From the IMG/VR virus record IMGVR_UViG_3300035145_003630: DNA of 64,000 nt, one strand, 5' to 3'. The DNA is from an uncultured virus (IMG/VR IMGVR_UViG_3300035145_003630). Its lineage: Duplodnaviria > Heunggongvirae > Uroviricota > Caudoviricetes. Within the stretch, counting starts at the first letter, position 1, and each line of letters starts with the position of its first letter. Positions 1-64,000 of this stretch are shown piece by piece. The notes below the pieces were generated by a model. It searched no databases. It saw nothing but the letters and a program-made list of their open reading frames with translations, and was not told where the DNA came from. A program made the translations under genes and the position numbers.

Positions 1-32
1 GAGTTATCGTTCACCCCGAAGTCTATTACGAA

Positions 33-407
33 ATGGATACTTATACAGGTAATCCACTTAGCGGAATTGATAGGAAGATTACAAAGGAAGTTAATGATGT
101 TTTGAAATATCTTGGACCGAGCCAAAAACAGGTAAGTATATTCGTTATTGATGATGAATGGACCGAACTGAGTGAGTTGATGAAGAAATTCTTGAAGAGT
201 GAATATACCCCTGAAAGATATAGAGATAGTCTCGGAGTTCGTAGTAAAAAGTATAAGGTCGTTAGTAAAGATAATAATACCATTGTGGTTGAGACCGACG
301 CCGATGCCGATTTATTGAACGGTGAATTAAAAGATAATGTCATGGACTATTTATCTAACAACATGAACCTAAACTCCGATTGGCAAATCATATTTAAGAA
401 CAGATAA
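33..407 (+). CDS. hypothetical protein (may start upstream of window); paralog of 419..1030
   Basis: ORF; shares KY(L/M)G and C-terminal DYLSNNMN..QI.F motif with next ORF. Confidence 0.7.
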   Translation: MDTYTGNPLSGIDRKITKEVNDVLKYLGPSQKQVSIFVIDDEWTELSELMKKFLKSEYTPERYRDSLGVRSKKYKVVSKDNNTIVVETDADADLLNGELKDNVMDYLSNNMNLNSDWQIIFKNR

Positions 408-418
408 AGAGTTGAACC

Positions 419-1030
419 ATGAGTGATAATTTGGACATACAACAAATTAATAAGTTCTTGGATAAGTTCGTAAGAGGTGTCTATGGTGTGGATATGTATA
501 TCGCCAATAGCCGCTACGCGGGTACCGTTCCTCACATTATCATTTACCCTTATAAGTTCTTAAAGAATAGTCCTGAGTATGACCCATCTTTTATTGAACT
601 AACGAACAAGACTAAGGCAGAGAAAATATTCAGTGACACCATGAAATATATGGGTGTTGATGCCGAAAAAAGATTTAATGACAACTTAATTTATACCGTC
701 TCTAAAAACTTGGGAAGTTATTTGGAGAAGTATATTAAAGACGTTGAATACTTAACTCCTATGTTCTTTGAATCTGATTACCTACCTGAGGAATACAGAG
801 GTAGAGTTAAAGATACTAATGTGAAATACCGTAACATATGGTTTCGTGGCGGATTTAATTCTCATTATGAAGTTGATAGGTATATTGAACCAAATCTTGG
901 TGTAGGATTTCAGGTAACTAAAGAAGCCGAATCATTCCTTAGTGCTTTTGAAGATGAGTTTAAGGACTATTTATCTAATAACATGAACGTGGATGACCAA
1001 ATCCATATTTTCTTTAACGATTTTAAGTAG
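419..1030 (+). CDS. hypothetical phage protein
   Basis: 203-aa ORF; shares DYLSNNMN motif with upstream ORF. Confidence 0.8.
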   Translation: MSDNLDIQQINKFLDKFVRGVYGVDMYIANSRYAGTVPHIIIYPYKFLKNSPEYDPSFIELTNKTKAEKIFSDTMKYMGVDAEKRFNDNLIYTVSKNLGSYLEKYIKDVEYLTPMFFESDYLPEEYRGRVKDTNVKYRNIWFRGGFNSHYEVDRYIEPNLGVGFQVTKEAESFLSAFEDEFKDYLSNNMNVDDQIHIFFNDFK

Positions 1031-1032
1031 TT

Positions 1033-1437
1033 ATGAAAAAACAATACCTAATTACTCGTGAACAATTGGACCGTGTGGTGGCCAACTATCTTGATGAAAA
1101 GATGAGAGGTGGTCGTGTTAAGACCATTAGAAACCAATTCTCTAAAGGTAGTTTGTTAAATGCGTTTCTCACTGCAGGTAATGAACCACTGTTCATCCTT
1201 TTTGAATATGAAGGAAGTTTTGATTATGATGATAATGATGGTCCAAGAAATGTATTATCTATTAGTGAGGACCTTGTGGATATGTTGAGTAAACTTGTCG
1301 GTATCAGAAAACACAAAGCCATGGACATCATCTCTGATTGGTTTGAGGAAACTTATGATTTTGATTTTGTAAAAGTTGAAACGAGTAAATCCCCTGAAAA
1401 AACTGTGAAGGGATGGGAAGATTACATTTCTCGCTGA
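1033..1437 (+). CDS. hypothetical phage protein
   Basis: 134-aa ORF tightly packed after previous; N-terminal LITREQL motif. Confidence 0.75.
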   Translation: MKKQYLITREQLDRVVANYLDEKMRGGRVKTIRNQFSKGSLLNAFLTAGNEPLFILFEYEGSFDYDDNDGPRNVLSISEDLVDMLSKLVGIRKHKAMDIISDWFEETYDFDFVKVETSKSPEKTVKGWEDYISR

Positions 1438-1476
1438 TGGTGGCTGGCACTTAATCCCCAACCCCTTTTTTCTTAA

Positions 1477-2217
1477 TTATAGAAGTTTTAAGTCCAACTC
1501 TTCGGCTCTGTCCATCCACGTTTGATATATCTTATCTCTGACATCAGCATCAATACTGTATGTATCCATAAAGTCATCAAACAAATCTCTGAATGGTATT
1601 CTTAACTTCTTGGACTTTAAGTTGAATCCCATTAAGAATGCATCAACCTCAAAATCTGAGGTGAAATAATCGTAGATGGTAGCCTCTCCACTATCCATCT
1701 TATCCCATAGGTCCCAATCTACTTCTACCTTCTGACCTTTTCTACGATTGATACCATCCTGTAACAGATGTTCCAATTCGTGACGTAACAACATCTTCAG
1801 GTCTATGGATAATCTTTGCCAGTTCACGTCCACAGGGAGTGTAAACTCTAACATAATGAAGTTAATGTCTTTGTACTTACCTTCCTCATCTTCACCCTCA
1901 GGAGAGTTCGCCCCTTCGGCTTGGTAGGTATCTTCACTGATGGTAATCATGGTGTTTAACCAAAACTTAAGGAATGGGTGGATGATGGTAACATCTTGCC
2001 CCCATAAGGTATCACCTTCTTGACCAATAACATCCATGATGTTTATCTGAGGTCCTTCGGTGTTTCCGTTTCTAAAGTCTTCTACTGCTTGTGGGAACTT
2101 ATCCTTAATCTCCCTGAATATCTGATTGGTAACACGATTGATGAAGGAATAATGCTTACTCTCGGTAACCAATCCCATCATAGATTTCATGCGTGATATT
2201 TCAGTTAATAATGACAT
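1477..2217 (-). CDS. hypothetical protein with HExxH (zincin-like) motif
   Basis: RHELEH motif plus downstream EVDAF; TATTTATA directly upstream. Confidence 0.65.
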   Translation of the reverse strand: MSLLTEISRMKSMMGLVTESKHYSFINRVTNQIFREIKDKFPQAVEDFRNGNTEGPQINIMDVIGQEGDTLWGQDVTIIHPFLKFWLNTMITISEDTYQAEGANSPEGEDEEGKYKDINFIMLEFTLPVDVNWQRLSIDLKMLLRHELEHLLQDGINRRKGQKVEVDWDLWDKMDSGEATIYDYFTSDFEVDAFLMGFNLKSKKLRIPFRDLFDDFMDTYSIDADVRDKIYQTWMDRAEELDLKLL

Positions 2218-2239
2218 ATCTTATAAATACATCATTATC

Positions 2240-2809
2240 TTAGTTTCCGTTAATCACATCATTAACAATGTTATCATGTGAATATGTCTTATCCTTTTGA
2301 CGTGCGTAGTATTTACCGTAACTAATTAGTTGACCACTCATATCGGGAAGTTCTATGGTTTGTTTGATACCTTTTTCTGTTACTTCACGAACCTCATCAA
2401 CCCATGCATTACCATCACCCTTAAGTTCTTTGATACCATTTTGAATAACACCATCAACATAATCACTCCCGAAGTTCATCAATGTGCGAGTACCTTTCAC
2501 CCCATTTTGAATAGTATCTTCAACTGATTGCTTCTCATTGGCTATATCGCATTTGGTGTCTTTCACCCCATTTTGAATGATATTTTCAACCCACTCGGTG
2601 ATATAGTGTTGATTTTCAACAACGTCCAAAGAGACATACTTCAGACAATCACCGAAAAAGTATGAGTTATACCATAGAATACCATATCTATCCAACTCAA
2701 TAACCCATTTCTGTTCATCGGTGAATATTAACCACATACTTCCGTTGTGGTAATATGTGTCCACCCCTTCGGTGAAGGTATCAAATATTTTGAATATTGT
2801 TTCTTTCAT
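2240..2809 (-). CDS. hypothetical protein with internal IQNG(V/I)K repeats
   Basis: 189-aa ORF; repeated IQNGVK/IQNGIK units. Confidence 0.75.
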   Translation of the reverse strand: MKETIFKIFDTFTEGVDTYYHNGSMWLIFTDEQKWVIELDRYGILWYNSYFFGDCLKYVSLDVVENQHYITEWVENIIQNGVKDTKCDIANEKQSVEDTIQNGVKGTRTLMNFGSDYVDGVIQNGIKELKGDGNAWVDEVREVTEKGIKQTIELPDMSGQLISYGKYYARQKDKTYSHDNIVNDVINGN

Positions 2810-2810
2810 C

Positions 2811-3077
2811 TTAATTACCCTTCTCTAAGAATTCTACTTTAACTTTGAGTGCCGATAACTCCTGTTTCACCTCCATAAGTGAATTGATACATTCGTCTTT
2901 ATCAGCTTCAAGTTGTTTTACTCTTTCACGTAAGTCATCTCTGTAGACATTGTGTTGGTCCATCGTTTCAGTTCTTTGTTTGGCTTTAGTCTTAACCACA
3001 TAGGTATAAAACTTCCACGCTCCCGCTCCGAATATACAGGTAAGTAATGTCGTTATAATTGTAGTCCAATCCATCAT
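2811..3077 (-). CDS. small protein, one N-terminal TM helix plus coiled coil
   Basis: hydrophobic N-terminus then heptad-rich YRDDLRERVKQLE segment. Confidence 0.7.
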   Translation of the reverse strand: MMDWTTIITTLLTCIFGAGAWKFYTYVVKTKAKQRTETMDQHNVYRDDLRERVKQLEADKDECINSLMEVKQELSALKVKVEFLEKGN

Positions 3078-3550
3078 TTATTGGTATTTAAGTATAATCT
3101 TTTTTTCATCATTTGAAATAAAACCCAAGCCCAAACTATTGGCCACCATAACTCCCCTATCATAACTAATGAGTAATATTCTGTAAATGACAACTCAACA
3201 AGACCAAATAGGGTTTTACCAAAATAAATAAAATCATCTATTATAAAAAGTATACCTATAATAACTTTGGGAATTAGTAATTTAACCAATACATTTTCCT
3301 TGTGTAAAAACAATATGATAAAGACCGAAAGTAAGGTGTAAACTAAATAAATCCATTCAGTAAGAATTCCACTACCAAAATAGAATAAATCAAAATACTT
3401 TGTGTAGTTTGATTCTTCATCACCCACACCAGGGTTGTGCATCCATACATTTAGCTGTGATATTATGTCATACACAGCCAAAAAGAAAAGCATTGGTTGG
3501 TAATCGTAGTAGGTTAGGATATCCTTTATTCGTTTGAAATATTTTCTCAT
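3074..3550 (-). CDS. multi-pass membrane protein
   Basis: about 4 hydrophobic segments; start set at ATG 3550; N-terminus resembles 8177..8680. Confidence 0.7.
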   Translation of the reverse strand: MRKYFKRIKDILTYYDYQPMLFFLAVYDIISQLNVWMHNPGVGDEESNYTKYFDLFYFGSGILTEWIYLVYTLLSVFIILFLHKENVLVKLLIPKVIIGILFIIDDFIYFGKTLFGLVELSFTEYYSLVMIGELWWPIVWAWVLFQMMKKRLYLNTNK

Positions 3551-3551
3551 C

Positions 3552-3971
3552 TTAATTACAAAGGTCTGCTGACTCAACTGTTACACTTCCCCACACTTCA
3601 TCCACCAAATAGATGTCCACATTCTTTCTGTCAGCGTAGTAGGATTTCTTATACATTCCGTCCTTATCCAATCCTGACCACTCCAAATAGTTTACATAAC
3701 ATTCTTCAAATGATGACATATCTTTGATTTGCTCGTCCAAAAGGAAATGGTGAGCCCCATAGACCTTTCTACCGTAACCGTCCTTCTCAATCACGCAGGA
3801 GAAGGTATAGAGATAGTTTTTATTCGCTTTGTAAGTATTCTCACATGAAGTCAACCACAATACCGTATAAATCAAAAGTGAAAACTTCATCCCATACCAT
3901 ATCGCAGCCAACCACCAATATCTCTTTATGAAAGACTGAATCTTATTTATAAATCTTTTAATCATTGTCAA
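3552..3971 (-). CDS. hypothetical membrane/lipoprotein-like protein
   Basis: hydrophobic stretch ending LTSC (lipobox-like). Confidence 0.6.
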   Translation of the reverse strand: MTMIKRFINKIQSFIKRYWWLAAIWYGMKFSLLIYTVLWLTSCENTYKANKNYLYTFSCVIEKDGYGRKVYGAHHFLLDEQIKDMSSFEECYVNYLEWSGLDKDGMYKKSYYADRKNVDIYLVDEVWGSVTVESADLCN

Positions 3972-6012
3972 TAACCGTTAGGTTTCCATAATAATTTGTG
4001 TTATCTGTTCCCTTCCACAATTCCAATACATAGAAGTAAACACCGTCAGACACATTTCCACCATCCCAATCGTTTTGGTAGTCCTCGCTCTGATATACAA
4101 TTGTACCCCATCTGTTGTAGATTGTCAACTTTTTGATATCATATAAGTCAATATACCTAATCTCTAAGATATCATTCATTCCATCACCATTCGGTGTCAT
4201 CACATTTGGTACCACAATAATCGGTGGTTCAGGTTGGAAACAGGTTGTGTAATTACTCTCAGAAGTATCAACACCATTTGTAGTCACCACTTTGAAAATA
4301 TTATTCCCCACCTGTAATGTATCAAAATACCCACAGTATGTAGTATCAGTTATTGGTGACGGTAATAGTTTTTTCCACCCACCATTTATCTGAACCATAA
4401 TATCGTATTGTGCACTATCCCAACCATTGTAACTGTTCCAATTGAAACACAATGTATCACAACTACCATCCGTTTGTAACAGTATAGAGTGAACATCTCT
4501 TGTGGTGTCCATATCAAACGAATTATAAACCATATACACTTTATAGTTGTAACTTTGGTTGTCCACAAATGTAGCAGAGAAATCATCATAGAATAACTTA
4601 TCAGGATTGAATACATTACCCACTGACTGCCAACCCAAATCTTCACGTAGAATTACATATCTTTCAAATTGGTCTTTGAAGAATGTTGTAGTATCTACCG
4701 ACCATTGGACCTGAGGATGATTATCATTGATGACTGTAACGTTTTCTAATTCCATTACTAAGTTCACACAATCGTCAACATTGATAACCAATGTATCAAA
4801 TTCATCCATCGCAATACCACATTTGTTTAGGATAGTATTACCATCGTTACCCACTTTGGAATATAGGTAATACTTTCCATTCACCGCCAATGGTCTGTTC
4901 AATACAATGGTTAAAGAATCTGTCTCACCATTCACATTACAGTTACCAATAATGTTTTTGATTGCCCACGGCTGACCCGTTGGTGAAGTCATCCTGAAGT
5001 CTGTCCCATCAGGTGAAATAGAATAACAATCCAATTTGATATCCAAATAAATGGTCACCGCAGTATCTCCACAATCGTAATCCACTGTCGGTAATCCTGT
5101 GATTGTATCTATGTAATGACCTGGCGCGTCAAAGTCCAAACCAACACCATCCATCACCGCAGGAGCACATGTTGCTTCAATCTGAATCATCATATCTCTT
5201 GATGCCGTTCCCACCAAATTCCATACACCATACAAACTATCATACCTATATTCCTTTACCAACACTGAAGCAACATCAATCTCTTGCATCGTCGGTAAGA
5301 AGTTGATAAGACCTGTTGCAGGGTCCAAATTAAAATACGATGATGTAATAGGTTGTGATGCTGACCATCCTGCATCAAAGTTAATATCTGTACCAGGATA
5401 GTTACCTTCTCTACACTTAATCATTGAAAAGGCAATGGAGTCACCATCATTCTCAATAACCGTCTGTTTCCAATTGAATGGATTGTTTACACAGAACGCT
5501 CTTACTGGCTCAGAGACAAAGATAGGTGATGAGTTCTGACCCATTGTATTATTTAACTTTGCATCAAAGTAAAACCCGTCAGAACCAAATCCATTGGAAG
5601 TATTAATGTTATCAATACCACCAGGTCTACAACATTGTTGCCACCAAAACGTAAAATCATTACAGTTACCTGGCAAAGTGACAATCCCTTTATAGGCATA
5701 AATCTCCAAAGTCTTTGTGGTTGAAGATGGGACCACACAATCAAACAATGTCGGAGCAATACCACCTGAACCCGCCATCAATGTTACCGTTAAGCTCTGT
5801 TGGGTATAACAAGACGAGTTAATATACACCGTCTGAGTGTTTCCCATGGGAATTCCTGAGTTATCTCTATATATGCGGAGTAAGACCTCATATTGACGAG
5901 CAACGTTCGTAGAATCACCGATATAACGGTATTGGATATCTCCACCCGAAAGGTGAGAACCCATCATTCCAAATGAAATAAGGAATAAGAATAAAGTTAG
6001 AAACTGTTTCAT
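3958..6012 (-). CDS. secreted protein with gliding-motility-associated C-terminal (CHU_C, T9SS type B) sorting domain
   Basis: signal peptide, N-terminal SHLSGGDI, C-terminal VPNVMTPNGDGMND...IYNRWG...WDG...GVYFY. Confidence 0.85.
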   Translation of the reverse strand: MKQFLTLFLFLISFGMMGSHLSGGDIQYRYIGDSTNVARQYEVLLRIYRDNSGIPMGNTQTVYINSSCYTQQSLTVTLMAGSGGIAPTLFDCVVPSSTTKTLEIYAYKGIVTLPGNCNDFTFWWQQCCRPGGIDNINTSNGFGSDGFYFDAKLNNTMGQNSSPIFVSEPVRAFCVNNPFNWKQTVIENDGDSIAFSMIKCREGNYPGTDINFDAGWSASQPITSSYFNLDPATGLINFLPTMQEIDVASVLVKEYRYDSLYGVWNLVGTASRDMMIQIEATCAPAVMDGVGLDFDAPGHYIDTITGLPTVDYDCGDTAVTIYLDIKLDCYSISPDGTDFRMTSPTGQPWAIKNIIGNCNVNGETDSLTIVLNRPLAVNGKYYLYSKVGNDGNTILNKCGIAMDEFDTLVINVDDCVNLVMELENVTVINDNHPQVQWSVDTTTFFKDQFERYVILREDLGWQSVGNVFNPDKLFYDDFSATFVDNQSYNYKVYMVYNSFDMDTTRDVHSILLQTDGSCDTLCFNWNSYNGWDSAQYDIMVQINGGWKKLLPSPITDTTYCGYFDTLQVGNNIFKVVTTNGVDTSESNYTTCFQPEPPIIVVPNVMTPNGDGMNDILEIRYIDLYDIKKLTIYNRWGTIVYQSEDYQNDWDGGNVSDGVYFYVLELWKGTDNTNYYGNLTVIDND

Positions 6013-6016
6013 GTTG

Positions 6017-6838
6017 TTAAAGTTTTAATCCCACACCCATACCGACACCTAATCTACCATCGTAACGGAGTTGAGAAATGATTTCCACGTATTCCCAATG
6101 GTATAAGAACCCACCACGAATACTCATGTTTATCTGTCTTTGTTCATTGATGAGGTATATACCATTTTGGTTAAGTGAAGACAACACATAAAACTCATCA
6201 TAGTACGCATCATACTTCTTCCTTGAAGTAATACCAGCAGTCACAAATGGTGAAAACCTATCTATCGTTCTACCAGCACCAATAGAGAAGTCACCTTTGA
6301 CTTCAACACCACCAGCACTTTCATCACCCCAATCTTCCACTTCCCACGTAGCAATATTATCGTAGTATGGATAGATAAGTGGTAAGGTTAAATGGTATTG
6401 AATAATCATAAACGATTCACCACCAGTAATAATGTATGGTGACATCTGACTTTGGAACATATCTCTTTCTACTAAAACACCCAAAGATAATCGTGTCGGA
6501 TTTTTTGGATTACTACGGACCAAATCATTATTAGTTGTCATGATATAATCTCGGTTGTCCCATCTACGACGAGTATTCCAATACGGATAATATCCAATAT
6601 CATATGGATTGTAATAATACGGTGTTCTATATCTGTCGTTCCAAATACCATCGTTATAACCATTGTTGTACCCATTCTGATACCCTTGATTATAGTTGTT
6701 ATTATTATTTACAGTGGTAGTGGTGGAAGAGTTTTTTGTCTCCACCTTTTGAATCTTTTGGTCTCGCTCACTTTGAGCAAAAGTGGTGTGTGTAAAAAAC
6801 ACACATACCACTATCAGTAATAATTTTCTCATATACAT
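6017..6838 (-). CDS. exported protein, probable outer-membrane beta-barrel C-terminus
   Basis: signal peptide, Y/N-rich low-complexity segment, alternating beta-strands ending GMGVGLKL. Confidence 0.6.
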   Translation of the reverse strand: MYMRKLLLIVVCVFFTHTTFAQSERDQKIQKVETKNSSTTTTVNNNNNYNQGYQNGYNNGYNDGIWNDRYRTPYYYNPYDIGYYPYWNTRRRWDNRDYIMTTNNDLVRSNPKNPTRLSLGVLVERDMFQSQMSPYIITGGESFMIIQYHLTLPLIYPYYDNIATWEVEDWGDESAGGVEVKGDFSIGAGRTIDRFSPFVTAGITSRKKYDAYYDEFYVLSSLNQNGIYLINEQRQINMSIRGGFLYHWEYVEIISQLRYDGRLGVGMGVGLKL

Positions 6839-6844
6839 TTGTTT

Positions 6845-6922
6845 TTAATCTTCAGAGAACGTAGGCTCAGCATATACATTGGCGTCGTAAAAGTCTACGA
6901 AGTCTTCAAATTGGTCATCCAT
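6845..6922 (-). CDS. possible 25-aa acidic peptide (MDDQFEDFVDFYDANVYAEPTFSED)
   Basis: manual translation; fills the gap between terminator and 6017..6838. Confidence 0.35.
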   Translation of the reverse strand: MDDQFEDFVDFYDANVYAEPTFSED

Positions 6923-6959
6923 AATAATAAGTAGTTTATATTAAACGGTAAAGATAATA

Positions 6960-6986
6960 AAAAACCCCCACATTTCTGTGAGGGTT
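6960..6986 (-). terminator. intrinsic terminator ending the rhodopsin/kinase operon; identical to 10729..10755
   Basis: minus strand CCCTCACA-GAAA-TGTGGGGG followed by T-tract. Confidence 0.8.
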
Positions 6987-7005
6987 ATCTTTTAATTTAT
7001 TTTAA

Positions 7006-7599
7006 TTACTCCTTACTTTCAGATGCATATTTCACACCCATGATAGTTCCGACAATACTAAATGAGTTGGTAAGTAATATACCAAATAGATTGGACCACG
7101 TAGATTCCAATATTGGATTTTCCTGTCCACTTACCAAAGTATAAGCAAACAAACAAGTCGTAATCAGACCGACACCTAAGATAACCCATAACGCAACCTG
7201 AACAATCTTACCGATGAGTTGGAATTGTTTCTTTTTCTGCATCAAATCCAAGTCCTCCAAAGCCTTTTCCTTACCTTGTTCCGCCTCTTTTCTCAATGAT
7301 TCTGCAAGCTGCTCAGCGTTTTTAGCCTCATCCAAAGCCTCTTGAAGTTCAATCATCAAAGCATCATTTTCTTGTTGTTTTGCAACCAAGTCTTTGTTTT
7401 GTGATTGAACCTGTTTTGTTACCTGAAGACGTTTCTTTCTGGCAGTGACGTCTCTATCCTTACAAACTTTTAGATAATCTTGAAATTCTTTGTCACCCCT
7501 ATCCGCCTTGAGAACCTTTAATATATTTCCTTCCAAATATATTTTCTTCTCTTTGGCTAAAGTTAATAATACTTCTTTTACTTCAGGGGTTACTTTCAT
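7006..7599 (-). CDS. coiled-coil protein with two C-terminal TM helices
   Basis: long heptad region then two hydrophobic segments; ATGA overlap with rhodopsin gene. Confidence 0.8.
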   Translation of the reverse strand: MKVTPEVKEVLLTLAKEKKIYLEGNILKVLKADRGDKEFQDYLKVCKDRDVTARKKRLQVTKQVQSQNKDLVAKQQENDALMIELQEALDEAKNAEQLAESLRKEAEQGKEKALEDLDLMQKKKQFQLIGKIVQVALWVILGVGLITTCLFAYTLVSGQENPILESTWSNLFGILLTNSFSIVGTIMGVKYASESKE

Positions 7600-8177
7600 T
7601 TTTCATATTTGGTGTGGATGTATATTGCCACACCTAATTTAGCGGTTAAATCGACGATTGAATACAATACAATGGTTAGTAAAGAATCAGTCATAAAGTA
7701 TACGATAGGATAAAACATCCATAAAGTTAATACTCCAATATAAAAATTTAACTGTTCTTTCTTAATTCCATTCGCCAAACTCACGAAAGTATATATCGAA
7801 AACATGGTACCTATCAAACCACCAAAAAGTTTAGGTATAATGGATGCCTCACCCAAGAAACCAAATAATAACATTCCCAACATACAAGAAATTGACATTA
7901 ACAATGTTCCAATTTTTCTAAATTTAGGTTTTAAGAATGTATACATCTGATATATTAATATTGGAACAGTAAAAGTCCAATCCATATATCTCCATGTTCT
8001 AAGGTTTGTGGTATCATCCAAACCAAATATGTGTGACATATACATATACGTTAAACCTGCTATCAATAGAATCATCGCAGATAACTTACTCTGAAGTGAG
8101 TTGAACGAATTATATCCAAAATACAAACCTCCACCTAAAAATAATAAAGAGGTTGAGAACAAAATTTCACTAACCAT
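7596..8177 (-). CDS. microbial (type-1) rhodopsin, short, DTQ helix-C motif
   Basis: 7 hydrophobic helices; WRYMDWTFTVP (helix C), MLLFGFLGE (D), WMFYPIVY (F), DLTAK retinal-binding Lys (G). Confidence 0.88.
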   Translation of the reverse strand: MVSEILFSTSLLFLGGGLYFGYNSFNSLQSKLSAMILLIAGLTYMYMSHIFGLDDTTNLRTWRYMDWTFTVPILIYQMYTFLKPKFRKIGTLLMSISCMLGMLLFGFLGEASIIPKLFGGLIGTMFSIYTFVSLANGIKKEQLNFYIGVLTLWMFYPIVYFMTDSLLTIVLYSIVDLTAKLGVAIYIHTKYEK

Positions 8178-8680
8178 TACTCGTAATCTTTTAATCTATC
8201 GTTTAATTTTATATTTTCCATTCTGAGGTTAAAATTATCCTCTTGTTGTTGTTTGATTTTATCTTCCAAATCTTCTCTATACATTTTTGAGATATCGTCT
8301 TTGATTTTATCTTGTCTCTTAGATGCGATTTTTTGATTGATTCTTCTGATGTTACTCAAAGCACTGATAGCAATTACAACCCAACCCCAATTCATGTGAC
8401 TCCACGTGTTTGGGTCATAATCATAAAAGTGAATCACCACGAATAATATAGAAATAATACCATATAGATATCCAAATAGCTTTCTTCTCTCTAAACTACT
8501 ATACACCACTGAGTATAACGTACCAAACCCAATGAAAGAACTCATGATTCCAATATACCAAAGACTGGGGTTTTCCATCATCAATACCGCAGGGGCAAAG
8601 ATGAACCATATCAGACCTTGAATAATTTCGGTGGGTTCTGAATCATGGTAAGTTAATATGTGTAGTAATTTTTTTATCAT
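8177..8680 (-). CDS. 4-TM membrane protein with C-terminal coiled coil
   Basis: hydrophobic segments then YREDLEDKIKQ; overlaps rhodopsin start by one base. Confidence 0.75.
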   Translation of the reverse strand: MIKKLLHILTYHDSEPTEIIQGLIWFIFAPAVLMMENPSLWYIGIMSSFIGFGTLYSVVYSSLERRKLFGYLYGIISILFVVIHFYDYDPNTWSHMNWGWVVIAISALSNIRRINQKIASKRQDKIKDDISKMYREDLEDKIKQQQEDNFNLRMENIKLNDRLKDYE

Positions 8681-9118
8681 TTACTTATAAACTTTGAATG
8701 GATTTGTTTTATTTTTATACCCTTCATAATCATCTCTGAATTCTTCTAATCGTGGTTCAATATCATCAGACTTTATAATCCAAAACTGAGCACCAGCTTT
8801 CTTCGCCTTTTCAATTTCTTGGTTATCATCTGATGAGGATATGATTCCAATAACACATCCGTTTCCGTATTCATGGTTTATCTTGTCTACCATTTCAATC
8901 CCATTGAATGAAGAACCTATAATGTTTAAGTCAACGAATACACACTCAGGACGTTCGTGATTTACGTCATCAGGAAACCATTCCTTGAATTTTTTATCTG
9001 CTTCATCTGAAGAGTTTAGTGCCTCTAATGAAAGAGTTATATCTAAGATACTACATGCATCTTCGAAGACCAAGTGGAATAGGTCTTCATCATCAATTAA
9101 CATAAGTGAATTAATCAT
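8681..9118 (-). CDS. single-domain response regulator (receiver)
   Basis: LIDDED acidic pocket, VFVDLN phospho-Asp, IISSS, IIKS Lys; no output domain. Confidence 0.9.
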   Translation of the reverse strand: MINSLMLIDDEDLFHLVFEDACSILDITLSLEALNSSDEADKKFKEWFPDDVNHERPECVFVDLNIIGSSFNGIEMVDKINHEYGNGCVIGIISSSDDNQEIEKAKKAGAQFWIIKSDDIEPRLEEFRDDYEGYKNKTNPFKVYK

Positions 9119-9126
9119 GTCTATTT

Positions 9127-10377
9127 TTATTTAATTATAATCTTTATTTTAGTTCCGTAATTTGTTTTTTCGGCTGATATAGAAAATCCGTGTTCTTGTA
9201 GGATTGCAATACAAATGTTCAATCCCAATCCACTTCCACTTTCTTTTTGGTCTTTTTTTCTTGTATACGGTTTAGATAACTCTAAGAACTCACTCTGACT
9301 CATTCCTCGTCCATTGTCTTGAACAATCAAAGTTTTTTCATCTTCCATATAAATCATTACAGACTTTGTTGGACTATCGTTATATTTCAGACCATTACGA
9401 ATTAAGTTATCCACTGCGGTACAAAACAACGGTTCATTAACTTCAACTTCAGGTAATTCATCAATAACCACTTGTTTAACATATGAAGTTGAAGACAAAT
9501 AATCACTTAGGATGGTTTTCAAGTTTACTTTTTGTTTTTCTAATTGAACCTCTTGTTTAACTAAGTTGGTAAATTCCTTAACACCAGCATAAACTTTTTG
9601 TGTGTGTTTCAAACCTTCTTCCAACATTTTCAATGGAGCATCAATTTTCAATTCTTTAATTTGCTCTTCACTCATTCTTCTTTTCAAAGACCTCAACCCT
9701 CTCGGCATGTAAGTATTAATTCCTGAATGCATATCGTGTCTTAAAATCTTAGCCGCATGCTCCAAATAAGAATTCTTTTGATTCAAAACAACTTCAGCAT
9801 CGTGTTGTGAAGTAATATCTGTTGCAATTTTCAAAATTGTGGTGTAATCACCATTTTCATCCATGATAGGAGTATAATTTCCGAATAACCATTTTTTTGA
9901 ACCATCTTTTGCAACCCTTTCAAACTCACCAGTGACACTATTACCTTTTCTAAGTGTGTCCCAAAATTCTACATATTCTTTACTCTTAGCATATTCTGGT
10001 GTAACCATAGCACTGTGTGGTTTGTTTACTATATTCTTTTCAGGACATCCCATAATATCACAGAAGTTGTCATTAGCTGACAATATATTACCATCAATAG
10101 ACATGACCACAACTAAATTAGATTTACTAATAGCCTCCAATTGAGCATTCACGTTTTCCTCTTTGAGTCTAATGTTTTTTAATAGTTCATTCACCACCAT
10201 AAAAAATGGAGGCATAAACGCAATAACACAAGCATAACCAAATTGAGCCAAAAACATTGAGTTTTCACAAATACCAAAGACAATACAAGATTGCACAGAA
10301 AAGAATGTCAACATAATCAATGCCGCTATTCCTAATGATATCTTAGACCTTATTGATATGCTTGAAATCGCACTCAT
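9127..10377 (-). CDS. membrane-bound PAS-domain sensor histidine kinase
   Basis: 2 TM; PAS/PAC (DGNILSAN...KDGSKKWL...ATDIT); H-box LRHDMH; N-box DNLIRNGLKY; DNGRG; GSGLGL. Confidence 0.92.
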   Translation of the reverse strand: MSAISSISIRSKISLGIAALIMLTFFSVQSCIVFGICENSMFLAQFGYACVIAFMPPFFMVVNELLKNIRLKEENVNAQLEAISKSNLVVVMSIDGNILSANDNFCDIMGCPEKNIVNKPHSAMVTPEYAKSKEYVEFWDTLRKGNSVTGEFERVAKDGSKKWLFGNYTPIMDENGDYTTILKIATDITSQHDAEVVLNQKNSYLEHAAKILRHDMHSGINTYMPRGLRSLKRRMSEEQIKELKIDAPLKMLEEGLKHTQKVYAGVKEFTNLVKQEVQLEKQKVNLKTILSDYLSSTSYVKQVVIDELPEVEVNEPLFCTAVDNLIRNGLKYNDSPTKSVMIYMEDEKTLIVQDNGRGMSQSEFLELSKPYTRKKDQKESGSGLGLNICIAILQEHGFSISAEKTNYGTKIKIIIK

Positions 10378-10380
10378 TAT

Positions 10381-10581
10381 TTATAGTTCTGATTTCTTAA
10401 ATCCACACTTCCCGAAAAACCATTTAGAAGGACAAAATCCTGTCCATACTCCAACGTTCAACATGCAGATAACAAAGAGTACCACACCCCAAATATTTAA
10501 TACATATCCCACCAAAAGGACGATTGACATTAAAAGATAAACCATTCTCGTGTCAGTAATGTTATTTAATAAGTTTCTCAT
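10381..10581 (-). CDS. small 2-TM membrane protein, YgaP/DUF2892-like
   Basis: two TM helices then TGFCP motif; start at ATG 10581 overlapping upstream stop. Confidence 0.65.
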   Translation of the reverse strand: MRNLLNNITDTRMVYLLMSIVLLVGYVLNIWGVVLFVICMLNVGVWTGFCPSKWFFGKCGFKKSEL

Positions 10582-10700
10582 AATGATATTGTTTGTATGA
10601 ATGCAATTTTTAATCTTATCCACAACCTTTGCATCATAGGTAGGGATTTGAACTCTTCAGTTCTGAAAATGTCTTCCAATTCTTTTATTTCTTTGTCCAT
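10578..10700 (-). CDS. 40-aa hypothetical protein, first gene of the operon
   Basis: manual translation MDKEIKELEDIF...IQTISL; TATTTATA just upstream; ATGA overlap with next gene. Confidence 0.6.
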   Translation of the reverse strand: MDKEIKELEDIFRTEEFKSLPMMQRLWIRLKIAFIQTISL

Positions 10701-10728
10701 ACTCTATAAATATATTGTGACTACAAAT

Positions 10729-10755
10729 AAAAACCCCCACATTTCTGTGAGGGTT
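10729..10755 (-). terminator. intrinsic terminator; identical to 6960..6986
   Basis: same 27-bp hairpin plus T-tract after 10778..12139. Confidence 0.8.
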
Positions 10756-10777
10756 TATAATAATTACGAATTTTTAA

Positions 10778-12139
10778 TTAGTAACCAATCTCTTCTTCGT
10801 ATTCTTCTTCAATGTCGTATACCGTTGGTTGGTTTCTTCTACCCAAATCTTCAGGTTCCGCATCAAATCCTTTGATGGTGTAATCTTTCCAGAAGAACCC
10901 GTCTTTGGTTGTCTTCCAATCGTTGAAGTTCTGTAACGCTTCAGCCATCTGTAAGCTGAAATCTGTAGGAACCGCATCCTCATCAAACCTACTATTACAA
11001 TCATAGTTTGAGAACCATCTCATCCACTCAGGACTACCAGGTTCGTATTGTGATGTCGTAGCGTCAAACAATGGACTGATAGGTGAAATCTGTGGGTATT
11101 CCGCAGTTGCATGACAGCTATAACAAGAACTCATTGGGTTGTCCATAGGTCCATTCAATCTACCGTTCCATCCCAAATGTGAAGGAGGTAATTCATTTCT
11201 GTCAGGGTTGATGATAGTTTGTTTCAAATCTAAGTTGATGTATGTGCTATCAGGAACAGGGTTAGATGTGTTCGTAGTATCCTCAGGGTCGTCTCCCCAC
11301 ATGATACCAACAGGAACCAAGTTGTAGAACTTATCGCTCTTGTTCATCGCACCATTGTATTTGTAGTTACCCAAAACCCATCCACTCGGAGCACGGAAAT
11401 CTTTAACCATAACATCCATTTGGATTAATACAACTTCAATCTCTTCTCTATCCAACGTACCAAAATCATACGTCGCATACGCTTTCCACCACAATCCATT
11501 CTGTAGATAAGGAACCTGCTCTTCAACAATGTCCTTTGGAACAGACAAGAACAATAACTTAAACATTACCGTTCCTTCAGGGAAACCTCCCATATCTTCC
11601 ATCTTCTCAGCACTCGGATGTAAGTGGTCTTCCCATACTTTACCAATGGTGTAACCACCTTTGTCGTTGTATAGACCAACTGCCCATGCACCACCTGTGG
11701 AATAAGTGTAGTCAGGACCCAACTGACCTGCTTGTACTGGAGCTTCTTTCGTCAATCCGTGGAAACCTTCTCTACCGTTCGCAGAATAGTGTTGCCATGG
11801 CATGTGATACCAGTCTCTAACTTTATTCAACTCAGGTCTGAAAGCAACATCAGTGTTACCTTCAAAACAATACCTTTGTACTGCCAATAGATATTCCTTC
11901 CAATTCTCTTGGTAGTCAATCTCAAAGAACTTAGGTAATTCCGTCTCAGGCATCGTAGTAGGATAGTCCTGACTTAATCTGAATACAGGAATGTTGTCTT
12001 TCTCTACTGTACCAGGGTCAACCATAAACCCGAAATCAGGAAACGGTTGTTGTTCTTTTTTGTCACCTCTTGATACGTAAATTAAGACGGTAACCACCAT
12101 CAATATCAATACCAAAATAGACCATTTTTGTTTGCTCAT
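10778..12139 (-). CDS. exported/membrane-anchored protein with single CxxCH heme c motif
   Basis: N-terminal TM/signal; CYSCH near C-terminus after GRLNGP.DNP. Confidence 0.7.
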   Translation of the reverse strand: MSKQKWSILVLILMVVTVLIYVSRGDKKEQQPFPDFGFMVDPGTVEKDNIPVFRLSQDYPTTMPETELPKFFEIDYQENWKEYLLAVQRYCFEGNTDVAFRPELNKVRDWYHMPWQHYSANGREGFHGLTKEAPVQAGQLGPDYTYSTGGAWAVGLYNDKGGYTIGKVWEDHLHPSAEKMEDMGGFPEGTVMFKLLFLSVPKDIVEEQVPYLQNGLWWKAYATYDFGTLDREEIEVVLIQMDVMVKDFRAPSGWVLGNYKYNGAMNKSDKFYNLVPVGIMWGDDPEDTTNTSNPVPDSTYINLDLKQTIINPDRNELPPSHLGWNGRLNGPMDNPMSSCYSCHATAEYPQISPISPLFDATTSQYEPGSPEWMRWFSNYDCNSRFDEDAVPTDFSLQMAEALQNFNDWKTTKDGFFWKDYTIKGFDAEPEDLGRRNQPTVYDIEEEYEEEIGY

Positions 12140-12204
12140 AATTTATTTTTTATTATGTTTATTTATTATAAGTATGTTACCCCTACAAAGAAAGAAAATT
12201 GTTT

Positions 12205-12558
12205 ATGGCACATCCTTGGCAACACGCAATATCATCATCACAAAAGTTCGGTGGGAAACCCGATGATTACATCCACATTCACCAATGGTTTGACGAAACC
12301 AAAGGATGGTATGCCCACATCTATCACAGAATGTTTAGACACCACTCTGAAGGTATCTTTGAGTGTGAAGAAGTGTTTGGTATGTCCTTTGAAAACAGTG
12401 ACGGGAAAACCGTTTATACTCGTTACATCGGAGAACAACACGTTAGAGAAGATTGTAACAACCACGTCCCAACCGCAAAAGAATGGATTGAAGGTATTCT
12501 ATCAGAGAAAAAACCCATTTGGATGATGAAAACTATGAAATTAAACATAGAAGACTAA
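12205..12558 (+). CDS. DUF6915-like His-rich protein
   Basis: MAHPWQHA...IHQWFD...HRMFRHHSEG...GEQHVRED pattern. Confidence 0.75.
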   Translation: MAHPWQHAISSSQKFGGKPDDYIHIHQWFDETKGWYAHIYHRMFRHHSEGIFECEEVFGMSFENSDGKTVYTRYIGEQHVREDCNNHVPTAKEWIEGILSEKKPIWMMKTMKLNIED

Positions 12559-12570
12559 TATTTATAGTCT

Positions 12571-13878
12571 ATGGACGCAGACTTAAAAAAGAAACTACTC
12601 TTAATCTTTGATTACCTGAAACTGAATGGTTGCCACTACGCCGAAAAGGAAGGTGACTACTACAGCATGAACTTTCATGACCAAAACAGTAATTGGGGAT
12701 GTGTATCATCAAATTATAGATTAGGAATGGTTCGTCTTCCATTAGACATCACACAAGAGTTGGAGGTATTAATTGACAACCACCAAAATGAGTTTGATAG
12801 TAACAGTGATGACCCTTACGGTTTTGAAGTAAGACTTTATCCTGATACAAAAACCATCTCAGTTTACGAACAATATTCTGAATTTCTTACTGAAGATACT
12901 GTTACGGTTACCGTAGATACTGAACAAGAGCCCGAAGTCAAACAAATCATTGACCACTATTGTAAAAAAGAAGAAATCTGTAGAGGTAATATCACATTCC
13001 AATTCTATGGTGGTGGTGACTCAGGATATATTGAGGATAATGGTGGTATGTCTGACTTTGATGGTCCTGCAAAACTCTACGAACCAGCTGAAGATATGTT
13101 CTACAGAATGTTAAGTATCAACTTTGGTGGATGGGAAATCAATGAAGGTTCACAAGGTGACTGTATCATTGATATGGATTTAGAACAACTACAGTTAGAT
13201 TTTCAACAAAACTACGAAGAATCAAAATCTGATGAGGTTTGGTCCATGTCTTTGGAAGAAGGTATCAATGAGGATTGGGAGAAAGTGGAACCAACACCAG
13301 GTAGTGTAGACGATGAAAATGAAAATGTAATTTTATCATCAGTTAAAAAATTACTTGAATCACTTTTCTTTAATGGATTAGATGTCTCCTATCAAATTTA
13401 CAGAATGCCACATCGTGACAATAAAGATTATATCAGCGTGGATATAGATGTTGATGTAAGTAGAATTCTTGACAGTCACGAAAATTACGACGAAAAATAC
13501 TCTGAAGTAATATATAATTTAGAAGAGGTGATAGAGACGGTTGAAAAGTATTTAGGAATACAACGTCAAGTATACATAGGTATATCGTATTTTAACCACG
13601 ACTTCCTTGATGACGAAGCTCACTACGCAACTCAAGAACTACACGAAGAGTTAATTAAGAGTGACGTATTCACCACCGCACAAGCAACTGATACTTGGAT
13701 TAATGTTCATTATCGTGAAGACGATTACCCAGCAATAAGTATTGAGGCTGGTGGTCACGATATTCCTAACGAAGAATCCGACCTATTTGAAAATACCGTT
13801 TGGAATATTGTTGAAAAATACAAACACTTATCAATGGTTGTAAATTACAACGAAATTGACTTTTGGATTAATTATTGA
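12571..13878 (+). CDS. two-part hypothetical protein (DUF6878-like GGGDSG domain plus acidic C-terminal domain)
   Basis: YGGGDSG...GWEINEGSQG motif; TATTTATA upstream. Confidence 0.7.
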   Translation: MDADLKKKLLLIFDYLKLNGCHYAEKEGDYYSMNFHDQNSNWGCVSSNYRLGMVRLPLDITQELEVLIDNHQNEFDSNSDDPYGFEVRLYPDTKTISVYEQYSEFLTEDTVTVTVDTEQEPEVKQIIDHYCKKEEICRGNITFQFYGGGDSGYIEDNGGMSDFDGPAKLYEPAEDMFYRMLSINFGGWEINEGSQGDCIIDMDLEQLQLDFQQNYEESKSDEVWSMSLEEGINEDWEKVEPTPGSVDDENENVILSSVKKLLESLFFNGLDVSYQIYRMPHRDNKDYISVDIDVDVSRILDSHENYDEKYSEVIYNLEEVIETVEKYLGIQRQVYIGISYFNHDFLDDEAHYATQELHEELIKSDVFTTAQATDTWINVHYREDDYPAISIEAGGHDIPNEESDLFENTVWNIVEKYKHLSMVVNYNEIDFWINY

Positions 13879-14642
13879 TTCTTTTCTTCTTCTTTTCTTT
13901 TGATGTGTTCACCATTATTTCTAATGAACTCATAGAAGTAATCAACATACTGTTCTCTCTTTGGGAACTTCATTCTCAATCCCAAATAAGTTCTCAACAG
14001 ATTATTATCTTTGAATCCTTTCCACATCTTCTCAAAGATGTCGGCGTGTAAAGCGAAAGGTTCAACATCATAACCCTCATATTGTTCGTTAAACTCATAT
14101 TGTTCAACCAATTGGTCCACAGATGCATTGGATGGGTAAACATCTCCAAATTCAGCACCAGTAAAGTTGAAAACATTGGTATAATACCAATCTCGGATAC
14201 AGTCCTGAACTTCATAACCAATCTCATTAATATCATCATCAGTGATTGGCTCTTCTTCACTATTATAATTGGCGTTCAACTCATCAATGTCTGAGTAATT
14301 ATATAGGTCACCCAACTTATAAGTTACATTATTAGAAAATAATTCAACCGTGGATTTAGGGTCAACAGCAACATCAATATCCTCAAGATAATAGGACCCA
14401 AGCGGGTGCTGTTGAATGTCATAGTTGGTAACAACAAACCTCAGGTCATAACCACCACAAGAGAATTCAATAACACCTTTACCTTTTTCTTGCATGACTT
14501 GGTCAATACCTTCTCTACCCAACTTATCAGATAACCTTTTCTGAACCTCTTGTTCTTGGTCTCTGTTAAGTCCCATATACTTGATAATCTTATCGTCAAT
14601 AACATCACCAGCAATCTCAAAGTATTTGTCAACTATATCCAT
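13872..14642 (-). CDS. acidic hypothetical protein
   Basis: 256-aa ORF. Confidence 0.75.
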   Translation of the reverse strand: MDIVDKYFEIAGDVIDDKIIKYMGLNRDQEQEVQKRLSDKLGREGIDQVMQEKGKGVIEFSCGGYDLRFVVTNYDIQQHPLGSYYLEDIDVAVDPKSTVELFSNNVTYKLGDLYNYSDIDELNANYNSEEEPITDDDINEIGYEVQDCIRDWYYTNVFNFTGAEFGDVYPSNASVDQLVEQYEFNEQYEGYDVEPFALHADIFEKMWKGFKDNNLLRTYLGLRMKFPKREQYVDYFYEFIRNNGEHIKRKEEEKNQ

Positions 14643-14666
14643 ACCAATAAATACTTCATAGTTTTA

Positions 14667-14969
14667 TTATATACATTCAGTCCTGCTGATATCTTTACTT
14701 AAACTTACATGGATATGATTTAGACCCAGATAATGACACTTATCATTCATCTCTTTCCACAGGTGTTCATTGAGAACCCGATTAGCTACCGTCACCTTTG
14801 TCTTTGGTGTTTGTCTTTCAAACTTCACCACCGTGCTCAATCTCGGAGAACCCTCAAAGTCCCAACCCATTACACTTTCAAAGATAATATCATAGATAAT
14901 CTTCTCCTTTCCAAACTCATAAGTAAGGGTAGAAAAGACCTTTGGGATTATCTTATTTATTGAACTCAT
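14667..14969 (-). CDS. hypothetical protein
   Basis: 100-aa ORF filling the gap. Confidence 0.6.
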   Translation of the reverse strand: MSSINKIIPKVFSTLTYEFGKEKIIYDIIFESVMGWDFEGSPRLSTVVKFERQTPKTKVTVANRVLNEHLWKEMNDKCHYLGLNHIHVSLSKDISRTECI

Positions 14970-14996
14970 AGTATTTATAGTTAATACTTCAATTAT

Positions 14997-15881
14997 ATGT
15001 CATCAGAAGAATTAAATAAAGGGAAAGAACTTGTCGTTAAGTTATTAAATGCCGTTTTTTCATCACAGGGGGACTATAAAATAGAATACCGAACTGATGA
15101 GACTGGTATCATCGCAAATCTTGTTGACCCCGACAATGTTGTACCTATTGTAAGCAGACATTTAATCAACGAAAAGGTTTGGATGTCCTTCAAACAAGCT
15201 TCAAGATACTTACCAATCGCCATGGAAGTTTATTCTGATGTTGATATCATAATAGAACATAACGGAGAAACCTTAACAGGTAATTCAAACGACATAAGAA
15301 TTAGTCAACCTGTATTGGATTGTTTCAACTCAGCAATAGAATACATAGAAAACAATCCAACCAAACTCAGAACCGCATTTATAAATGTAAGTGAAGCCAT
15401 GGGTGACTATACAGTGACTTTGGTAAACAATACCGTAATGGGTAGTGACATAGACTCCAATGATTCCTATCTTAATTTTTATATCTATGTTGTTCCCGAT
15501 TATATTCTGTTAACCAAAAACGAAGGTCAATCAGTAAAAGTGACTCTTGAAGATATAAAAGAATTTGTAAATCATGGAGGTGAAGATGGTGGACCATATT
15601 GGGACAATGAGAAAGAAGTAATCAATTCAATATTATCTTCAACATCCTTTGCAATACAAGAACAAATTGATTCAGGAACCATTATTCCTGAATTCTATAA
15701 TTGTTTAAGTCAATATGTTTCATGGGACGAAGGACTCTATGAAGATTACTTTTCACAAATGGAAATACTTGTTAACGGAATAAGTCACCCCATAGTAAGC
15801 TATGGTCACTATAAAGAAACAGGGTCATCTGACTTCGAAACAATAGAAAACTTATTCACCTTCCTCAATAATAAAAAGTAA
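14997..15881 (+). CDS. hypothetical protein
   Basis: 294-aa ORF; TATTTATA at 14972. Confidence 0.75.
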   Translation: MSSEELNKGKELVVKLLNAVFSSQGDYKIEYRTDETGIIANLVDPDNVVPIVSRHLINEKVWMSFKQASRYLPIAMEVYSDVDIIIEHNGETLTGNSNDIRISQPVLDCFNSAIEYIENNPTKLRTAFINVSEAMGDYTVTLVNNTVMGSDIDSNDSYLNFYIYVVPDYILLTKNEGQSVKVTLEDIKEFVNHGGEDGGPYWDNEKEVINSILSSTSFAIQEQIDSGTIIPEFYNCLSQYVSWDEGLYEDYFSQMEILVNGISHPIVSYGHYKETGSSDFETIENLFTFLNNKK

Positions 15882-16232
15882 GGGAAACTCTTCAGGAATC
15901 ATAGTTAGTGGAATACTAATCGGTTCATCAGCATTTATCAGAAAATCATAGAAATCCAAACTCCTTTTGTGACGGAACATCTTCATTACATTCCCTGGCA
16001 TATCATTGAAGTCTTTACGGTATAAATCTATAGCTGTAACCTTCTTGGACTTTCCCCAAAGGAAATCTACATTAACCTCCTTACCCACAGTAATAGGAAC
16101 AACGGTGATGTCTTTATCCTTAAAATTCTCGTTGCAGTGTTTGATGACCAAACGACGATTGGGAAAAGGAGAGTATTGTATTTCATACATCTCACGAATG
16201 TAATCCACCAAACCTCCTTTTATATCCCTCAT
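15852..16232 (-). CDS. hypothetical protein
   Basis: ORF in tight minus-strand run. Confidence 0.65.
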   Translation of the reverse strand: MRDIKGGLVDYIREMYEIQYSPFPNRRLVIKHCNENFKDKDITVVPITVGKEVNVDFLWGKSKKVTAIDLYRKDFNDMPGNVMKMFRHKRSLDFYDFLINADEPISIPLTMIPEEFPLLFIIEEGE

Positions 16233-16469
16233 CTATTTTACCTTTATATTAATAACTATCTTAAAAGGATGTGTTTCCAACTCATAGGTATTGAACCTAT
16301 TGTCCAACCTGAAATATTTGTCAAAGTCTATAATCACATACTCAACACCTTCACTCCAACCCATCACCGCATTATACATATAGTCAATAGAGATGGACTC
16401 AAACATCTTATTGTGATACATCCTCCTGATTTCAGGATTGAACTCATGTGACTCTATAGTTAGTTCCAT
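16233..16469 (-). CDS. hypothetical protein
   Basis: ORF in tight minus-strand run. Confidence 0.6.
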   Translation of the reverse strand: MELTIESHEFNPEIRRMYHNKMFESISIDYMYNAVMGWSEGVEYVIIDFDKYFRLDNRFNTYELETHPFKIVINIKVK

Positions 16470-16648
16470 CGTACTGGGGGTTCAGCTATCATTGATTCTT
16501 CATCATCACCAACAATCCTCCATCGATACATCATGTTGGGACTCACCATCCTTCTTTTTATTTCATAGTTTGGGTCTGCATTATCACCAATCTCGATGAT
16601 ATATTCAGGACATTGTTCTAATGGATAATTTTGAAAACCTATTCTCAT
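16460..16648 (-). CDS. hypothetical protein
   Basis: ORF directly downstream of thyA. Confidence 0.55.
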   Translation of the reverse strand: MRIGFQNYPLEQCPEYIIEIGDNADPNYEIKRRMVSPNMMYRWRIVGDDEESMIAEPPVRWN

Positions 16649-16650
16649 GA

Positions 16651-17553
16651 TTAGTTACTTAAAGGTGCTTTGATTGATGGATGACTTTCGTACCCAATGA
16701 TTTCATAATCGAACTCACCATTTAGAATATCCACGTTACTCAACTTAATAGTTGGTAAATCAAATGATTGTCTACCACATTGTGTTGTCGCTTGTTCAAT
16801 ATGATTACTGTATAAGTGAGTATCACCTAAGTTACCCACCAACTCACCAGGTTCGTAACCTGTTTCCTCACACAACAACAGGAGTAATGTCCCGTAAGAT
16901 GCAATGTTGAAAGGTAATCCTAAGAATGTGTCAACACTTCTCTGATTCCACATCAACGATAGTTTACCGTCAGCAACATAACATTGGAATCCATAGTGAC
17001 ACGGAGGTAACACCATACCATCCATCTCTGCAACATTCCATGCAGATACCATCAACCTACGACTGTTTGGGTTGTTTTTAATCTCTTGAATTAGATTTTT
17101 AATTTGGTCTATTGGTTGATGAGCACTACATATCATAGAACAACACGCATCCCAACTTCTCCATTGTTTACCATAGATAGGACCTAACTCACCCCACTTT
17201 TCAGCAAAGTGGTCTTGGGTTTTTATCTTCTGAATAAAAGACTCAGGACCCATAGCCAAGGTTCCCTTATCCTCCTTATATCTCTTATACGCATCACCAT
17301 TCCAAATCTTACACCCATTCTCCACCAAATACTTAATGTTGGTATCACCTTTGAGGAACCATTTTAACTCAGTCATCATGGTCTTAATTGCCATCTTCTT
17401 CGTAGTCAACAATGGAAATCCTTTACTCATATCGTGTCTTATCTGACGACCAAACACCGATACCGTGCCAGTACCTGTTCGGTCACCCTTCTCAACACCA
17501 TTGGCCATGATGTCCAATAGTAAATTCTGATAGTCTTTGTCTAATTGATTCAT
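16651..17553 (-). CDS. thyA: thymidylate synthase
   Basis: DRTGTGT, FPLLTTK, LGPIYGKQWR, LPPCH, QRSVD.FLGLPFN, HLYSNH. Confidence 0.97.
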   Translation of the reverse strand: MNQLDKDYQNLLLDIMANGVEKGDRTGTGTVSVFGRQIRHDMSKGFPLLTTKKMAIKTMMTELKWFLKGDTNIKYLVENGCKIWNGDAYKRYKEDKGTLAMGPESFIQKIKTQDHFAEKWGELGPIYGKQWRSWDACCSMICSAHQPIDQIKNLIQEIKNNPNSRRLMVSAWNVAEMDGMVLPPCHYGFQCYVADGKLSLMWNQRSVDTFLGLPFNIASYGTLLLLLCEETGYEPGELVGNLGDTHLYSNHIEQATTQCGRQSFDLPTIKLSNVDILNGEFDYEIIGYESHPSIKAPLSN

Positions 17554-17762
17554 TAGTGGAAGTATCTAATAACTGTGTTATGGATTGGGAATCTGTAGAT
17601 TGGTGCGTTCTTACCATTCTCTTGTCTTTGAAGAACCTCATAGAAACCTTCACCCTCTCTGATTGTAGTTACGTCTTCAAGGTCAGAAACTCCGACTGTC
17701 CCATCTTCATAGATGACAGACAATTTGTGTTTTTTTGTGTTAAACTTTAGATAGTTTTGCAT
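17553..17762 (-). CDS. hypothetical protein
   Basis: 69-aa ORF coupled to thyA start. Confidence 0.65.
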   Translation of the reverse strand: MQNYLKFNTKKHKLSVIYEDGTVGVSDLEDVTTIREGEGFYEVLQRQENGKNAPIYRFPIHNTVIRYFH

Positions 17763-17854
17763 AATATTTTTGTTATTGTTATTGTTAATCGGGCATTAAA
17801 AAACCCCTTCGTCTATTATAACAAAGGGGTCTTAATAATCAATTATTTTTTGAC

Positions 17855-18154
17855 CTATTTTCCGATGACTAAATCGGAATAGTCTAATTTACTCATACCT
17901 GTTAATTCTTCCTCGACCTCATCATACATGTAAGCTTTCACTACGGCAACTACACCTTGTTCTGCTTGAGCTAACTTACTCTCCATCCAATCTTCGATTT
18001 GCTCTCCGTCTTCCATCATCTCCCACATCTTATATGCTAAGGTGGCGATGGTAAAGAGTTGTTGCTTCGCCATATATGACCCATCATGTTTACCTTCTGT
18101 CAAGGAAGCCTTCAACCTTTCCAATTGCGCTTCTGTTAGAATAATGTTTGCCAT
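17855..18154 (-). CDS. hypothetical phage protein
   Basis: N-terminal ILTEAQL; MAKQQL...EDWMESKL motif; TATTTATA upstream. Confidence 0.75.
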   Translation of the reverse strand: MANIILTEAQLERLKASLTEGKHDGSYMAKQQLFTIATLAYKMWEMMEDGEQIEDWMESKLAQAEQGVVAVVKAYMYDEVEEELTGMSKLDYSDLVIGK

Positions 18155-18196
18155 ACTTTTTATCTTTATTTATAAATATATTATGTTTCTAATAAA

Positions 18197-18880
18197 TTAG
18201 TTATAGGTATATGGATTTGTTTTTTTACCATTAACTTTGAAAGTCCAATGTAAGTGTGGACCCGTTGTGTTACCAGCACCAGGTTCATATTCTGTATTTG
18301 AACCATATTTTTTACCACCACCAGTAAATCCAATTAGGTCACCTTTTTTAACCTTACCGTCATAAGGTACTTGACGACTTCTAAGGTGACAGAATCTTGA
18401 GTACAACGTTTTACCATCAACTTCACCAGTCAAATCAATACCATTACCACATGAATCATTATCCACTTCAGTGAACGTCCCATCATAAGGAGCAAATAAA
18501 GCTGTTCCAACATTTACAGCTATATCACAAGCATCATGATAACCCCCTTTTCCTTTATTATAATACTGTCTCCATTGGTGATAATAGTTACATTTACCAG
18601 GATTTTTTAATGGAGAACTAATTTTATCTCCACTTTTCCAACTATGAGAGGAACCTCCACTTGATGAACTATTGGATTGAGATACGGTATTTAATTTACA
18701 CTTAAAGTAACTTTTACCGTTAATAACCACTTGGTCTAAATCACTATCCCCACAACCACCATTTGCTTTAGCTGCGTCTTTGGTACGTTTCCAACCCTGG
18801 TCTCTCGCATCAATTGCCGTGGTCGGTCTTTGTTGTTCACTGATAATACCACCAAGTATTTTTATAAAATCCATACTCAT
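18197..18880 (-). CDS. M23 family peptidase (peptidoglycan hydrolase)
   Basis: HDACD, FCHL, GNTTGPHLHW, NP motifs. Confidence 0.88.
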   Translation of the reverse strand: MSMDFIKILGGIISEQQRPTTAIDARDQGWKRTKDAAKANGGCGDSDLDQVVINGKSYFKCKLNTVSQSNSSSSGGSSHSWKSGDKISSPLKNPGKCNYYHQWRQYYNKGKGGYHDACDIAVNVGTALFAPYDGTFTEVDNDSCGNGIDLTGEVDGKTLYSRFCHLRSRQVPYDGKVKKGDLIGFTGGGKKYGSNTEYEPGAGNTTGPHLHWTFKVNGKKTNPYTYN

Positions 18881-19006
18881 AAATATCATGGAAATAAAAA
18901 AGGTGGAGAAAAACTCTCCACCTTTGGGGCCGACACGGTCATACGTGAGGTCGGCTACTCCACCACCCTTTCGGGAAATAAATGATAATCTAATTCACTC
19001 AACAAA

Positions 19007-19621
19007 TCAAGATTCACCATTATCTTTTTGAACCATTTCACCCGGCTCATCATACAAACCCATCTCTTGGTCCATACTCATCATATCACTCAAGATTATC
19101 TCTCTTTCTTGTTTGGTAACAATAGGTGTGTTTACCCATTCTAATACTTCTTCATCCAATAAACTTTCGGAAGAATACGATAGACCCCACATCTCACCAT
19201 CTTCATCAATCAAGTATTTGAAAAAATTCCACTTCGCTTCAAAGTCATAACCATATTGTGTGGAACCTTCATTGGTGTATTGTAACCAATGCCACAACTC
19301 AGAGTCCTTTAGAACAGTTTTATTCATCAGATGGACATTGGAGTAATCTAATACCCCATAACCGTCACAAAACGTCTTAATCTGTTCATCTGTTCCTGGC
19401 TCTTGTTCTCCAAAATCATTTGATGGATACAACCATACAGTGACTTTATCTTTATCTACAGTTTCCAAAAATTGTTTGAGGTCCTTATAGTTTTTTTCTG
19501 TATATCCACATTCTGAAGCCACATTGATAATGATATGTCTCGTCTTGAGGACTTCAGGATAAATCATACTTCCTTCTGAAGTGATATATACCCTATCAAA
19601 AAAGTTTTTTACACCTTCCAT
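19007..19621 (-). CDS. glutathione peroxidase family protein (Cys type)
   Basis: NVASECGYT, PSNDFGEQEPG, WNFFKYLID. Confidence 0.9.
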   Translation of the reverse strand: MEGVKNFFDRVYITSEGSMIYPEVLKTRHIIINVASECGYTEKNYKDLKQFLETVDKDKVTVWLYPSNDFGEQEPGTDEQIKTFCDGYGVLDYSNVHLMNKTVLKDSELWHWLQYTNEGSTQYGYDFEAKWNFFKYLIDEDGEMWGLSYSSESLLDEEVLEWVNTPIVTKQEREIILSDMMSMDQEMGLYDEPGEMVQKDNGES

Positions 19622-19803
19622 TTACCTAATAATTTTTCGATTTCTTCATTGAACGCATCATCAACCGTTCTACATTCTCTAATACCATAAGCATTACCAT
19701 CAGTAGTGTAAATGACAACATCACCATCAAACCTTTCAATCTCCTGAATCTCTTTGATTTCCTTTGTCTCAGGAATCACAACACTACCACCAACCTTATA
19801 CAT
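19609..19803 (-). CDS. hypothetical protein
   Basis: 64-aa ORF coupled to neighbours. Confidence 0.6.
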   Translation of the reverse strand: MYKVGGSVVIPETKEIKEIQEIERFDGDVVIYTTDGNAYGIRECRTVDDAFNEEIEKLLGKWKV

Positions 19804-20078
19804 TACTCCTCCATCTTAGATTTACGGACAGCGTACTGGCCCAAAGTCAATTCCTCCTGAGGTTTAGTATTACCCAAGATGATGGATTGACGAAGAAGTT
19901 CGTAAGGAACATGAACGTAGAAATCACGACCGTTGAAGAACGATAGGTCCTGTTTCAACTCCACACAAGAATGAACCATCTGAAGGAACAACTTAAACTG
20001 AACCTCGTCATTATAGAAGTCGTTCAATAGTTCTCCAAATTGTGGGTGAATGATTTTGATGTTTCTTTCTAATACCAT
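19803..20078 (-). CDS. hypothetical protein
   Basis: start set at ATG 20078, downstream of TATCTTTG (-7 box, 20099-20106). Confidence 0.7.
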   Translation of the reverse strand: MVLERNIKIIHPQFGELLNDFYNDEVQFKLFLQMVHSCVELKQDLSFFNGRDFYVHVPYELLRQSIILGNTKPQEELTLGQYAVRKSKMEE

Positions 20079-20139
20079 AATTGTCTTTATTTGTTTTACA
20101 AAGATAAGAAATATTTTGTTACCAAACAACTACGAGCAT

Positions 20140-20169
20140 AAAAAAACCTCGGTGGGTTAGCACCGAGGT
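20140..20169 (-). terminator. intrinsic terminator of the large ncRNA
   Basis: minus strand CCTCGGTG-ctaacc-CACCGAGG-TTTTTT. Confidence 0.8.
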
Positions 20170-20174
20170 CAAGG

Positions 20175-21045
20175 AAGGTATATGAGGTATAGAACGCTGA
20201 GACTACACGTTTATGTGACCTGTCTTTCGTGAGATTACCCTAATAGTCGGTTGCTCACATTGTCCACAATAGTTGCCTATCGTATCAAGTCAGTGTCGGT
20301 TACTTACGTTAACCACTCGTATTCGTTAACAACTACTCAACTACTACTTAACTCTGTTGAACCTTGCGAGTTCATGAAGGGATGGCCGTCCCAACAGGTC
20401 TTTTGTAATTGACATTGAAAGACTTGCGGTCTATCAATGACTCCGTTAGTTTACACTCGGAGTTTTAGACACCTTTCGTTGTCAACGCCCGAAGACTCTT
20501 GCTTGTCATTTAATTTTCAATCCCTTGGTTCAGGACTATTGTTATTAAATTAGCAATTTATGGAAAAAGGAAAGATGTGCTTCGGGAGAAGGTCCGTTCC
20601 TTTGGAGAACAGAATGCTTCACACCTCTCTGTAAGTCTGCAAACTTACGGTCAGTCAGGACTTCGTAGACTTACACGTCTCGGAAACCCATCAGACTGGT
20701 ACCCAGCCCTACGACACCTTGCAGGGTGTGTCGAACCGTCACCTGTAGCTTTTCCTGTTGATGTCACCATCTCAACTCTGATATTCCACGGACTCAGAGT
20801 AACCTCTTCCCCCCAGCAGTTGCCCTCGGGGAATCGGCCGTAGCCACTTTGTTTAGTTGTCAGCCTCACGACTGCGAACATTCACGGTGTACTAATCCCG
20901 CTTCAGTCCCTTTAGTCCCCTCACAGGGGTTATCTAACGACGCTAAACCGCCGTGTCTGTCTATGCCCAACTCCTTTGGAAAGGATAATCTCCGAAGAGA
21001 AAATACAAAAGTCGGTCCATAAACATGACCAATATTTCAAAGAAC
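20175..21045 (-). ncRNA. large structured noncoding RNA, GOLLD-like
   Basis: no credible ORF, raised GC, many stems capped by GNRA/UUCG loops on the minus strand, two domains joined by an AU-rich linker, own promoter and terminator; family assignment from size/architecture only. Confidence 0.7.
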
Positions 21046-21050
21046 TTTGA

Positions 21051-21082
21051 CAAATCTAAAACATATTTTTGGAAGTGTCAAA
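21051..21082 (-). promoter_or_regulatory. Bacteroidota-type housekeeping promoter for the ncRNA
   Basis: minus strand TTTG-N20-TAGATTTG matches the -33/-7 consensus TTTG...TAnnTTTG. Confidence 0.75.
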
Positions 21083-21281
21083 TTATTTTAACAAATTTTT
21101 CTGATAAAATCAGTAGGGTAAAGTATAAATATTCCCTTATCTGTCAAAAGTTATACGAAGATAATAAAAAAAACTGCTCGGTCAAGCAGTTTTCTTAATT
21201 TTTTTAGATATTTCCTTTACTAAGTAACCCATTGGGTTATAAGATAGTTTGAAATACCCTGTATGTTTCCTTAGTGGCTCG

Positions 21282-21497
21282 TTAGATTGCCATACCCTTT
21301 TCATCGAAATTTGCTTTAAGTGCTTTTAATTTTCCACCAGCAGATTCGATTCTTCCGACCATCTTGTCCATTTCTTCCAAGTGTTGAGGGTGTTCACCGA
21401 TACCAACTGAATTGTTGAAGTAAACTTCTAAGGTTGCCTTTGCTTCTAAAAGGTCTGCTTCGTATTTTGCTACGAGGGCTTGATACATTAAACTCAT
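21282..21497 (-). CDS. small conserved phage protein
   Basis: VGIGEHP motif in helical protein. Confidence 0.75.
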   Translation of the reverse strand: MSLMYQALVAKYEADLLEAKATLEVYFNNSVGIGEHPQHLEEMDKMVGRIESAGGKLKALKANFDEKGMAI

Positions 21498-21901
21498 TTT
21501 AAGATTATATTTAGTAATTTATTAAATTGTTCCGTCATTGGAGAAGGTAACTCGTCTTTTCCGAAGTAACCACATTCTGTATGTTCATCACCGTCCTTAG
21601 CTTTATCTAAATCAGGATATACTTCTTCTTCACAATCATAAAGGTAACAATACATCTCACCTTTAATCTTACTACCGTCTCTATTGGTTCGCTTAATTAT
21701 ACCACAAAACTCTGGCGTTTTCAATAGTTTGATGTTAGTTTCTTCAAAAAACTCCCTCATCGCACCTTTCAATGGTTCTTCACCTTCTTCAACACTACCA
21801 GCAGGACACGACCAATGACCAGGTAATGAGCCTTCAGCATTTCTTTTACATAACAATACCTTATTGTTACACCTTACAATTACTCCTCCGTATTTATTCA
21901 T
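21494..21901 (-). CDS. Nudix hydrolase
   Basis: Nudix box GSVEEGEEPLKGAMREFFEETNI; start set at ATG 21901. Confidence 0.9.
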   Translation of the reverse strand: MNKYGGVIVRCNNKVLLCKRNAEGSLPGHWSCPAGSVEEGEEPLKGAMREFFEETNIKLLKTPEFCGIIKRTNRDGSKIKGEMYCYLYDCEEEVYPDLDKAKDGDEHTECGYFGKDELPSPMTEQFNKLLNIILK

Positions 21902-21930
21902 ATTATGATTGTTTAGATATTTATAAGTAT

Positions 21931-22290
21931 ATGAAAGTTTCAATAGGAAATACAGATATCAAAGTTAAACTTTGTGTTACCAAAGAAGCCATCACCAAAG
22001 GAATGCAAGGACAGCGTTTTAATGATGAGTTTCAAGGTATGTATTTCTTGATGCCAACCAAAGGGGAACAATCGTTTTGGATGTTTGATTGTATCGTTCC
22101 TTTGGATATTATTTTTATCAATAACGACGAAGTAGATACCATCCACGAAAATTGTCCTATCTGTAAAAATGAGTTGGAATGTGAATCTTATACTGGTTAT
22201 GGTGATAAAGTATTGGAACTACCAGCAGGTATGACAAAACAATTGGGTATAAAAAAAGGAGACAAAGTCTCCTTCTCATTATTTAATTAA
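21931..22290 (+). CDS. DUF192 family protein
   Basis: GM..GMYF...FWM...PLDIIF...VLELPAG...GD; start ATG 21931 after TATTTATA. Confidence 0.85.
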   Translation: MKVSIGNTDIKVKLCVTKEAITKGMQGQRFNDEFQGMYFLMPTKGEQSFWMFDCIVPLDIIFINNDEVDTIHENCPICKNELECESYTGYGDKVLELPAGMTKQLGIKKGDKVSFSLFN

Positions 22291-24459
22291 TTCATTTAAT
22301 TTTTTTGAGGTTTCAATACCTACAATACCATCGACTTGAAGGTCATAATCTCTTTGTAACTTTTTAATCGCTTTTTTGGTCATACTACCAAATTGACCGT
22401 CAACCCCATTACCTTCATCACCAAAGGTTCCTAAGTCATATCCGTTGTCAACGAGAATCTGTTGAATTTGTTCAACCCCTTTTCCTGAAGACCCACTCGA
22501 AATTAATTCACTATTATCACCATTATCAATGATGTCAGAAATAGTTAAATTTCTTTTGACGACATCACTTACTTTCTTTTCTTTTGGTTTGTCATCAGTA
22601 ACATGAGAAACGTGAAGATGGTCTTTGTGTGAACCGTCAGGCATGTACCAAAGGACCGCTTTCGGATTTCTACTACCTTCTGAATTTCTATTATATCCTA
22701 AAGATTCCAATGCGGCACACAATCTGTCACCCGCAACCTTGAAACCTTCACGGTTACGTCTTCTACTTTGAAGTTTTGTCTCTTCAGGATTATCCAAATC
22801 TTGTAACCTTGAAAGGTCTACCGCCATTTCTCTCCAGTGTCTACTAATATTACCACTCTTTGTAGTTTTGCCGTGACCTTTTTTAGCGTAACTAATTTCT
22901 ACGTTTACGTTAGCCATTTTAGCAGCAGTTGCAATGTCATCAAGTAACGGTTGAGGGATGTAATCATCTTGAGCTCGACTATTTACACTAATGTTTGAAT
23001 AAGCCTCATCACCCACTCTCATCATATCTTCTTTAACAACCTGTTCACCACCTTTAGATTGGTCAATCTTTTCTCTTAATCTTCTATAGAACTCCTGTCC
23101 TATCATCTTAGCGAACTTAACGTATGGTGCATCTCCACCACCTCTGTTATATTTGTATCCACCTTGAGGAGGTCTGTTACTTCTACCAAAGTAGTTAAGA
23201 GCTGAAATGTTTGTAATACATTTGTGACCACCTGAGTTTGCTTGAATCATCTCCCAAGCAGGAACACCTAACTTATCCAACACTTTCATTTCATCTTCAC
23301 TCAACTCAGAGAAGTTCTTATCCATAATTTGTTTTAGGTTTTCCATATACTGGTCACCACCTTCCATTCCTCTAATCTTCTTACCGTAGAACGCTTCCAA
23401 ATCTGCATTTGTGAAACCTACAGAATCATTACCAAATTGTTTACTACTCTCAGAAATCCATTTGATGGTTGATAAAGGAATAATCTTCTCTCTTAATTTA
23501 GGTTCCCACTTAGCCAATACTTCTTGAGCAATCTCACCTAAGTTCACACCTTTCAACTCTCTTTCTTTTTTGAATGGGTTACATGATGCTTGAACCAATC
23601 CCATCGGCCAAACTGTAATTAAGAAGTCTGCTTCAGGATGTAATTCAAATGGTGTATATCTATCGTATGAACCTGGTTTGAACATCTTACCTCCACCGTA
23701 TTGGTAAATGATTCCATCTTTATAATTAAGGTTCGGGTCTTGATTTCTCTGTTCAATATAATCTTCTTGATTTGCAGCCATCATCAACGGAGACGCATAG
23801 TTTTCTCTATCAGCAATTCTTCTAATGTTTTGGAAGATGTTCAATAATGAAGGTTTTGATGTCATCACCAACTCCTCCATAAAACCAGGCTTGTTCTTAT
23901 AAGCCAACATCAATTTGTTCGCCGCCAAACCTAAAGCCATTTTATTCTTTTGTAGTGACTTATCTTTATCTAATCTAAAGATGAAGTTCATAATATCTTT
24001 TGGTTTCAATCCATACTTGGCAAAGTCTGCAGAGTCCACAGTTGAAATCAAAGTAATATCATCAGCAGGGAAGATGTCCTTTGGTGACATCACATCTGAG
24101 ATTGTGGCAACGTTTGAACGTGAAGGTCTAAATGATGTGGCAGTATCACCTTCAACACCACTTTGACTGTCGTGGTGGTCAGTGTGGATAACGAACATTG
24201 GTTTACCGTGAGCAAAGTCAACTAAGACTGGCATCGTATCACCTGTGGCGTCTTGTTTCTTAACAGCAAACTCTTTATCACCGTATTGGATAATCTCAGC
24301 ATCAACAACTTTGATACCATTATCTTCCAAATAATTCTTCATCGCCAAAGCCGTTGTTACCCCATCCAAATCTTGGTGGAAGTAAATCTTTGCCTTTGGA
24401 TATCTTTTGGATAACTCACCAATGTTACGTAAACCCGTTTCTTTTAATAATGTTTTCAT
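22279..24459 (-). CDS. fusion: DHH-like phosphoesterase, M15-like peptidase and peptidoglycan-binding domain
   Basis: HQDLDG, VDFAH, TDHH, SGGH; SRHW..AVD...HKDHLHVS; GVDGQFG..T..AIKKLQ...VDGIVG. Confidence 0.7.
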   Translation of the reverse strand: MKTLLKETGLRNIGELSKRYPKAKIYFHQDLDGVTTALAMKNYLEDNGIKVVDAEIIQYGDKEFAVKKQDATGDTMPVLVDFAHGKPMFVIHTDHHDSQSGVEGDTATSFRPSRSNVATISDVMSPKDIFPADDITLISTVDSADFAKYGLKPKDIMNFIFRLDKDKSLQKNKMALGLAANKLMLAYKNKPGFMEELVMTSKPSLLNIFQNIRRIADRENYASPLMMAANQEDYIEQRNQDPNLNYKDGIIYQYGGGKMFKPGSYDRYTPFELHPEADFLITVWPMGLVQASCNPFKKERELKGVNLGEIAQEVLAKWEPKLREKIIPLSTIKWISESSKQFGNDSVGFTNADLEAFYGKKIRGMEGGDQYMENLKQIMDKNFSELSEDEMKVLDKLGVPAWEMIQANSGGHKCITNISALNYFGRSNRPPQGGYKYNRGGGDAPYVKFAKMIGQEFYRRLREKIDQSKGGEQVVKEDMMRVGDEAYSNISVNSRAQDDYIPQPLLDDIATAAKMANVNVEISYAKKGHGKTTKSGNISRHWREMAVDLSRLQDLDNPEETKLQSRRRNREGFKVAGDRLCAALESLGYNRNSEGSRNPKAVLWYMPDGSHKDHLHVSHVTDDKPKEKKVSDVVKRNLTISDIIDNGDNSELISSGSSGKGVEQIQQILVDNGYDLGTFGDEGNGVDGQFGSMTKKAIKKLQRDYDLQVDGIVGIETSKKLNELIK

Positions 24460-24461
24460 AA

Positions 24462-24875
24462 TCAATTACTAAATGGTCCTTTTGCAGTATATTGTATAAT
24501 ATCACCCTTTCTAAAATTATCTTTCAAATTTTTACACAACGGGTTCAATCTTTGTAAGTCTTGGTCTGTTTTACCTTGGAATTCGTTGAAAGTGTCACCA
24601 TCACCAATTTGATGTAAAAATCTTGTTGGTCTATCGTTCAAACCTATATAACCAGTTTTCGCTATTTCTTGAGTTAGGAAATCCTTAGTAAAACAATATC
24701 TCTCACCAGCCCCTGTTGGTTTTGGACCGTTAGCTAATAATATGTCAGCTCCTTTTTTATGTTGTGGCATTATTTTAACGTTGTCTTGTTCTGTGAGGTA
24801 TTGTTTTTCAGTTGCATTTATGTGCATACCTAATATTCTCGATTTTTCAGATTCGTCTATCCTAAATTTTTTCAT
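24462..24875 (-). CDS. hypothetical protein with LysM-like C-terminus
   Basis: HQIGDGDTF...LQRLNP...GDII; N-terminal IDESEKSRILGMH. Confidence 0.6.
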   Translation of the reverse strand: MKKFRIDESEKSRILGMHINATEKQYLTEQDNVKIMPQHKKGADILLANGPKPTGAGERYCFTKDFLTQEIAKTGYIGLNDRPTRFLHQIGDGDTFNEFQGKTDQDLQRLNPLCKNLKDNFRKGDIIQYTAKGPFSN

Positions 24876-24920
24876 AATAAAAAACGTTTACTATAAATAT
24901 ACTGTTAAAGAAAAAACCCC

Positions 24921-25091
24921 TTATCTCGAAGGGGTTTCATTTGTCAAAGACATACTACAAGCCAAGATGTTATCAAACCACACTCTCTGTGGTCCACTGA
25001 GTTTGTTCTTTTCGTACCACCTTACCTCGTTATCTGTTGTGGTGATTATCAAAGTCTCACCATCAATAACTTTAATGTTTTGTATGCTCAT
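24921..25091 (-). CDS. 56-aa hypothetical protein
   Basis: manual translation MSIQNIKVIDGETL...; overlaps MTase end. Confidence 0.55.
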   Translation of the reverse strand: MSIQNIKVIDGETLIITTTDNEVRWYEKNKLSGPQRVWFDNILACSMSLTNETPSR

Positions 25092-25956
25092 CTAATACAA
25101 TTTCTAACTGCTGCTGTTCCAGTTTATACTCTTGGAGTCTCTCTTTGGCAACCTCACAGTAGTTCTTTGATATGTCACATCCCAACCATGGTCGTCCTAA
25201 CATCTCAGCGGCTAAACATGTTGTTCCTGAACCGTTGAAGGGGTCAAATACCAAATCTTCTTTGTAAGACATAATCTTAATTGCTCTGTATGGAATGTCC
25301 AAGGAGAAGGTCGCCTTAGTCTTTTGTTGAGTATCTGCAAAGTAGTTCCATTGACCAAAAACCAAAGACATAAAGTCTTTCTTATCTTTCTCATCATAAA
25401 CCAACTTCTTTCTGAACTCACCCTCAATCTTCTCATTAGGAACCATTTGGTATTCACCTTCCCATTGAGGTGTACCTTTTACTTGCTTCTTTGGAAGATT
25501 CTTATAGGCTAAGATAACACACTCTTTTGGATTGTAGATGTATGGTGCCGATGGACTCATCCAACTTCCCCACGCCGTTGTCTTACTTCTGTGTGGTGAG
25601 CTCTCCTCCAAATCCACAAGACCGAAGAACCCAAAACCCAGTTGTTTCATCACCATCCAAATCTCCGCAGAGAAATAGATACGCCCACCTTTCTTCTGAC
25701 GGTTAATCTCATAGGGAATGTTTACCGCGATACGACCATCATCTCTTAAGACTCTGTAAGCAGCACTCAACCACTCACGAGTGAACCTCATATACTCGTC
25801 AAAGTATTTATCGTCATCCCATGAATCATAATCGATACCAACACCATAAGGTGGTGAGGTAACAATCAAGTCCACTGACTTCTCAGGCATTTCATTCATA
25901 AACTTCACCGTATCTGAACAGTGAATGTCTCCAATCAATTCTTTCATTTCTTTCAT
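25072..25956 (-). CDS. beta-class amino-methyltransferase (N4-cytosine/N6-adenine DNA MTase)
   Basis: motif IV TSPPY before motif I DPFNGSGTT. Confidence 0.92.
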   Translation of the reverse strand: MKEMKELIGDIHCSDTVKFMNEMPEKSVDLIVTSPPYGVGIDYDSWDDDKYFDEYMRFTREWLSAAYRVLRDDGRIAVNIPYEINRQKKGGRIYFSAEIWMVMKQLGFGFFGLVDLEESSPHRSKTTAWGSWMSPSAPYIYNPKECVILAYKNLPKKQVKGTPQWEGEYQMVPNEKIEGEFRKKLVYDEKDKKDFMSLVFGQWNYFADTQQKTKATFSLDIPYRAIKIMSYKEDLVFDPFNGSGTTCLAAEMLGRPWLGCDISKNYCEVAKERLQEYKLEQQQLEIVLDEHTKH

Positions 25957-26129
25957 TCTCCTCCGTTAAAAAATCCTGTTAGGAACACCATAAGGGAAAT
26001 CGGCCATAATGTAATGACAAATAGTCTTTCACCGAATGTGAATCTTTCACCAGCAACTTTACCGACAATCATCTCTAAAAGAAATGCTACGACTACTCCG
26101 ATGAATAGATAGTTCATTAATATCGCCAT
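25953..26129 (-). CDS. 58-aa 2-TM membrane protein
   Basis: manual translation MAILMNYLFIGVVVAF...LWPISL; overlaps both neighbours. Confidence 0.55.
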   Translation of the reverse strand: MAILMNYLFIGVVVAFLLEMIVGKVAGERFTFGERLFVITLWPISLMVFLTGFFNGGE

Positions 26130-26350
26130 TATTCCATTGTTTTAATTCTGCGTTCCAAATACCATAACGCTTTTTTCAAATCTTGTAAAGGTGGATTGTC
26201 ATCTTTCTTTCCACTTCTGACGATATATTTCAATACATTGAAGAGGTAGGCATCTTTATCAATACCTGTTGCTTCAGCAATCTTTACTACCTCATACGGA
26301 TTCTCTTCCCCACCGTAATGGTCGGGATGGTTCACCAATTCTTTACTCAT
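26129..26350 (-). CDS. DUF3310 family phage protein
   Basis: VNHPDHY...NVLKYI.R.GKK...DLKKALWYL. Confidence 0.88.
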   Translation of the reverse strand: MSKELVNHPDHYGGEENPYEVVKIAEATGIDKDAYLFNVLKYIVRSGKKDDNPPLQDLKKALWYLERRIKTME

Positions 26351-26351
26351 C

Positions 26352-26546
26352 TTAATCTTGATTTTTTAGTTTATAGTAACCATCGAACTTTGATAACTCA
26401 AATAGACCCATCTCAATTCCACGGTCGATAACTTCTTGGGTTTCTTTTAGAGTCTTTTTAAGAATGTACTTAGCTAAGTAAGTAATGTGAATTGGTCGTC
26501 TCATCTTCGGAGCTAACAATTCGAAATCAGATTTTTGTCTATGCAT
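26352..26546 (-). CDS. small hypothetical protein
   Basis: ORF in tight run. Confidence 0.6.
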   Translation of the reverse strand: MHRQKSDFELLAPKMRRPIHITYLAKYILKKTLKETQEVIDRGIEMGLFELSKFDGYYKLKNQD

Positions 26547-26718
26547 TTTCTAACTTTTTTAAGATTTGTTCTTTTGAATGTCCTTGTTGGAATAACTCAA
26601 CAAATTCAGAAGACCATATATCCATAATTAACGCGTCAGCATTGAAAAGTCGTGGTAAATCTCTCTCTTCTACCCTGCAAATTAACTCTTTTGTTAAAAA
26701 TCTTTTGTTGAAACCCAT
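26539..26718 (-). CDS. 59-aa hypothetical protein
   Basis: manual translation MGFNKRFLTKE...; fills gap. Confidence 0.55.
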   Translation of the reverse strand: MGFNKRFLTKELICRVEERDLPRLFNADALIMDIWSSEFVELFQQGHSKEQILKKLENA

Positions 26719-27101
26719 TTATGTTCTGAATTAAGTCTAACTGATGTTATATATTCCATGTTCCACTCTCGTGGAGATATCAAAGATAAGAAATATTTTC
26801 CATTATTTCTAATATACAAATGATAAATTTCACCAATGACAGGTTCGAAAGAATAATTCGAGTTATAAATCATTTCATTAAGTTCTACTTCACTGATGAG
26901 ATGGTTATATTCGTCAACCAATTCTTTATATTTTGCACTGAAAGTCTTTTGAACTCTGTTAACACCCCTTTCTTTGAATGCACCAACATCATCTAACTTG
27001 ATGACTGGCCCACTAACATTAGTGGAGTAGGGTAATAAAGAAGCGTTGTACTTTTGGAGTTTTTCATCCCAAGCAACATTATCTGGCTTCTTCGACTTCA
27101 T
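26694..27101 (-). CDS. DUF2452-like protein
   Basis: LLPY.TNVSGPVI...SFEPVIGEIYHLY...FLSLISP.EW. Confidence 0.75.
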   Translation of the reverse strand: MKSKKPDNVAWDEKLQKYNASLLPYSTNVSGPVIKLDDVGAFKERGVNRVQKTFSAKYKELVDEYNHLISEVELNEMIYNSNYSFEPVIGEIYHLYIRNNGKYFLSLISPREWNMEYITSVRLNSEHKWVSTKDF

Positions 27102-27192
27102 AAATGTAGGCTCTGATTTTTCCACCCAACTCTAAATCATTTGGTGTCTCTTTTACTAATTGGTAAATCTTTTCTGTGTCAATGTTTTCCAT
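27079..27192 (-). CDS. 37-aa hypothetical protein
   Basis: manual translation ...ETPNDLELGGKIR. Confidence 0.5.
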   Translation of the reverse strand: MENIDTEKIYQLVKETPNDLELGGKIRAYIYEVEEAR

Positions 27193-27195
27193 AGT

Positions 27196-27978
27196 CTATT
27201 CTTCTTTTAATTCATCTATTTTGATACTTTGGAAAGTGTAATTCATCACCTTCCTTTTGATTAATGATAATAAACATCCCTCTAAAGGAAAATTTTGATT
27301 GATATTAATTTCGAAAGTGGGGCTGTGACTAATATGTCTTTCTATTTTATCAATATCCCATGTATCTCCTTGAGGAAATATCTTACTTTTCTTACCATAA
27401 AGGTTATTAGTCTGAATAATATTCTGTATATTATCATCTTCACCTTCATAGATTAATTCAAAATTACATTTATTCTGAGATGTTTTATCCGTCATCTTTT
27501 TGATGACATACTGATAAACATAAGTAACTCCCTTGTATTTGAAATAAAAATATCCTCTTCCCTGTTTGTTTTCAACAATAGACTTTTCGTTCTCTATATT
27601 ACCAAAACTAATACTGTCATTTATAATCGACCACAAAGACTTTGCAACCATAAATAAATCTTTGAACCTATCACGAGCAAACTCAGCAATCTTTAGGATT
27701 TCTTGACTCTCCTCACCATCTCTTGTACGAATAGTATTATAGATTAAGTCGGTAAGTAATATCTCATCATCAATATCTTCAGGTTCTCTTTTCAATGTTA
27801 TGAACTGACCTTGGTCCAATACTCTCTGTGCACTGGTATACAATAGAGTTAGTTCCTGAAAAGCAGGGTATAACTCAAACTTCTCTAACTTGTCTCCTGT
27901 CTTCTTAACATAGTCAAGTATCAAATATTGTTTGTGCTCAAAATCTATTGGGTCTTGAATAATCCAGTCTAATTGCAT
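27196..27978 (-). CDS. hypothetical protein
   Basis: 260-aa ORF; W..DPIDFEHKQY..L motif. Confidence 0.8.
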   Translation of the reverse strand: MQLDWIIQDPIDFEHKQYLILDYVKKTGDKLEKFELYPAFQELTLLYTSAQRVLDQGQFITLKREPEDIDDEILLTDLIYNTIRTRDGEESQEILKIAEFARDRFKDLFMVAKSLWSIINDSISFGNIENEKSIVENKQGRGYFYFKYKGVTYVYQYVIKKMTDKTSQNKCNFELIYEGEDDNIQNIIQTNNLYGKKSKIFPQGDTWDIDKIERHISHSPTFEININQNFPLEGCLLSLIKRKVMNYTFQSIKIDELKEE

Positions 27979-28014
27979 CCGTAAAGTTTTTAGTAATATA
28001 AGTTATTGGAAGAA

Positions 28015-29610
28015 TTATTCAACAATAACTATGTGATACCACTCACCATTTATTAGTGATTCGTATACCTCACCATCCCAAGATGATAAAGCAGGACCCA
28101 CACCATCGTAATTAAGGGAATCTTCAATGAGCTCGTCAACATCAACAAAACCTTCAATGTCAAATCCATAGTCATTCAAGTAGTCAAGAGGGTTCTGTTT
28201 TACATCATACAACATATCTTGAACTTTGTTCTCTATCTGACCAACTGTCGGCTCACCTTCAGGATTGTTTTCTTCGTCTTCTATCTCTGATTCAATCTCA
28301 TGAATTCTTTCTTCGGCAAAACCAATCTCATCTTCATCTTCTGAATGATTAACAATATCATTCATTTCCTCAATCTCTTCTCTGAGTTTCTCAACCTTTT
28401 GTTGTTGTTCTTCAGATAAAGGTAGTTCGTCTTCATCAAAGTAAGACTGTGGGTCGTCATCAATCATTGACTCATATATCTCTTCAAAGTAATCCTCAAC
28501 CTTACCAGTATCTAAGTGTGATTCAATGAATCCTCTATTCCAACCTTCAATACCCATTTCATCCCAAAGATTTTGGTAGTAATCTTTGGCGGCTTCCCAC
28601 ACTTGGTCCCAATCACCTACAGCTATCTCTCTTCCTTGCTCATCTTCACCCAACCATTCAAAAGTTGATAGACCCATATGTCCGTGGTCCGCCGGTACTA
28701 AGTTATAAACACTTTCACCTTCACCCACTTCAACGTTCAATTCATCAAGTATGTTGAATACAGCATTAGCATGTATACCCATCTCATCAGGATTGTTATC
28801 AAGATTCCATTCGTCGTTTTCTTTACGTTCTCTTTGAGTTTGTAGTTTTTGTCTTGTTCTTTCTGCCTGTTGTTCCCTACGGATTCTTTCCATCTCAAGA
28901 CGTGCGGCTTCCTTATCTTTGAAAATCTCAATCTCTCTTTTGAATTTACTTTGAATATAGTCTTGGATGGCACCATTCATTTTGTTCCATTGTTCTGAAC
29001 CTAATATCCAACCTTCATTGAAGGCTTTATCAGGAGCATCATAAAATGTTTGGTTACCATCATATTTGTTTAGTAACGCAACTTTGTAAAAACGGTCCTG
29101 AGATTTGGCTTTCTTATCAATAATGTAGAACAACTTACCGTCTTGATTGTAACGGTCAAAGTGTGAAGAGCCGTTCATAGATGCAGTACACCATTTGGTT
29201 CCAGCACCATAATAACAACTCGTTTTGTGATTCTTTGGTGTTACAATAACAAACCTATCATCCTCATATACTTGGTCAGCACCTTCCAACTCTTTAACCT
29301 GTCTTCTAACTTTGTTTTCGTGTTGGTCAATCTCATCTTGAATAGATTGAAGACTATCAAATAAGTAAATGTCTTTCGTTGGTAATACCTTTTGGTATTT
29401 CACGAAGTTCTGAATGAGGTCTCTGGTCTTATTTATATCTACCTTACCCGTTTCCAACACCTTACCTAAGAACATTAAGAACTTATGGTTGGATGCCAAA
29501 TCACGAGATAACATGAAGATATCTTTCAACTCTTCACCAGTAAACTTATCCCTAAACTTATTTAAGAAATCATCTTTTCTACCCTCAAGTAATATCTGAC
29601 TAAGACTCAT
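28015..29610 (-). CDS. hypothetical phage protein (YG.GTKWCT motif, acidic C-terminus)
   Basis: 531-aa ORF; KDI..F, SCYYGAGTKWCT; TATTTATA upstream. Confidence 0.8.
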   Translation of the reverse strand: MSLSQILLEGRKDDFLNKFRDKFTGEELKDIFMLSRDLASNHKFLMFLGKVLETGKVDINKTRDLIQNFVKYQKVLPTKDIYLFDSLQSIQDEIDQHENKVRRQVKELEGADQVYEDDRFVIVTPKNHKTSCYYGAGTKWCTASMNGSSHFDRYNQDGKLFYIIDKKAKSQDRFYKVALLNKYDGNQTFYDAPDKAFNEGWILGSEQWNKMNGAIQDYIQSKFKREIEIFKDKEAARLEMERIRREQQAERTRQKLQTQRERKENDEWNLDNNPDEMGIHANAVFNILDELNVEVGEGESVYNLVPADHGHMGLSTFEWLGEDEQGREIAVGDWDQVWEAAKDYYQNLWDEMGIEGWNRGFIESHLDTGKVEDYFEEIYESMIDDDPQSYFDEDELPLSEEQQQKVEKLREEIEEMNDIVNHSEDEDEIGFAEERIHEIESEIEDEENNPEGEPTVGQIENKVQDMLYDVKQNPLDYLNDYGFDIEGFVDVDELIEDSLNYDGVGPALSSWDGEVYESLINGEWYHIVIVE

Positions 29611-29635
29611 ACATTATCGTTTACTATAAATACTC

Positions 29636-30274
29636 TTACTTCCAAGAATCTTTATCGTAACCAAACTTAATGAAGTATTCTTTCATGTTGTCAAAAACAA
29701 TATCTGCAACTTCTTGATTATAATAGAGTTGGTATTTCTGAAATCTACCCTCATATTCATCATATGGTGATTCATTTTTATAACGATTATGATAAACAAA
29801 TTCATTAATTACTTCATTCATTTTTTCATCTTCATTAAAGAAAGGTAATTTTCGTAAATCATCATCCATTGTTTCCAAATGAATAATATATTCAGGTTCT
29901 TTATGAAATGTTTTCCATTTATTTAAGAAAAAAGGGTCTTCTCTTTGAAGGGACTCTTCATGAAAGTAATGATTGATAAGATAATCTTTGAAATCTAAAG
30001 ACTTTCCCTTTTGTTTATATTCTGTAAGAATATCTAAGTATCCTGATACCACCAACGAGTAGGGATTTCTTACATTACATATAACAGGCCAATCTTCCTT
30101 ACCTTTCGGAAATCCGTGGTGATGGGTAAATGACCCTCCTTGGTTGTTGTACATCTTTTCAACATTATTATATAGGTCGTCAGCACCTAACTCTGTCAAT
30201 GATGTTGCAGTGGCTCGAGAACCACATCCCGCTGTTCCCCACCAAATAAATTTATATTTGTCACTTGTATTCAT
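29636..30274 (-). CDS. sulfotransferase-family protein
   Basis: degenerate 5'-PSB (GTAGCGS), VRNPYS.VVS.Y 3'-PB, C-terminal YY...D.V...F..FGY. Confidence 0.7.
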   Translation of the reverse strand: MNTSDKYKFIWWGTAGCGSRATATSLTELGADDLYNNVEKMYNNQGGSFTHHHGFPKGKEDWPVICNVRNPYSLVVSGYLDILTEYKQKGKSLDFKDYLINHYFHEESLQREDPFFLNKWKTFHKEPEYIIHLETMDDDLRKLPFFNEDEKMNEVINEFVYHNRYKNESPYDEYEGRFQKYQLYYNQEVADIVFDNMKEYFIKFGYDKDSWK

Positions 30275-30347
30275 GTTTACAGATATTGTATTTTACATAT
30301 ATTTATAACTGAATAATAAACTTAAACTATTTTAAAGAAACAATATT

Positions 30348-30473
30348 ATGGGATGTGGTTGTAAAAACAAACAAAGTGCACAGACTCAGTCACAGACTCA
30401 GTCTCAAACTACTCAAACTCAGGTACAAAACGCCATCAAGAAGACTGTTGAGAAATACTACGAAAAGAAGTAG
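30348..30473 (+). CDS. 41-aa peptide with MGCGCK N-terminus
   Basis: manual translation; TATTTATA at 30300 and hairpin+T terminator at 30498-30526. Confidence 0.65.
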   Translation: MGCGCKNKQSAQTQSQTQSQTTQTQVQNAIKKTVEKYYEKK

Positions 30474-30549
30474 TATTAAAAAAACTAACACATAATTGAA
30501 GGGAGGAATTATTTCTCCCTTTTTTTGTATTTATAGTAAAACAATAACA

Positions 30550-31524
30550 ATGGACTTAATCCAATTCTTAGAAGATAACGACCTCGGGGATTTCATCGCG
30601 AAGTATTTCAATGGTAATTCCGATGCGTTTATGAAATTCTTGAAATCCAAAGACCTATTGGGTGAAATGTTAGACCACCTTATTCAAGAAGGTTATTTAA
30701 CTGAGGCGATGAACGCCTACTATGAGGATGACCCTAAGTTTGTTGTTGAGTTTCTTCTTGGTTACCTTGACGATGTTACTATGGATGGTAACAAATATTG
30801 GATGAGGATTGACCGTGAGGATTTATCAAAATTCTTTGAGGATAATAGAGACAACTCACAAGGTTTATCTAAGTTAATTCTACAAGATGATACACCTTTC
30901 TTAGATATAGTTTCAGGAATATATAACCTTCAGAGTTTCATTGAAGTGCTTTCTCCTGAGAATGTTAATTATTTGAAACAATCTGTTTACAAAGAAGTTG
31001 AAGGTAAAGAAGTTGAAGTGAACGATATCAAAGACATTGTAACCCTTGACCTTATTAATAATATGGATGACGATGAACTATCTGCATTTATCAAAGAAAA
31101 TGCTCCTGATGTTTTACAAGAATTAGAAAATATTCATAGATACGCTGAGGAATCGGCAATCTATGATGAGTTGTATGACGATGTGATGAATGGACTAAGA
31201 AATTTATTTGAGGAACACTTCTTCATGCGTGAGGTTCCTTATAAAAGAAAGACTTACAAAGCCGGCACCAATCAACCTATTGAAGTTGACGATACATATA
31301 CTGAAGTTAACGTGACAAATATATTACCAAGAGTAATTAAAGGGGTATTAGATTGGGGTGGTTACCAAAGTGATAATGACTTTGAATATTATGGAAGTCT
31401 TGAAAGTCTGTTAGAAGATTACTTAAATGAAGAGAATGAATTAATTCATGTTAGTTGGCCTGAATGGGCAGATGATGAAAGAGTAACAGAATTCATCAAT
31501 GACAACTTCCAAGATTATCTATAA
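30550..31524 (+). CDS. acidic hypothetical protein
   Basis: start set at ATG 30550 after TATTTATA (30528). Confidence 0.78.
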   Translation: MDLIQFLEDNDLGDFIAKYFNGNSDAFMKFLKSKDLLGEMLDHLIQEGYLTEAMNAYYEDDPKFVVEFLLGYLDDVTMDGNKYWMRIDREDLSKFFEDNRDNSQGLSKLILQDDTPFLDIVSGIYNLQSFIEVLSPENVNYLKQSVYKEVEGKEVEVNDIKDIVTLDLINNMDDDELSAFIKENAPDVLQELENIHRYAEESAIYDELYDDVMNGLRNLFEEHFFMREVPYKRKTYKAGTNQPIEVDDTYTEVNVTNILPRVIKGVLDWGGYQSDNDFEYYGSLESLLEDYLNEENELIHVSWPEWADDERVTEFINDNFQDYL

Positions 31525-31575
31525 AATCATATTTTCTTTATAACCTTTTGATTTATCTTTTACAAAAAAGATATT

Positions 31576-32154
31576 ATGAGAGTTAACTCCTTAGTCATTG
31601 ATGATTTTTATAACAACCCATATGAGGTAAGAGAATTTGCATTGGAACAAGACTTCAATGTTGAAGGGAACTTTCCTGGTTACAGAACATTACCATTTGC
31701 CAACGATTCAATCAAAGAAACTATTGGTAATGTTATTAGACCTTTTGCAGGAGAAATAACATGGTGGGGTGGTGAATATACAGGAGCGTTTCAATACACC
31801 ACCGCACAAGACCGTTCGTGGATTCACTCCGACTCTTATACTGATTGGGCGGGTGTTTTATATTTAACACCTGATGCACCAATCACCGCAGGAACAGGAA
31901 TATTCAAACACAAACACTCAGGTTTGATGCATTGGGATTATGCACTCCATGAAAATGATGACTACGACCCACAATCACCAATGGAAACAGCAAAAGACAT
32001 AACAAAATGGGATTTAGTAGATAGGTTTGGTAATATTTTCAATAGGTTAATACTTTACAGAGCGGATAATTTCCATATATCTTTAGATTACTTTGGTAAA
32101 GACCTAAACGACGGACGACTATTTCAAGTCTTCTTCTTTAATACAGAAAACTAA
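31576..32154 (+). CDS. 2OG-Fe(II) oxygenase-like protein (DUF6445-like)
   Basis: VIDDFY.NP, WIHSD, WAGVLYLTP, FNRLILY..D.FH, RLFQVFF. Confidence 0.85.
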   Translation: MRVNSLVIDDFYNNPYEVREFALEQDFNVEGNFPGYRTLPFANDSIKETIGNVIRPFAGEITWWGGEYTGAFQYTTAQDRSWIHSDSYTDWAGVLYLTPDAPITAGTGIFKHKHSGLMHWDYALHENDDYDPQSPMETAKDITKWDLVDRFGNIFNRLILYRADNFHISLDYFGKDLNDGRLFQVFFFNTEN

Positions 32155-32156
32155 TA

Positions 32157-32888
32157 ATGAAAAACTTCTTTAATCAACCTTTATTGAACCCCGAACACAA
32201 CGTTAACTCTTTACGAGAAGAGTTTGAGAAAAATAGAGTTGTCGTTATCAAGGATTTTTTGAATCCTGTAATCGCTGAAAGACTACACACATGGTTTACT
32301 GAAGAGATGCCGAAAGATTGGTGGAGAATATCTTCGTACCCAAAATTGGATGGAGGTGATGGTTTCGACTTGGTTCCTTTCGATGATACGTTTAGTGAAG
32401 ATATCAGAACTATGTATACACATGCCATCACTAACTTCAAAGATAATAAGTTTTCATACAACTTTCATAGAACAATCAATGACCATGAAGATACATGTGA
32501 TTGTTACGAATGTGGTTTTAGAGAGGCTTTAATAAGTACTGAGATACTAAATTTCTTGAACGGTGTTACCAATCAAGGATTAACTGATACTGATGAAGTA
32601 TTCGGTGCGGTGTATTTACCTGGTGACTTTTTATCACCACACCAAGACTCACCTAACGGAACATTAGGTTTTGTATTACAACTTACAAAAGATTGGAAAC
32701 CTCAATTCGGGGGTAACTTACACTTTATGGATGGTCCTGATGGTAACGTAGAAAGAATTGAGGTACCTCAGTTTAATACTCTTACAATTTTTGATTTACC
32801 TAAAGGTGTTGGTAAGTGGCATTATGTATCCACAGTATCACCAGGTGTTGAAGAATTAAGACTCACCTATACGGGCTGGTATAAATAA
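32157..32888 (+). CDS. 2OG-Fe(II) oxygenase (prolyl-hydroxylase-like)
   Basis: Y.PGDFLSPHQD, W....GG.L, P.FN.L..F, HYVS.V, RL..TGW. Confidence 0.85.
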   Translation: MKNFFNQPLLNPEHNVNSLREEFEKNRVVVIKDFLNPVIAERLHTWFTEEMPKDWWRISSYPKLDGGDGFDLVPFDDTFSEDIRTMYTHAITNFKDNKFSYNFHRTINDHEDTCDCYECGFREALISTEILNFLNGVTNQGLTDTDEVFGAVYLPGDFLSPHQDSPNGTLGFVLQLTKDWKPQFGGNLHFMDGPDGNVERIEVPQFNTLTIFDLPKGVGKWHYVSTVSPGVEELRLTYTGWYK

Positions 32889-33317
32889 GTCAGGACGTAT
32901 AAAGATTGACAATTCGGTCAATGTCTCCACACAATAACACTTTGAATAAGATGTTTCATAATCGTTTTTACTTTTAAATGCAAGTATCAACGGTTGGAAT
33001 ATCTTATCAAAGTCTTTCCATAATAAATCATAATTAATACCACACTCCATTACCAAATCATAAACCTCATGGTGATAAGATTCAACAATTTTAATGTCGG
33101 GGTATTCGTTTTCAAACATGACCAATTGATTAGGTATGTCTATACCTTTTAACTTATCATGTTTTTTGACATAAGAAGGATATAAAGCAAGGTGGTCGTA
33201 AAACCTTTGAGATTCTTCGTCATATTCACCTTGCTTCATAAAGTAAACCATTAAAATAAATGGTTCTCCTCCCTCAAATAATTCGTGGTAGTTTTCTTTA
33301 TCGTACCTAACAAACAT
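32856..33317 (-). CDS. hypothetical protein
   Basis: 153-aa ORF following oxygenase 33319..33936. Confidence 0.65.
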   Translation of the reverse strand: MFVRYDKENYHELFEGGEPFILMVYFMKQGEYDEESQRFYDHLALYPSYVKKHDKLKGIDIPNQLVMFENEYPDIKIVESYHHEVYDLVMECGINYDLLWKDFDKIFQPLILAFKSKNDYETSYSKCYCVETLTELSIFIRPDLFIPARIGES

Positions 33318-33318
33318 A

Positions 33319-33936
33319 TTATTTATAGTTAGGTCCTGAAATCCAAGCCACCAATGATTTTCTATTACCTTCAGTGACAGGCAACACTCTGTGTAAGATG
33401 AATGACGGGAAGATAATTACCCCACCTTTTTTCTTCGGTAATACTAAGTCTCTCGAACCAACTTTGAGTTCTACGTCTCCACCAACATAATCTTCTTCAT
33501 CACTCAACTGAATAATGATTGATAGTTTCCTGTGTGATACACCTGGACCGATGTCAGCATGCCATGAGTAATGACCCTCTTGTTCACCAAAGTATTGTGT
33601 ATACTGTAACGTATCACCAAAACCAATGAGGTCAAAGTTCCATCTCATTTCTTCATTAGCTTCCAATGTACCCAAAGCTAAACGGTCAAAAATCCATCTT
33701 GTATTATCACTAATATCAATCCAACCTACGGTACTCTTTCTAATTTCAGGTACTATGTGAAGACCGTCTTCACCACCACCAACTTCACCTTCCGATTTTT
33801 CTGTTAGTTCACCCCATTGGATAATGTAATCCAATTCTTCTTCTGTGAATAAATTTTCGAAATAATAATAGTGTAAGTGTTCGACCATTCTGTTTCTGTA
33901 GTAATCTACAAATGGGTCTGAGTAAATGTATTCCAT
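33319..33936 (-). CDS. 2OG-Fe(II) oxygenase (PKHD/P4H-like)
   Basis: HYSWHAD, RKLS, YVGG, FPSFILHRVLPVTEGNRKSLVAW. Confidence 0.9.
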   Translation of the reverse strand: MEYIYSDPFVDYYRNRMVEHLHYYYFENLFTEEELDYIIQWGELTEKSEGEVGGGEDGLHIVPEIRKSTVGWIDISDNTRWIFDRLALGTLEANEEMRWNFDLIGFGDTLQYTQYFGEQEGHYSWHADIGPGVSHRKLSIIIQLSDEEDYVGGDVELKVGSRDLVLPKKKGGVIIFPSFILHRVLPVTEGNRKSLVAWISGPNYK

Positions 33937-33991
33937 AACTTTAATTTTTACAAATATAGATTATTTTTTAGTCAAAATAAAGTAGACGATA

Positions 33992-35476
33992 ATGAAAATT
34001 GTAGACACATTTATGTTGAATGGTGAACTCGACTTATTAGAGTTCAGGTTGGAGTATTTATACGACCACGTAGACCACTTTGTATTAGTGGAATCAAACG
34101 TCACACATAGAGGTACACCCAAACCTATATTCTATTCTTTGTATAAGGATAGGTTTGAAAAGTATCAAGATAAAATTACACACATCATCACCACTGACAT
34201 CCCTAAAAAGGTCCATTTATCAGACTTAGTCAAAAACCCATTTTGTGAGGGTGATGATTACATCTACCGTGAACAACTTCAAAGAAGTGAAATCTTGGAC
34301 GGTTTAAGAGAGTTGGAATTGGACTATGAAGATATTGTATTGGTTTCAAATATTGATGAGTTACCGAGTATCCAATCTTTTGATAAACTCCCTCAGTTCT
34401 TATCTATATCACCATTGAAGTATAAACAGAAGTGGTTGGTTTGGAACCACACGATGAAAAGACGTAGAAAGTGGCAAGGAACTTGTGCATTTCAATACAC
34501 CCATTTAATTCAAAATCCTAACGAAATAAATTCTATGCGTTTGGTGGACGTAGAAGAATACCCCAACGAATATTTTACTTTGGAATCTGGATGGCACTTG
34601 AATTGGTTCAATGGTGTAGACTCATGTATCAGTAAAATATATTCCACTTCTTTGAGAGACAGAGACCAACATTTTTACTTTAGGAGAAAGAGTTTCAGGG
34701 ACTTAGCTCTCGATAAAAGATATCCGAGTATTAATACTTCCCATATTGAATCTTTGGAACCAACCTCAAAATCTGAATTACCTGAAAAGTATGAATTACT
34801 CCCATTCTTTGACCCAACAAAAGAACCTGTTGTTTATGACAGTTTCATCTATAATGGAGAGAAAGAAGCACTATTGATTAGATTATACGAATTATACAAT
34901 ACTGTTGACTACTTTATCATCCTCGAAGGAAACTATAATTCAGATTTCAAATTCAGTGAATTAAAAGATGAAGTTTCAGAATACGATGATAAAATAATCT
35001 ATGTACAGTTGGAAGACTATACAAATGTTTCAACCTCAGTTGAAGAACATGAAATCAATATGTTACAAAAGACTTTAGAATTTTTAGAGTTGAAAGATAA
35101 TGACTTCATATACTATTCCCAAATAGAGTGTATACCTTCATATGAAACATTAGAAGTAAATTACTTTGATTTTGATAGGTACGAATTAGAATTTGTGTCT
35201 TTGAAAATGAGATGGTTTTTTGAGGATTTTGAACACGAACTTAATGATGATTATTACGGAACTATACTAACCACATGGGGTAATCTAAAAGACTCGTCTC
35301 TTTACAATTTTTACATGTCGAGAGACGAGTCAGTATATTCTATCATTCAATTTAGAGGATGGTATCTATGTAACTTCTTTAAGAACGAATACTCACTTTA
35401 TGAAAGTGATGTTATCCAAGAAGTTAGTGATTGGGATTACTTCCCTCAGTACTTTGAAGATTACCTCTTAGATTAA
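33992..35476 (+). CDS. GT17-like glycosyltransferase, tandem duplicated domain
   Basis: two copies of D.F..NGE...L..RL..LY..VD.F...E; GWHL.W and GWYL motifs. Confidence 0.78.
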
Positions 35477-38400
35477 TCCCTTTTCTCTTGCTCTATTTTC
35501 TAAATCTACTACTTGTAACTCTTTTGTTACGAGTAGTTTGTTTTGCTGTTGAAGTGCTTCTGTAAGTACCGCAATCATAATTGGGTAGTTTACTAACTTA
35601 GTACCGTCAGGTGATTCTGACACTGCCTGTGGGAAATATTCTTCAACTTCCTGTGCAATGAAACCGACTGTCGGCGCATCTGTCGCTTCTTGAGGTACTC
35701 CATTTACAATCTCTCTCCATTGGAAACTAACCCCTCTCATCTTTAAGATACGGTCTAACGCATCTTCAATCTGTCTATAGTTTTTCTTCAACCTTCTATC
35801 TGAAGGTGGTCCTGGAGGACCAGCATAACCTTTAGGTCCTTTATTACCCTGTGGTCCGATGTAACCCTTAGGTCCTTGTGCACCTGGACTGGCCGCAGGT
35901 CCTTGTGAACCGTATGGCCCTCTGGCACCTTTATTACCTTTAGGACCTGTAGAACCTCTATCACCTTGTCCACCAGGAGCACCAACATAACCTTTGTCCC
36001 CTGTCGGACCTGTAGAACCGTTAGGACCCACTGGTGATGCACCTGTTGAACCACCTGGTCCTTGGTCCCCTTGTGGACCTCTGAAACCTTTAGGTCCTTT
36101 ATATCCTGTTGGTCCTTTTGGACCTGGGTTGGCATTACCTTTATTTCCTTTAACAGTATTTGCAGGACCTTTTTCACCTACATCACCTTGGTCGATTGGC
36201 CCTTTATAACCTTTGACCCCTTTTGTCCCAGGTACACCTGTTGCACCACCTGGACCTGGATTGTTAGCACCTGTAGCACCACCATCACCAATAGGTCCTC
36301 TATCACCTTGGACACCTCTATAACCTTGTACCTTTGGTCCTTTGTCACCAGTAGGTCCTTGTGGTGAATTACCTTGAACCCCTTTAATACCTTTAGGTGA
36401 ATTTCCTTGAGGACCTTTCGCACCTCTATAACCTTTAACACCGATATAACCTTTAGGCCCTTTAGCACCTTTATCACCCGTACCGCCCGTCGCACCTCTG
36501 TTACCTGTAGCACCTTTATATCCTGTAGGTCCTTTTGGTCCGTCAGGTGCTGTTGGTCCTTTATAACCTTTTGGTCCTTTGGTTGTTGAGGCAGGTCCTT
36601 TATCACCTTTTTGACCGAGGTCCATTGGTCCTTTATAACCTTTGACACCCTTATCACCTGTTGGTCCTGTAGGTCCTTTTGGCCCTGTATTATTGGCACC
36701 TGTTGGTCCTGTCGAACCTTGCGGTCCTCTGTCCCCTTGTGGACCTTGAGGTGATGCCCCTGTTGAACCACCTGGCCCTTGTGGTGAATCACCTGTTGAA
36801 CCACCTGGTCCTTGCGGTGAATTACCTGTAGGTCCTTTATTACCTTGGGTACCTTTATAACCCTTCGGTCCTTTAGCACCGACACCACCTTTATATCCTT
36901 TTGGTCCTTTTGGTCCTGTTGGTGCGACTGGTCCTTTGATACCTTTTGGTCCTGTTGGTGCAGTTGGTCCTTTATCACCACCTGGTCCTGTAGAACCTGT
37001 CGGACCTTTAGGTCCAACGTTGGCATAACCTTTAGGTCCTTTTGGACCTGGATTCGGTGCTCCGACTGGACCCCTCGCACCTTGAGTAGAATCACCTACA
37101 CCACCTTGTGGTCCCTGACCACCAGTATTACCTCGTGGTCCTTGAGGAGAGTCCCCCGTAGAACCTCCTGGTCCTTGCGGTGAATTACCTATATAACCTT
37201 GTGGACCTTTAGGTGAACTTCCTTGAGTACCTTTGTTACCCTTGGCTCCTTTGAAACCTTTTGGACCTTTTGGTCCGTCAGCACCTGTAGCACCTCTATT
37301 ACCTTTTGGTCCGTCGTTTCCTGTCGGTCCCTTATCACCACCACCACCTGCTGGTGCAGTTGGTCCTTTATCACCACCAGGACCTGTTGACCCTGTTGGA
37401 CCTTTTGGACCTACGTTAGCATATCCTTTAGGACCTTTTGGACCTGGATTTGCATCACCTGTTGGTCCTCTACCACCTTGAGTGGAGTCACCCACACCAC
37501 CTTGAGCACCTTGTCCTCCACGAGGACCTTGTGGACCCTGAGGTGATGCACCTGTTGAACCACCACCACCTTGCGGTGAGTTCCCTTGTGCACCTTTATT
37601 ACCTTTTGGTGAATTACCTTGAGCACCTTTTTGACCCTTATTACCTTTGGTACCTTTATTACCTTTCGAACCAACTCCCCCTTTGAAACCCTTCAAACCT
37701 TTCGGTCCATCGTTTCCTGTAGGTCCCTTATCACCAGCACTTCCTGCCGGTGCTGTTGGTCCCTTATCTCCACCAGGACCTGTCGGACCTGTTGAACCAC
37801 CTGGTCCCTGATTAGTATCACCAATTGGACCTTTAGCACCAGGATTAGAATCACCCTGAGGTCCTTTTGGACCTGGATTTGCGTCACCTGTTGTACCTCT
37901 GTTACCTTTTGTTGAATCACCAACACCACCTTGAGCACCTTGAGCTCCTTGACCACCCTGTGGTCCTTGAGGTGATGCACCTGTTGCACCCTGTGGTCCT
38001 TGTGGTGAATCTCCTGTGGAACCACCACCACCTTGTGGAGAAGAACCTATAAAACCTTTAGGACCCTTAGGTGAACTACCCTGAGCACCTTTTTGTCCTT
38101 TATTACCTTTAGTACCTTTGATACCTTTGGCTCCAGTACCCCCTTTAACACCTTTGACACCCTTAGGACCATCGTTTCCTGTAGGTCCTTTGATACCCTT
38201 GGCTCCTTGTGCACCTTTCTGACCTTTCTGACCTTTATCACCAGTCGGTCCTTTGTCACCACCTGAACCAACAACTGGTTCACCTTTTTGTCCTTTGTCA
38301 CCTGTATGGTTATCACCCGCACCACCTTGAGGTCCTTGTGTCGATGCTCCTGTAGGCCCTGTTGGTCCTGTCGAACCACCTGCACCGTTATCACCTACAC

Positions 38401-39124
38401 CACCTTGAGGTGAGTTACCCTGAAAACCTTTATCTCCTTTTGGTGAATCACCACCGTCACCAGTGGCACCTTTGGTGGATGAACCTTGTGGACCTTTAGC
38501 ACCTTGTGGGGAGTTACCCTGAGAACCCTTTGTACCCTTTTGACCTTTTTGACCTGCTTCACCTTTGAAACCTTTGAGACCTTTCGTACCTTTTTGTCCT
38601 TTGTCTCCGTCTAAAGCAATTTCACCTTTCTGACCTTTATCTCCTGTAGCACCTTTGAGACCCTTTTGTCCTTTTTCACCAACAGAACCTTGTGAACCGG
38701 GTGAACCTGGTCCACCCTTTGGACCCTTTTGTCCTTTCTCAGCAGAAAGGGAAGCCCCTTTTGTACCTTTTGTTCCTTTATCACCAGTAGGACCTTTATC
38801 TCCTTGGTCTGCTGTTGATGCTGTAGGACCAGCAATACCTTTGACACCTTTTTGACCTGTAGCGTTTACGGCCGCTGGACCTTGCCACACACCTGAAGAA
38901 TCAATTCTATCAGTACCACCAATTTTTACTTTACCACTACCCTCGACGTTGAATCGAGAGTCTGTTTCATATAATGGATTTTTTCTGAGTATAATTGCAT
39001 TATCTGTTCCCGCAAATGATAATGTATCAGCACTTGCAACATATGTAAGATTTATTGCCGATGCGGTACTTCCAGAAAACTGAAATACACCTTCACCTGG
39101 TACTATTCTAATATTCTTACCCAT
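35468..39124 (-). CDS. collagen-like fibre protein with C-terminal intramolecular chaperone (peptidase S74)
   Basis: about 1000 aa of Gly-[10 protein letters not shown]...[12 protein letters not shown]. Confidence 0.92.
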
Positions 39125-42100
39125 TATACTACTACTTCTTTGAGTCTATTTATTCTTTCTCTGATATCAGTAATCATTTCCATGTGCTCTTGGACAGTAC
39201 CAATACCTAAGGCAGTAATCAAATCATACTTAAGAGAATGAATACCCCTATCATCTTTAAATACAACTTCAGGAAGAACTTCTTCAACTTCTTGTGCAAT
39301 AAATCCAATAGATTCACCTTTCAAATATGGTCTATGTGTTTTAGTAAAGTCGTCATCATTCCATTCAAAATAAAGACCTTTCAACATTAAAAGTTTTTCT
39401 AAGTTACCCTTCAATCCTTTTAAGTTATCTTTATAACGAATATCCGATGCCGGACCCTGTGCACCCGTTGGACCTTTCGAACCCTGTGGACCTCTATTAC
39501 CTTGAGGACCTTTTGCACCTGGAGAACCCACAGCATCATATCCACGAGGTCCTCGATATCCTTTATCACCTAAAGGTCCTTGTGGTTGATACCCTTTAGG
39601 TCCTTTATTCCCCTTAGCATTTGAAGTAGGTCCTTTATTACCTTGACCCCCTTGAGGTCCTCTCGGTCCTGGTGGGCCGTCATTCCCTTGAGCACCTCTA
39701 CTACCTTTGTTACCTACATAACCTTTAGGTCCTTTATCATTTGAGTTGGCACCTGCAGCACCACCCGGTCCCTGTGGTGATGCACCTGTTGGCCCTTTAG
39801 GACCCGCATCACCCTGAGGTCCTCTTGGTCCCTGTATTTTCGGTCCCTTATCACCTGTAGGTCCTTGTGGAGAAGGTCCCTGACCACCTCTACCACCTTT
39901 TGGTGATGAACCCTGAGGTCCTTTAGCACCTCTATAACCTTTTACACCTAAATAACCTTTAGGTCCTTTAGTACCTTTATCACCAACACCTCCAGTGTTA
40001 CCTCTGTTGCCTGTGGCTCCTTTAGCTCCGATAGGTCCTTTCGGACCGTCAGGGGCCGTTGGACCTTTATATCCTGTAGGTCCTTTATCGTTCGAAGATG
40101 GTCCCTTATCTCCTTGGTCACCTCGGTCTATTGGCCCTTTGTAACCCTTCACACCTTTTGTACCTTCAGGACCCTGTGAACCACCAGGACCAGGGTTATT
40201 AGCACCTGTAGGTCCCGTAGAACCTTGAGGGCCATAATCACCCTGCTGACCTATACCACCTTGAACCTTCGGTCCTTTATCACCTGTAGGTCCTTGTGGT
40301 GAGCTACCTTGTGCACCTCTTGGTCCCTGTGGGGAATTACCCGTAGGACCTTTATTACCAATAAACCCTTTGGCTCCGATATTACCTTTAGGTCCATCAG
40401 CACCTGTAGCACCTCTATTACCTTTAGGTCCGTCAGCACCTGCAGGACCTCTGTTACCCTTAGGTCCGTCAGGAGCAGTATATCCTTTAATACCCTTAGG
40501 TCCTTTGTCACCCGCCGAACCTTGAGGTCCTTGATTTGTATCACCAGTCGAACCACCAGGTCCTTGTGTTGACGCACCTACAGGACCTTGTGGACCTGGA
40601 GACGATGCACCTACACCACCCTGTCCTCCTTGGTTACCCTGTGAACCCTGAGGACCCTGTGGAGACGCTCCTGTTGAACCTCCTGGCCCTTGTGGTGAAG
40701 AACCTATAAAACCTTTCGGTCCTTGAGGTGAATTACCTGTCGGTCCTTTATTACCTTTTGCTCCTTTGAAACCTTTAACACCTTTAGGTCCATCGGCACC
40801 TGTTGCACCTCTGTTACCCTTAGCCCCTAAATTACCTTTCTGACCTTTTTGACCAACAGGTCCTCGTGGGGCTGTTGGCCCTTTATCACCACCAGGTCCC
40901 GTGGAACCTGCAGGTCCTTGTGGTCCTGGGTTGGCATAACCTTTAGGTCCTTTTGGACCCGGATTAGCATCACCTTGAGGTCCTCTGGCACCTTGAGTTG
41001 AGTCTCCAACACCACCTTGACCTCCTTGGTTACCTTGACTACCCTGTGGTCCTTGTGGTGAAGCACCTGTTGAACCACCTGGCCCTTGAGGAGATGCCCC
41101 TCTAAATCCTTTAACACCTTGAGGGGAGTTACCTTGAGCACCTTTATTACCTTTGAAACCTTTAAGACCTTTATTACCTTTAGGTCCATCGGCACCTGTA
41201 GCACCTCTGTTACCTTTAGCACCTAAGTTACCTTTCTGACCTTTTTGACCAATTGGACCCGCAGGTGCTGTAGGTCCTTTATCACCACCAGGTCCCGTAG
41301 AACCTGTTGAACCTCCTGGTCCTTGATTTGTATCACCTGTCGGCCCTTTTGGACCTGGATTGGCGTCACCTTGTGGTCCTCTACTACCTTTTGTAGAGTC
41401 ACCGACTCCACCCTGTCCACCTCTCGGACCTTGACCACCTTGCGGTCCTTGTGGTGATGGTCCTGTCGAACCTTGAGGACCCTGAGGAGAAGTACCTGTA
41501 TCACCCTGAGGTCCTTGTGGGGAAGCTCCGATAAACCCTTTAGGTCCCTTTGGTGAACTACCTTGGGTACCTTTCTGACCTTTATTACCTTTTATACCTT
41601 TAGTACCTTTTTGTCCTTGGGCTCCTTTCTGACCTTTATTACCTTTAGGTCCGTCGGCACCTGTAGCACCTCTGTTACCTTTAGCACCTAAGTTACCTTT
41701 CTGACCTTTGTCACCTGTTGCACCTGCTGGCGCTGTTGGACCTTTATCACCACCAGGTCCCGTAGAACCTGTTGACCCCTGAGGACCTTGATTGGTATCA
41801 CCCTTCGGTCCTTTTGGACCTGGGTTGGCATCTCCTGTTGGACCTTGTGGTCCCTGATTAACATCACCTGTAGAACCACCCGCACCTGTTGGTCCCACAC
41901 CACCAGTTCCACCTCTCGGTGAGTCACCCGTTGACCCTTGAGGTCCTACGATAGTATTTCCTTTCGGACCTTTATTACCTTTAATTGAACTACCTTGTGG
42001 ACCTTTACTACCTTGTCCACCCTGAGAACCCTTCGTACCCTTAGTACCTTTAGGACCATCAGGAGCCGTAGGTCCTTTATCACCTTTATTACCGGCACTA

Positions 42101-42663
42101 CCTGTAGTTCCCTTGGTACCTTTTTGACCTTTTGGTGCGGTTGGACCTTTAATACCTTTGGTACCTTTATTACCTTTTTGACCCTTCTCACCACCATCAC
42201 CTGTGGCACCTGCTGAACCTACATCACCTGTAGACCCTTGGAATGAATCCCCCGTAGAACCTTTAGTACCTACAACATCCTCACCATCAGAACCTTTTTG
42301 TCCTTTGAACAATTCACCTTTTGAACCCTTAGGTCCTGTGGCTCCTTTTTGACCTTTGATACCCTTTTCACCTGTAGAACCTTTTGAACCTGGTGTAACA
42401 CCATCACCTTTGGAACCTTTAGAACCAACTGGACCCTGTGCACCACCACCACCGATACCACCTTTAACACCTTTTGATGCTTGGTACCCCTTATCACCCT
42501 GAGTACCTTTAACACCTTTGATATTTGTAGTAACACCTGACCATACACCGTCTTCACCAACAACTTGATTTGTACCGATACGTAGACCTTTATTCATCTT
42601 AGTAGGTGAATAAATCTTCATCCTTGTTGCCGCATCTGCTATGTGAAATAAGTTCTGTTTCAT
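39124..42663 (-). CDS. collagen-like fibre protein with C-terminal S74 chaperone
   Basis: Gly-X-Y repeats; SDIRYKDN...[15 protein letters not shown]. Confidence 0.92.
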
Positions 42664-42694
42664 GTTATATTATAAATATCTAAAAATCTTTCTT

Positions 42695-43918
42695 TTATGA
42701 GTACGTTTCTATTACATTATCGTTATTAGCAAATCGGTACATTGCCAGCCAAAGTTTATTCTGAGTTTCATTATATTCATTATCATAAACAACAACTCGA
42801 CTTCCAGAATTGTATGAGGATATTGCAGCAATATCTACAACTTCTGAGGTGTTACCACTACTACCATCAATGACCACCAAATCATATAACCACATAAAGA
42901 ATATGTCACCATTATTGTTATTTTTTGTCGCATTTTGGTGATTATGTAATACATCATACGCATTGAATGAGCCAGTTAATTTTTCCTTCTTATCTATCTC
43001 AGTGAATGTATCATTTGAATAATCATAATACCCATATGTCAAACCTGTGGCAGGTGCTGAAGAACCTGCATAATACCACTCTGTCTGAGTACCGTATACT
43101 TTTTCTGAACCGTCCAACAACTGATATCCCGTATACTGAGTAGAGTGGGATTGTGTAGACCCTGTCGTAAATGTATTATTACTCAAATTGAATGTACCAT
43201 AAGCAGTAGTACATCCTTCAGAAGCACTAACACTACGGTTAGGCATCGACCATAACAATTTACCATTAGCATACAATAATTGTTGTATGTAATTATTAGA
43301 ATCGTTTCCATACTCAAGGTAAGAATACCTACCAACTAAACTTAAATCAGAAGAGTACAATATTGTTAGAACATTATTGTTATTATATCTCTCACCAAAA
43401 GCAACATATCCTGTTGAGTTATATTCGTAATAGTGACCTCTTGTGTGTATAAAAGTACCACCATTATAAGTGTGAGTTACTTGTCCTGTGTTTGTATTTA
43501 TTCTCTTAATTTCAACATCACTGTTCGATGAGTCACGAGAAAACACATATATAAAATTAGTCTCACCTTTTTCAATTGATGGATTATTACTATTCAACCC
43601 ATTGAAATAATTTGTAGAGAATTTTGTATCACTCGAACCACTAAACCCTTCAATAGATTTAGCATAAGGTGAAGTTCTCGACTCAGCAATAGTATACATT
43701 GACCCTGAATCTATATCATAAGTCATATCATATATAAAAACACCACTCGAATTTGGAACAGTACCCGAATTACTCAACGGTATATCTTGACTAAACAACA
43801 ACTCACCCGAAGTGGTCATTTCGATAGTATATGTAGCACCTGTTCCTCCCGAAAACAATACGTGAGGGTTGGAATTACTTGTAGTTCCTGATGGATAAAC
43901 AATTACTGTGGTTGCCAT
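42695..43918 (-). CDS. S/T/N/Y-rich beta-structured (propeller-like) virion/fibre-associated protein
   Basis: between collagen genes; N-terminus resembles that of 43918..48375. Confidence 0.7.
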   Translation of the reverse strand: MATTVIVYPSGTTSNSNPHVLFSGGTGATYTIEMTTSGELLFSQDIPLSNSGTVPNSSGVFIYDMTYDIDSGSMYTIAESRTSPYAKSIEGFSGSSDTKFSTNYFNGLNSNNPSIEKGETNFIYVFSRDSSNSDVEIKRINTNTGQVTHTYNGGTFIHTRGHYYEYNSTGYVAFGERYNNNNVLTILYSSDLSLVGRYSYLEYGNDSNNYIQQLLYANGKLLWSMPNRSVSASEGCTTAYGTFNLSNNTFTTGSTQSHSTQYTGYQLLDGSEKVYGTQTEWYYAGSSAPATGLTYGYYDYSNDTFTEIDKKEKLTGSFNAYDVLHNHQNATKNNNNGDIFFMWLYDLVVIDGSSGNTSEVVDIAAISSYNSGSRVVVYDNEYNETQNKLWLAMYRFANNDNVIETYS

Positions 43919-46900
43919 TATAATTTACTATTTAACTCGTTGATGTCTTTATCTATCTCGTCGATAAGTAACTGTTGTTCTTTAACGGCTTGTACCAAAT
44001 ACGCATTTAACATTGAATAGTGGATACCTAAGTAACCTTCTTTGTTTCTAAAGATTACCTCAGGAATAATCGGTTCCAATTGCTGAGCAATAATACCAAT
44101 AGAGTGTAGTTTGTCCCTTTCTTTAAGATATTCATACATTGGTAAGGTCATGTTCCAATCGTATTCTTTCAACTCAATTTGAACTAACTTCTCAGTTGCA
44201 TCTGTTAATGTTTGAATTTCTTTCTTTAATCTAACATCCGACTTTGGCGGCGGTGTTGGTTCATCACAAAAGTGAATTGGCCCTGTAACAAGACATTGGT
44301 CCGTCAGAACCTCAAACACATCAGTTGTACCAGGATTATTAACATACACATTAGGACCACCACATCCAAATGGACTGAAATCACAGTTTTCACAAGTTGA
44401 TTGAGTGTTAATAGTACACCCGTTCGCCCAAGATGTACAAGTCGGAGAATAGAATGTTGCCAAATTTAGTTCAAAACATAAAGCAATAGGGTCAGCACAA
44501 TGAAAATAAGTCTGAATAGCATTACAAGAACCTGGTCCTGGAGGCCCCGCATCTCCTGAAGGTCCTCTATAACCTTTTGCACCACCTCCACCTTGAGGAC
44601 CTCTTGGTCCTTGATAAGAAATACCATTATTACCCTTAGGTCCTTTAGGTCCTTGATTACCTTGAGCACCTTGACCTCCTGCATCACCAGTCGGCCCTTT
44701 AGGTCCTTGTGTACCCTGTGGACCTCTGAAACCTTTATATCCTTTAAGACCCTTAGGTCCAGGATTCGCATAACCCTTAGGTCCTTTATCAGTTGAGGTA
44801 TATCCCTTTTCACCTATAGGTCCTCTGCTACCTTGTCCACCTCTATTACCTTTAGGTCCATCAGCACCAGTATTACCTTGAGCACCATTTACACCAATAT
44901 AACCTTTAGGTCCTTTAGCACCCTTTTCACCTATACCACCTGTGGCACCTCTGTTACCTGTAGCACCCTTATAACCTGTTGGTCCTTTTGGACCGTCAGG
45001 TGCCGTAGGCCCCTTGTAACCTGTAGGTCCTTTGTCATTTGATGCCGGCCCTTTGTCACCTTGGTCACCACGGTCGATAGGTCCTTTATAACCTTTAACA
45101 CCCTTATCACCCTGAGGCCCAATCGGTCCCTGTGGACCTGGATTGTTGGCACCTGTTGCACCAGTTTCACCAGTACCTCCTCTATCACCTTGGACACCTC
45201 TATAACCTTGAACTTTTGGCCCCTTATCACCTGTAGGACCCTGTGGGGAGTTACCTTGAGAACCTCTGTTACCTTTTGGTGATGAACCCTGAGGTCCCTT
45301 AGCACCTCTATATCCTTTAGGTCCAAGTAGACCTTTAAAACCTTTTTGTCCTTTATCTCCCTGAGCACCAGTATTACCTCTGTTACCAGTAGCACCTTTA
45401 TAACCTTTAGGACCTTTTGGTCCGTCAGGTGCAGTATAACCTTTAAGACCCTTAGGTCCTTTATCGTTAGAGGCAGGTCCTTTTGGTCCTGGGTTGGCAT
45501 ATCCTTTAGGTCCCTTAGGTCCAACGTTAGCATAACCTTTAGGCCCTTTAGGTCCTGTATTATTAGCACCTGTAGGACCTACAGAACCACCACCACCGGT
45601 TCCACCTCTATTACCTTTAGGTGATGCACCTGTAGCACCTCTGTTACCTTTTGGAGAGCTTCCTTGAGGTCCCTTAGCACCCTGTGGTGAGTTTCCTTGA
45701 ACACCTTTCTGCCCTTTGTTACCCTTGTTACCCTTATTACCTTTAGGTCCATCAGCACCTGAAGCACCCCTGTTACCCTTAGGTCCGTCATTACCTGTTG
45801 GTCCCTTAATACCTTTAGGACCTGCCGGTGCAGTATAACCTTTATCACCTGTCGGTCCTGTTGAACCACCAGGACCCTGTGGACCTGGATTGGCATAACC
45901 TTTAGGTCCTTTAGAACCTTGATTTGAGTCACCTTGAGGTCCTCTATACCCTTTAACTGAATCACCAACTCCACCTTGGCCACCCTGACCACCTGTATTA
46001 CCTCTCGGTCCCTGTGGAGAAGCACCTGTTGAACCTCCTGGCCCTTGAGGGGAATTACCAATGAAACCTTTAGGTCCCTTAGGTGAGTTACCTTGAGCAC
46101 CTTTCTGACCTTTATTACCTTTAACACCTTTGGTACCTTTCGGTCCGTCAGCACCCGCAGCACCTCTGTTACCCTTTGGTCCATCGTTTCCTGTCGGTCC
46201 TTTTATACCTTTGGCTCCTGCCGGTGCAGTAGGTCCTTTATCTCCCGTTGGCCCTGTTGAACCACCAGGACCTTGCGGACCTGGATTGGCATATCCTTTT
46301 GGTCCTTTAGCACCTGGATTAGCGTCTCCAATAGTTCCTTGAGGTCCCTGAACTGAATCACCAACTCCACCCTGAGCACCTTGGTTACCTTGAGCACCTT
46401 GTGGACCCTGTGGCGAGGCACCTGTAGCCCCTCGTGGACCCTGTGGGGAGTTACCAATAAACCCTTTAGGTCCCTTAGGCGAATTACCTTGAACCCCTTT
46501 GAATCCTTTTACACCCTTGTTACCTTTGTTACCCTTTGGTCCTTGAGCACCTTTTTGACCCTTATTACCTTTGGCACCAGTACCTCCTTTAGCACCTTTG
46601 TTACCTTTTGGACCGTCATTACCTGTAGGTCCTTTATCACCCACACTTCCCGCAGGTGCTGTAGGACCCTTGTCACCACCAGGACCTGTCGGACCTGTTG
46701 AACCACCTGGTCCTTGATTTGTATCACCCGTCGGACCTTTTGGTCCTGGATTGGCATAACCTTTAGGTCCTTTTGCACCAGGATTAGCATCACCCGTAGT
46801 TCCTCTGTTACCTTTGGTTGAATCACCTACACCACCCTGTGCACCTTGACCACCTTGGTTACCTTGTGCTCCGATTGGTGAAGAACCTGTTGACCCACCT

Positions 46901-48375
46901 GGACCTTGTGGAGATGGACCTCTATTACCTTTTTCACCTTGAGGAGAAGACCCTGTAGAACCTTTAGTTCCTTTGACACCTTTGGCACCTTTGAAACCTT
47001 TAACACCTTTAGGTCCATCGACACCTTTGGTACCTTTGGCACCCTTATCACCTTTCTGACCTTTATCACCAGCACCACCTGCAGGTGCCGTAAATCCTTT
47101 GATACCCTTGATACCTTTCTGTCCCTTCTCACCTGTAGGACCTTTAGGACCTGGGTTATTATCACCAACAGGACCTCTATCACCTTTGGATGCTTCACCC
47201 TTTTGACCTTTATCACCTGGACTACTATCACCTGTAGGACCTGTAGACCCTTGGAAGTTATCACCAACAGAACCTAATCCACCTTGAGCACCCTTAGTAC
47301 CTTTGGCACCCTGATTACCTCGTGGTGATGCACCCTGTTGACCTTTCTGACCTTTAGGATTATCACCCTTAGTACCTTTCTGACCCTTTTGAGTATCACC
47401 CTTTTGACCTTTATCACCTTTAGTACCTTTCTGACCAACGTTACCCGTCTCAAACTCATCGAAGTTACCATTGACCATCACATCAGAACTGTCTGAAGTC
47501 TTAATTAATTTGACGGCATCCAAGAAGTTACCTCCATTACTACTCGTCGTAGAACTGAAGGTTAATACTAAACTGTTATCACTTGGTGTGAAAGTATGTG
47601 TATGGACTGTCCACTGACTCGTTGAACCTGTAAAGTTACCCACATTGATGTTAGTCGAACCACCGATAATGGTCACATTCATAACATTGTCAAACGTCGA
47701 CCTTCCTCTGTGTGCAAAAGAAAGTTGATATTGTTGACCTGATACAACTGTTACTGTTTGTTGTAAGGCGTGTTTTTGTGAAACTCTCGAATTGATTTCA
47801 GCAAAGTAATCACCCTCATAAGAAGGTACATTTGAGAAACCTGTCTTCCAAATCTCCACTACATTGTCTGAAGCAGTTGGGTCCCATCCTGGTATACAGT
47901 CTTGGTAGAACCATGTGAATGTGGTTGGTGGTGGTGGACATGAACCTCCGAAACCGTCTTCACCCTTTTCACCTTTTTGACCTTTTACATTTTCACCAAC
48001 ACCTCCGACGTTACCCTTAGTACCTTTCGTACCCTTGTAACCTTTGTCTCCTTTGATACCTTTTTGACCCTTTTGACCAACTTCACCTTTCTGACCTTTG
48101 ATTCTTTGGTCACTACCAACCCAATCACCACTGGAATCAGTACCCAAATTACCTTTGAAGTTTACATCACTATTGAAATCGATATCACCCTTTACTGTAA
48201 AGTTAAGAGTATCGGCATCCATCTTTACGATTTCATCACCCTGTGTCTTTCCTGAAAATACAATTGAACCATCATCTTCAACCCTCATTTGAATTTCATC
48301 CCCGTTCGTGTTGGTGAACAGAATATATGGTGAACTTCCTGAAGGATTAGGAACTATCTTAATATTTTTTGCCAT
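43918..48375 (-). CDS. collagen-like fibre protein with inserted CBM-like domain, Cys-rich domain and S74 chaperone
   Basis: Gly-X-Y repeats; jelly-roll-like insert; Cys-rich segment; SDVRLKKE...GIIAQ. Confidence 0.92.
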   Translation of the reverse strand: MAKNIKIVPNPSGSSPYILFTNTNGDEIQMRVEDDGSIVFSGKTQGDEIVKMDADTLNFTVKGDIDFNSDVNFKGNLGTDSSGDWVGSDQRIKGQKGEVGQKGQKGIKGDKGYKGTKGTKGNVGGVGENVKGQKGEKGEDGFGGSCPPPPTTFTWFYQDCIPGWDPTASDNVVEIWKTGFSNVPSYEGDYFAEINSRVSQKHALQQTVTVVSGQQYQLSFAHRGRSTFDNVMNVTIIGGSTNINVGNFTGSTSQWTVHTHTFTPSDNSLVLTFSSTTSSNGGNFLDAVKLIKTSDSSDVMVNGNFDEFETGNVGQKGTKGDKGQKGDTQKGQKGTKGDNPKGQKGQQGASPRGNQGAKGTKGAQGGLGSVGDNFQGSTGPTGDSSPGDKGQKGEASKGDRGPVGDNNPGPKGPTGEKGQKGIKGIKGFTAPAGGAGDKGQKGDKGAKGTKGVDGPKGVKGFKGAKGVKGTKGSTGSSPQGEKGNRGPSPQGPGGSTGSSPIGAQGNQGGQGAQGGVGDSTKGNRGTTGDANPGAKGPKGYANPGPKGPTGDTNQGPGGSTGPTGPGGDKGPTAPAGSVGDKGPTGNDGPKGNKGAKGGTGAKGNKGQKGAQGPKGNKGNKGVKGFKGVQGNSPKGPKGFIGNSPQGPRGATGASPQGPQGAQGNQGAQGGVGDSVQGPQGTIGDANPGAKGPKGYANPGPQGPGGSTGPTGDKGPTAPAGAKGIKGPTGNDGPKGNRGAAGADGPKGTKGVKGNKGQKGAQGNSPKGPKGFIGNSPQGPGGSTGASPQGPRGNTGGQGGQGGVGDSVKGYRGPQGDSNQGSKGPKGYANPGPQGPGGSTGPTGDKGYTAPAGPKGIKGPTGNDGPKGNRGASGADGPKGNKGNKGNKGQKGVQGNSPQGAKGPQGSSPKGNRGATGASPKGNRGGTGGGGSVGPTGANNTGPKGPKGYANVGPKGPKGYANPGPKGPASNDKGPKGLKGYTAPDGPKGPKGYKGATGNRGNTGAQGDKGQKGFKGLLGPKGYRGAKGPQGSSPKGNRGSQGNSPQGPTGDKGPKVQGYRGVQGDRGGTGETGATGANNPGPQGPIGPQGDKGVKGYKGPIDRGDQGDKGPASNDKGPTGYKGPTAPDGPKGPTGYKGATGNRGATGGIGEKGAKGPKGYIGVNGAQGNTGADGPKGNRGGQGSRGPIGEKGYTSTDKGPKGYANPGPKGLKGYKGFRGPQGTQGPKGPTGDAGGQGAQGNQGPKGPKGNNGISYQGPRGPQGGGGAKGYRGPSGDAGPPGPGSCNAIQTYFHCADPIALCFELNLATFYSPTCTSWANGCTINTQSTCENCDFSPFGCGGPNVYVNNPGTTDVFEVLTDQCLVTGPIHFCDEPTPPPKSDVRLKKEIQTLTDATEKLVQIELKEYDWNMTLPMYEYLKERDKLHSIGIIAQQLEPIIPEVIFRNKEGYLGIHYSMLNAYLVQAVKEQQLLIDEIDKDINELNSKL

Positions 48376-48506
48376 GCAATTTAAAAGGTCTCAAGGTTTA
48401 TTTCAATAAATATATTGTAATCCAATTCTATACAATAAATACTACGTTGGTCTTTAACCTTTCATTTGTTTTTAATATAATTTCACCATAGACAAGTTAA
48501 AGACTA

Positions 48507-49220
48507 ATGAATAAAAAAGAATTGAGATTCTGCGATGAGATTTGTGATATGATTGCTACCATCATCATACAGAAACAAGAAGAAATAAAACCCGATTTAG
48601 ACGCAAAAATTTGGGTGACGTGGGTAGACCGATTTTTTGTGGTGAACGGATTTACCACATTAACAAATGTGTTTGATACCTCAGCGGTAATAAATGAAAA
48701 ACTATCTCAGATATACGATGAGGATTGGATTCCGATTAACATTGTGGACCTTATAAGATATGGTGAAAATAGTAAACCACAAAACAGAAGATTTCATTAC
48801 CACAGATTTAACCGTGATGACGATACACTAATTACTGACCCTCGTCCTGTTACAACCGCAGATGTATTTAGAAAACCAATAATCTCACAAGATATCTTTG
48901 GTCAATCAGTAAGTTATAAAAACTATTACTTCTTGGCAGCAAAGATTGCCAATCATATCTATCGTGCCAATTATACCAATGACGAGATTACGATTGATAT
49001 CAATAGTGAGAATCAGGAAATTGATATATACATAAAAGGTGATTCCACTGTCAGCATTGATTTTATAAACAATGTCGTGGACGCTTGTTTTGCTGAAAAG
49101 TTCCAAGAAGAGTTTGATAAAATGGATTTGAAGAACTTTGACTTCTTTGATTACATCAATCAAGAAATGAACTATCCTTGGCACAGATTAGACCACATGA
49201 AAGACTTTATGATGATATAA
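48507..49220 (+). CDS. hypothetical protein
   Basis: 237-aa ORF divergent from the fibre cluster. Confidence 0.75.
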   Translation: MNKKELRFCDEICDMIATIIIQKQEEIKPDLDAKIWVTWVDRFFVVNGFTTLTNVFDTSAVINEKLSQIYDEDWIPINIVDLIRYGENSKPQNRRFHYHRFNRDDDTLITDPRPVTTADVFRKPIISQDIFGQSVSYKNYYFLAAKIANHIYRANYTNDEITIDINSENQEIDIYIKGDSTVSIDFINNVVDACFAEKFQEEFDKMDLKNFDFFDYINQEMNYPWHRLDHMKDFMMI

Positions 49221-49250
49221 AAAGAAAGGGGACCGAAGTCCCCTTTTTTT
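49221..49250. terminator. bidirectional intrinsic terminator
   Basis: AAAGGGGAC-CGAA-GTCCCCTTTTTTT between convergent genes. Confidence 0.8.
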
Positions 49251-49527
49251 ATACGAATTGTTTTACTTTTTCCAACGCTTCGTGGATGTCCTCAAAATCC
49301 CTATCAGGGGCCATCAGTTTTACATCCAACACTTCCTCACCTTCATGTTCAATCAACATAAACGCAGGAATATATTCGTTACCCGTTGCCTCAACAAAGT
49401 TATCATACTCCCTTTCGTGGTCGTCAATGTCTCTTTCAATATATGAAATCTTAGACTCCTTTAATAAGTCTTTCATTTGGTCACAAAAAGGACAACCCTT
49501 CATAGAATATAATACAACTTGTTTCAT
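49249..49527 (-). CDS. glutaredoxin-like protein
   Basis: YSMKGCPFC, YIP cis-Pro motif. Confidence 0.88.
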   Translation of the reverse strand: MKQVVLYSMKGCPFCDQMKDLLKESKISYIERDIDDHEREYDNFVEATGNEYIPAFMLIEHEGEEVLDVKLMAPDRDFEDIHEALEKVKQFV

Positions 49528-49844
49528 TACAGGATAGTTTCTTTCAATTCATCAAGCTGAGCCTCTTGCAAGATACCCGTCTTTGTGGCAATAACCTCAC
49601 CATTAGATACCGCTTTAATCGTTGGGATAGAACGAACACCCATCTCAACAGCCAACTCTTTATCTGATTCAATGTCAAACTTATAGACACCCACATCAGA
49701 ACCTTCTTCTTTTAATTTGTTTGCATACCTTTCAACGATAGGTCCCAACACTCGGCAAGGTCCACACCAATCAGCATACATATCAATGATGAACTTCTCA
49801 CCGCTATTCATTTTTTCTCTCAACTCTTGTGAAGTTAATACCAT
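49527..49844 (-). CDS. trxA: thioredoxin
   Basis: WCGPC, VRSIPT. Confidence 0.92.
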   Translation of the reverse strand: MVLTSQELREKMNSGEKFIIDMYADWCGPCRVLGPIVERYANKLKEEGSDVGVYKFDIESDKELAVEMGVRSIPTIKAVSNGEVIATKTGILQEAQLDELKETIL

Positions 49845-50176
49845 GGTAATTTAATTTTTTGTTTTTTAATACTGTTAATAAAGAATAAGATACCATCACG
49901 ACCCTTTTCATTAGTTAAACACACCAACCAATAGGTTGTATCATCCTCATTCCTCTTATAGTAAATATACGAAGAACCTTCACTAAACTCAATAATACCT
50001 TCGTATCTATCTATGGAATCATCAACGATACTGTTTCCCCAAATCTCTTTGTTACCCTTATTTAATAAAGTCATAACAACATCTTTGGGGTACCAACCAG
50101 ACTGAATAAGAGAGGGGTATTCACCCACTCTCTTTTCAACTAATTCAATAATCTTTTCTGATAATTTACTTTCCAT
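49835..50176 (-). CDS. hypothetical protein
   Basis: ORF overlapping both neighbours. Confidence 0.65.
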   Translation of the reverse strand: MESKLSEKIIELVEKRVGEYPSLIQSGWYPKDVVMTLLNKGNKEIWGNSIVDDSIDRYEGIIEFSEGSSYIYYKRNEDDTTYWLVCLTNEKGRDGILFFINSIKKQKIKLPWY

Positions 50177-51293
50177 TATTTACTGTTTCCTCGTAAAGGT
50201 CTTTCACTTCTTCACTGACCTCTACTTCACTATACATATTGTGTAAAGTTTTTTCCAACTCTTCAGCTTGAGTAATAGACTGAGCAATGATGTAAGTAAT
50301 TCTATATGGGTCCGCATTGGATGCAGGTCTTCTATCTTCCACATAACCCTTCCAATCTTCAGAAGTCGATAAAGGAACACGGATGGACGCACCTCTGTCA
50401 GATACACCCCAACTGAACTTATCAATACTTTGAGTCTCGTGAAGACCTGTCAATCTCATCTCGTTAGATGAACCGTAACACTTGATGTGTTCCAAGTGAC
50501 GACCCTCAAACGTTTTGAAGATTGCGTCAAAGTAATTTTTACCACCTTCATTTCTCATTCTGTCGTTAGAGAAGTTACAGTGTAGACCTGAACCGTTCCA
50601 ATCACCAGTCACAGGTTTTGGATGGAACTCAATCTTGAACCCATAATCCTCAGACATTTGGTTCAACATGTAACGAGAAACCCATAGGTCGTCAGCTGAT
50701 TTCAACTTACCCATACCGAAGACTTGGTATTCCCATTGACCTAACATCACCTCAGCATTGGTACCAGTAATATCAATACCCGCCATGATACAGTTCTCCA
50801 TGTGTTGTTCAACAAACTCACGACCGTGAACCTGTCCATTACCCACACCACAGTAATACTTACCCTGTGGTTCAGGATATCCATTGGTTGGGAAACCCAA
50901 AGGCTTACCATCCTTCATGATTGTGTATTCCTGCTCAAAACCGAACCACAACCCTTCTTCTTCCTCACCAATCAAATGACGAGTGTTAGTTTCGTGAGGT
51001 GTCCCATCAGGATTTAATACCTCACACAAAACCAAGTAAGAATCCAACATACCCTTATTCATTGGGTTTGGATACAACCTTACTGGTTTCAAAAGACAAT
51101 CAGAGAAGTGTCCTTCTGCCTGTTGGGTTGATGAACCATCAAAACCCCACATAGGACAATCATCTAATCCCACACCATGCACTCTCTTTCCATTCACCTC
51201 GTGCGTCGGTGCATTCACTACCTTTACTTTACTTCTCAGGTTTGGCTCAGGGTAGTAACCGTCCAACCAGATGTATTCTAATTTAATTTTCAT
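50166..51293 (-). CDS. glnII: glutamine synthetase type II
   Basis: EYIWLDG, WGFDGSST.QA, FGFEQEY, NAEVM.GQWE, GDWNGSG.H, RLTG.HET, RGASIR, EDRRPASN.DPY. Confidence 0.95.
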   Translation of the reverse strand: MKIKLEYIWLDGYYPEPNLRSKVKVVNAPTHEVNGKRVHGVGLDDCPMWGFDGSSTQQAEGHFSDCLLKPVRLYPNPMNKGMLDSYLVLCEVLNPDGTPHETNTRHLIGEEEEGLWFGFEQEYTIMKDGKPLGFPTNGYPEPQGKYYCGVGNGQVHGREFVEQHMENCIMAGIDITGTNAEVMLGQWEYQVFGMGKLKSADDLWVSRYMLNQMSEDYGFKIEFHPKPVTGDWNGSGLHCNFSNDRMRNEGGKNYFDAIFKTFEGRHLEHIKCYGSSNEMRLTGLHETQSIDKFSWGVSDRGASIRVPLSTSEDWKGYVEDRRPASNADPYRITYIIAQSITQAEELEKTLHNMYSEVEVSEEVKDLYEETVNNGK

Positions 51294-51378
51294 AGAAATA
51301 TTGTTTTATACCCTATAATTATGGGGGTCTTACCCCAAAATATAAATAAAAAAGGGGGTAATACCCCCCTAATTTTTA

Positions 51379-51963
51379 TTATTCTTCGTAATCACTAATA
51401 GGTTCACCATCAGATTCAATCAAATCGTGACAATAAAGAACCATCTCACGTTGACGTTCATATAATGATTCCATGAAATCCATCTGAGTTTGTTCATACT
51501 CCTCGTCTTCCCAATCCATTTCTAATGTCGGGTCTTCCATTTCATCATCTTCCTCTTGCCAAATACAAGGAGTCCCATCTTTATCCTTTTTGATAACAAC
51601 AGCCCCAATAGGGTCATAACCTTCATCTTCATACATAACCTCAATAAAGACCTCAGGGTCAACCTCTACTAAGATATTGTAAAGGTGAATGAAAAATTTA
51701 ATTGGTGGGTACCATGCAGATTCAACACTGAATGACCCATCACCTTGAATGTCATATAAATAAGTCCACTTTGGACCTAAGTTATCCATTGACCACGTAT
51801 TCAATACCCCTTCACCACTTTCACCCATTTCTACTTCATTGTAGAAAGCCTTAGCAAAAGATGTTACATCACTGTATTCAACACCTTCCAATAGTTCGTC
51901 CACCTTCTTAACAACCTCTTCGTTGCCGTGGACCTCAATCATACTTTTTAGATAGTTTGCCAT
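51379..51963 (-). CDS. hypothetical protein (YubB/DUF1281-like ferredoxin-fold motif)
   Basis: W..DNLGPKW...ESAWYPP...YEDEG pattern. Confidence 0.65.
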   Translation of the reverse strand: MANYLKSMIEVHGNEEVVKKVDELLEGVEYSDVTSFAKAFYNEVEMGESGEGVLNTWSMDNLGPKWTYLYDIQGDGSFSVESAWYPPIKFFIHLYNILVEVDPEVFIEVMYEDEGYDPIGAVVIKKDKDGTPCIWQEEDDEMEDPTLEMDWEDEEYEQTQMDFMESLYERQREMVLYCHDLIESDGEPISDYEE

Positions 51964-51971
51964 TTTATTTA

Positions 51972-52133
51972 TTAATTTAGAATTGATTTACCTAAGATTA
52001 ATGGCGAACGGTCTTGATGGTCTGAAACGTAAAAAACGTTTTCACCCTCTTTAACGATTAACTCTTTACCCTCAAACATCTTGTAGTTCTTTCGGGCGTA
52101 GTCACTAACTTTTTGTGCAATTACTTTATCCAT
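51972..52133 (-). CDS. small hypothetical protein
   Basis: start set at ATG 52133 just after upstream stop. Confidence 0.55.
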   Translation of the reverse strand: MDKVIAQKVSDYARKNYKMFEGKELIVKEGENVFYVSDHQDRSPLILGKSILN

Positions 52134-52134
52134 C

Positions 52135-52317
52135 TTACTCTTCAATACGATAATCGGTTCCACCATCTTTGTCACGTGTGAATTCAAATTCCACATCCCA
52201 ATCCCAAAACTCATCCCAAAATTGGTCTTCGTCTTTTTGATAAAGAGCATATTGCTCATCTGTCAGTTCTGCTGCGTAGAAACGATAATCCGTTTCAACT
52301 CTAATTAGTTTTGCCAT
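52135..52317 (-). CDS. small acidic hypothetical protein
   Basis: 60-aa ORF after TTTG-N20-TAATTTTG promoter (52343-52374). Confidence 0.65.
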   Translation of the reverse strand: MAKLIRVETDYRFYAAELTDEQYALYQKDEDQFWDEFWDWDVEFEFTRDKDGGTDYRIEE

Positions 52318-52404
52318 TTTTTAATTTATTTAATGTTTAAGACAAAATTAGGCAAAAAAAAGGAGGGAGTCAAACTCCCTCCATAAAATATTTCAACTTT
52401 TTTG

Positions 52405-54939
52405 TTAGAAGTTGTATCTCAAACTTGCGTTCCATGTTCTGCCGAAACCAAACCAAACTGAGTTTCTTACATCAATACCATTCCAAGTATCTACTGTATC
52501 ATCACCTACGTGGATGTTTGAGTTAGATTCTGCAATGTATGTTGTATTCAACAAGTTGTTAACGTTACCTCTGAACGTAAACTTACCCGAACGAACTGTG
52601 AAACCTAAGTCAACCAATCCATACGATGGTAATTTCAATGCTCCGTTATTTTCAGGTTGAGTAAAGTCTGAATCAGTGATTGAGTAGTCAGCGTAAAGAC
52701 CATCAACAAAACGGTAGTTCAAGTCCATATTAACTTTCTTACCAATTCTTTGGTCTACACCAGCAACCGCCACAAACTGAGCAGCATCACCTACTTTAGC
52801 ATCTTTCAAGTAAAGGACACCAGTACCAATTGACTGTTGGTTCTCATCAAACAATTCAGCCTCAAAGTCTTTAGTATATCTCCAGTCACCCATAGATAAC
52901 ATACCTCTTAATTTAGTATTGTTACTTACAGCGTATCTACCTTCAACTTCAATACCGTTGTGAACTACATCAATATCTCTGAACTGAGCAAATCCATCAA
53001 CACCTTGTTGGTTAGTCAATGAACGAGTAACGAATCTGTTACCCCATGTTGTAGTGTAAGCATTTACATTCAATGTAAGGTCTCTACCTACGAAACCGTA
53101 ACCCAATTCCAATGAACGAATCTCTTCGTTTTGTAAGTCAGGGTTGATTTCATTTGCGTAGTTAGGGAATACCGCATCAAACAATGGTTGTCTTGAAATG
53201 AAACCTGTGTTGAAGAATACGTTAGACTTCTCATCGATGTTGTAGTTTGCACCACCCTTGATGTATCCACCCAACTGGTTCTGAACTTCAGACTCAGGGT
53301 TACCTACTTGGTCAAAGTAATCAATTCTTTGGAAGGACTGATTAGATACACCTGCTTGAACTACTGCAGTCAAACGGTCAGTACCATACTCAGCTAAACC
53401 GTTCAAACCTTGCCATCCAACTTTACCTACATTGTAGTAGTCAATCTTAGGACCGTTTAGACCTGTGTTTCTAAATGGAGACGCTTCAACAGTAGTCTCA
53501 ATGATTTGACCCATTGAGTTATCGTTACCTGTTGAGTAGTACCCATCAAGTCCCATAAGGTTATTCAATACACGGTAGTGGTAACCTGTGTAGTTTCTTA
53601 AGTCAACACCCAAAGAAGTTTTCCAATTACCTTTTTCATACACTAAGTTAGAGATACCTCCAACCCAGTTGTGTGAATTCATAGAAGCTCTACGAACCAA
53701 TACTACTCTGTTTACATTAGAGTCTCTAAAACCGTTAGAACCAATCAACATACCTTGGTAACCTGAGATGTCGCCTGTGTAACCCTCAGTTGAAGATTGA
53801 TTAGCCGCTACGATAGCATCAAAGTCAATGAATCCATTCTCATCTCTTGAACCTCTACCATTTTCCAAGTAGTGTTCAGTAAGGTCCTTTCTAAATGGAA
53901 GGATGTCAGTAGCAGAACCACGGTAGTTGTTACCACGTGGACCAGTACCACCACCACGACCAGCTGAACCGTACAATGATGTGTTCAATGTTAAGTTAGA
54001 ATTGATTTCCCAATCCCAGTTCAATGTTGCTAACGGTTTGTTGTAGAAGTTTCTTCTCATTGAGAACTCCTCACCATTCAATGTACCACCGTTAGAGTTC
54101 CAACGTTGGTCAATACCATCCTCACCAAAGTTTTGGTAGTCACGGATAGATACCCATACATCTCTTTGGTGGTGCCATTGTCCTGCACCTAAGATAGATA
54201 AGTTCAACTCGTGGTCTGAACCTTTAGGAGCGTAGCCGACAGCACCGAAGTATGTCCAACCTTCACCTGAAGTGTTGTATACATATCCGTTACCTTGCCA
54301 CTTACTCAATAAGAATGATGTTGCCCATCCATCCTCATTTTTACCAGTGTTGTAAGACGCACCTGTTTTAAGGTAACCGTCGTTACCAACCATCTGTAAT
54401 ACAGAACCACCTTCAGACTTCTGAGCTGCCTTAGTGAAGATAGATACCGTACCACCCACAGATGGAACCGCCAAACGTGATGCACCCAAACCTCTTTGGA
54501 TTTGAATACCTGATGCTACGTCAGTCAAACCTTGCCAGTTAGACCAATACACCCAACCATTCTCCATATCATTCACGGGCTGTCCGTTGATAAGGAAAGA
54601 AGTGTTACGTTGGTCAAAACCACGAAGTGACAAACGTGAGTCACCGTAACCACCACCTTGTTTAGTTGCGTATACACCTGGTGTGTTGTTCATGATTTCA
54701 GGGAATTCTAAGTTACCCGTCTTCAATGTGATTTCAGAAGGTGAAATCGTAGATACAGCAATTGGTGTTTCTCTTACCTTAGCAATATCGATGACTCCCG
54801 ATGTTACAACAACCTCGTCCAATGTCTCAGAGTTGAATAGGGAATCAAGTGCTTCAAGATTTTGGGCCTCTTGAGCGAAGGCACTGTTTACTGTCAATAA
54901 TGCCCCAGCAAGTAAGGCCAATAAATTCACTTTTTTCAT
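52405..54939 (-). CDS. TonB-dependent outer-membrane receptor
   Basis: signal peptide, TonB-box-like LDEVVVT, plug (LRGF...LINGQP), C-terminal GRTWNASLRYNF. Confidence 0.92.
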   Translation of the reverse strand: MKKVNLLALLAGALLTVNSAFAQEAQNLEALDSLFNSETLDEVVVTSGVIDIAKVRETPIAVSTISPSEITLKTGNLEFPEIMNNTPGVYATKQGGGYGDSRLSLRGFDQRNTSFLINGQPVNDMENGWVYWSNWQGLTDVASGIQIQRGLGASRLAVPSVGGTVSIFTKAAQKSEGGSVLQMVGNDGYLKTGASYNTGKNEDGWATSFLLSKWQGNGYVYNTSGEGWTYFGAVGYAPKGSDHELNLSILGAGQWHHQRDVWVSIRDYQNFGEDGIDQRWNSNGGTLNGEEFSMRRNFYNKPLATLNWDWEINSNLTLNTSLYGSAGRGGGTGPRGNNYRGSATDILPFRKDLTEHYLENGRGSRDENGFIDFDAIVAANQSSTEGYTGDISGYQGMLIGSNGFRDSNVNRVVLVRRASMNSHNWVGGISNLVYEKGNWKTSLGVDLRNYTGYHYRVLNNLMGLDGYYSTGNDNSMGQIIETTVEASPFRNTGLNGPKIDYYNVGKVGWQGLNGLAEYGTDRLTAVVQAGVSNQSFQRIDYFDQVGNPESEVQNQLGGYIKGGANYNIDEKSNVFFNTGFISRQPLFDAVFPNYANEINPDLQNEEIRSLELGYGFVGRDLTLNVNAYTTTWGNRFVTRSLTNQQGVDGFAQFRDIDVVHNGIEVEGRYAVSNNTKLRGMLSMGDWRYTKDFEAELFDENQQSIGTGVLYLKDAKVGDAAQFVAVAGVDQRIGKKVNMDLNYRFVDGLYADYSITDSDFTQPENNGALKLPSYGLVDLGFTVRSGKFTFRGNVNNLLNTTYIAESNSNIHVGDDTVDTWNGIDVRNSVWFGFGRTWNASLRYNF

Positions 54940-54967
54940 GTTAATTTATTTTGAGTTTATTTATTAT

Positions 54968-55059
54968 AAAAAAAGCCGAAGTGTTCCTTCGGCCTTTGAT
55001 ATACAGGTTAATTGCCCCATTATTCCATGAGGTATTGGTTTCGGTTAGGGTATATATCG
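54968..55059 (-). promoter_or_regulatory. candidate attenuator/riboswitch-like leader with terminator upstream of the TonB receptor
   Basis: GATATA/TATATC-closed element then GCCGAAG-gaaca-CTTCGGC-T tract ending about 30 nt before the ATG. Confidence 0.4.
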
Positions 55060-55061
55060 TT

Positions 55062-55196
55062 TTACCTTCCTTGACCACGATATTTCTTTTTGTAATTTTT
55101 TGATGTTTTGTTACGAGACGTGTTGTTCTTTGAGTGAATACCCGGACGAGACTTGTGTGGTGTCTCCAATTTTCCCATTGAGTTTAGTTTTGCCAT
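55062..55196 (-). CDS. 44-aa basic peptide ending KKYRGQGR
   Basis: manual translation; -7 box TATATTTG at 55240-55247. Confidence 0.7.
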   Translation of the reverse strand: MAKLNSMGKLETPHKSRPGIHSKNNTSRNKTSKNYKKKYRGQGR

Positions 55197-55278
55197 TTCG
55201 GTTTTCTAATTATTAAATGTTTGACTTGTTTTAACTCTACAAATATATACGAAATAAATTCACAAAAACAAGTATCTG

Positions 55279-56961
55279 TTAAAAGAAATCAAAAAAATCA
55301 TCTTTTGGTCCGTCAGTGTTGTCCCACACCAACATTTTTTTATTCCAATAGGCTTGTCTGGTTACTTCTTTCCCATTTGGAAACGTCTTTTTCATCTTGG
55401 GAACCTCAATGACTCTCAACTCACTTAACCTTTTTACCCTGTTTTGAATTTCCTCTAACACATAGTTCCAATTAGAACTTAGTAACTCATTAAAACGTCC
55501 CAAAGACTGAACATTGGTAGGGTGACCACCCTTATCATACCTGAACTCAATGGTCGCCCTTTCCTTACCGTTTCTACTACCTTCTCTAATAGAAATAATA
55601 AAACAGTCAGGTCTTTCAATATACGTCCTTACACAGTTCTTTTGATGTCCACTCTCTTCATTGTAATCATCACTATCCCTCAATAAAACAGGATAGTAAT
55701 CCATATGAGGACCCATGATAATCTCTTGTAATTCTTTCACCATCATCTCAGGGTAATTCCTTTCAATGATACCGTGCTTGTAACTGTCCAAAGTGTTGGT
55801 CCATTCATCGTGTTCACGGTTGAACTCCTCTTTGGTTCTGGCCTTGAACTTAACATCCACATCAAATTCCTTAAGATTGTTTTTGAACCTTAGGTGGTCC
55901 CTAAGTAATGATACCAATGAGTGTTCAACACTGATGATTGAGGTCCCTTGAGTTTTCTTCACATAGTCGTTACATAAATCTACAATCGCACTCTTCTCAC
56001 TATTATTCAAACCACAGTCTTCATAATAACTACGTATACCCATACCCATATTCCGTGTTGCCTGTGCGGTAGTGAAAGTGAAAGTGAGGTCCAACTTATT
56101 GAAGAAGTCAACACCCAACATATTATAAAGGTAGTTTAAGGTGTAATAGTCAACTTCATTGGGTGAGTTCAATATACCTCTAACCTTTTTACCTCTATAA
56201 CCATAAATTTTCATAAAGGCATCCACTACAGAATCCGTTTTCTTCAATTTAGCCTTACTTAACGGAACGTTCATAAACTTAAATGGACCATCAGGTAGTT
56301 TGAATCCGTTCTCTTTATAGTAAAACAAAAACAAACAATCCACCAGTTTCTGTATATCATCAAACTTATGTGACACACCTAACTTCTCATTGAAGATGTT
56401 GACCGCTGACCTTAGTTGTTGCCAACCATGTTTGGTGTCCAACCACATTGAATCTGTTCCTGACAATGAAATCTCATTGACAACCTGAACCATATGGGAA
56501 AGGATGGATGTAATATCATTCCATTTATTAACCTTGATAGAACCACCCTTAACTTTCTTCTTACCACGAACACGAATACCCGAATAAAAGTTCTTATACT
56601 TTTTGTTATAAGTTACATATGACAACTGTTGGGTAACACCGAAATAGGATGTACCCACCTTGCGACCCTTAGAAAAGTTATATAACTTTATTGCTATTGA
56701 ATTCTCTTTCTCTTCAACAACTAATGTGGCACGTTCAATGAAGACAGATTTGGTTTGGTCACCATAGTATTCTTTGATGTCCTCATCACTTTTTAGGATA
56801 ACCTTTTGTTTCTTAACCCATAATGGTTTCTTCTTTGAAGGACCGTTATATCTGAAACCCCAATCCTCTTCAATATTGTTAGGGGAATCGTCAATGGAAC
56901 ATTCGTTATTGAATGTCCACATCCACGCGGTTTGGTCCTGAAATTTGAAATGAGTATCCAT
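55279..56961 (-). CDS. PcfJ-like domain protein
   Basis: EESGHQKNCVRTY...RATIE...QSLGRFN near C-terminus. Confidence 0.75.
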   Translation of the reverse strand: MDTHFKFQDQTAWMWTFNNECSIDDSPNNIEEDWGFRYNGPSKKKPLWVKKQKVILKSDEDIKEYYGDQTKSVFIERATLVVEEKENSIAIKLYNFSKGRKVGTSYFGVTQQLSYVTYNKKYKNFYSGIRVRGKKKVKGGSIKVNKWNDITSILSHMVQVVNEISLSGTDSMWLDTKHGWQQLRSAVNIFNEKLGVSHKFDDIQKLVDCLFLFYYKENGFKLPDGPFKFMNVPLSKAKLKKTDSVVDAFMKIYGYRGKKVRGILNSPNEVDYYTLNYLYNMLGVDFFNKLDLTFTFTTAQATRNMGMGIRSYYEDCGLNNSEKSAIVDLCNDYVKKTQGTSIISVEHSLVSLLRDHLRFKNNLKEFDVDVKFKARTKEEFNREHDEWTNTLDSYKHGIIERNYPEMMVKELQEIIMGPHMDYYPVLLRDSDDYNEESGHQKNCVRTYIERPDCFIISIREGSRNGKERATIEFRYDKGGHPTNVQSLGRFNELLSSNWNYVLEEIQNRVKRLSELRVIEVPKMKKTFPNGKEVTRQAYWNKKMLVWDNTDGPKDDFFDFF

Positions 56962-57016
56962 ATAAAGTTATGTTTACCCAAAGTATAATAAAAAGAAAAG
57001 AGGGAAACAACCCCTC

Positions 57017-58456
57017 TTATATGATACCTCCATAGTAGTTATTATTAGTTGTCCACAACTGATAACCTCTTCTGAGTAAATTCCGACTAAAGTTTATATC
57101 AAAATCACCTTCATCATAATTTTCTACATTCTTAGTATACAAATCCAATATATTTGAAATAATACCACTCCTAAAAACAATGATTCCTGTGACATACCCC
57201 ACACTGAAGTTACCGTGAATTTTGTATTTTTTAATCTTTTCTTGTTCCTCAGTATCGATAACATACCCATCACTATCTGTTCTGAACCAAAAGTTGACCC
57301 ATTCAGTTCCTTCCCCAACAATCATTGGTGAAATGATGTTTTTATTTTCTTTCATCAATAATTTGATTGATTCTCTATTCCTAAAGATATAATTACAATC
57401 CATATTGACAATGTAGTCTACTTCGTAATTAAGGGATTGGTTCAACGATAAGTTTCTCACCTCAGCCCTTGACATAGAGTTATAGACTTTGGTAATCGTA
57501 TTATACTCAGATTCAAAACCATTGATAAACCTATCAATCTTATAGGTATGTGAATCATCATTATAGTATAACCTTAAGTCTATATTGAACTTAGGATAGT
57601 TTAGATATCTGATTTGGTCAAAGACCTGGTCAATATCACCTACCTCGAAATCTAAGAATACATTGATTAGTAATTTATTACTACCGTCAATAATTGATGA
57701 TGAAGAATTTAACTCACCATAGATTTCATCTAACCTATCTTTTATGTAGTCAGGACCATTACCATGGATGATACTTGGCGTAGTATTTGTGACTACATTA
57801 CGTATCTTACCTGACTCAACTTTAACTTCATCAATCGCTAAGTTGAGTGTCTGAAACAATATTTGTTGGTAGTCCAAAGTAATTTCTTCAGTTTGATTGA
57901 AGATAGATTCCAAAAAGTAAGTCGTATAATATTCTTGGTCATCATCACTTTTTTTGATTTCAATGTCTACCATCTCGAGAATATGATTACCATATCCAAC
58001 AATCCCTCCTGAGTTCAAATACTTATACTCACCTTCAACCTCAGGGTATTCATCAGCAATATTACTATTCGGCCAACAGGTCTTTTCAGCACTGAAGACT
58101 ATGGGACTATCAAACTCTCTGAATTTTCTAACAATCTCTTTAGGTCCGTCGTTGAATATAACATCATATGAATCTGTGAATAGAATTATAGTATTCTCCA
58201 AGTCGTCCCACGTCTTAATCTCATCTCTTAGATAAATGATTTTCTGAGCACCACCTGGTTCCAGTAATACTCCGTTTTCTGCACGACCACTTTCCCACTT
58301 ATCACCCAAACCTAAAACCATATAAGGGATACCGTTTTCTTTACAACTGTCCTCGAATCTCTGTAGGTTATCGTTTCTTTCTGTCGCAACAGTAATCACA
58401 ACAAAACGGTCAATACCGTCTGAATAGACATTACTTACTTTGTTATAAAGACCCAT
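57017..58456 (-). CDS. PLOD/LH3-like glycosyltransferase (GT plus accessory domain, no hydroxylase domain)
   Basis: LGLG..W, GGAQKI, FTDSYDV, VFSAE..CWP, YLNSGG, DDDQ.YYT, HGNG, IISPM...W.NFW. Confidence 0.85.
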   Translation of the reverse strand: MGLYNKVSNVYSDGIDRFVVITVATERNDNLQRFEDSCKENGIPYMVLGLGDKWESGRAENGVLLEPGGAQKIIYLRDEIKTWDDLENTIILFTDSYDVIFNDGPKEIVRKFREFDSPIVFSAEKTCWPNSNIADEYPEVEGEYKYLNSGGIVGYGNHILEMVDIEIKKSDDDQEYYTTYFLESIFNQTEEITLDYQQILFQTLNLAIDEVKVESGKIRNVVTNTTPSIIHGNGPDYIKDRLDEIYGELNSSSSIIDGSNKLLINVFLDFEVGDIDQVFDQIRYLNYPKFNIDLRLYYNDDSHTYKIDRFINGFESEYNTITKVYNSMSRAEVRNLSLNQSLNYEVDYIVNMDCNYIFRNRESIKLLMKENKNIISPMIVGEGTEWVNFWFRTDSDGYVIDTEEQEKIKKYKIHGNFSVGYVTGIIVFRSGIISNILDLYTKNVENYDEGDFDINFSRNLLRRGYQLWTTNNNYYGGII

Positions 58457-58488
58457 AGATATTTTTTTTAGAAAAATAAGAAAGGTTT

Positions 58489-58773
58489 CTAATTAAGAAA
58501 TATTTTACCGTAAGAAGTTTCGAAATACGGTTCAACCAAATTGATGACCTCTTCTTCAGGTTGCATGTGGTTGAGTTTGAGAATGATATTAATCATTTGT
58601 TTTTGTGTGAGTTCAATGTCCTCACCCTTTTCATAGTTTTCATTGGCGGTTTTCTCCACCTCATCAAAGAAACTATTCGGCTCAGCAACACCAATGAGTT
58701 TCTGTAACTCCTCAGGATTGTCAGTGAAAAACTTCACAAAGTTACTTACGTATATTTGGACATCTACATTCAT
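58489..58773 (-). CDS. hypothetical protein
   Basis: 94-aa ORF with -7 box TATATTTG upstream. Confidence 0.7.
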   Translation of the reverse strand: MNVDVQIYVSNFVKFFTDNPEELQKLIGVAEPNSFFDEVEKTANENYEKGEDIELTQKQMINIILKLNHMQPEEEVINLVEPYFETSYGKIFLN

Positions 58774-58821
58774 AATTCAAATATAAAAAAAATCAGGACA
58801 AAAGTCCTGACTTATTTAGTA

Positions 58822-60174
58822 TTATTTTGAGATAAACACCCCTTCTTCGGCCATCTTTTCTACCGCCTCAGGAAGCTGTAGTTGTGGGTTTCCTTGAATG
58901 TTGATTACCTTCAAGTTTGGTAACTGAGCAATCTCCTCAGGGATTGTCTTCAAGTTAGGGTTGTTAGGGATTGATAAGAACTGTAGGTTCTCCAATTTCC
59001 CCAAAGACTTTGGAAGTGACTTAAGAATACCTTCAAAGTGAACCGCCATAAGGTTTTTGTAGTTACCCAACTGTTCAGGGATATCCATCGCCAAGTCCTT
59101 AACGTCTTGACTTCTGTATCCGTAACCACCACTACTCTTAGTGAAGTCAAACGATGTAATGTCGTTTGGTAAGTTTTGGAACAACTCATCAAACCCATAC
59201 AACGCAATATATTTAGAAGCCGCGTCTCTCGGGTAATCAATATTTACTTTCTTACCGTCCAATGATGTCATACCTTTTGCGAACTCAGGTTTGAACACCT
59301 CTTTCAATTCAGGGTTTTCCAATAAGAAATTAATCAAATCAATTGAACGGTCATTCGCATCCATGAACTGATTTGATGGGAAGTGGAACTGGTATCTCTT
59401 AGCAGGAAGACCTGATACTTGACCCACTTTAGGACCACCTGACATAAACTCTTCAGCCTTATTTGGAAGAACAACATATAATGGACCACTCTTAATGTAG
59501 TGGTTAAACATTGAACCACCAGGTGATGAAGTACACCATCCTGATTCACCCTTACCAGGTTTTTGGTCATTACCACCGTAGAAACATGCCGCGTCCCTAC
59601 CTAATTGACTTGAGTCACTAATTCTTACAACAGTCCAATTAGAACCTCTGAAGATTACTTCACCACCTGGGTGGTCGTAAGTCTTAGCCGCTTCTTCTTT
59701 TTCGTCCTTAGTTGCTTTGGTCTTCTCCAAAGAATATGGTAACATCAAATCGTTTAGTCTATCAATACTCAACTTATTAATGTCACGGTCCTCACGGTCC
59801 AATTTGTTTTTGAACCTCTCAAACTTTTCCAAGTCCTGAGTAACCTTATATAAATCTTCAAAAAACAAACGTAACTTTTCAGACTTCTCAGCTTTGAATG
59901 CTGGTGTTCCGTAGTCAGCCTCAATATTAGGCTCAATCTGTAGGAATTGCTTCAACAACCAATTCACATACTTACCAGCCTTTTTGATATCATCACCGTC
60001 CTTACGAGTTGTAGGGTCAGCAGAGATAATCTTATTGAAGTCCTCCTTACTCATACGAGCAGGTTTTGTCTTTTCACCTTTCTTTTTCGGCTCCGTGTAA
60101 GTCTTTAACAAAAGTTCGTAACGACCTTGTTCAAGAATTACTGTCTTTACTAAATTACTAAACTTAATTGCCAT
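58822..60174 (-). CDS. hypothetical protein with WCT motif and C-terminal leucine-rich repeats
   Basis: RDIN.L, ACFYG...GWCTS, YQFHF; LKSLPKSLGKLENLQFLSI..N LRRs. Confidence 0.8.
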   Translation of the reverse strand: MAIKFSNLVKTVILEQGRYELLLKTYTEPKKKGEKTKPARMSKEDFNKIISADPTTRKDGDDIKKAGKYVNWLLKQFLQIEPNIEADYGTPAFKAEKSEKLRLFFEDLYKVTQDLEKFERFKNKLDREDRDINKLSIDRLNDLMLPYSLEKTKATKDEKEEAAKTYDHPGGEVIFRGSNWTVVRISDSSQLGRDAACFYGGNDQKPGKGESGWCTSSPGGSMFNHYIKSGPLYVVLPNKAEEFMSGGPKVGQVSGLPAKRYQFHFPSNQFMDANDRSIDLINFLLENPELKEVFKPEFAKGMTSLDGKKVNIDYPRDAASKYIALYGFDELFQNLPNDITSFDFTKSSGGYGYRSQDVKDLAMDIPEQLGNYKNLMAVHFEGILKSLPKSLGKLENLQFLSIPNNPNLKTIPEEIAQLPNLKVINIQGNPQLQLPEAVEKMAEEGVFISK

Positions 60175-60251
60175 AGTGTTTGTTTTCCTTATAAATATAT
60201 GAATAAATAAAAGATTCTGTGTTACAACACCACAAAGATAAAGAAAAGGTT

Positions 60252-61151
60252 TTACAAATCCAAAGTAGTCTGACCCTTTTCCACCTCCTTATATGAACTC
60301 AGACCTTCAACTTCATAGTTCATAATTAAGAGTTCCGTTCCTTTGGATTGAGCCTTTCCACTACTTGCACCTGCAGCCTTGGAGAAGTCCTTAGTGACCC
60401 AAGCGTGACTCTCCTTTGGGAACCACTGGTGTAAAAGGTCAAAATCATAGTAAGATAAAGAATACTTAGACTCAACTTCCGATAATACGTTAGCAAGTCT
60501 TTCATGGTCGTCACGGTCAAAGTCATGATTAGAATAATAGTTTTCAGTTTTCCAATACGGTGGGTCCAAATAGATGTAAGTCGTTGGTGAGTCATACTTC
60601 TTTATGACCTCCTCAAAGTCCATGTTCTCAACATGAGTGATAGCCAAGAACTTCTTCACCCACTTCTCGTTCTTCAACTTATCACGGAAGGTCAGGTATT
60701 TTGATTTGTATTTACCCTTGAGGTCGATGAACTTAGAAGATTCAGGTTTACTTCCACTGAAGACCTGAGTAAGAATATACGCATACTTGGCAGCCACATC
60801 ATAGTCAGGACCGTCCACCTCAAACCCCTCAGCAAAGATTTCACTCTGAAATTGTTCAAACTGTAAACGATAAACCGCAGGTGTTGGAAACTCACCCTTC
60901 TGTTGACAGTCAATAGCCTCCACAGCCTTCAATAACTCTGTTGGGTTTTGAATACATTGGAACAGATTATAGTTCAATGGATTGAAGTCATTGTACACAA
61001 TACGTTTTAGGTTTGGATACTTTTCCATATCCATGTTATAGAAACACCAAAACATTCCACCGAATGTCTCCACATACGTTTCCATATCTTGTGGATAATA
61101 GTCCACAATCCATTTTCCAATTCTACTTTTTCCTCCGATATATGATAGCAT
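60252..61151 (-). CDS. Dam-like (D12 class) DNA adenine methyltransferase
   Basis: YIGGK, YVETFGG, YND, YLDPPY, ELLIMNY. Confidence 0.92.
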   Translation of the reverse strand: MLSYIGGKSRIGKWIVDYYPQDMETYVETFGGMFWCFYNMDMEKYPNLKRIVYNDFNPLNYNLFQCIQNPTELLKAVEAIDCQQKGEFPTPAVYRLQFEQFQSEIFAEGFEVDGPDYDVAAKYAYILTQVFSGSKPESSKFIDLKGKYKSKYLTFRDKLKNEKWVKKFLAITHVENMDFEEVIKKYDSPTTYIYLDPPYWKTENYYSNHDFDRDDHERLANVLSEVESKYSLSYYDFDLLHQWFPKESHAWVTKDFSKAAGASSGKAQSKGTELLIMNYEVEGLSSYKEVEKGQTTLDL

Positions 61152-61237
61152 AAAAAATCCTTTTCCACAAATATAGTAAATAAAAATGGAAAAGGCAAAT
61201 CTAAAAATGAAAAAACCCCTCCGTAGAGGGGATTTTC

Positions 61238-61450
61238 TTACTTACCGATTTTACTCATGACCCAAGCTTTTAGGATATCCCAATTACGTGTTGCAAAAAC
61301 ACCGAATGAGAAACCAGCCCAGATTTTGTATCCTGCAGCCCATAGTACAAGACCTACCAAAAGACCTAAAATACCTTCGACACCATTAGATACAATCCAG
61401 TCTTTGCAAATGCCAAAGACCTTTTTCACGAAATCTAATACTTTTTTCAT
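61238..61450 (-). CDS. small membrane protein
   Basis: hydrophobic core; TATTTATA upstream. Confidence 0.7.
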   Translation of the reverse strand: MKKVLDFVKKVFGICKDWIVSNGVEGILGLLVGLVLWAAGYKIWAGFSFGVFATRNWDILKAWVMSKIGK

Positions 61451-61575
61451 AGTGTATAATTTTACTTATAAATATAACAATCCGATGTTAAGTTTTACTT
61501 TAATACTGTATTATAGTTGATTCACAAACTATTTATTGTTAAGATAATGTAAATAAACCATTAAAATTAAGTAAT

Positions 61576-61914
61576 ATGAAACAGTTATTTACAACCCTAT
61601 TCGTCTTATTTGGTTTATCGTCTTTCGGTCAAAATGTTACCTTAACAGATTGGGACAACAACGACGTAATTGAATACGTTAAAACATCTGAGGACGGAAC
61701 TAAAATTGAAGAAGGTCATATATTAGCAGGTCAATACCACGGCAAATGGATATCCTATTTTAGTAGTGGTGAAGTGAGAGTCATCGCCCATTTCAACATG
61801 GGTAAAAAGGATGGTCAATGGAAATTCTATAACAAAGAAGGACAACTCACTCATGAAGTGGTCTATAAAGAAAACAAAAGAGTTAGTGCCGCTCAAACAC
61901 GTTATTTCGAGTAA
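61576..61914 (+). CDS. exported MORN-variant repeat (YwqK-like) protein
   Basis: signal peptide; GQYHGKWISY, GKKDGQWKFY repeats. Confidence 0.8.
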   Translation: MKQLFTTLFVLFGLSSFGQNVTLTDWDNNDVIEYVKTSEDGTKIEEGHILAGQYHGKWISYFSSGEVRVIAHFNMGKKDGQWKFYNKEGQLTHEVVYKENKRVSAAQTRYFE

Positions 61915-62076
61915 CAGTTCTTATAAGGACGACAAGAAGCTTTTTGAGAGAACCCCATATCTTTACATGGGGTTTTTTCACAATATGACTTACTCATCTT
62001 TCTCTCAGTGAGTTCCTCATCTATATACTTCTTCAATACATTTCTTATAATATCTTTCATATAAAATAAATATATT

Positions 62077-62217
62077 ATGGCAGAGAAAGAATGTTCACAG
62101 TGTAAAGAGAATCTAAACAGTATACAGACAGGTATGCTAATTCTATCTATCTACGTTTTAGTAGCATCAATCTATGGAACAATAAAACTTTTTGAGTTAG
62201 TTACCAGTTACTTCTAA
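62077..62217 (+). CDS. 46-aa CxxC plus TM peptide
   Basis: manual translation [10 protein letters not shown]...[14 protein letters not shown]. Confidence 0.55.
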
Positions 62218-63147
62218 AACCTCATCACGAGTTACACTCAACTTAATGAACAGGTCACCAGTGGAACCCTGAATACTATATCCCTTTCCTCGAACTCTTA
62301 ACGGTTTTTCCGTATCAAGAACTTCAGGTAAAGGGATATTGATTTTTGAATCAGGGTGTGGTACCTGAATTGAATCCATACTCATAAAGTCTTTCACATT
62401 TACTTTATGAGAATAGACCAGGTCATTGTTGATTTTTTCAAACCCCTCACCCTTAACCATATTAACTTTTAAGATTAAATCTCCGATACCTCTATTAGGA
62501 TAATAATCACCCTTACCCTGCAGTCTTAAGAAATCACCACTGTCAACATTCTTTGGAATATTCACCCTAACATTGGTGAACGAGTTTTTTATCCTCTGTC
62601 CTCCACAACTATGACAAGGATTAATTATATTATATCCTTCACCCCTACATTGAGGACAGTCAGATTCAACCACCTGAGCAAACATACCAGAACCAAATCT
62701 TTGTCTGACTCTACCGTGGCCCTGACACGTGTTACACACCTCACGGTCCCCACCAGTACCGTTACACCCATCACAACTCGTTCTGACCTGATAACTCAAT
62801 TCACGGTCGACACCATTATAAGATTCTATTGGATTAATATCTACATTAAGAATTTTATCAGGTGCTTGTGGTTTACGTCTCTGTTGTTGTTGTGCTTGTT
62901 GATTGAACATATTGAAGAAGTCCTCCATAGAACCTCCTCCTCCACCAAATGGATTCGGGTTATCATACTGTTGTCTTTTCGCCTCATCACTCAAAACACC
63001 GTATGCCTCACCTACCTCTTTGAACTTATCACCACCGTCAGGGTTTACATCTGGGTGATATTGTTTACTTAATTTCCTATATGCTTTCTTGATTTCGTCG
63101 GCTGACGCATCACGTGAGACACCTAAAATCTTATAATAATCTTTCAT
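62197..63147 (-). CDS. dnaJ: DnaJ (class A) chaperone
   Basis: [11 protein letters not shown], four CxxCxGxG zinc-finger repeats (last degenerate), C-terminal GDL domains. Confidence 0.95.
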
Positions 63148-63790
63148 GGACAACTATATAATTGTATTGTTTAAGAATAAGAAAAAGAGACGAATAATCA
63201 AAGGTTACGCAACAGAAAGTAACGCTCGTCAAAAATTCAAAGCATTACTCAAAGAAAATGAGGTTCTTTTTCCTGTGGAATATGAGAACGCCGAGTATTG
63301 TGTTCATGAGTTGGGTCTCCTCACCACACAACGTGATTTTCAACTACCTCTGTTCTATACCGATGAATTTGGTAGAAATGAAAAAGTGTTTCTTGAAGGG
63401 GATAGTCATTATACCTTTATAGATATTGAACCGTACCAGTTAGAGGAAAAGATATACGACTGGCAAACAGACTCAAAGATTGATATGCAAAAACTCATAT
63501 ACGATTACTGTCCAATCAAAGAGATGAAAAGTATCTCCACCCTAAATAATAAGATTGTCATACAGATAGAAGAAGACTTCAAACTATTCTCATTAAAGAA
63601 CATTGATGATGCTCAACGAGCACTTAAGACTATGGAAAACTACTTCATAAAAAAGGGTCGTAAAGATGCCATTTTTGTTCGTGACATATCTACGACCCAA
63701 CGTAAGTGGTTATACGATGTACTTGAAAGAAACGGTTTTGATAGAAAGAAACTTTATCGTCAACACACTACTTACTCAAAACGAGAGTAA
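63146..63790 (+). CDS. hypothetical protein
   Basis: 214-aa ORF divergent from dnaJ. Confidence 0.75.
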
Positions 63791-63995
63791 ACTCAATACC
63801 TGAAATATCTATAATAACTTGATTAGATTTTAAATCACGAGGACTTAGTAATCCCACCACATTTTTATATTCAACAGGTTCCAATTCTACTATCACAGAA
63901 ACTTTACCTTTATGGAATATTGAATTGTCCAAGATTTCAGAAACCTCAGCCAATTTTCTTAGTTCATCCCTAAAGTTTGTTTCAGTCTCTGCCAT
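63768..63995 (-). CDS. hypothetical protein
   Basis: 75-aa ORF at window end. Confidence 0.6.
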   Translation of the reverse strand: MAETETNFRDELRKLAEVSEILDNSIFHKGKVSVIVELEPVEYKNVVGLLSPRDLKSNQVIIDISGIEFTLVLSK

Positions 63996-64000
63996 AGCGT

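Follow-up and report, generated by a model that had tools for sequence, protein, structure and literature searches.

Can a bacteriophage sense light? This question is raised by an operon in a 64,000-nucleotide stretch of uncultured viral DNA (hereafter the window), which a sequence-only reading had described as a candidate phage-encoded light-sensing two-component system. Since a rhodopsin gene is built into a sensor-kinase operon, the phage may sense light. Here the genes, their relatives and their linkage were analyzed, and the photosensor reading was weighed together with three alternatives.

The operon and its phage

The operon comprises seven tightly coupled minus-strand genes (window 7006-10712; Table 1). 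All seven ORFs were confirmed at the positions given by the sequence-only reading, whose account of gene content and order also proved accurate, as did its description of tight coupling with small gaps and overlaps: the intergenic gaps, in gene order, are -4, 3, 8, 0, -1 and -4 nt. The small 2-TM protein has 66 aa if translation starts at the ATG at 10581 and 80 aa if it starts at the GTG at 10623.

Table 1. Features of the operon and its borders, listed by position in the window
Feature	Position	Strand	Remarks
Terminator-like hairpin	6963..6986	-	Closes the operon
Coiled-coil protein, 197 aa	7006..7599	-	C-terminal 2-TM hairpin; third core module member
Type-1 rhodopsin, compact, 193 aa	7596..8177	-	R63, D66, T70, Q77, W153, Y156, P157, D176, K180
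Membrane protein, 167 aa	8177..8680	-	3-4 hydrophobic segments and C-terminal coiled coil; optional module member
Stand-alone receiver, 145 aa	8681..9118	-	
Histidine kinase, 416 aa	9127..10377	-	2-TM hairpin, PAS, atypical DHp, HATPase_c
Small 2-TM protein	10381..10581	-	Optional module member, weakly YgaP-like
40-aa ORF	10578..10700	-	No hydrophobic stretch; recurs 5' of the kinase in some related loci
Promoter-like motif ATATTTATAG	10704..10713	-	Contains the earlier noted TATTTATA; 4 nt 5' of the first ATG
Terminator-like hairpin	10731..10756	-	After the upstream 453-aa gene

The viral nature of the contig was checked and borne out, as 44 of the 51 window ORFs are collinear with homologues in a 297-kb viral record, which is 99% complete (CheckV) and contains a terminase. 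The window is a section of a ~300-kb (jumbo) tailed phage, and its host probably belongs to the Bacteroidota. Many host-like metabolic genes are carried by this phage. With up to one mismatch, ATATTTATAG was matched 21 times in the window (9.4 +/- 3.2 expected), and copies were found just 5' of the genes starting at 12571, 14997, 24875, 29610, 42663 and 48375 (tail fibres), 51293 and 60174. The promoter-like motif thus also stands before two tail-fibre genes, in agreement with the putative late promoter proposed earlier. The region is an operon of the late type, in a jumbo tailed phage. Contigs from two seawater RNA libraries match the operon in places, the rhodopsin gene among them, at ~95-97% identity, which is a weak hint only because DNA carry-over is possible.

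The hairpins at the two ends of the operon share an identical 20-nt core, which occurs in exactly two copies in the window (0 expected by chance), and the operon occupies different positions in two collinear genomes. Bracketing by identical hairpins and a variable position would both suit a passenger gene (moron) without functional tie to its neighbours, or a rhodopsin that gives no working photoreceptor because the host provides no retinal; a search of the complete relative for retinal-synthesis genes gave none, but its control was silent as well. This explanation appears very improbable, given that the cassette moves whole with the rhodopsin included, that the rhodopsin gene is under strong purifying selection with all retinal-pocket residues invariant, and that its linkage recurs across deep divergence.

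The rhodopsin and its relatives

The rhodopsin matched the Pfam Bac_rhodopsin profile (PF01036) at 53.5 bits, with a cut-off of 24.6. Its AlphaFold2 model (mean pLDDT 91.7) has seven helices (residues 2-22, 28-53, 59-79, 89-110, 116-135, 140-160 and 166-192) and gave 268 matches in the PDB at E <= 0.001, with rhodopsins at the top. Across 25 family sequences K180, D66, D176, R63, W67, W153, Y156 and P157 are invariant, a set comprising the retinal lysine, the arginine, the two aspartates of the counter-ion and the W/Y/P pocket, and the retinal-site residues align with the same positions in OLPVRII and proteorhodopsin. As indicated by dN/dS values of 0.07-0.15, the gene is under strong purifying selection. 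Judged by sequence and model, the protein is a real, constrained type-1 rhodopsin, and retinal binding is predicted.

The rhodopsin clade is small, with 14 representatives among 1.84 billion, all on viral or metagenome contigs and 119-235 aa in length; no longer relatives and no rhodopsin-kinase fusion were found. Clade rhodopsins were absent from 185,579 cellular species genomes and 50,697 phage records, and no published description of a tailed-phage rhodopsin was found in the literature. In a quick, unrooted tree the phage rhodopsins (24 rows) formed a separate clade on a long branch, with a support of 100, and the rhodopsins of giant-virus MAGs joined the cellular ones on the opposite side. 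Membership in the giant-virus rhodopsins, as a tree grouping, was rejected on this support.

OLPVRII of Organic Lake phycodnavirus (PDB 6sqg) was the nearest solved relative both by sequence (profile E 3e-28 at 102 bits, with the next family scoring 69.6) and by fold (Foldseek TM 0.84-0.85 to the phage model). Both proteins are short, virus-borne type-1 rhodopsins in which the Asp, Thr and Lys positions are kept. OLPVRII has been proposed as a channel, and its helix B donor, Glu42, is reported as fully conserved in both viral rhodopsin groups (PMC6821725). The phage protein has Ser33 at this donor site, Gln77 for Val86 and Pro157 for Gly, and at the pentamer and pore positions E26, R29, R36 and F24 of OLPVRII the alignment places G16, Y19, S27 and L14, respectively. 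It also differs in being linked to a kinase and in residing in a tailed phage rather than a giant virus. Assignment to the group 2 viral rhodopsins (OLPVRII type) was rejected, as Glu42 and the pore residues appear to be absent from the aligned sequence.

No carboxylate was found at the known proton-donor positions, where invariant Q77 occupies the BR-D96 site and nearly invariant S33 the viral-rhodopsin Glu42 site (25 family sequences). The D-T-Q motif of the phage rhodopsin is shared with a SAR11 proteorhodopsin (PMC5864233; preprint 10.1101/2022.08.01.502354). When expressed in E. coli, that protein, from deep-water SAR11, is reported to pump protons outward (PMC5864233); the D-T-Q motif therefore suits a pump and a sensor alike and is no argument for a sensor, and a missing BR-D96 carboxylate is not exclusive to sensors. 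As described in that source, the SAR11 protein is of ordinary length, comes from a cellular genome and was shown to pump (PMC5864233), whereas the phage family forms a distinct clade.

These comparisons bear on a second explanation, light-driven ion transport by the rhodopsin (as an outward proton pump like the SAR11 protein or as a channel like its giant-virus relatives), which would alter the membrane potential in infected cells. We regard this as somewhat doubtful, though the main contender. In line with pumps, the rhodopsin has retained the acceptor Asp, the arginine and the second Asp, a D-T-Q relative is reported to pump protons (PMC5864233), and OLPVRII is the closest solved structure at the TM and E values given above; however, the residues that define the donor and pore of OLPVRII are missing, and neither known donor position holds a carboxylate.

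The kinase-receiver module and its linkage to the rhodopsin

The kinase matched Pfam PAS_3 (1.5e-12) and HATPase_c (4.3e-14), and no HAMP or MCP signal domain was detected in it by Pfam. Its DNLIRNG, DNGRG and GSGLGL stretches (N, G1 and G2 boxes) are invariant. There is no Pfam HisKA match; ahead of the ATPase domain lies an invariant helix that contains H207, H214 and H217, and one of these invariant DHp histidines is the presumable phospho-acceptor. The N-terminal 2-TM hairpin has almost no outer (periplasmic) loop. In known intramembrane-sensing kinases, near-loopless hairpins go with input from a membrane partner. The receiver passed the Pfam Response_reg cut-off barely (30.5 bits against 30.2), and the catalytic residues D9, D10, D63, S94/S95 and K116 are shared without exception by the 14 sequences compared; with 85% mean column identity and dN/dS of 0.01-0.02, it surpasses all other module proteins in conservation. 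By their conserved motifs, kinase and receiver are a two-component pair for which phosphotransfer is predicted.

The best solved matches of the PAS domain were MmoS (3ewk, E 1.2e-28) and Aer (8dik, E 1.1e-16), and in sequence it resembles the FAD-binding PAS of both; compared by eye, it differs from Aer in the stretch that we take to align with Aer's flavin-contacting residues. The resemblance would suit an ion transporter whose link to the kinase is indirect, either with a flavin-type PAS reading the proton-motive force or the redox state or with holins being triggered by lost potential, and the many host-like metabolic genes of the phage would suit it as well. A kinase that lacks the PAS altogether could not read redox state, and such a kinase exists: contig L033 (61% GC) carries a bare pair of rhodopsin and PAS-less kinase. 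The membrane hairpin of this kinase is therefore its sole candidate input part.

For the linkage survey, contigs carrying a family rhodopsin were collected, 30 distinct ones in all, among which 21 had adequate flanks and were taken as informative. At least one module gene was found on 26 of the 30 contigs and the kinase on 19. Among the informative contigs, the kinase stood beside the rhodopsin on 19 of 21, in five gene orders; viewed from the rhodopsin's side, the conservation of the neighbourhood, which the sequence-only reading had proposed to check, is thus upheld. A free-standing pump need not stay beside a kinase through five rearrangements, although a transporter might accompany the module as a fellow member of the late membrane and lysis genes. 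Rhodopsin and kinase abut in three of the orders, with overlaps of 4-8 nt where they abut. Rhodopsin contigs without any module gene in the available DNA numbered four (one only 1 kb), and on the three of them with usable flanks (L036, L039 and L040) the rhodopsin occurs without the kinase. The rhodopsin and kinase distance matrices were correlated (r 0.90-0.91, 11 lineages) and the coarse topologies of their trees agree; at the level of sequence, the two are co-diverging. The partial correlation of rhodopsin distance was 0.41 with the membrane part of the kinase, hardly above the 0.33 obtained with its catalytic core, and only two contrasts underlie the kinase hairpin residues seemingly tied to rhodopsin presence.

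The kinase has its own history in phages. The core module consists of the membrane histidine kinase, the single-domain receiver and the coiled-coil 2-TM hairpin protein; it is widespread in large phages (at least 591 viral stretches) and, by sequence comparison, phage-only. The rhodopsin was present at 4 of the 80 best kinase loci and at 7 of the at least 591 viral stretches. The kinase hairpin was therefore not made for the rhodopsin, and the earlier notion of a dedicated light-sensing system had to be abandoned; rather, the compact rhodopsin, as its distribution among the sequences indicates, joined the module in a small minority of these phages.

The small membrane proteins were also reconsidered. 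The 4-TM protein and the small 2-TM protein are found equally without the rhodopsin and are therefore not rhodopsin-specific transducers, the role of membrane partners that had been suggested for them. The name '4-TM' holds for three clear hydrophobic stretches, the fourth being weaker. The 'YgaP-like' label of the 2-TM protein reflects a resemblance that stays below the Pfam cut-off: YgaP-like_TM (PF11127) matched none of three close copies and one of four copies overall (E 0.036, 14.6 bits, cut-off 25.3). On the whole, the gene content, virality and linkage described by the sequence-only reading were supported; a dedicated system and specific transducers were not.

Besides its hairpin, the coiled-coil protein comprises a small N-terminal domain, a stretch of basic character and a stalk of variable length, and its second TM helix is invariant, polar and rich in small and polar residues. 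Three copies gave no Pfam or PHROG holin match, for which reason a known holin or antiholin family was rejected, and no solved fold was matched at E <= 0.001. In the two commonest gene orders the rhodopsin gene directly precedes and overlaps the hairpin gene. This order, the invariant second helix with its small and polar residues, and the location of the module in lysis regions would fit a rhodopsin that partners the hairpin protein instead of the kinase, as a light-controlled brake (antiholin-like) or trigger, with the phosphorelay as a separate second input. We consider such a partnership improbable, since the hairpin protein lacks a holin-family or solved-fold match and the rhodopsin abuts the kinase in three orders, in two of which (the L005 type and L033) the available flank shows neither a receiver gene nor a hairpin gene.

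Possible light input, lysis and comparable systems

The reading that we favour, tentatively and with a little less than even confidence, is that the rhodopsin is an accessory photosensor feeding the phage relay and possibly making lysis light-dependent. Counted for it were the constrained rhodopsin itself, the conserved linkage, the abutting gene orders with the PAS-less kinase of L033, co-divergence, the lack of a donor carboxylate, the loop-less hairpin, the lysis context and, weakly, the seawater RNA contigs; counted against it were the occurrence of the module mostly without rhodopsin, the kinase-free rhodopsins, the pumping D-T-Q protein, the channel proposal for OLPVRII, the lack of a fusion, the nearly equal partial correlations, the basis of the hairpin residues in two contrasts and the lack of a retinal-synthesis gene in the search with a silent control. 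With retinal supplied by the host, the rhodopsin would act as a photosensor, and its light-induced helix movement would pass within the membrane to the loop-less 2-TM hairpin of the kinase, much as sensory rhodopsin II signals to the helix pair of HtrII. Autophosphorylation of the kinase would then change, as would the phosphotransfer to the receiver; the receiver would in turn act on the hairpin protein, and the membrane or lysis programme of the infected cell could become light-dependent.

The lysis-timing idea of the sequence-only reading has gained context: a holin-like or endolysin neighbour was found at 43 of 80 distinct kinase loci, and the lysis cassette of L040 contains a family rhodopsin, with holins on one side of it and an M15 endolysin on the other. 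As this last rhodopsin has no kinase, it also speaks for the ion transporter. The complete chain, in which a phage-only photoreceptor would act through a kinase-receiver relay on a lysis-set hairpin effector so that daylight gates or times host lysis, is judged unlikely as a whole. If it is true, neither a photosensory system nor a rhodopsin would have been described from a bacteriophage before, and the chain would offer a direct molecular route to day-night viral lysis patterns in surface waters.

In the haloarchaeal pairs SRII-HtrII and SRI-HtrI, the receptor is encoded beside a partner that starts with two membrane helices and whose terminal signalling module feeds a His-Asp relay. Like SRII, the phage rhodopsin lacks a carboxylate donor and is adjoined by a partner gene that begins with two membrane helices; unlike HtrII, a HAMP-MCP transducer that recruits CheA, the phage partner is itself a histidine kinase with a PAS or no sensor domain, and the predicted output is a stand-alone receiver with a membrane hairpin protein instead of the flagellar motor. 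Algal histidine-kinase rhodopsins (HKR1 and others) are single fused eukaryotic proteins; they resemble the phage set in coupling a rhodopsin to a histidine kinase and a receiver, which in the phage are separate genes. For heliorhodopsins of monoderm bacteria, a sensory role was inferred from recurrent PAS/HisKA/HATPase_c kinase neighbours (PMC8612252); as presented there, these belong to another family with inverted topology, occur in cellular genomes and show looser linkage, within 10 kb. In T4 lysis inhibition, holin T and antiholin RI adjust lysis time to a sensed signal (PMC11413866). The T4 system works without kinase, receiver or photoreceptor and has no sequence likeness to the operon studied here; the parallel is functional and hypothetical, in that both phages would tune lysis time via membrane proteins of the lysis cassette.

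The operon and its phage genome

The tightly coupled minus-strand operon described earlier was found as proposed, its seven ORFs being separated by gaps of -4, 3, 8, 0, -1 and -4 nt, and Pfam matches bore out the identities given to the kinase, the receiver and the rhodopsin. The 416-aa protein matched PAS_3 (1.5e-12) and HATPase_c (4.3e-14), the 145-aa protein matched Response_reg (30.5 bits against a cut-off of 30.2) and the 193-aa protein matched Bac_rhodopsin (53.5 bits against a cut-off of 24.6). Family searches gave no match at a credible level for the remaining four ORFs, which are a 40-aa ORF, a small protein with two transmembrane (TM) helices, a 4-TM protein and a coiled-coil protein ending in a 2-TM hairpin (hairpin protein). 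The small 2-TM protein does resemble YgaP, as had been remarked, without belonging to a matched family, since one of four copies matched and did so below the cut-off. Features and their coordinates are listed in the table.

Features of the window and of related loci
Feature	Location	Strand	Remarks
Seven-ORF operon	7006-10712	minus	gene order A
Terminator-like hairpin at operon end	6963-6986	minus	20-nt core identical to upstream hairpin
Hairpin 3' of gene upstream of operon	10731-10756	minus	20-nt core identical to operon-closing hairpin
ATATTTATAG, example sites	12558, 24891, 29624, 42670, 48404, 51313, 60189		at most one mismatch
453-aa protein	10778-12139		just upstream of operon
684-aa protein	3958-6012		CHU_C domain
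Collagen-repeat tail-fibre genes	31576-48375 and 57017-58456		three genes
Glutamine-synthetase-like protein; DnaJ	50166-51293; 62197-63153		host-like genes
TonB-dependent receptor	52405-54939		Plug + beta-barrel
Gene order A	the window and most relatives		40-aa, small 2-TM, kinase, receiver, 4-TM, rhodopsin, hairpin
Gene order B			as A, no 4-TM protein
Gene order C			4-TM, kinase, rhodopsin
Gene order D	L033 6995-8478		rhodopsin, then 301-aa kinase without PAS; 4-nt overlap
Gene order E			rhodopsin, two-PAS kinase, receiver, hairpin
Lysis cassette	L040 2887-5204		phrog_2359 holin, 95-aa membrane protein, rhodopsin, 82-aa membrane protein, Peptidase_M15_3 endolysin, Phage_holin_4_1 protein
203-aa protein (phrog_38864)	L039 6374-6985; L036 1802-2416		precedes kinase-less rhodopsin gene
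GroES (Cpn10)	L005 3782-4081		host-like gene

A terminator had been called after the last gene, and a terminator-like hairpin was located there; its 20-nt core occurs exactly twice in the window, bracketing the operon. In G001, a collinear viral record, the operon lies at 276-280 kb and the hairpin that follows it is another one; the flanking core of the window is absent from the searched 20-kb operon-bearing piece of that record. The operon of the window lies between homologues of the adjacent-region genes found at 4-7 kb of G001, and it looks like a relocatable cassette in the lineage of the window. The promoter-like TATTTATA before the operon is part of ATATTTATAG, 4 nt upstream of the first ATG. 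With at most one mismatch, ATATTTATAG was found at 21 sites in the window against 9.4 +/- 3.2 expected (about twofold enriched). Many genes, two tail-fibre genes among them, begin a few to 30 nt beyond a copy on their coding strand. It is probably a phage promoter element and resembles the Bacteroidota -7 box. The 453-aa protein encoded just upstream of the operon carries a membrane anchor at its N terminus, and a CxxCH motif like those that bind haem was noted by eye; the protein had no family match and no counterpart in the related loci or G001.

The contig is viral, as indicated by the phage genes in the window and by the collinear match to G001 (297,164 bp), in which 44 of the 51 window ORFs have tblastn matches in the same order. 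G001 was rated 99% complete by CheckV and contains a large terminase. Three collagen-repeat tail fibres with an endosialidase-chaperone domain, a thymidylate synthase, DNA methylases, 2OG oxygenases and many PHROG matches were recorded in the window, and no tRNA genes were found there. Other rhodopsin-bearing viral fragments of 14-60 kb were rated 4-20% complete, which implies genomes of about 300 kb or more. The presence of a type-IX-secretion sorting domain and a TonB-dependent receptor on phage genes suggests a Bacteroidota host. The receptor has a copy of 75% identity in G001; the 684-aa protein carrying the sorting domain was also detected in three related loci (L020, L022 and L023) and had no match in G001.

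The rhodopsin and its linkage to the kinase

The sequence-only reading had proposed a phage light-sensing two-component system, in which the rhodopsin signals by way of membrane partners to the phosphorelay and perhaps times lysis; its observation is confirmed and its interpretation is supported in part. The operon combines a constrained retinal-type rhodopsin with a complete kinase and receiver, and these have long been co-inherited in one operon. We tentatively consider, with slightly less than even confidence, that the rhodopsin is an added light input to a phage kinase relay. The rhodopsin would act within the membrane on the loop-less hairpin of the kinase, as sensory rhodopsin II (SRII) does on its transducer HtrII in haloarchaea, and the relay would pass via the receiver to the hairpin protein.

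The rhodopsin model comprises seven helices with very short loops (pLDDT 91.7, pTM 0.87). Twelve residues are invariant in 25 family sequences (R63, Y64, D66, W67, T70, P72, Q77, W153, Y156, P157, D176 and K180), covering the arginine, both counter-ions, the retinal pocket and the Schiff-base lysine, with the motif D-T-Q, and dN/dS against four relatives is 0.07-0.15. The closest solved relative is OLPVRII, the group 2 viral rhodopsin of Organic Lake phycodnavirus (profile 102 bits vs 69.6 for proteorhodopsin; fold TM 0.84-0.85). Its authors describe the Glu42 donor as fully conserved in both viral rhodopsin groups (PMC6821725). The phage rhodopsin has Ser at this position and also does not share residues E26, R29 and R36 of OLPVRII; membership of the OLPVRII group was ruled out on these differences. 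In a quick unrooted tree, 24 phage-type rhodopsins grouped as a clade of their own (support 100) on a long branch, separate from the sequences of giant viruses and cells.

That both known donor carboxylates are missing counts for the light-input reading. The main alternative is a light-driven transporter altering membrane energisation, which the PAS kinase would read indirectly or which would affect holin triggering, and we regard it as a serious possibility of lower probability. Counted on that side, against a light input, are the SAR11 proteorhodopsin with the same D-T-Q motif, which pumps protons (PMC5864233; also discussed in 10.1101/2022.08.01.502354), OLPVRII itself, a proposed channel (PMC6821725), and the rhodopsin of the related contig L040, which lies with holins inside a lysis cassette without any kinase.

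Among 1.84 billion representatives, 14 family members scored E <= 1e-30, all of 119-235 aa, after which scores dropped from 129 to 98 bits; a word-indexed search with the rhodopsin returned 52 proteins. No close relatives were found in 185,579 species represented by one genome each (best 30% over part-length), and none in 50,697 phage records. The sole match at E <= 0.001 among predicted viral structures was one giant-virus protein. No rhodopsin-kinase fusion was found by a search for longer rhodopsin relatives, which is weak evidence.

Besides the window, 30 distinct rhodopsin contigs were analyzed, of which 19 carry the kinase and 26 at least one gene of the module formed by kinase, receiver and hairpin protein; the seven with a module gene and no kinase are short or cut on the relevant side. 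Seen from the rhodopsin, the supposed linkage therefore stands (19 of the 21 contigs with adequate flanks). Seen from the kinase the picture is different: viral contigs carry many members of the kinase family, with at least 591 stretches encoding a relative, and in the best 80 of these loci the rhodopsin occurs in 4, from three contig lineages. Among the matches listed, about 99 in 100 module-bearing viral stretches have no rhodopsin, which is counted against a light input. The notion that the rhodopsin is a passenger gene is rated very improbable.

Five gene orders were distinguished, and abutting rhodopsin and kinase genes overlap by 4-8 nt. The contig with order D (L033) has 60.6% GC vs 29-36% for the other rhodopsin contigs, and its 301-aa kinase keeps the membrane hairpin and the catalytic core. 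Both this bare pair of rhodopsin and PAS-less kinase and the adjacency kept through rearrangements are counted for the light-input reading. The receiver was not found in the order-C records, which are 4-6% genome fragments. Pairwise distances of rhodopsin and kinase are correlated (r 0.90-0.91, 11 lineages) and the coarse branching orders of their trees agree, so the two have long been inherited together. Partial Mantel values were 0.41 for the kinase membrane part vs 0.33 for the core, the two not being separated. The turn 'CENS' and the Met after PPFF, tried as a signature of rhodopsin-linked kinase hairpins, were dropped as evidence because their apparent link to the rhodopsin came from just two contrasts and because the hairpin of L003, a related locus, is overall no closer to that of the window than to rhodopsin-less ones. 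No module gene was found on four rhodopsin contigs (L036, L037, L039 and L040), L037 being merely 1 kb and uninformative. On L036 and L039 the gene before the rhodopsin encodes a protein of 203 aa that has a membrane helix at its N terminus and may be another rhodopsin partner.

A phage kinase module frequently placed among lysis genes

Nearly all of the best 80 kinase loci have the order kinase, receiver, hairpin protein, the small 2-TM and 4-TM proteins being optional. Of the loci of 80 distinct kinase sequences (17 with rhodopsin and 63 without), 74 include the receiver and 72 the hairpin protein. On the kinase tree, built from 79 rows without the partial L032, the distribution of the rhodopsin requires at least 4 changes, and well-supported branches force 3 of these. 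Sampling for the tree was uneven: the deep lineages with a rhodopsin stem from the rhodopsin search, and those without one from the 80 loci most like that of the window. Neither kinase nor rhodopsin had a real match in GenBank phage records. The hairpin protein falls into 30 Atlas clusters, every one viral. Abundant in large phages, the module is noteworthy in itself.

At the N terminus of the kinase, two membrane helices are connected by a turn a few residues long. The best solved matches of its PAS domain are the FAD-binding PAS of MmoS and Aer, and its highly conserved catalytic half contains an unusual His-rich helix (H207, H214 and H217) that was not recognised by the Pfam HisKA models. 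The receiver keeps D9, D10, D63, S94/S95 and K116 and shows the strongest conservation in the set (85% column identity, dN/dS 0.01-0.02). The hairpin protein model (pLDDT 83) shows a small N-terminal domain, then one helix some 120 residues long and a second helix running back. Across copies, a basic stretch and the second membrane helix, which is rich in Ser, Thr, Asn and Gly, are invariant, and the stalk differs in length. The fold search with this protein gave no solved fold (best E 3.5, all coiled coils), and the Atlas gave no functional lead for the 4-TM protein (best score 0.80). None of the five gene orders has the receiver without the hairpin protein or the reverse, and this co-occurrence suggests that the hairpin protein is the target of the receiver. 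A direct partnership of the rhodopsin with the hairpin protein is rated improbable.

Flanking ORFs of the 80 distinct-kinase loci were clustered, and the module is frequently placed among lysis genes. In 35 loci the kinase gene is preceded, at a distance of about 460 nt, by a gene for a holin-like protein, whose match to Phage_holin_4_1 is weak (18.1 bits vs a cut-off of 22.2); the L040 copy reaches 33.6 bits. Other recurrent neighbours are an endolysin with PG_binding_1 and Amidase_2 (21 loci), an 82-aa membrane protein (22 loci) and a Peptidase_M15_3 endolysin (10 loci). At least one lysis-type neighbour was present in 43 of the 80 loci and in 3 of the 17 with rhodopsin, the window not among them. 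Ribonucleotide reductase genes likewise recur near the kinase, so the proximity to lysis genes may partly be plain genome order.

Precedents, occurrence and accompanying genes

Giant viruses of algae are known to carry rhodopsins. A literature search, with supplementary tables and most subscription journals outside its scope, found no report of a tailed-phage rhodopsin or of a kinase-receiver-hairpin phage module. In its accessible text, a review of giant viruses and jumbo phages places viral rhodopsins under eukaryotic giant viruses only and is silent for phages (PMC13359090). Rhodopsins do not come up in the accessible part of a study comparing 224 jumbo phages, which names histidine-kinase signalling only as never involving its divergent receiver domain (PMC7824862). 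A sensory rhodopsin with a membrane partner and a virus-borne rhodopsin are both known; a candidate of this kind placed within a phage-only relay is new. If the rhodopsin is a sensor, phages would join the light-reading organisms with a virus-owned two-component relay tied to lysis genes as read-out, and four small proteins would suffice for a direct test of why viral lysis and production in surface waters follow the day. As a pump or channel it would nonetheless represent the smallest natural class of type-1 rhodopsins encountered here (187-213 aa, very short loops), add a new type of auxiliary gene to those of phages and offer a candidate for a compact optogenetic scaffold. Blh (PF15461, retinal synthesis) was not matched in G001, and a control search was equally silent, so this result is uninformative.

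Near-identical DNA was detected in 18 runs from 13 studies (share at least 0.39), one of them possibly the source of the window itself. The run labels include wetland, wastewater, seawater, marine, estuary, aquaculture and outdoor; those of runs with less than half of the sequence words (sequencing runs X4, X19 and X20 apart) were not used as evidence. In an independent seawater run 3,174 nt of contig sequence cover 7645-10693 with 99 differences, and 2,566 nt of the operon were identical in a wetland run. Contigs from two seawater RNA libraries of one study cover parts of every operon gene at about 95-97% identity, which is a hint of transcription, with some stretches uncovered, DNA carry-over uncontrolled and no silent control stretch.

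The window also encodes host-like genes, namely a glutamine-synthetase-like protein and a full-length DnaJ, and a GroES gene was found in a relative. The three very long tail-fibre genes, which carry a Peptidase_S74 chaperone, lie near 2OG-Fe(II) oxygenases, a GT17 glycosyltransferase and a PLOD-type glycosyltransferase, and these enzymes may form a set modifying the collagen-like fibres.
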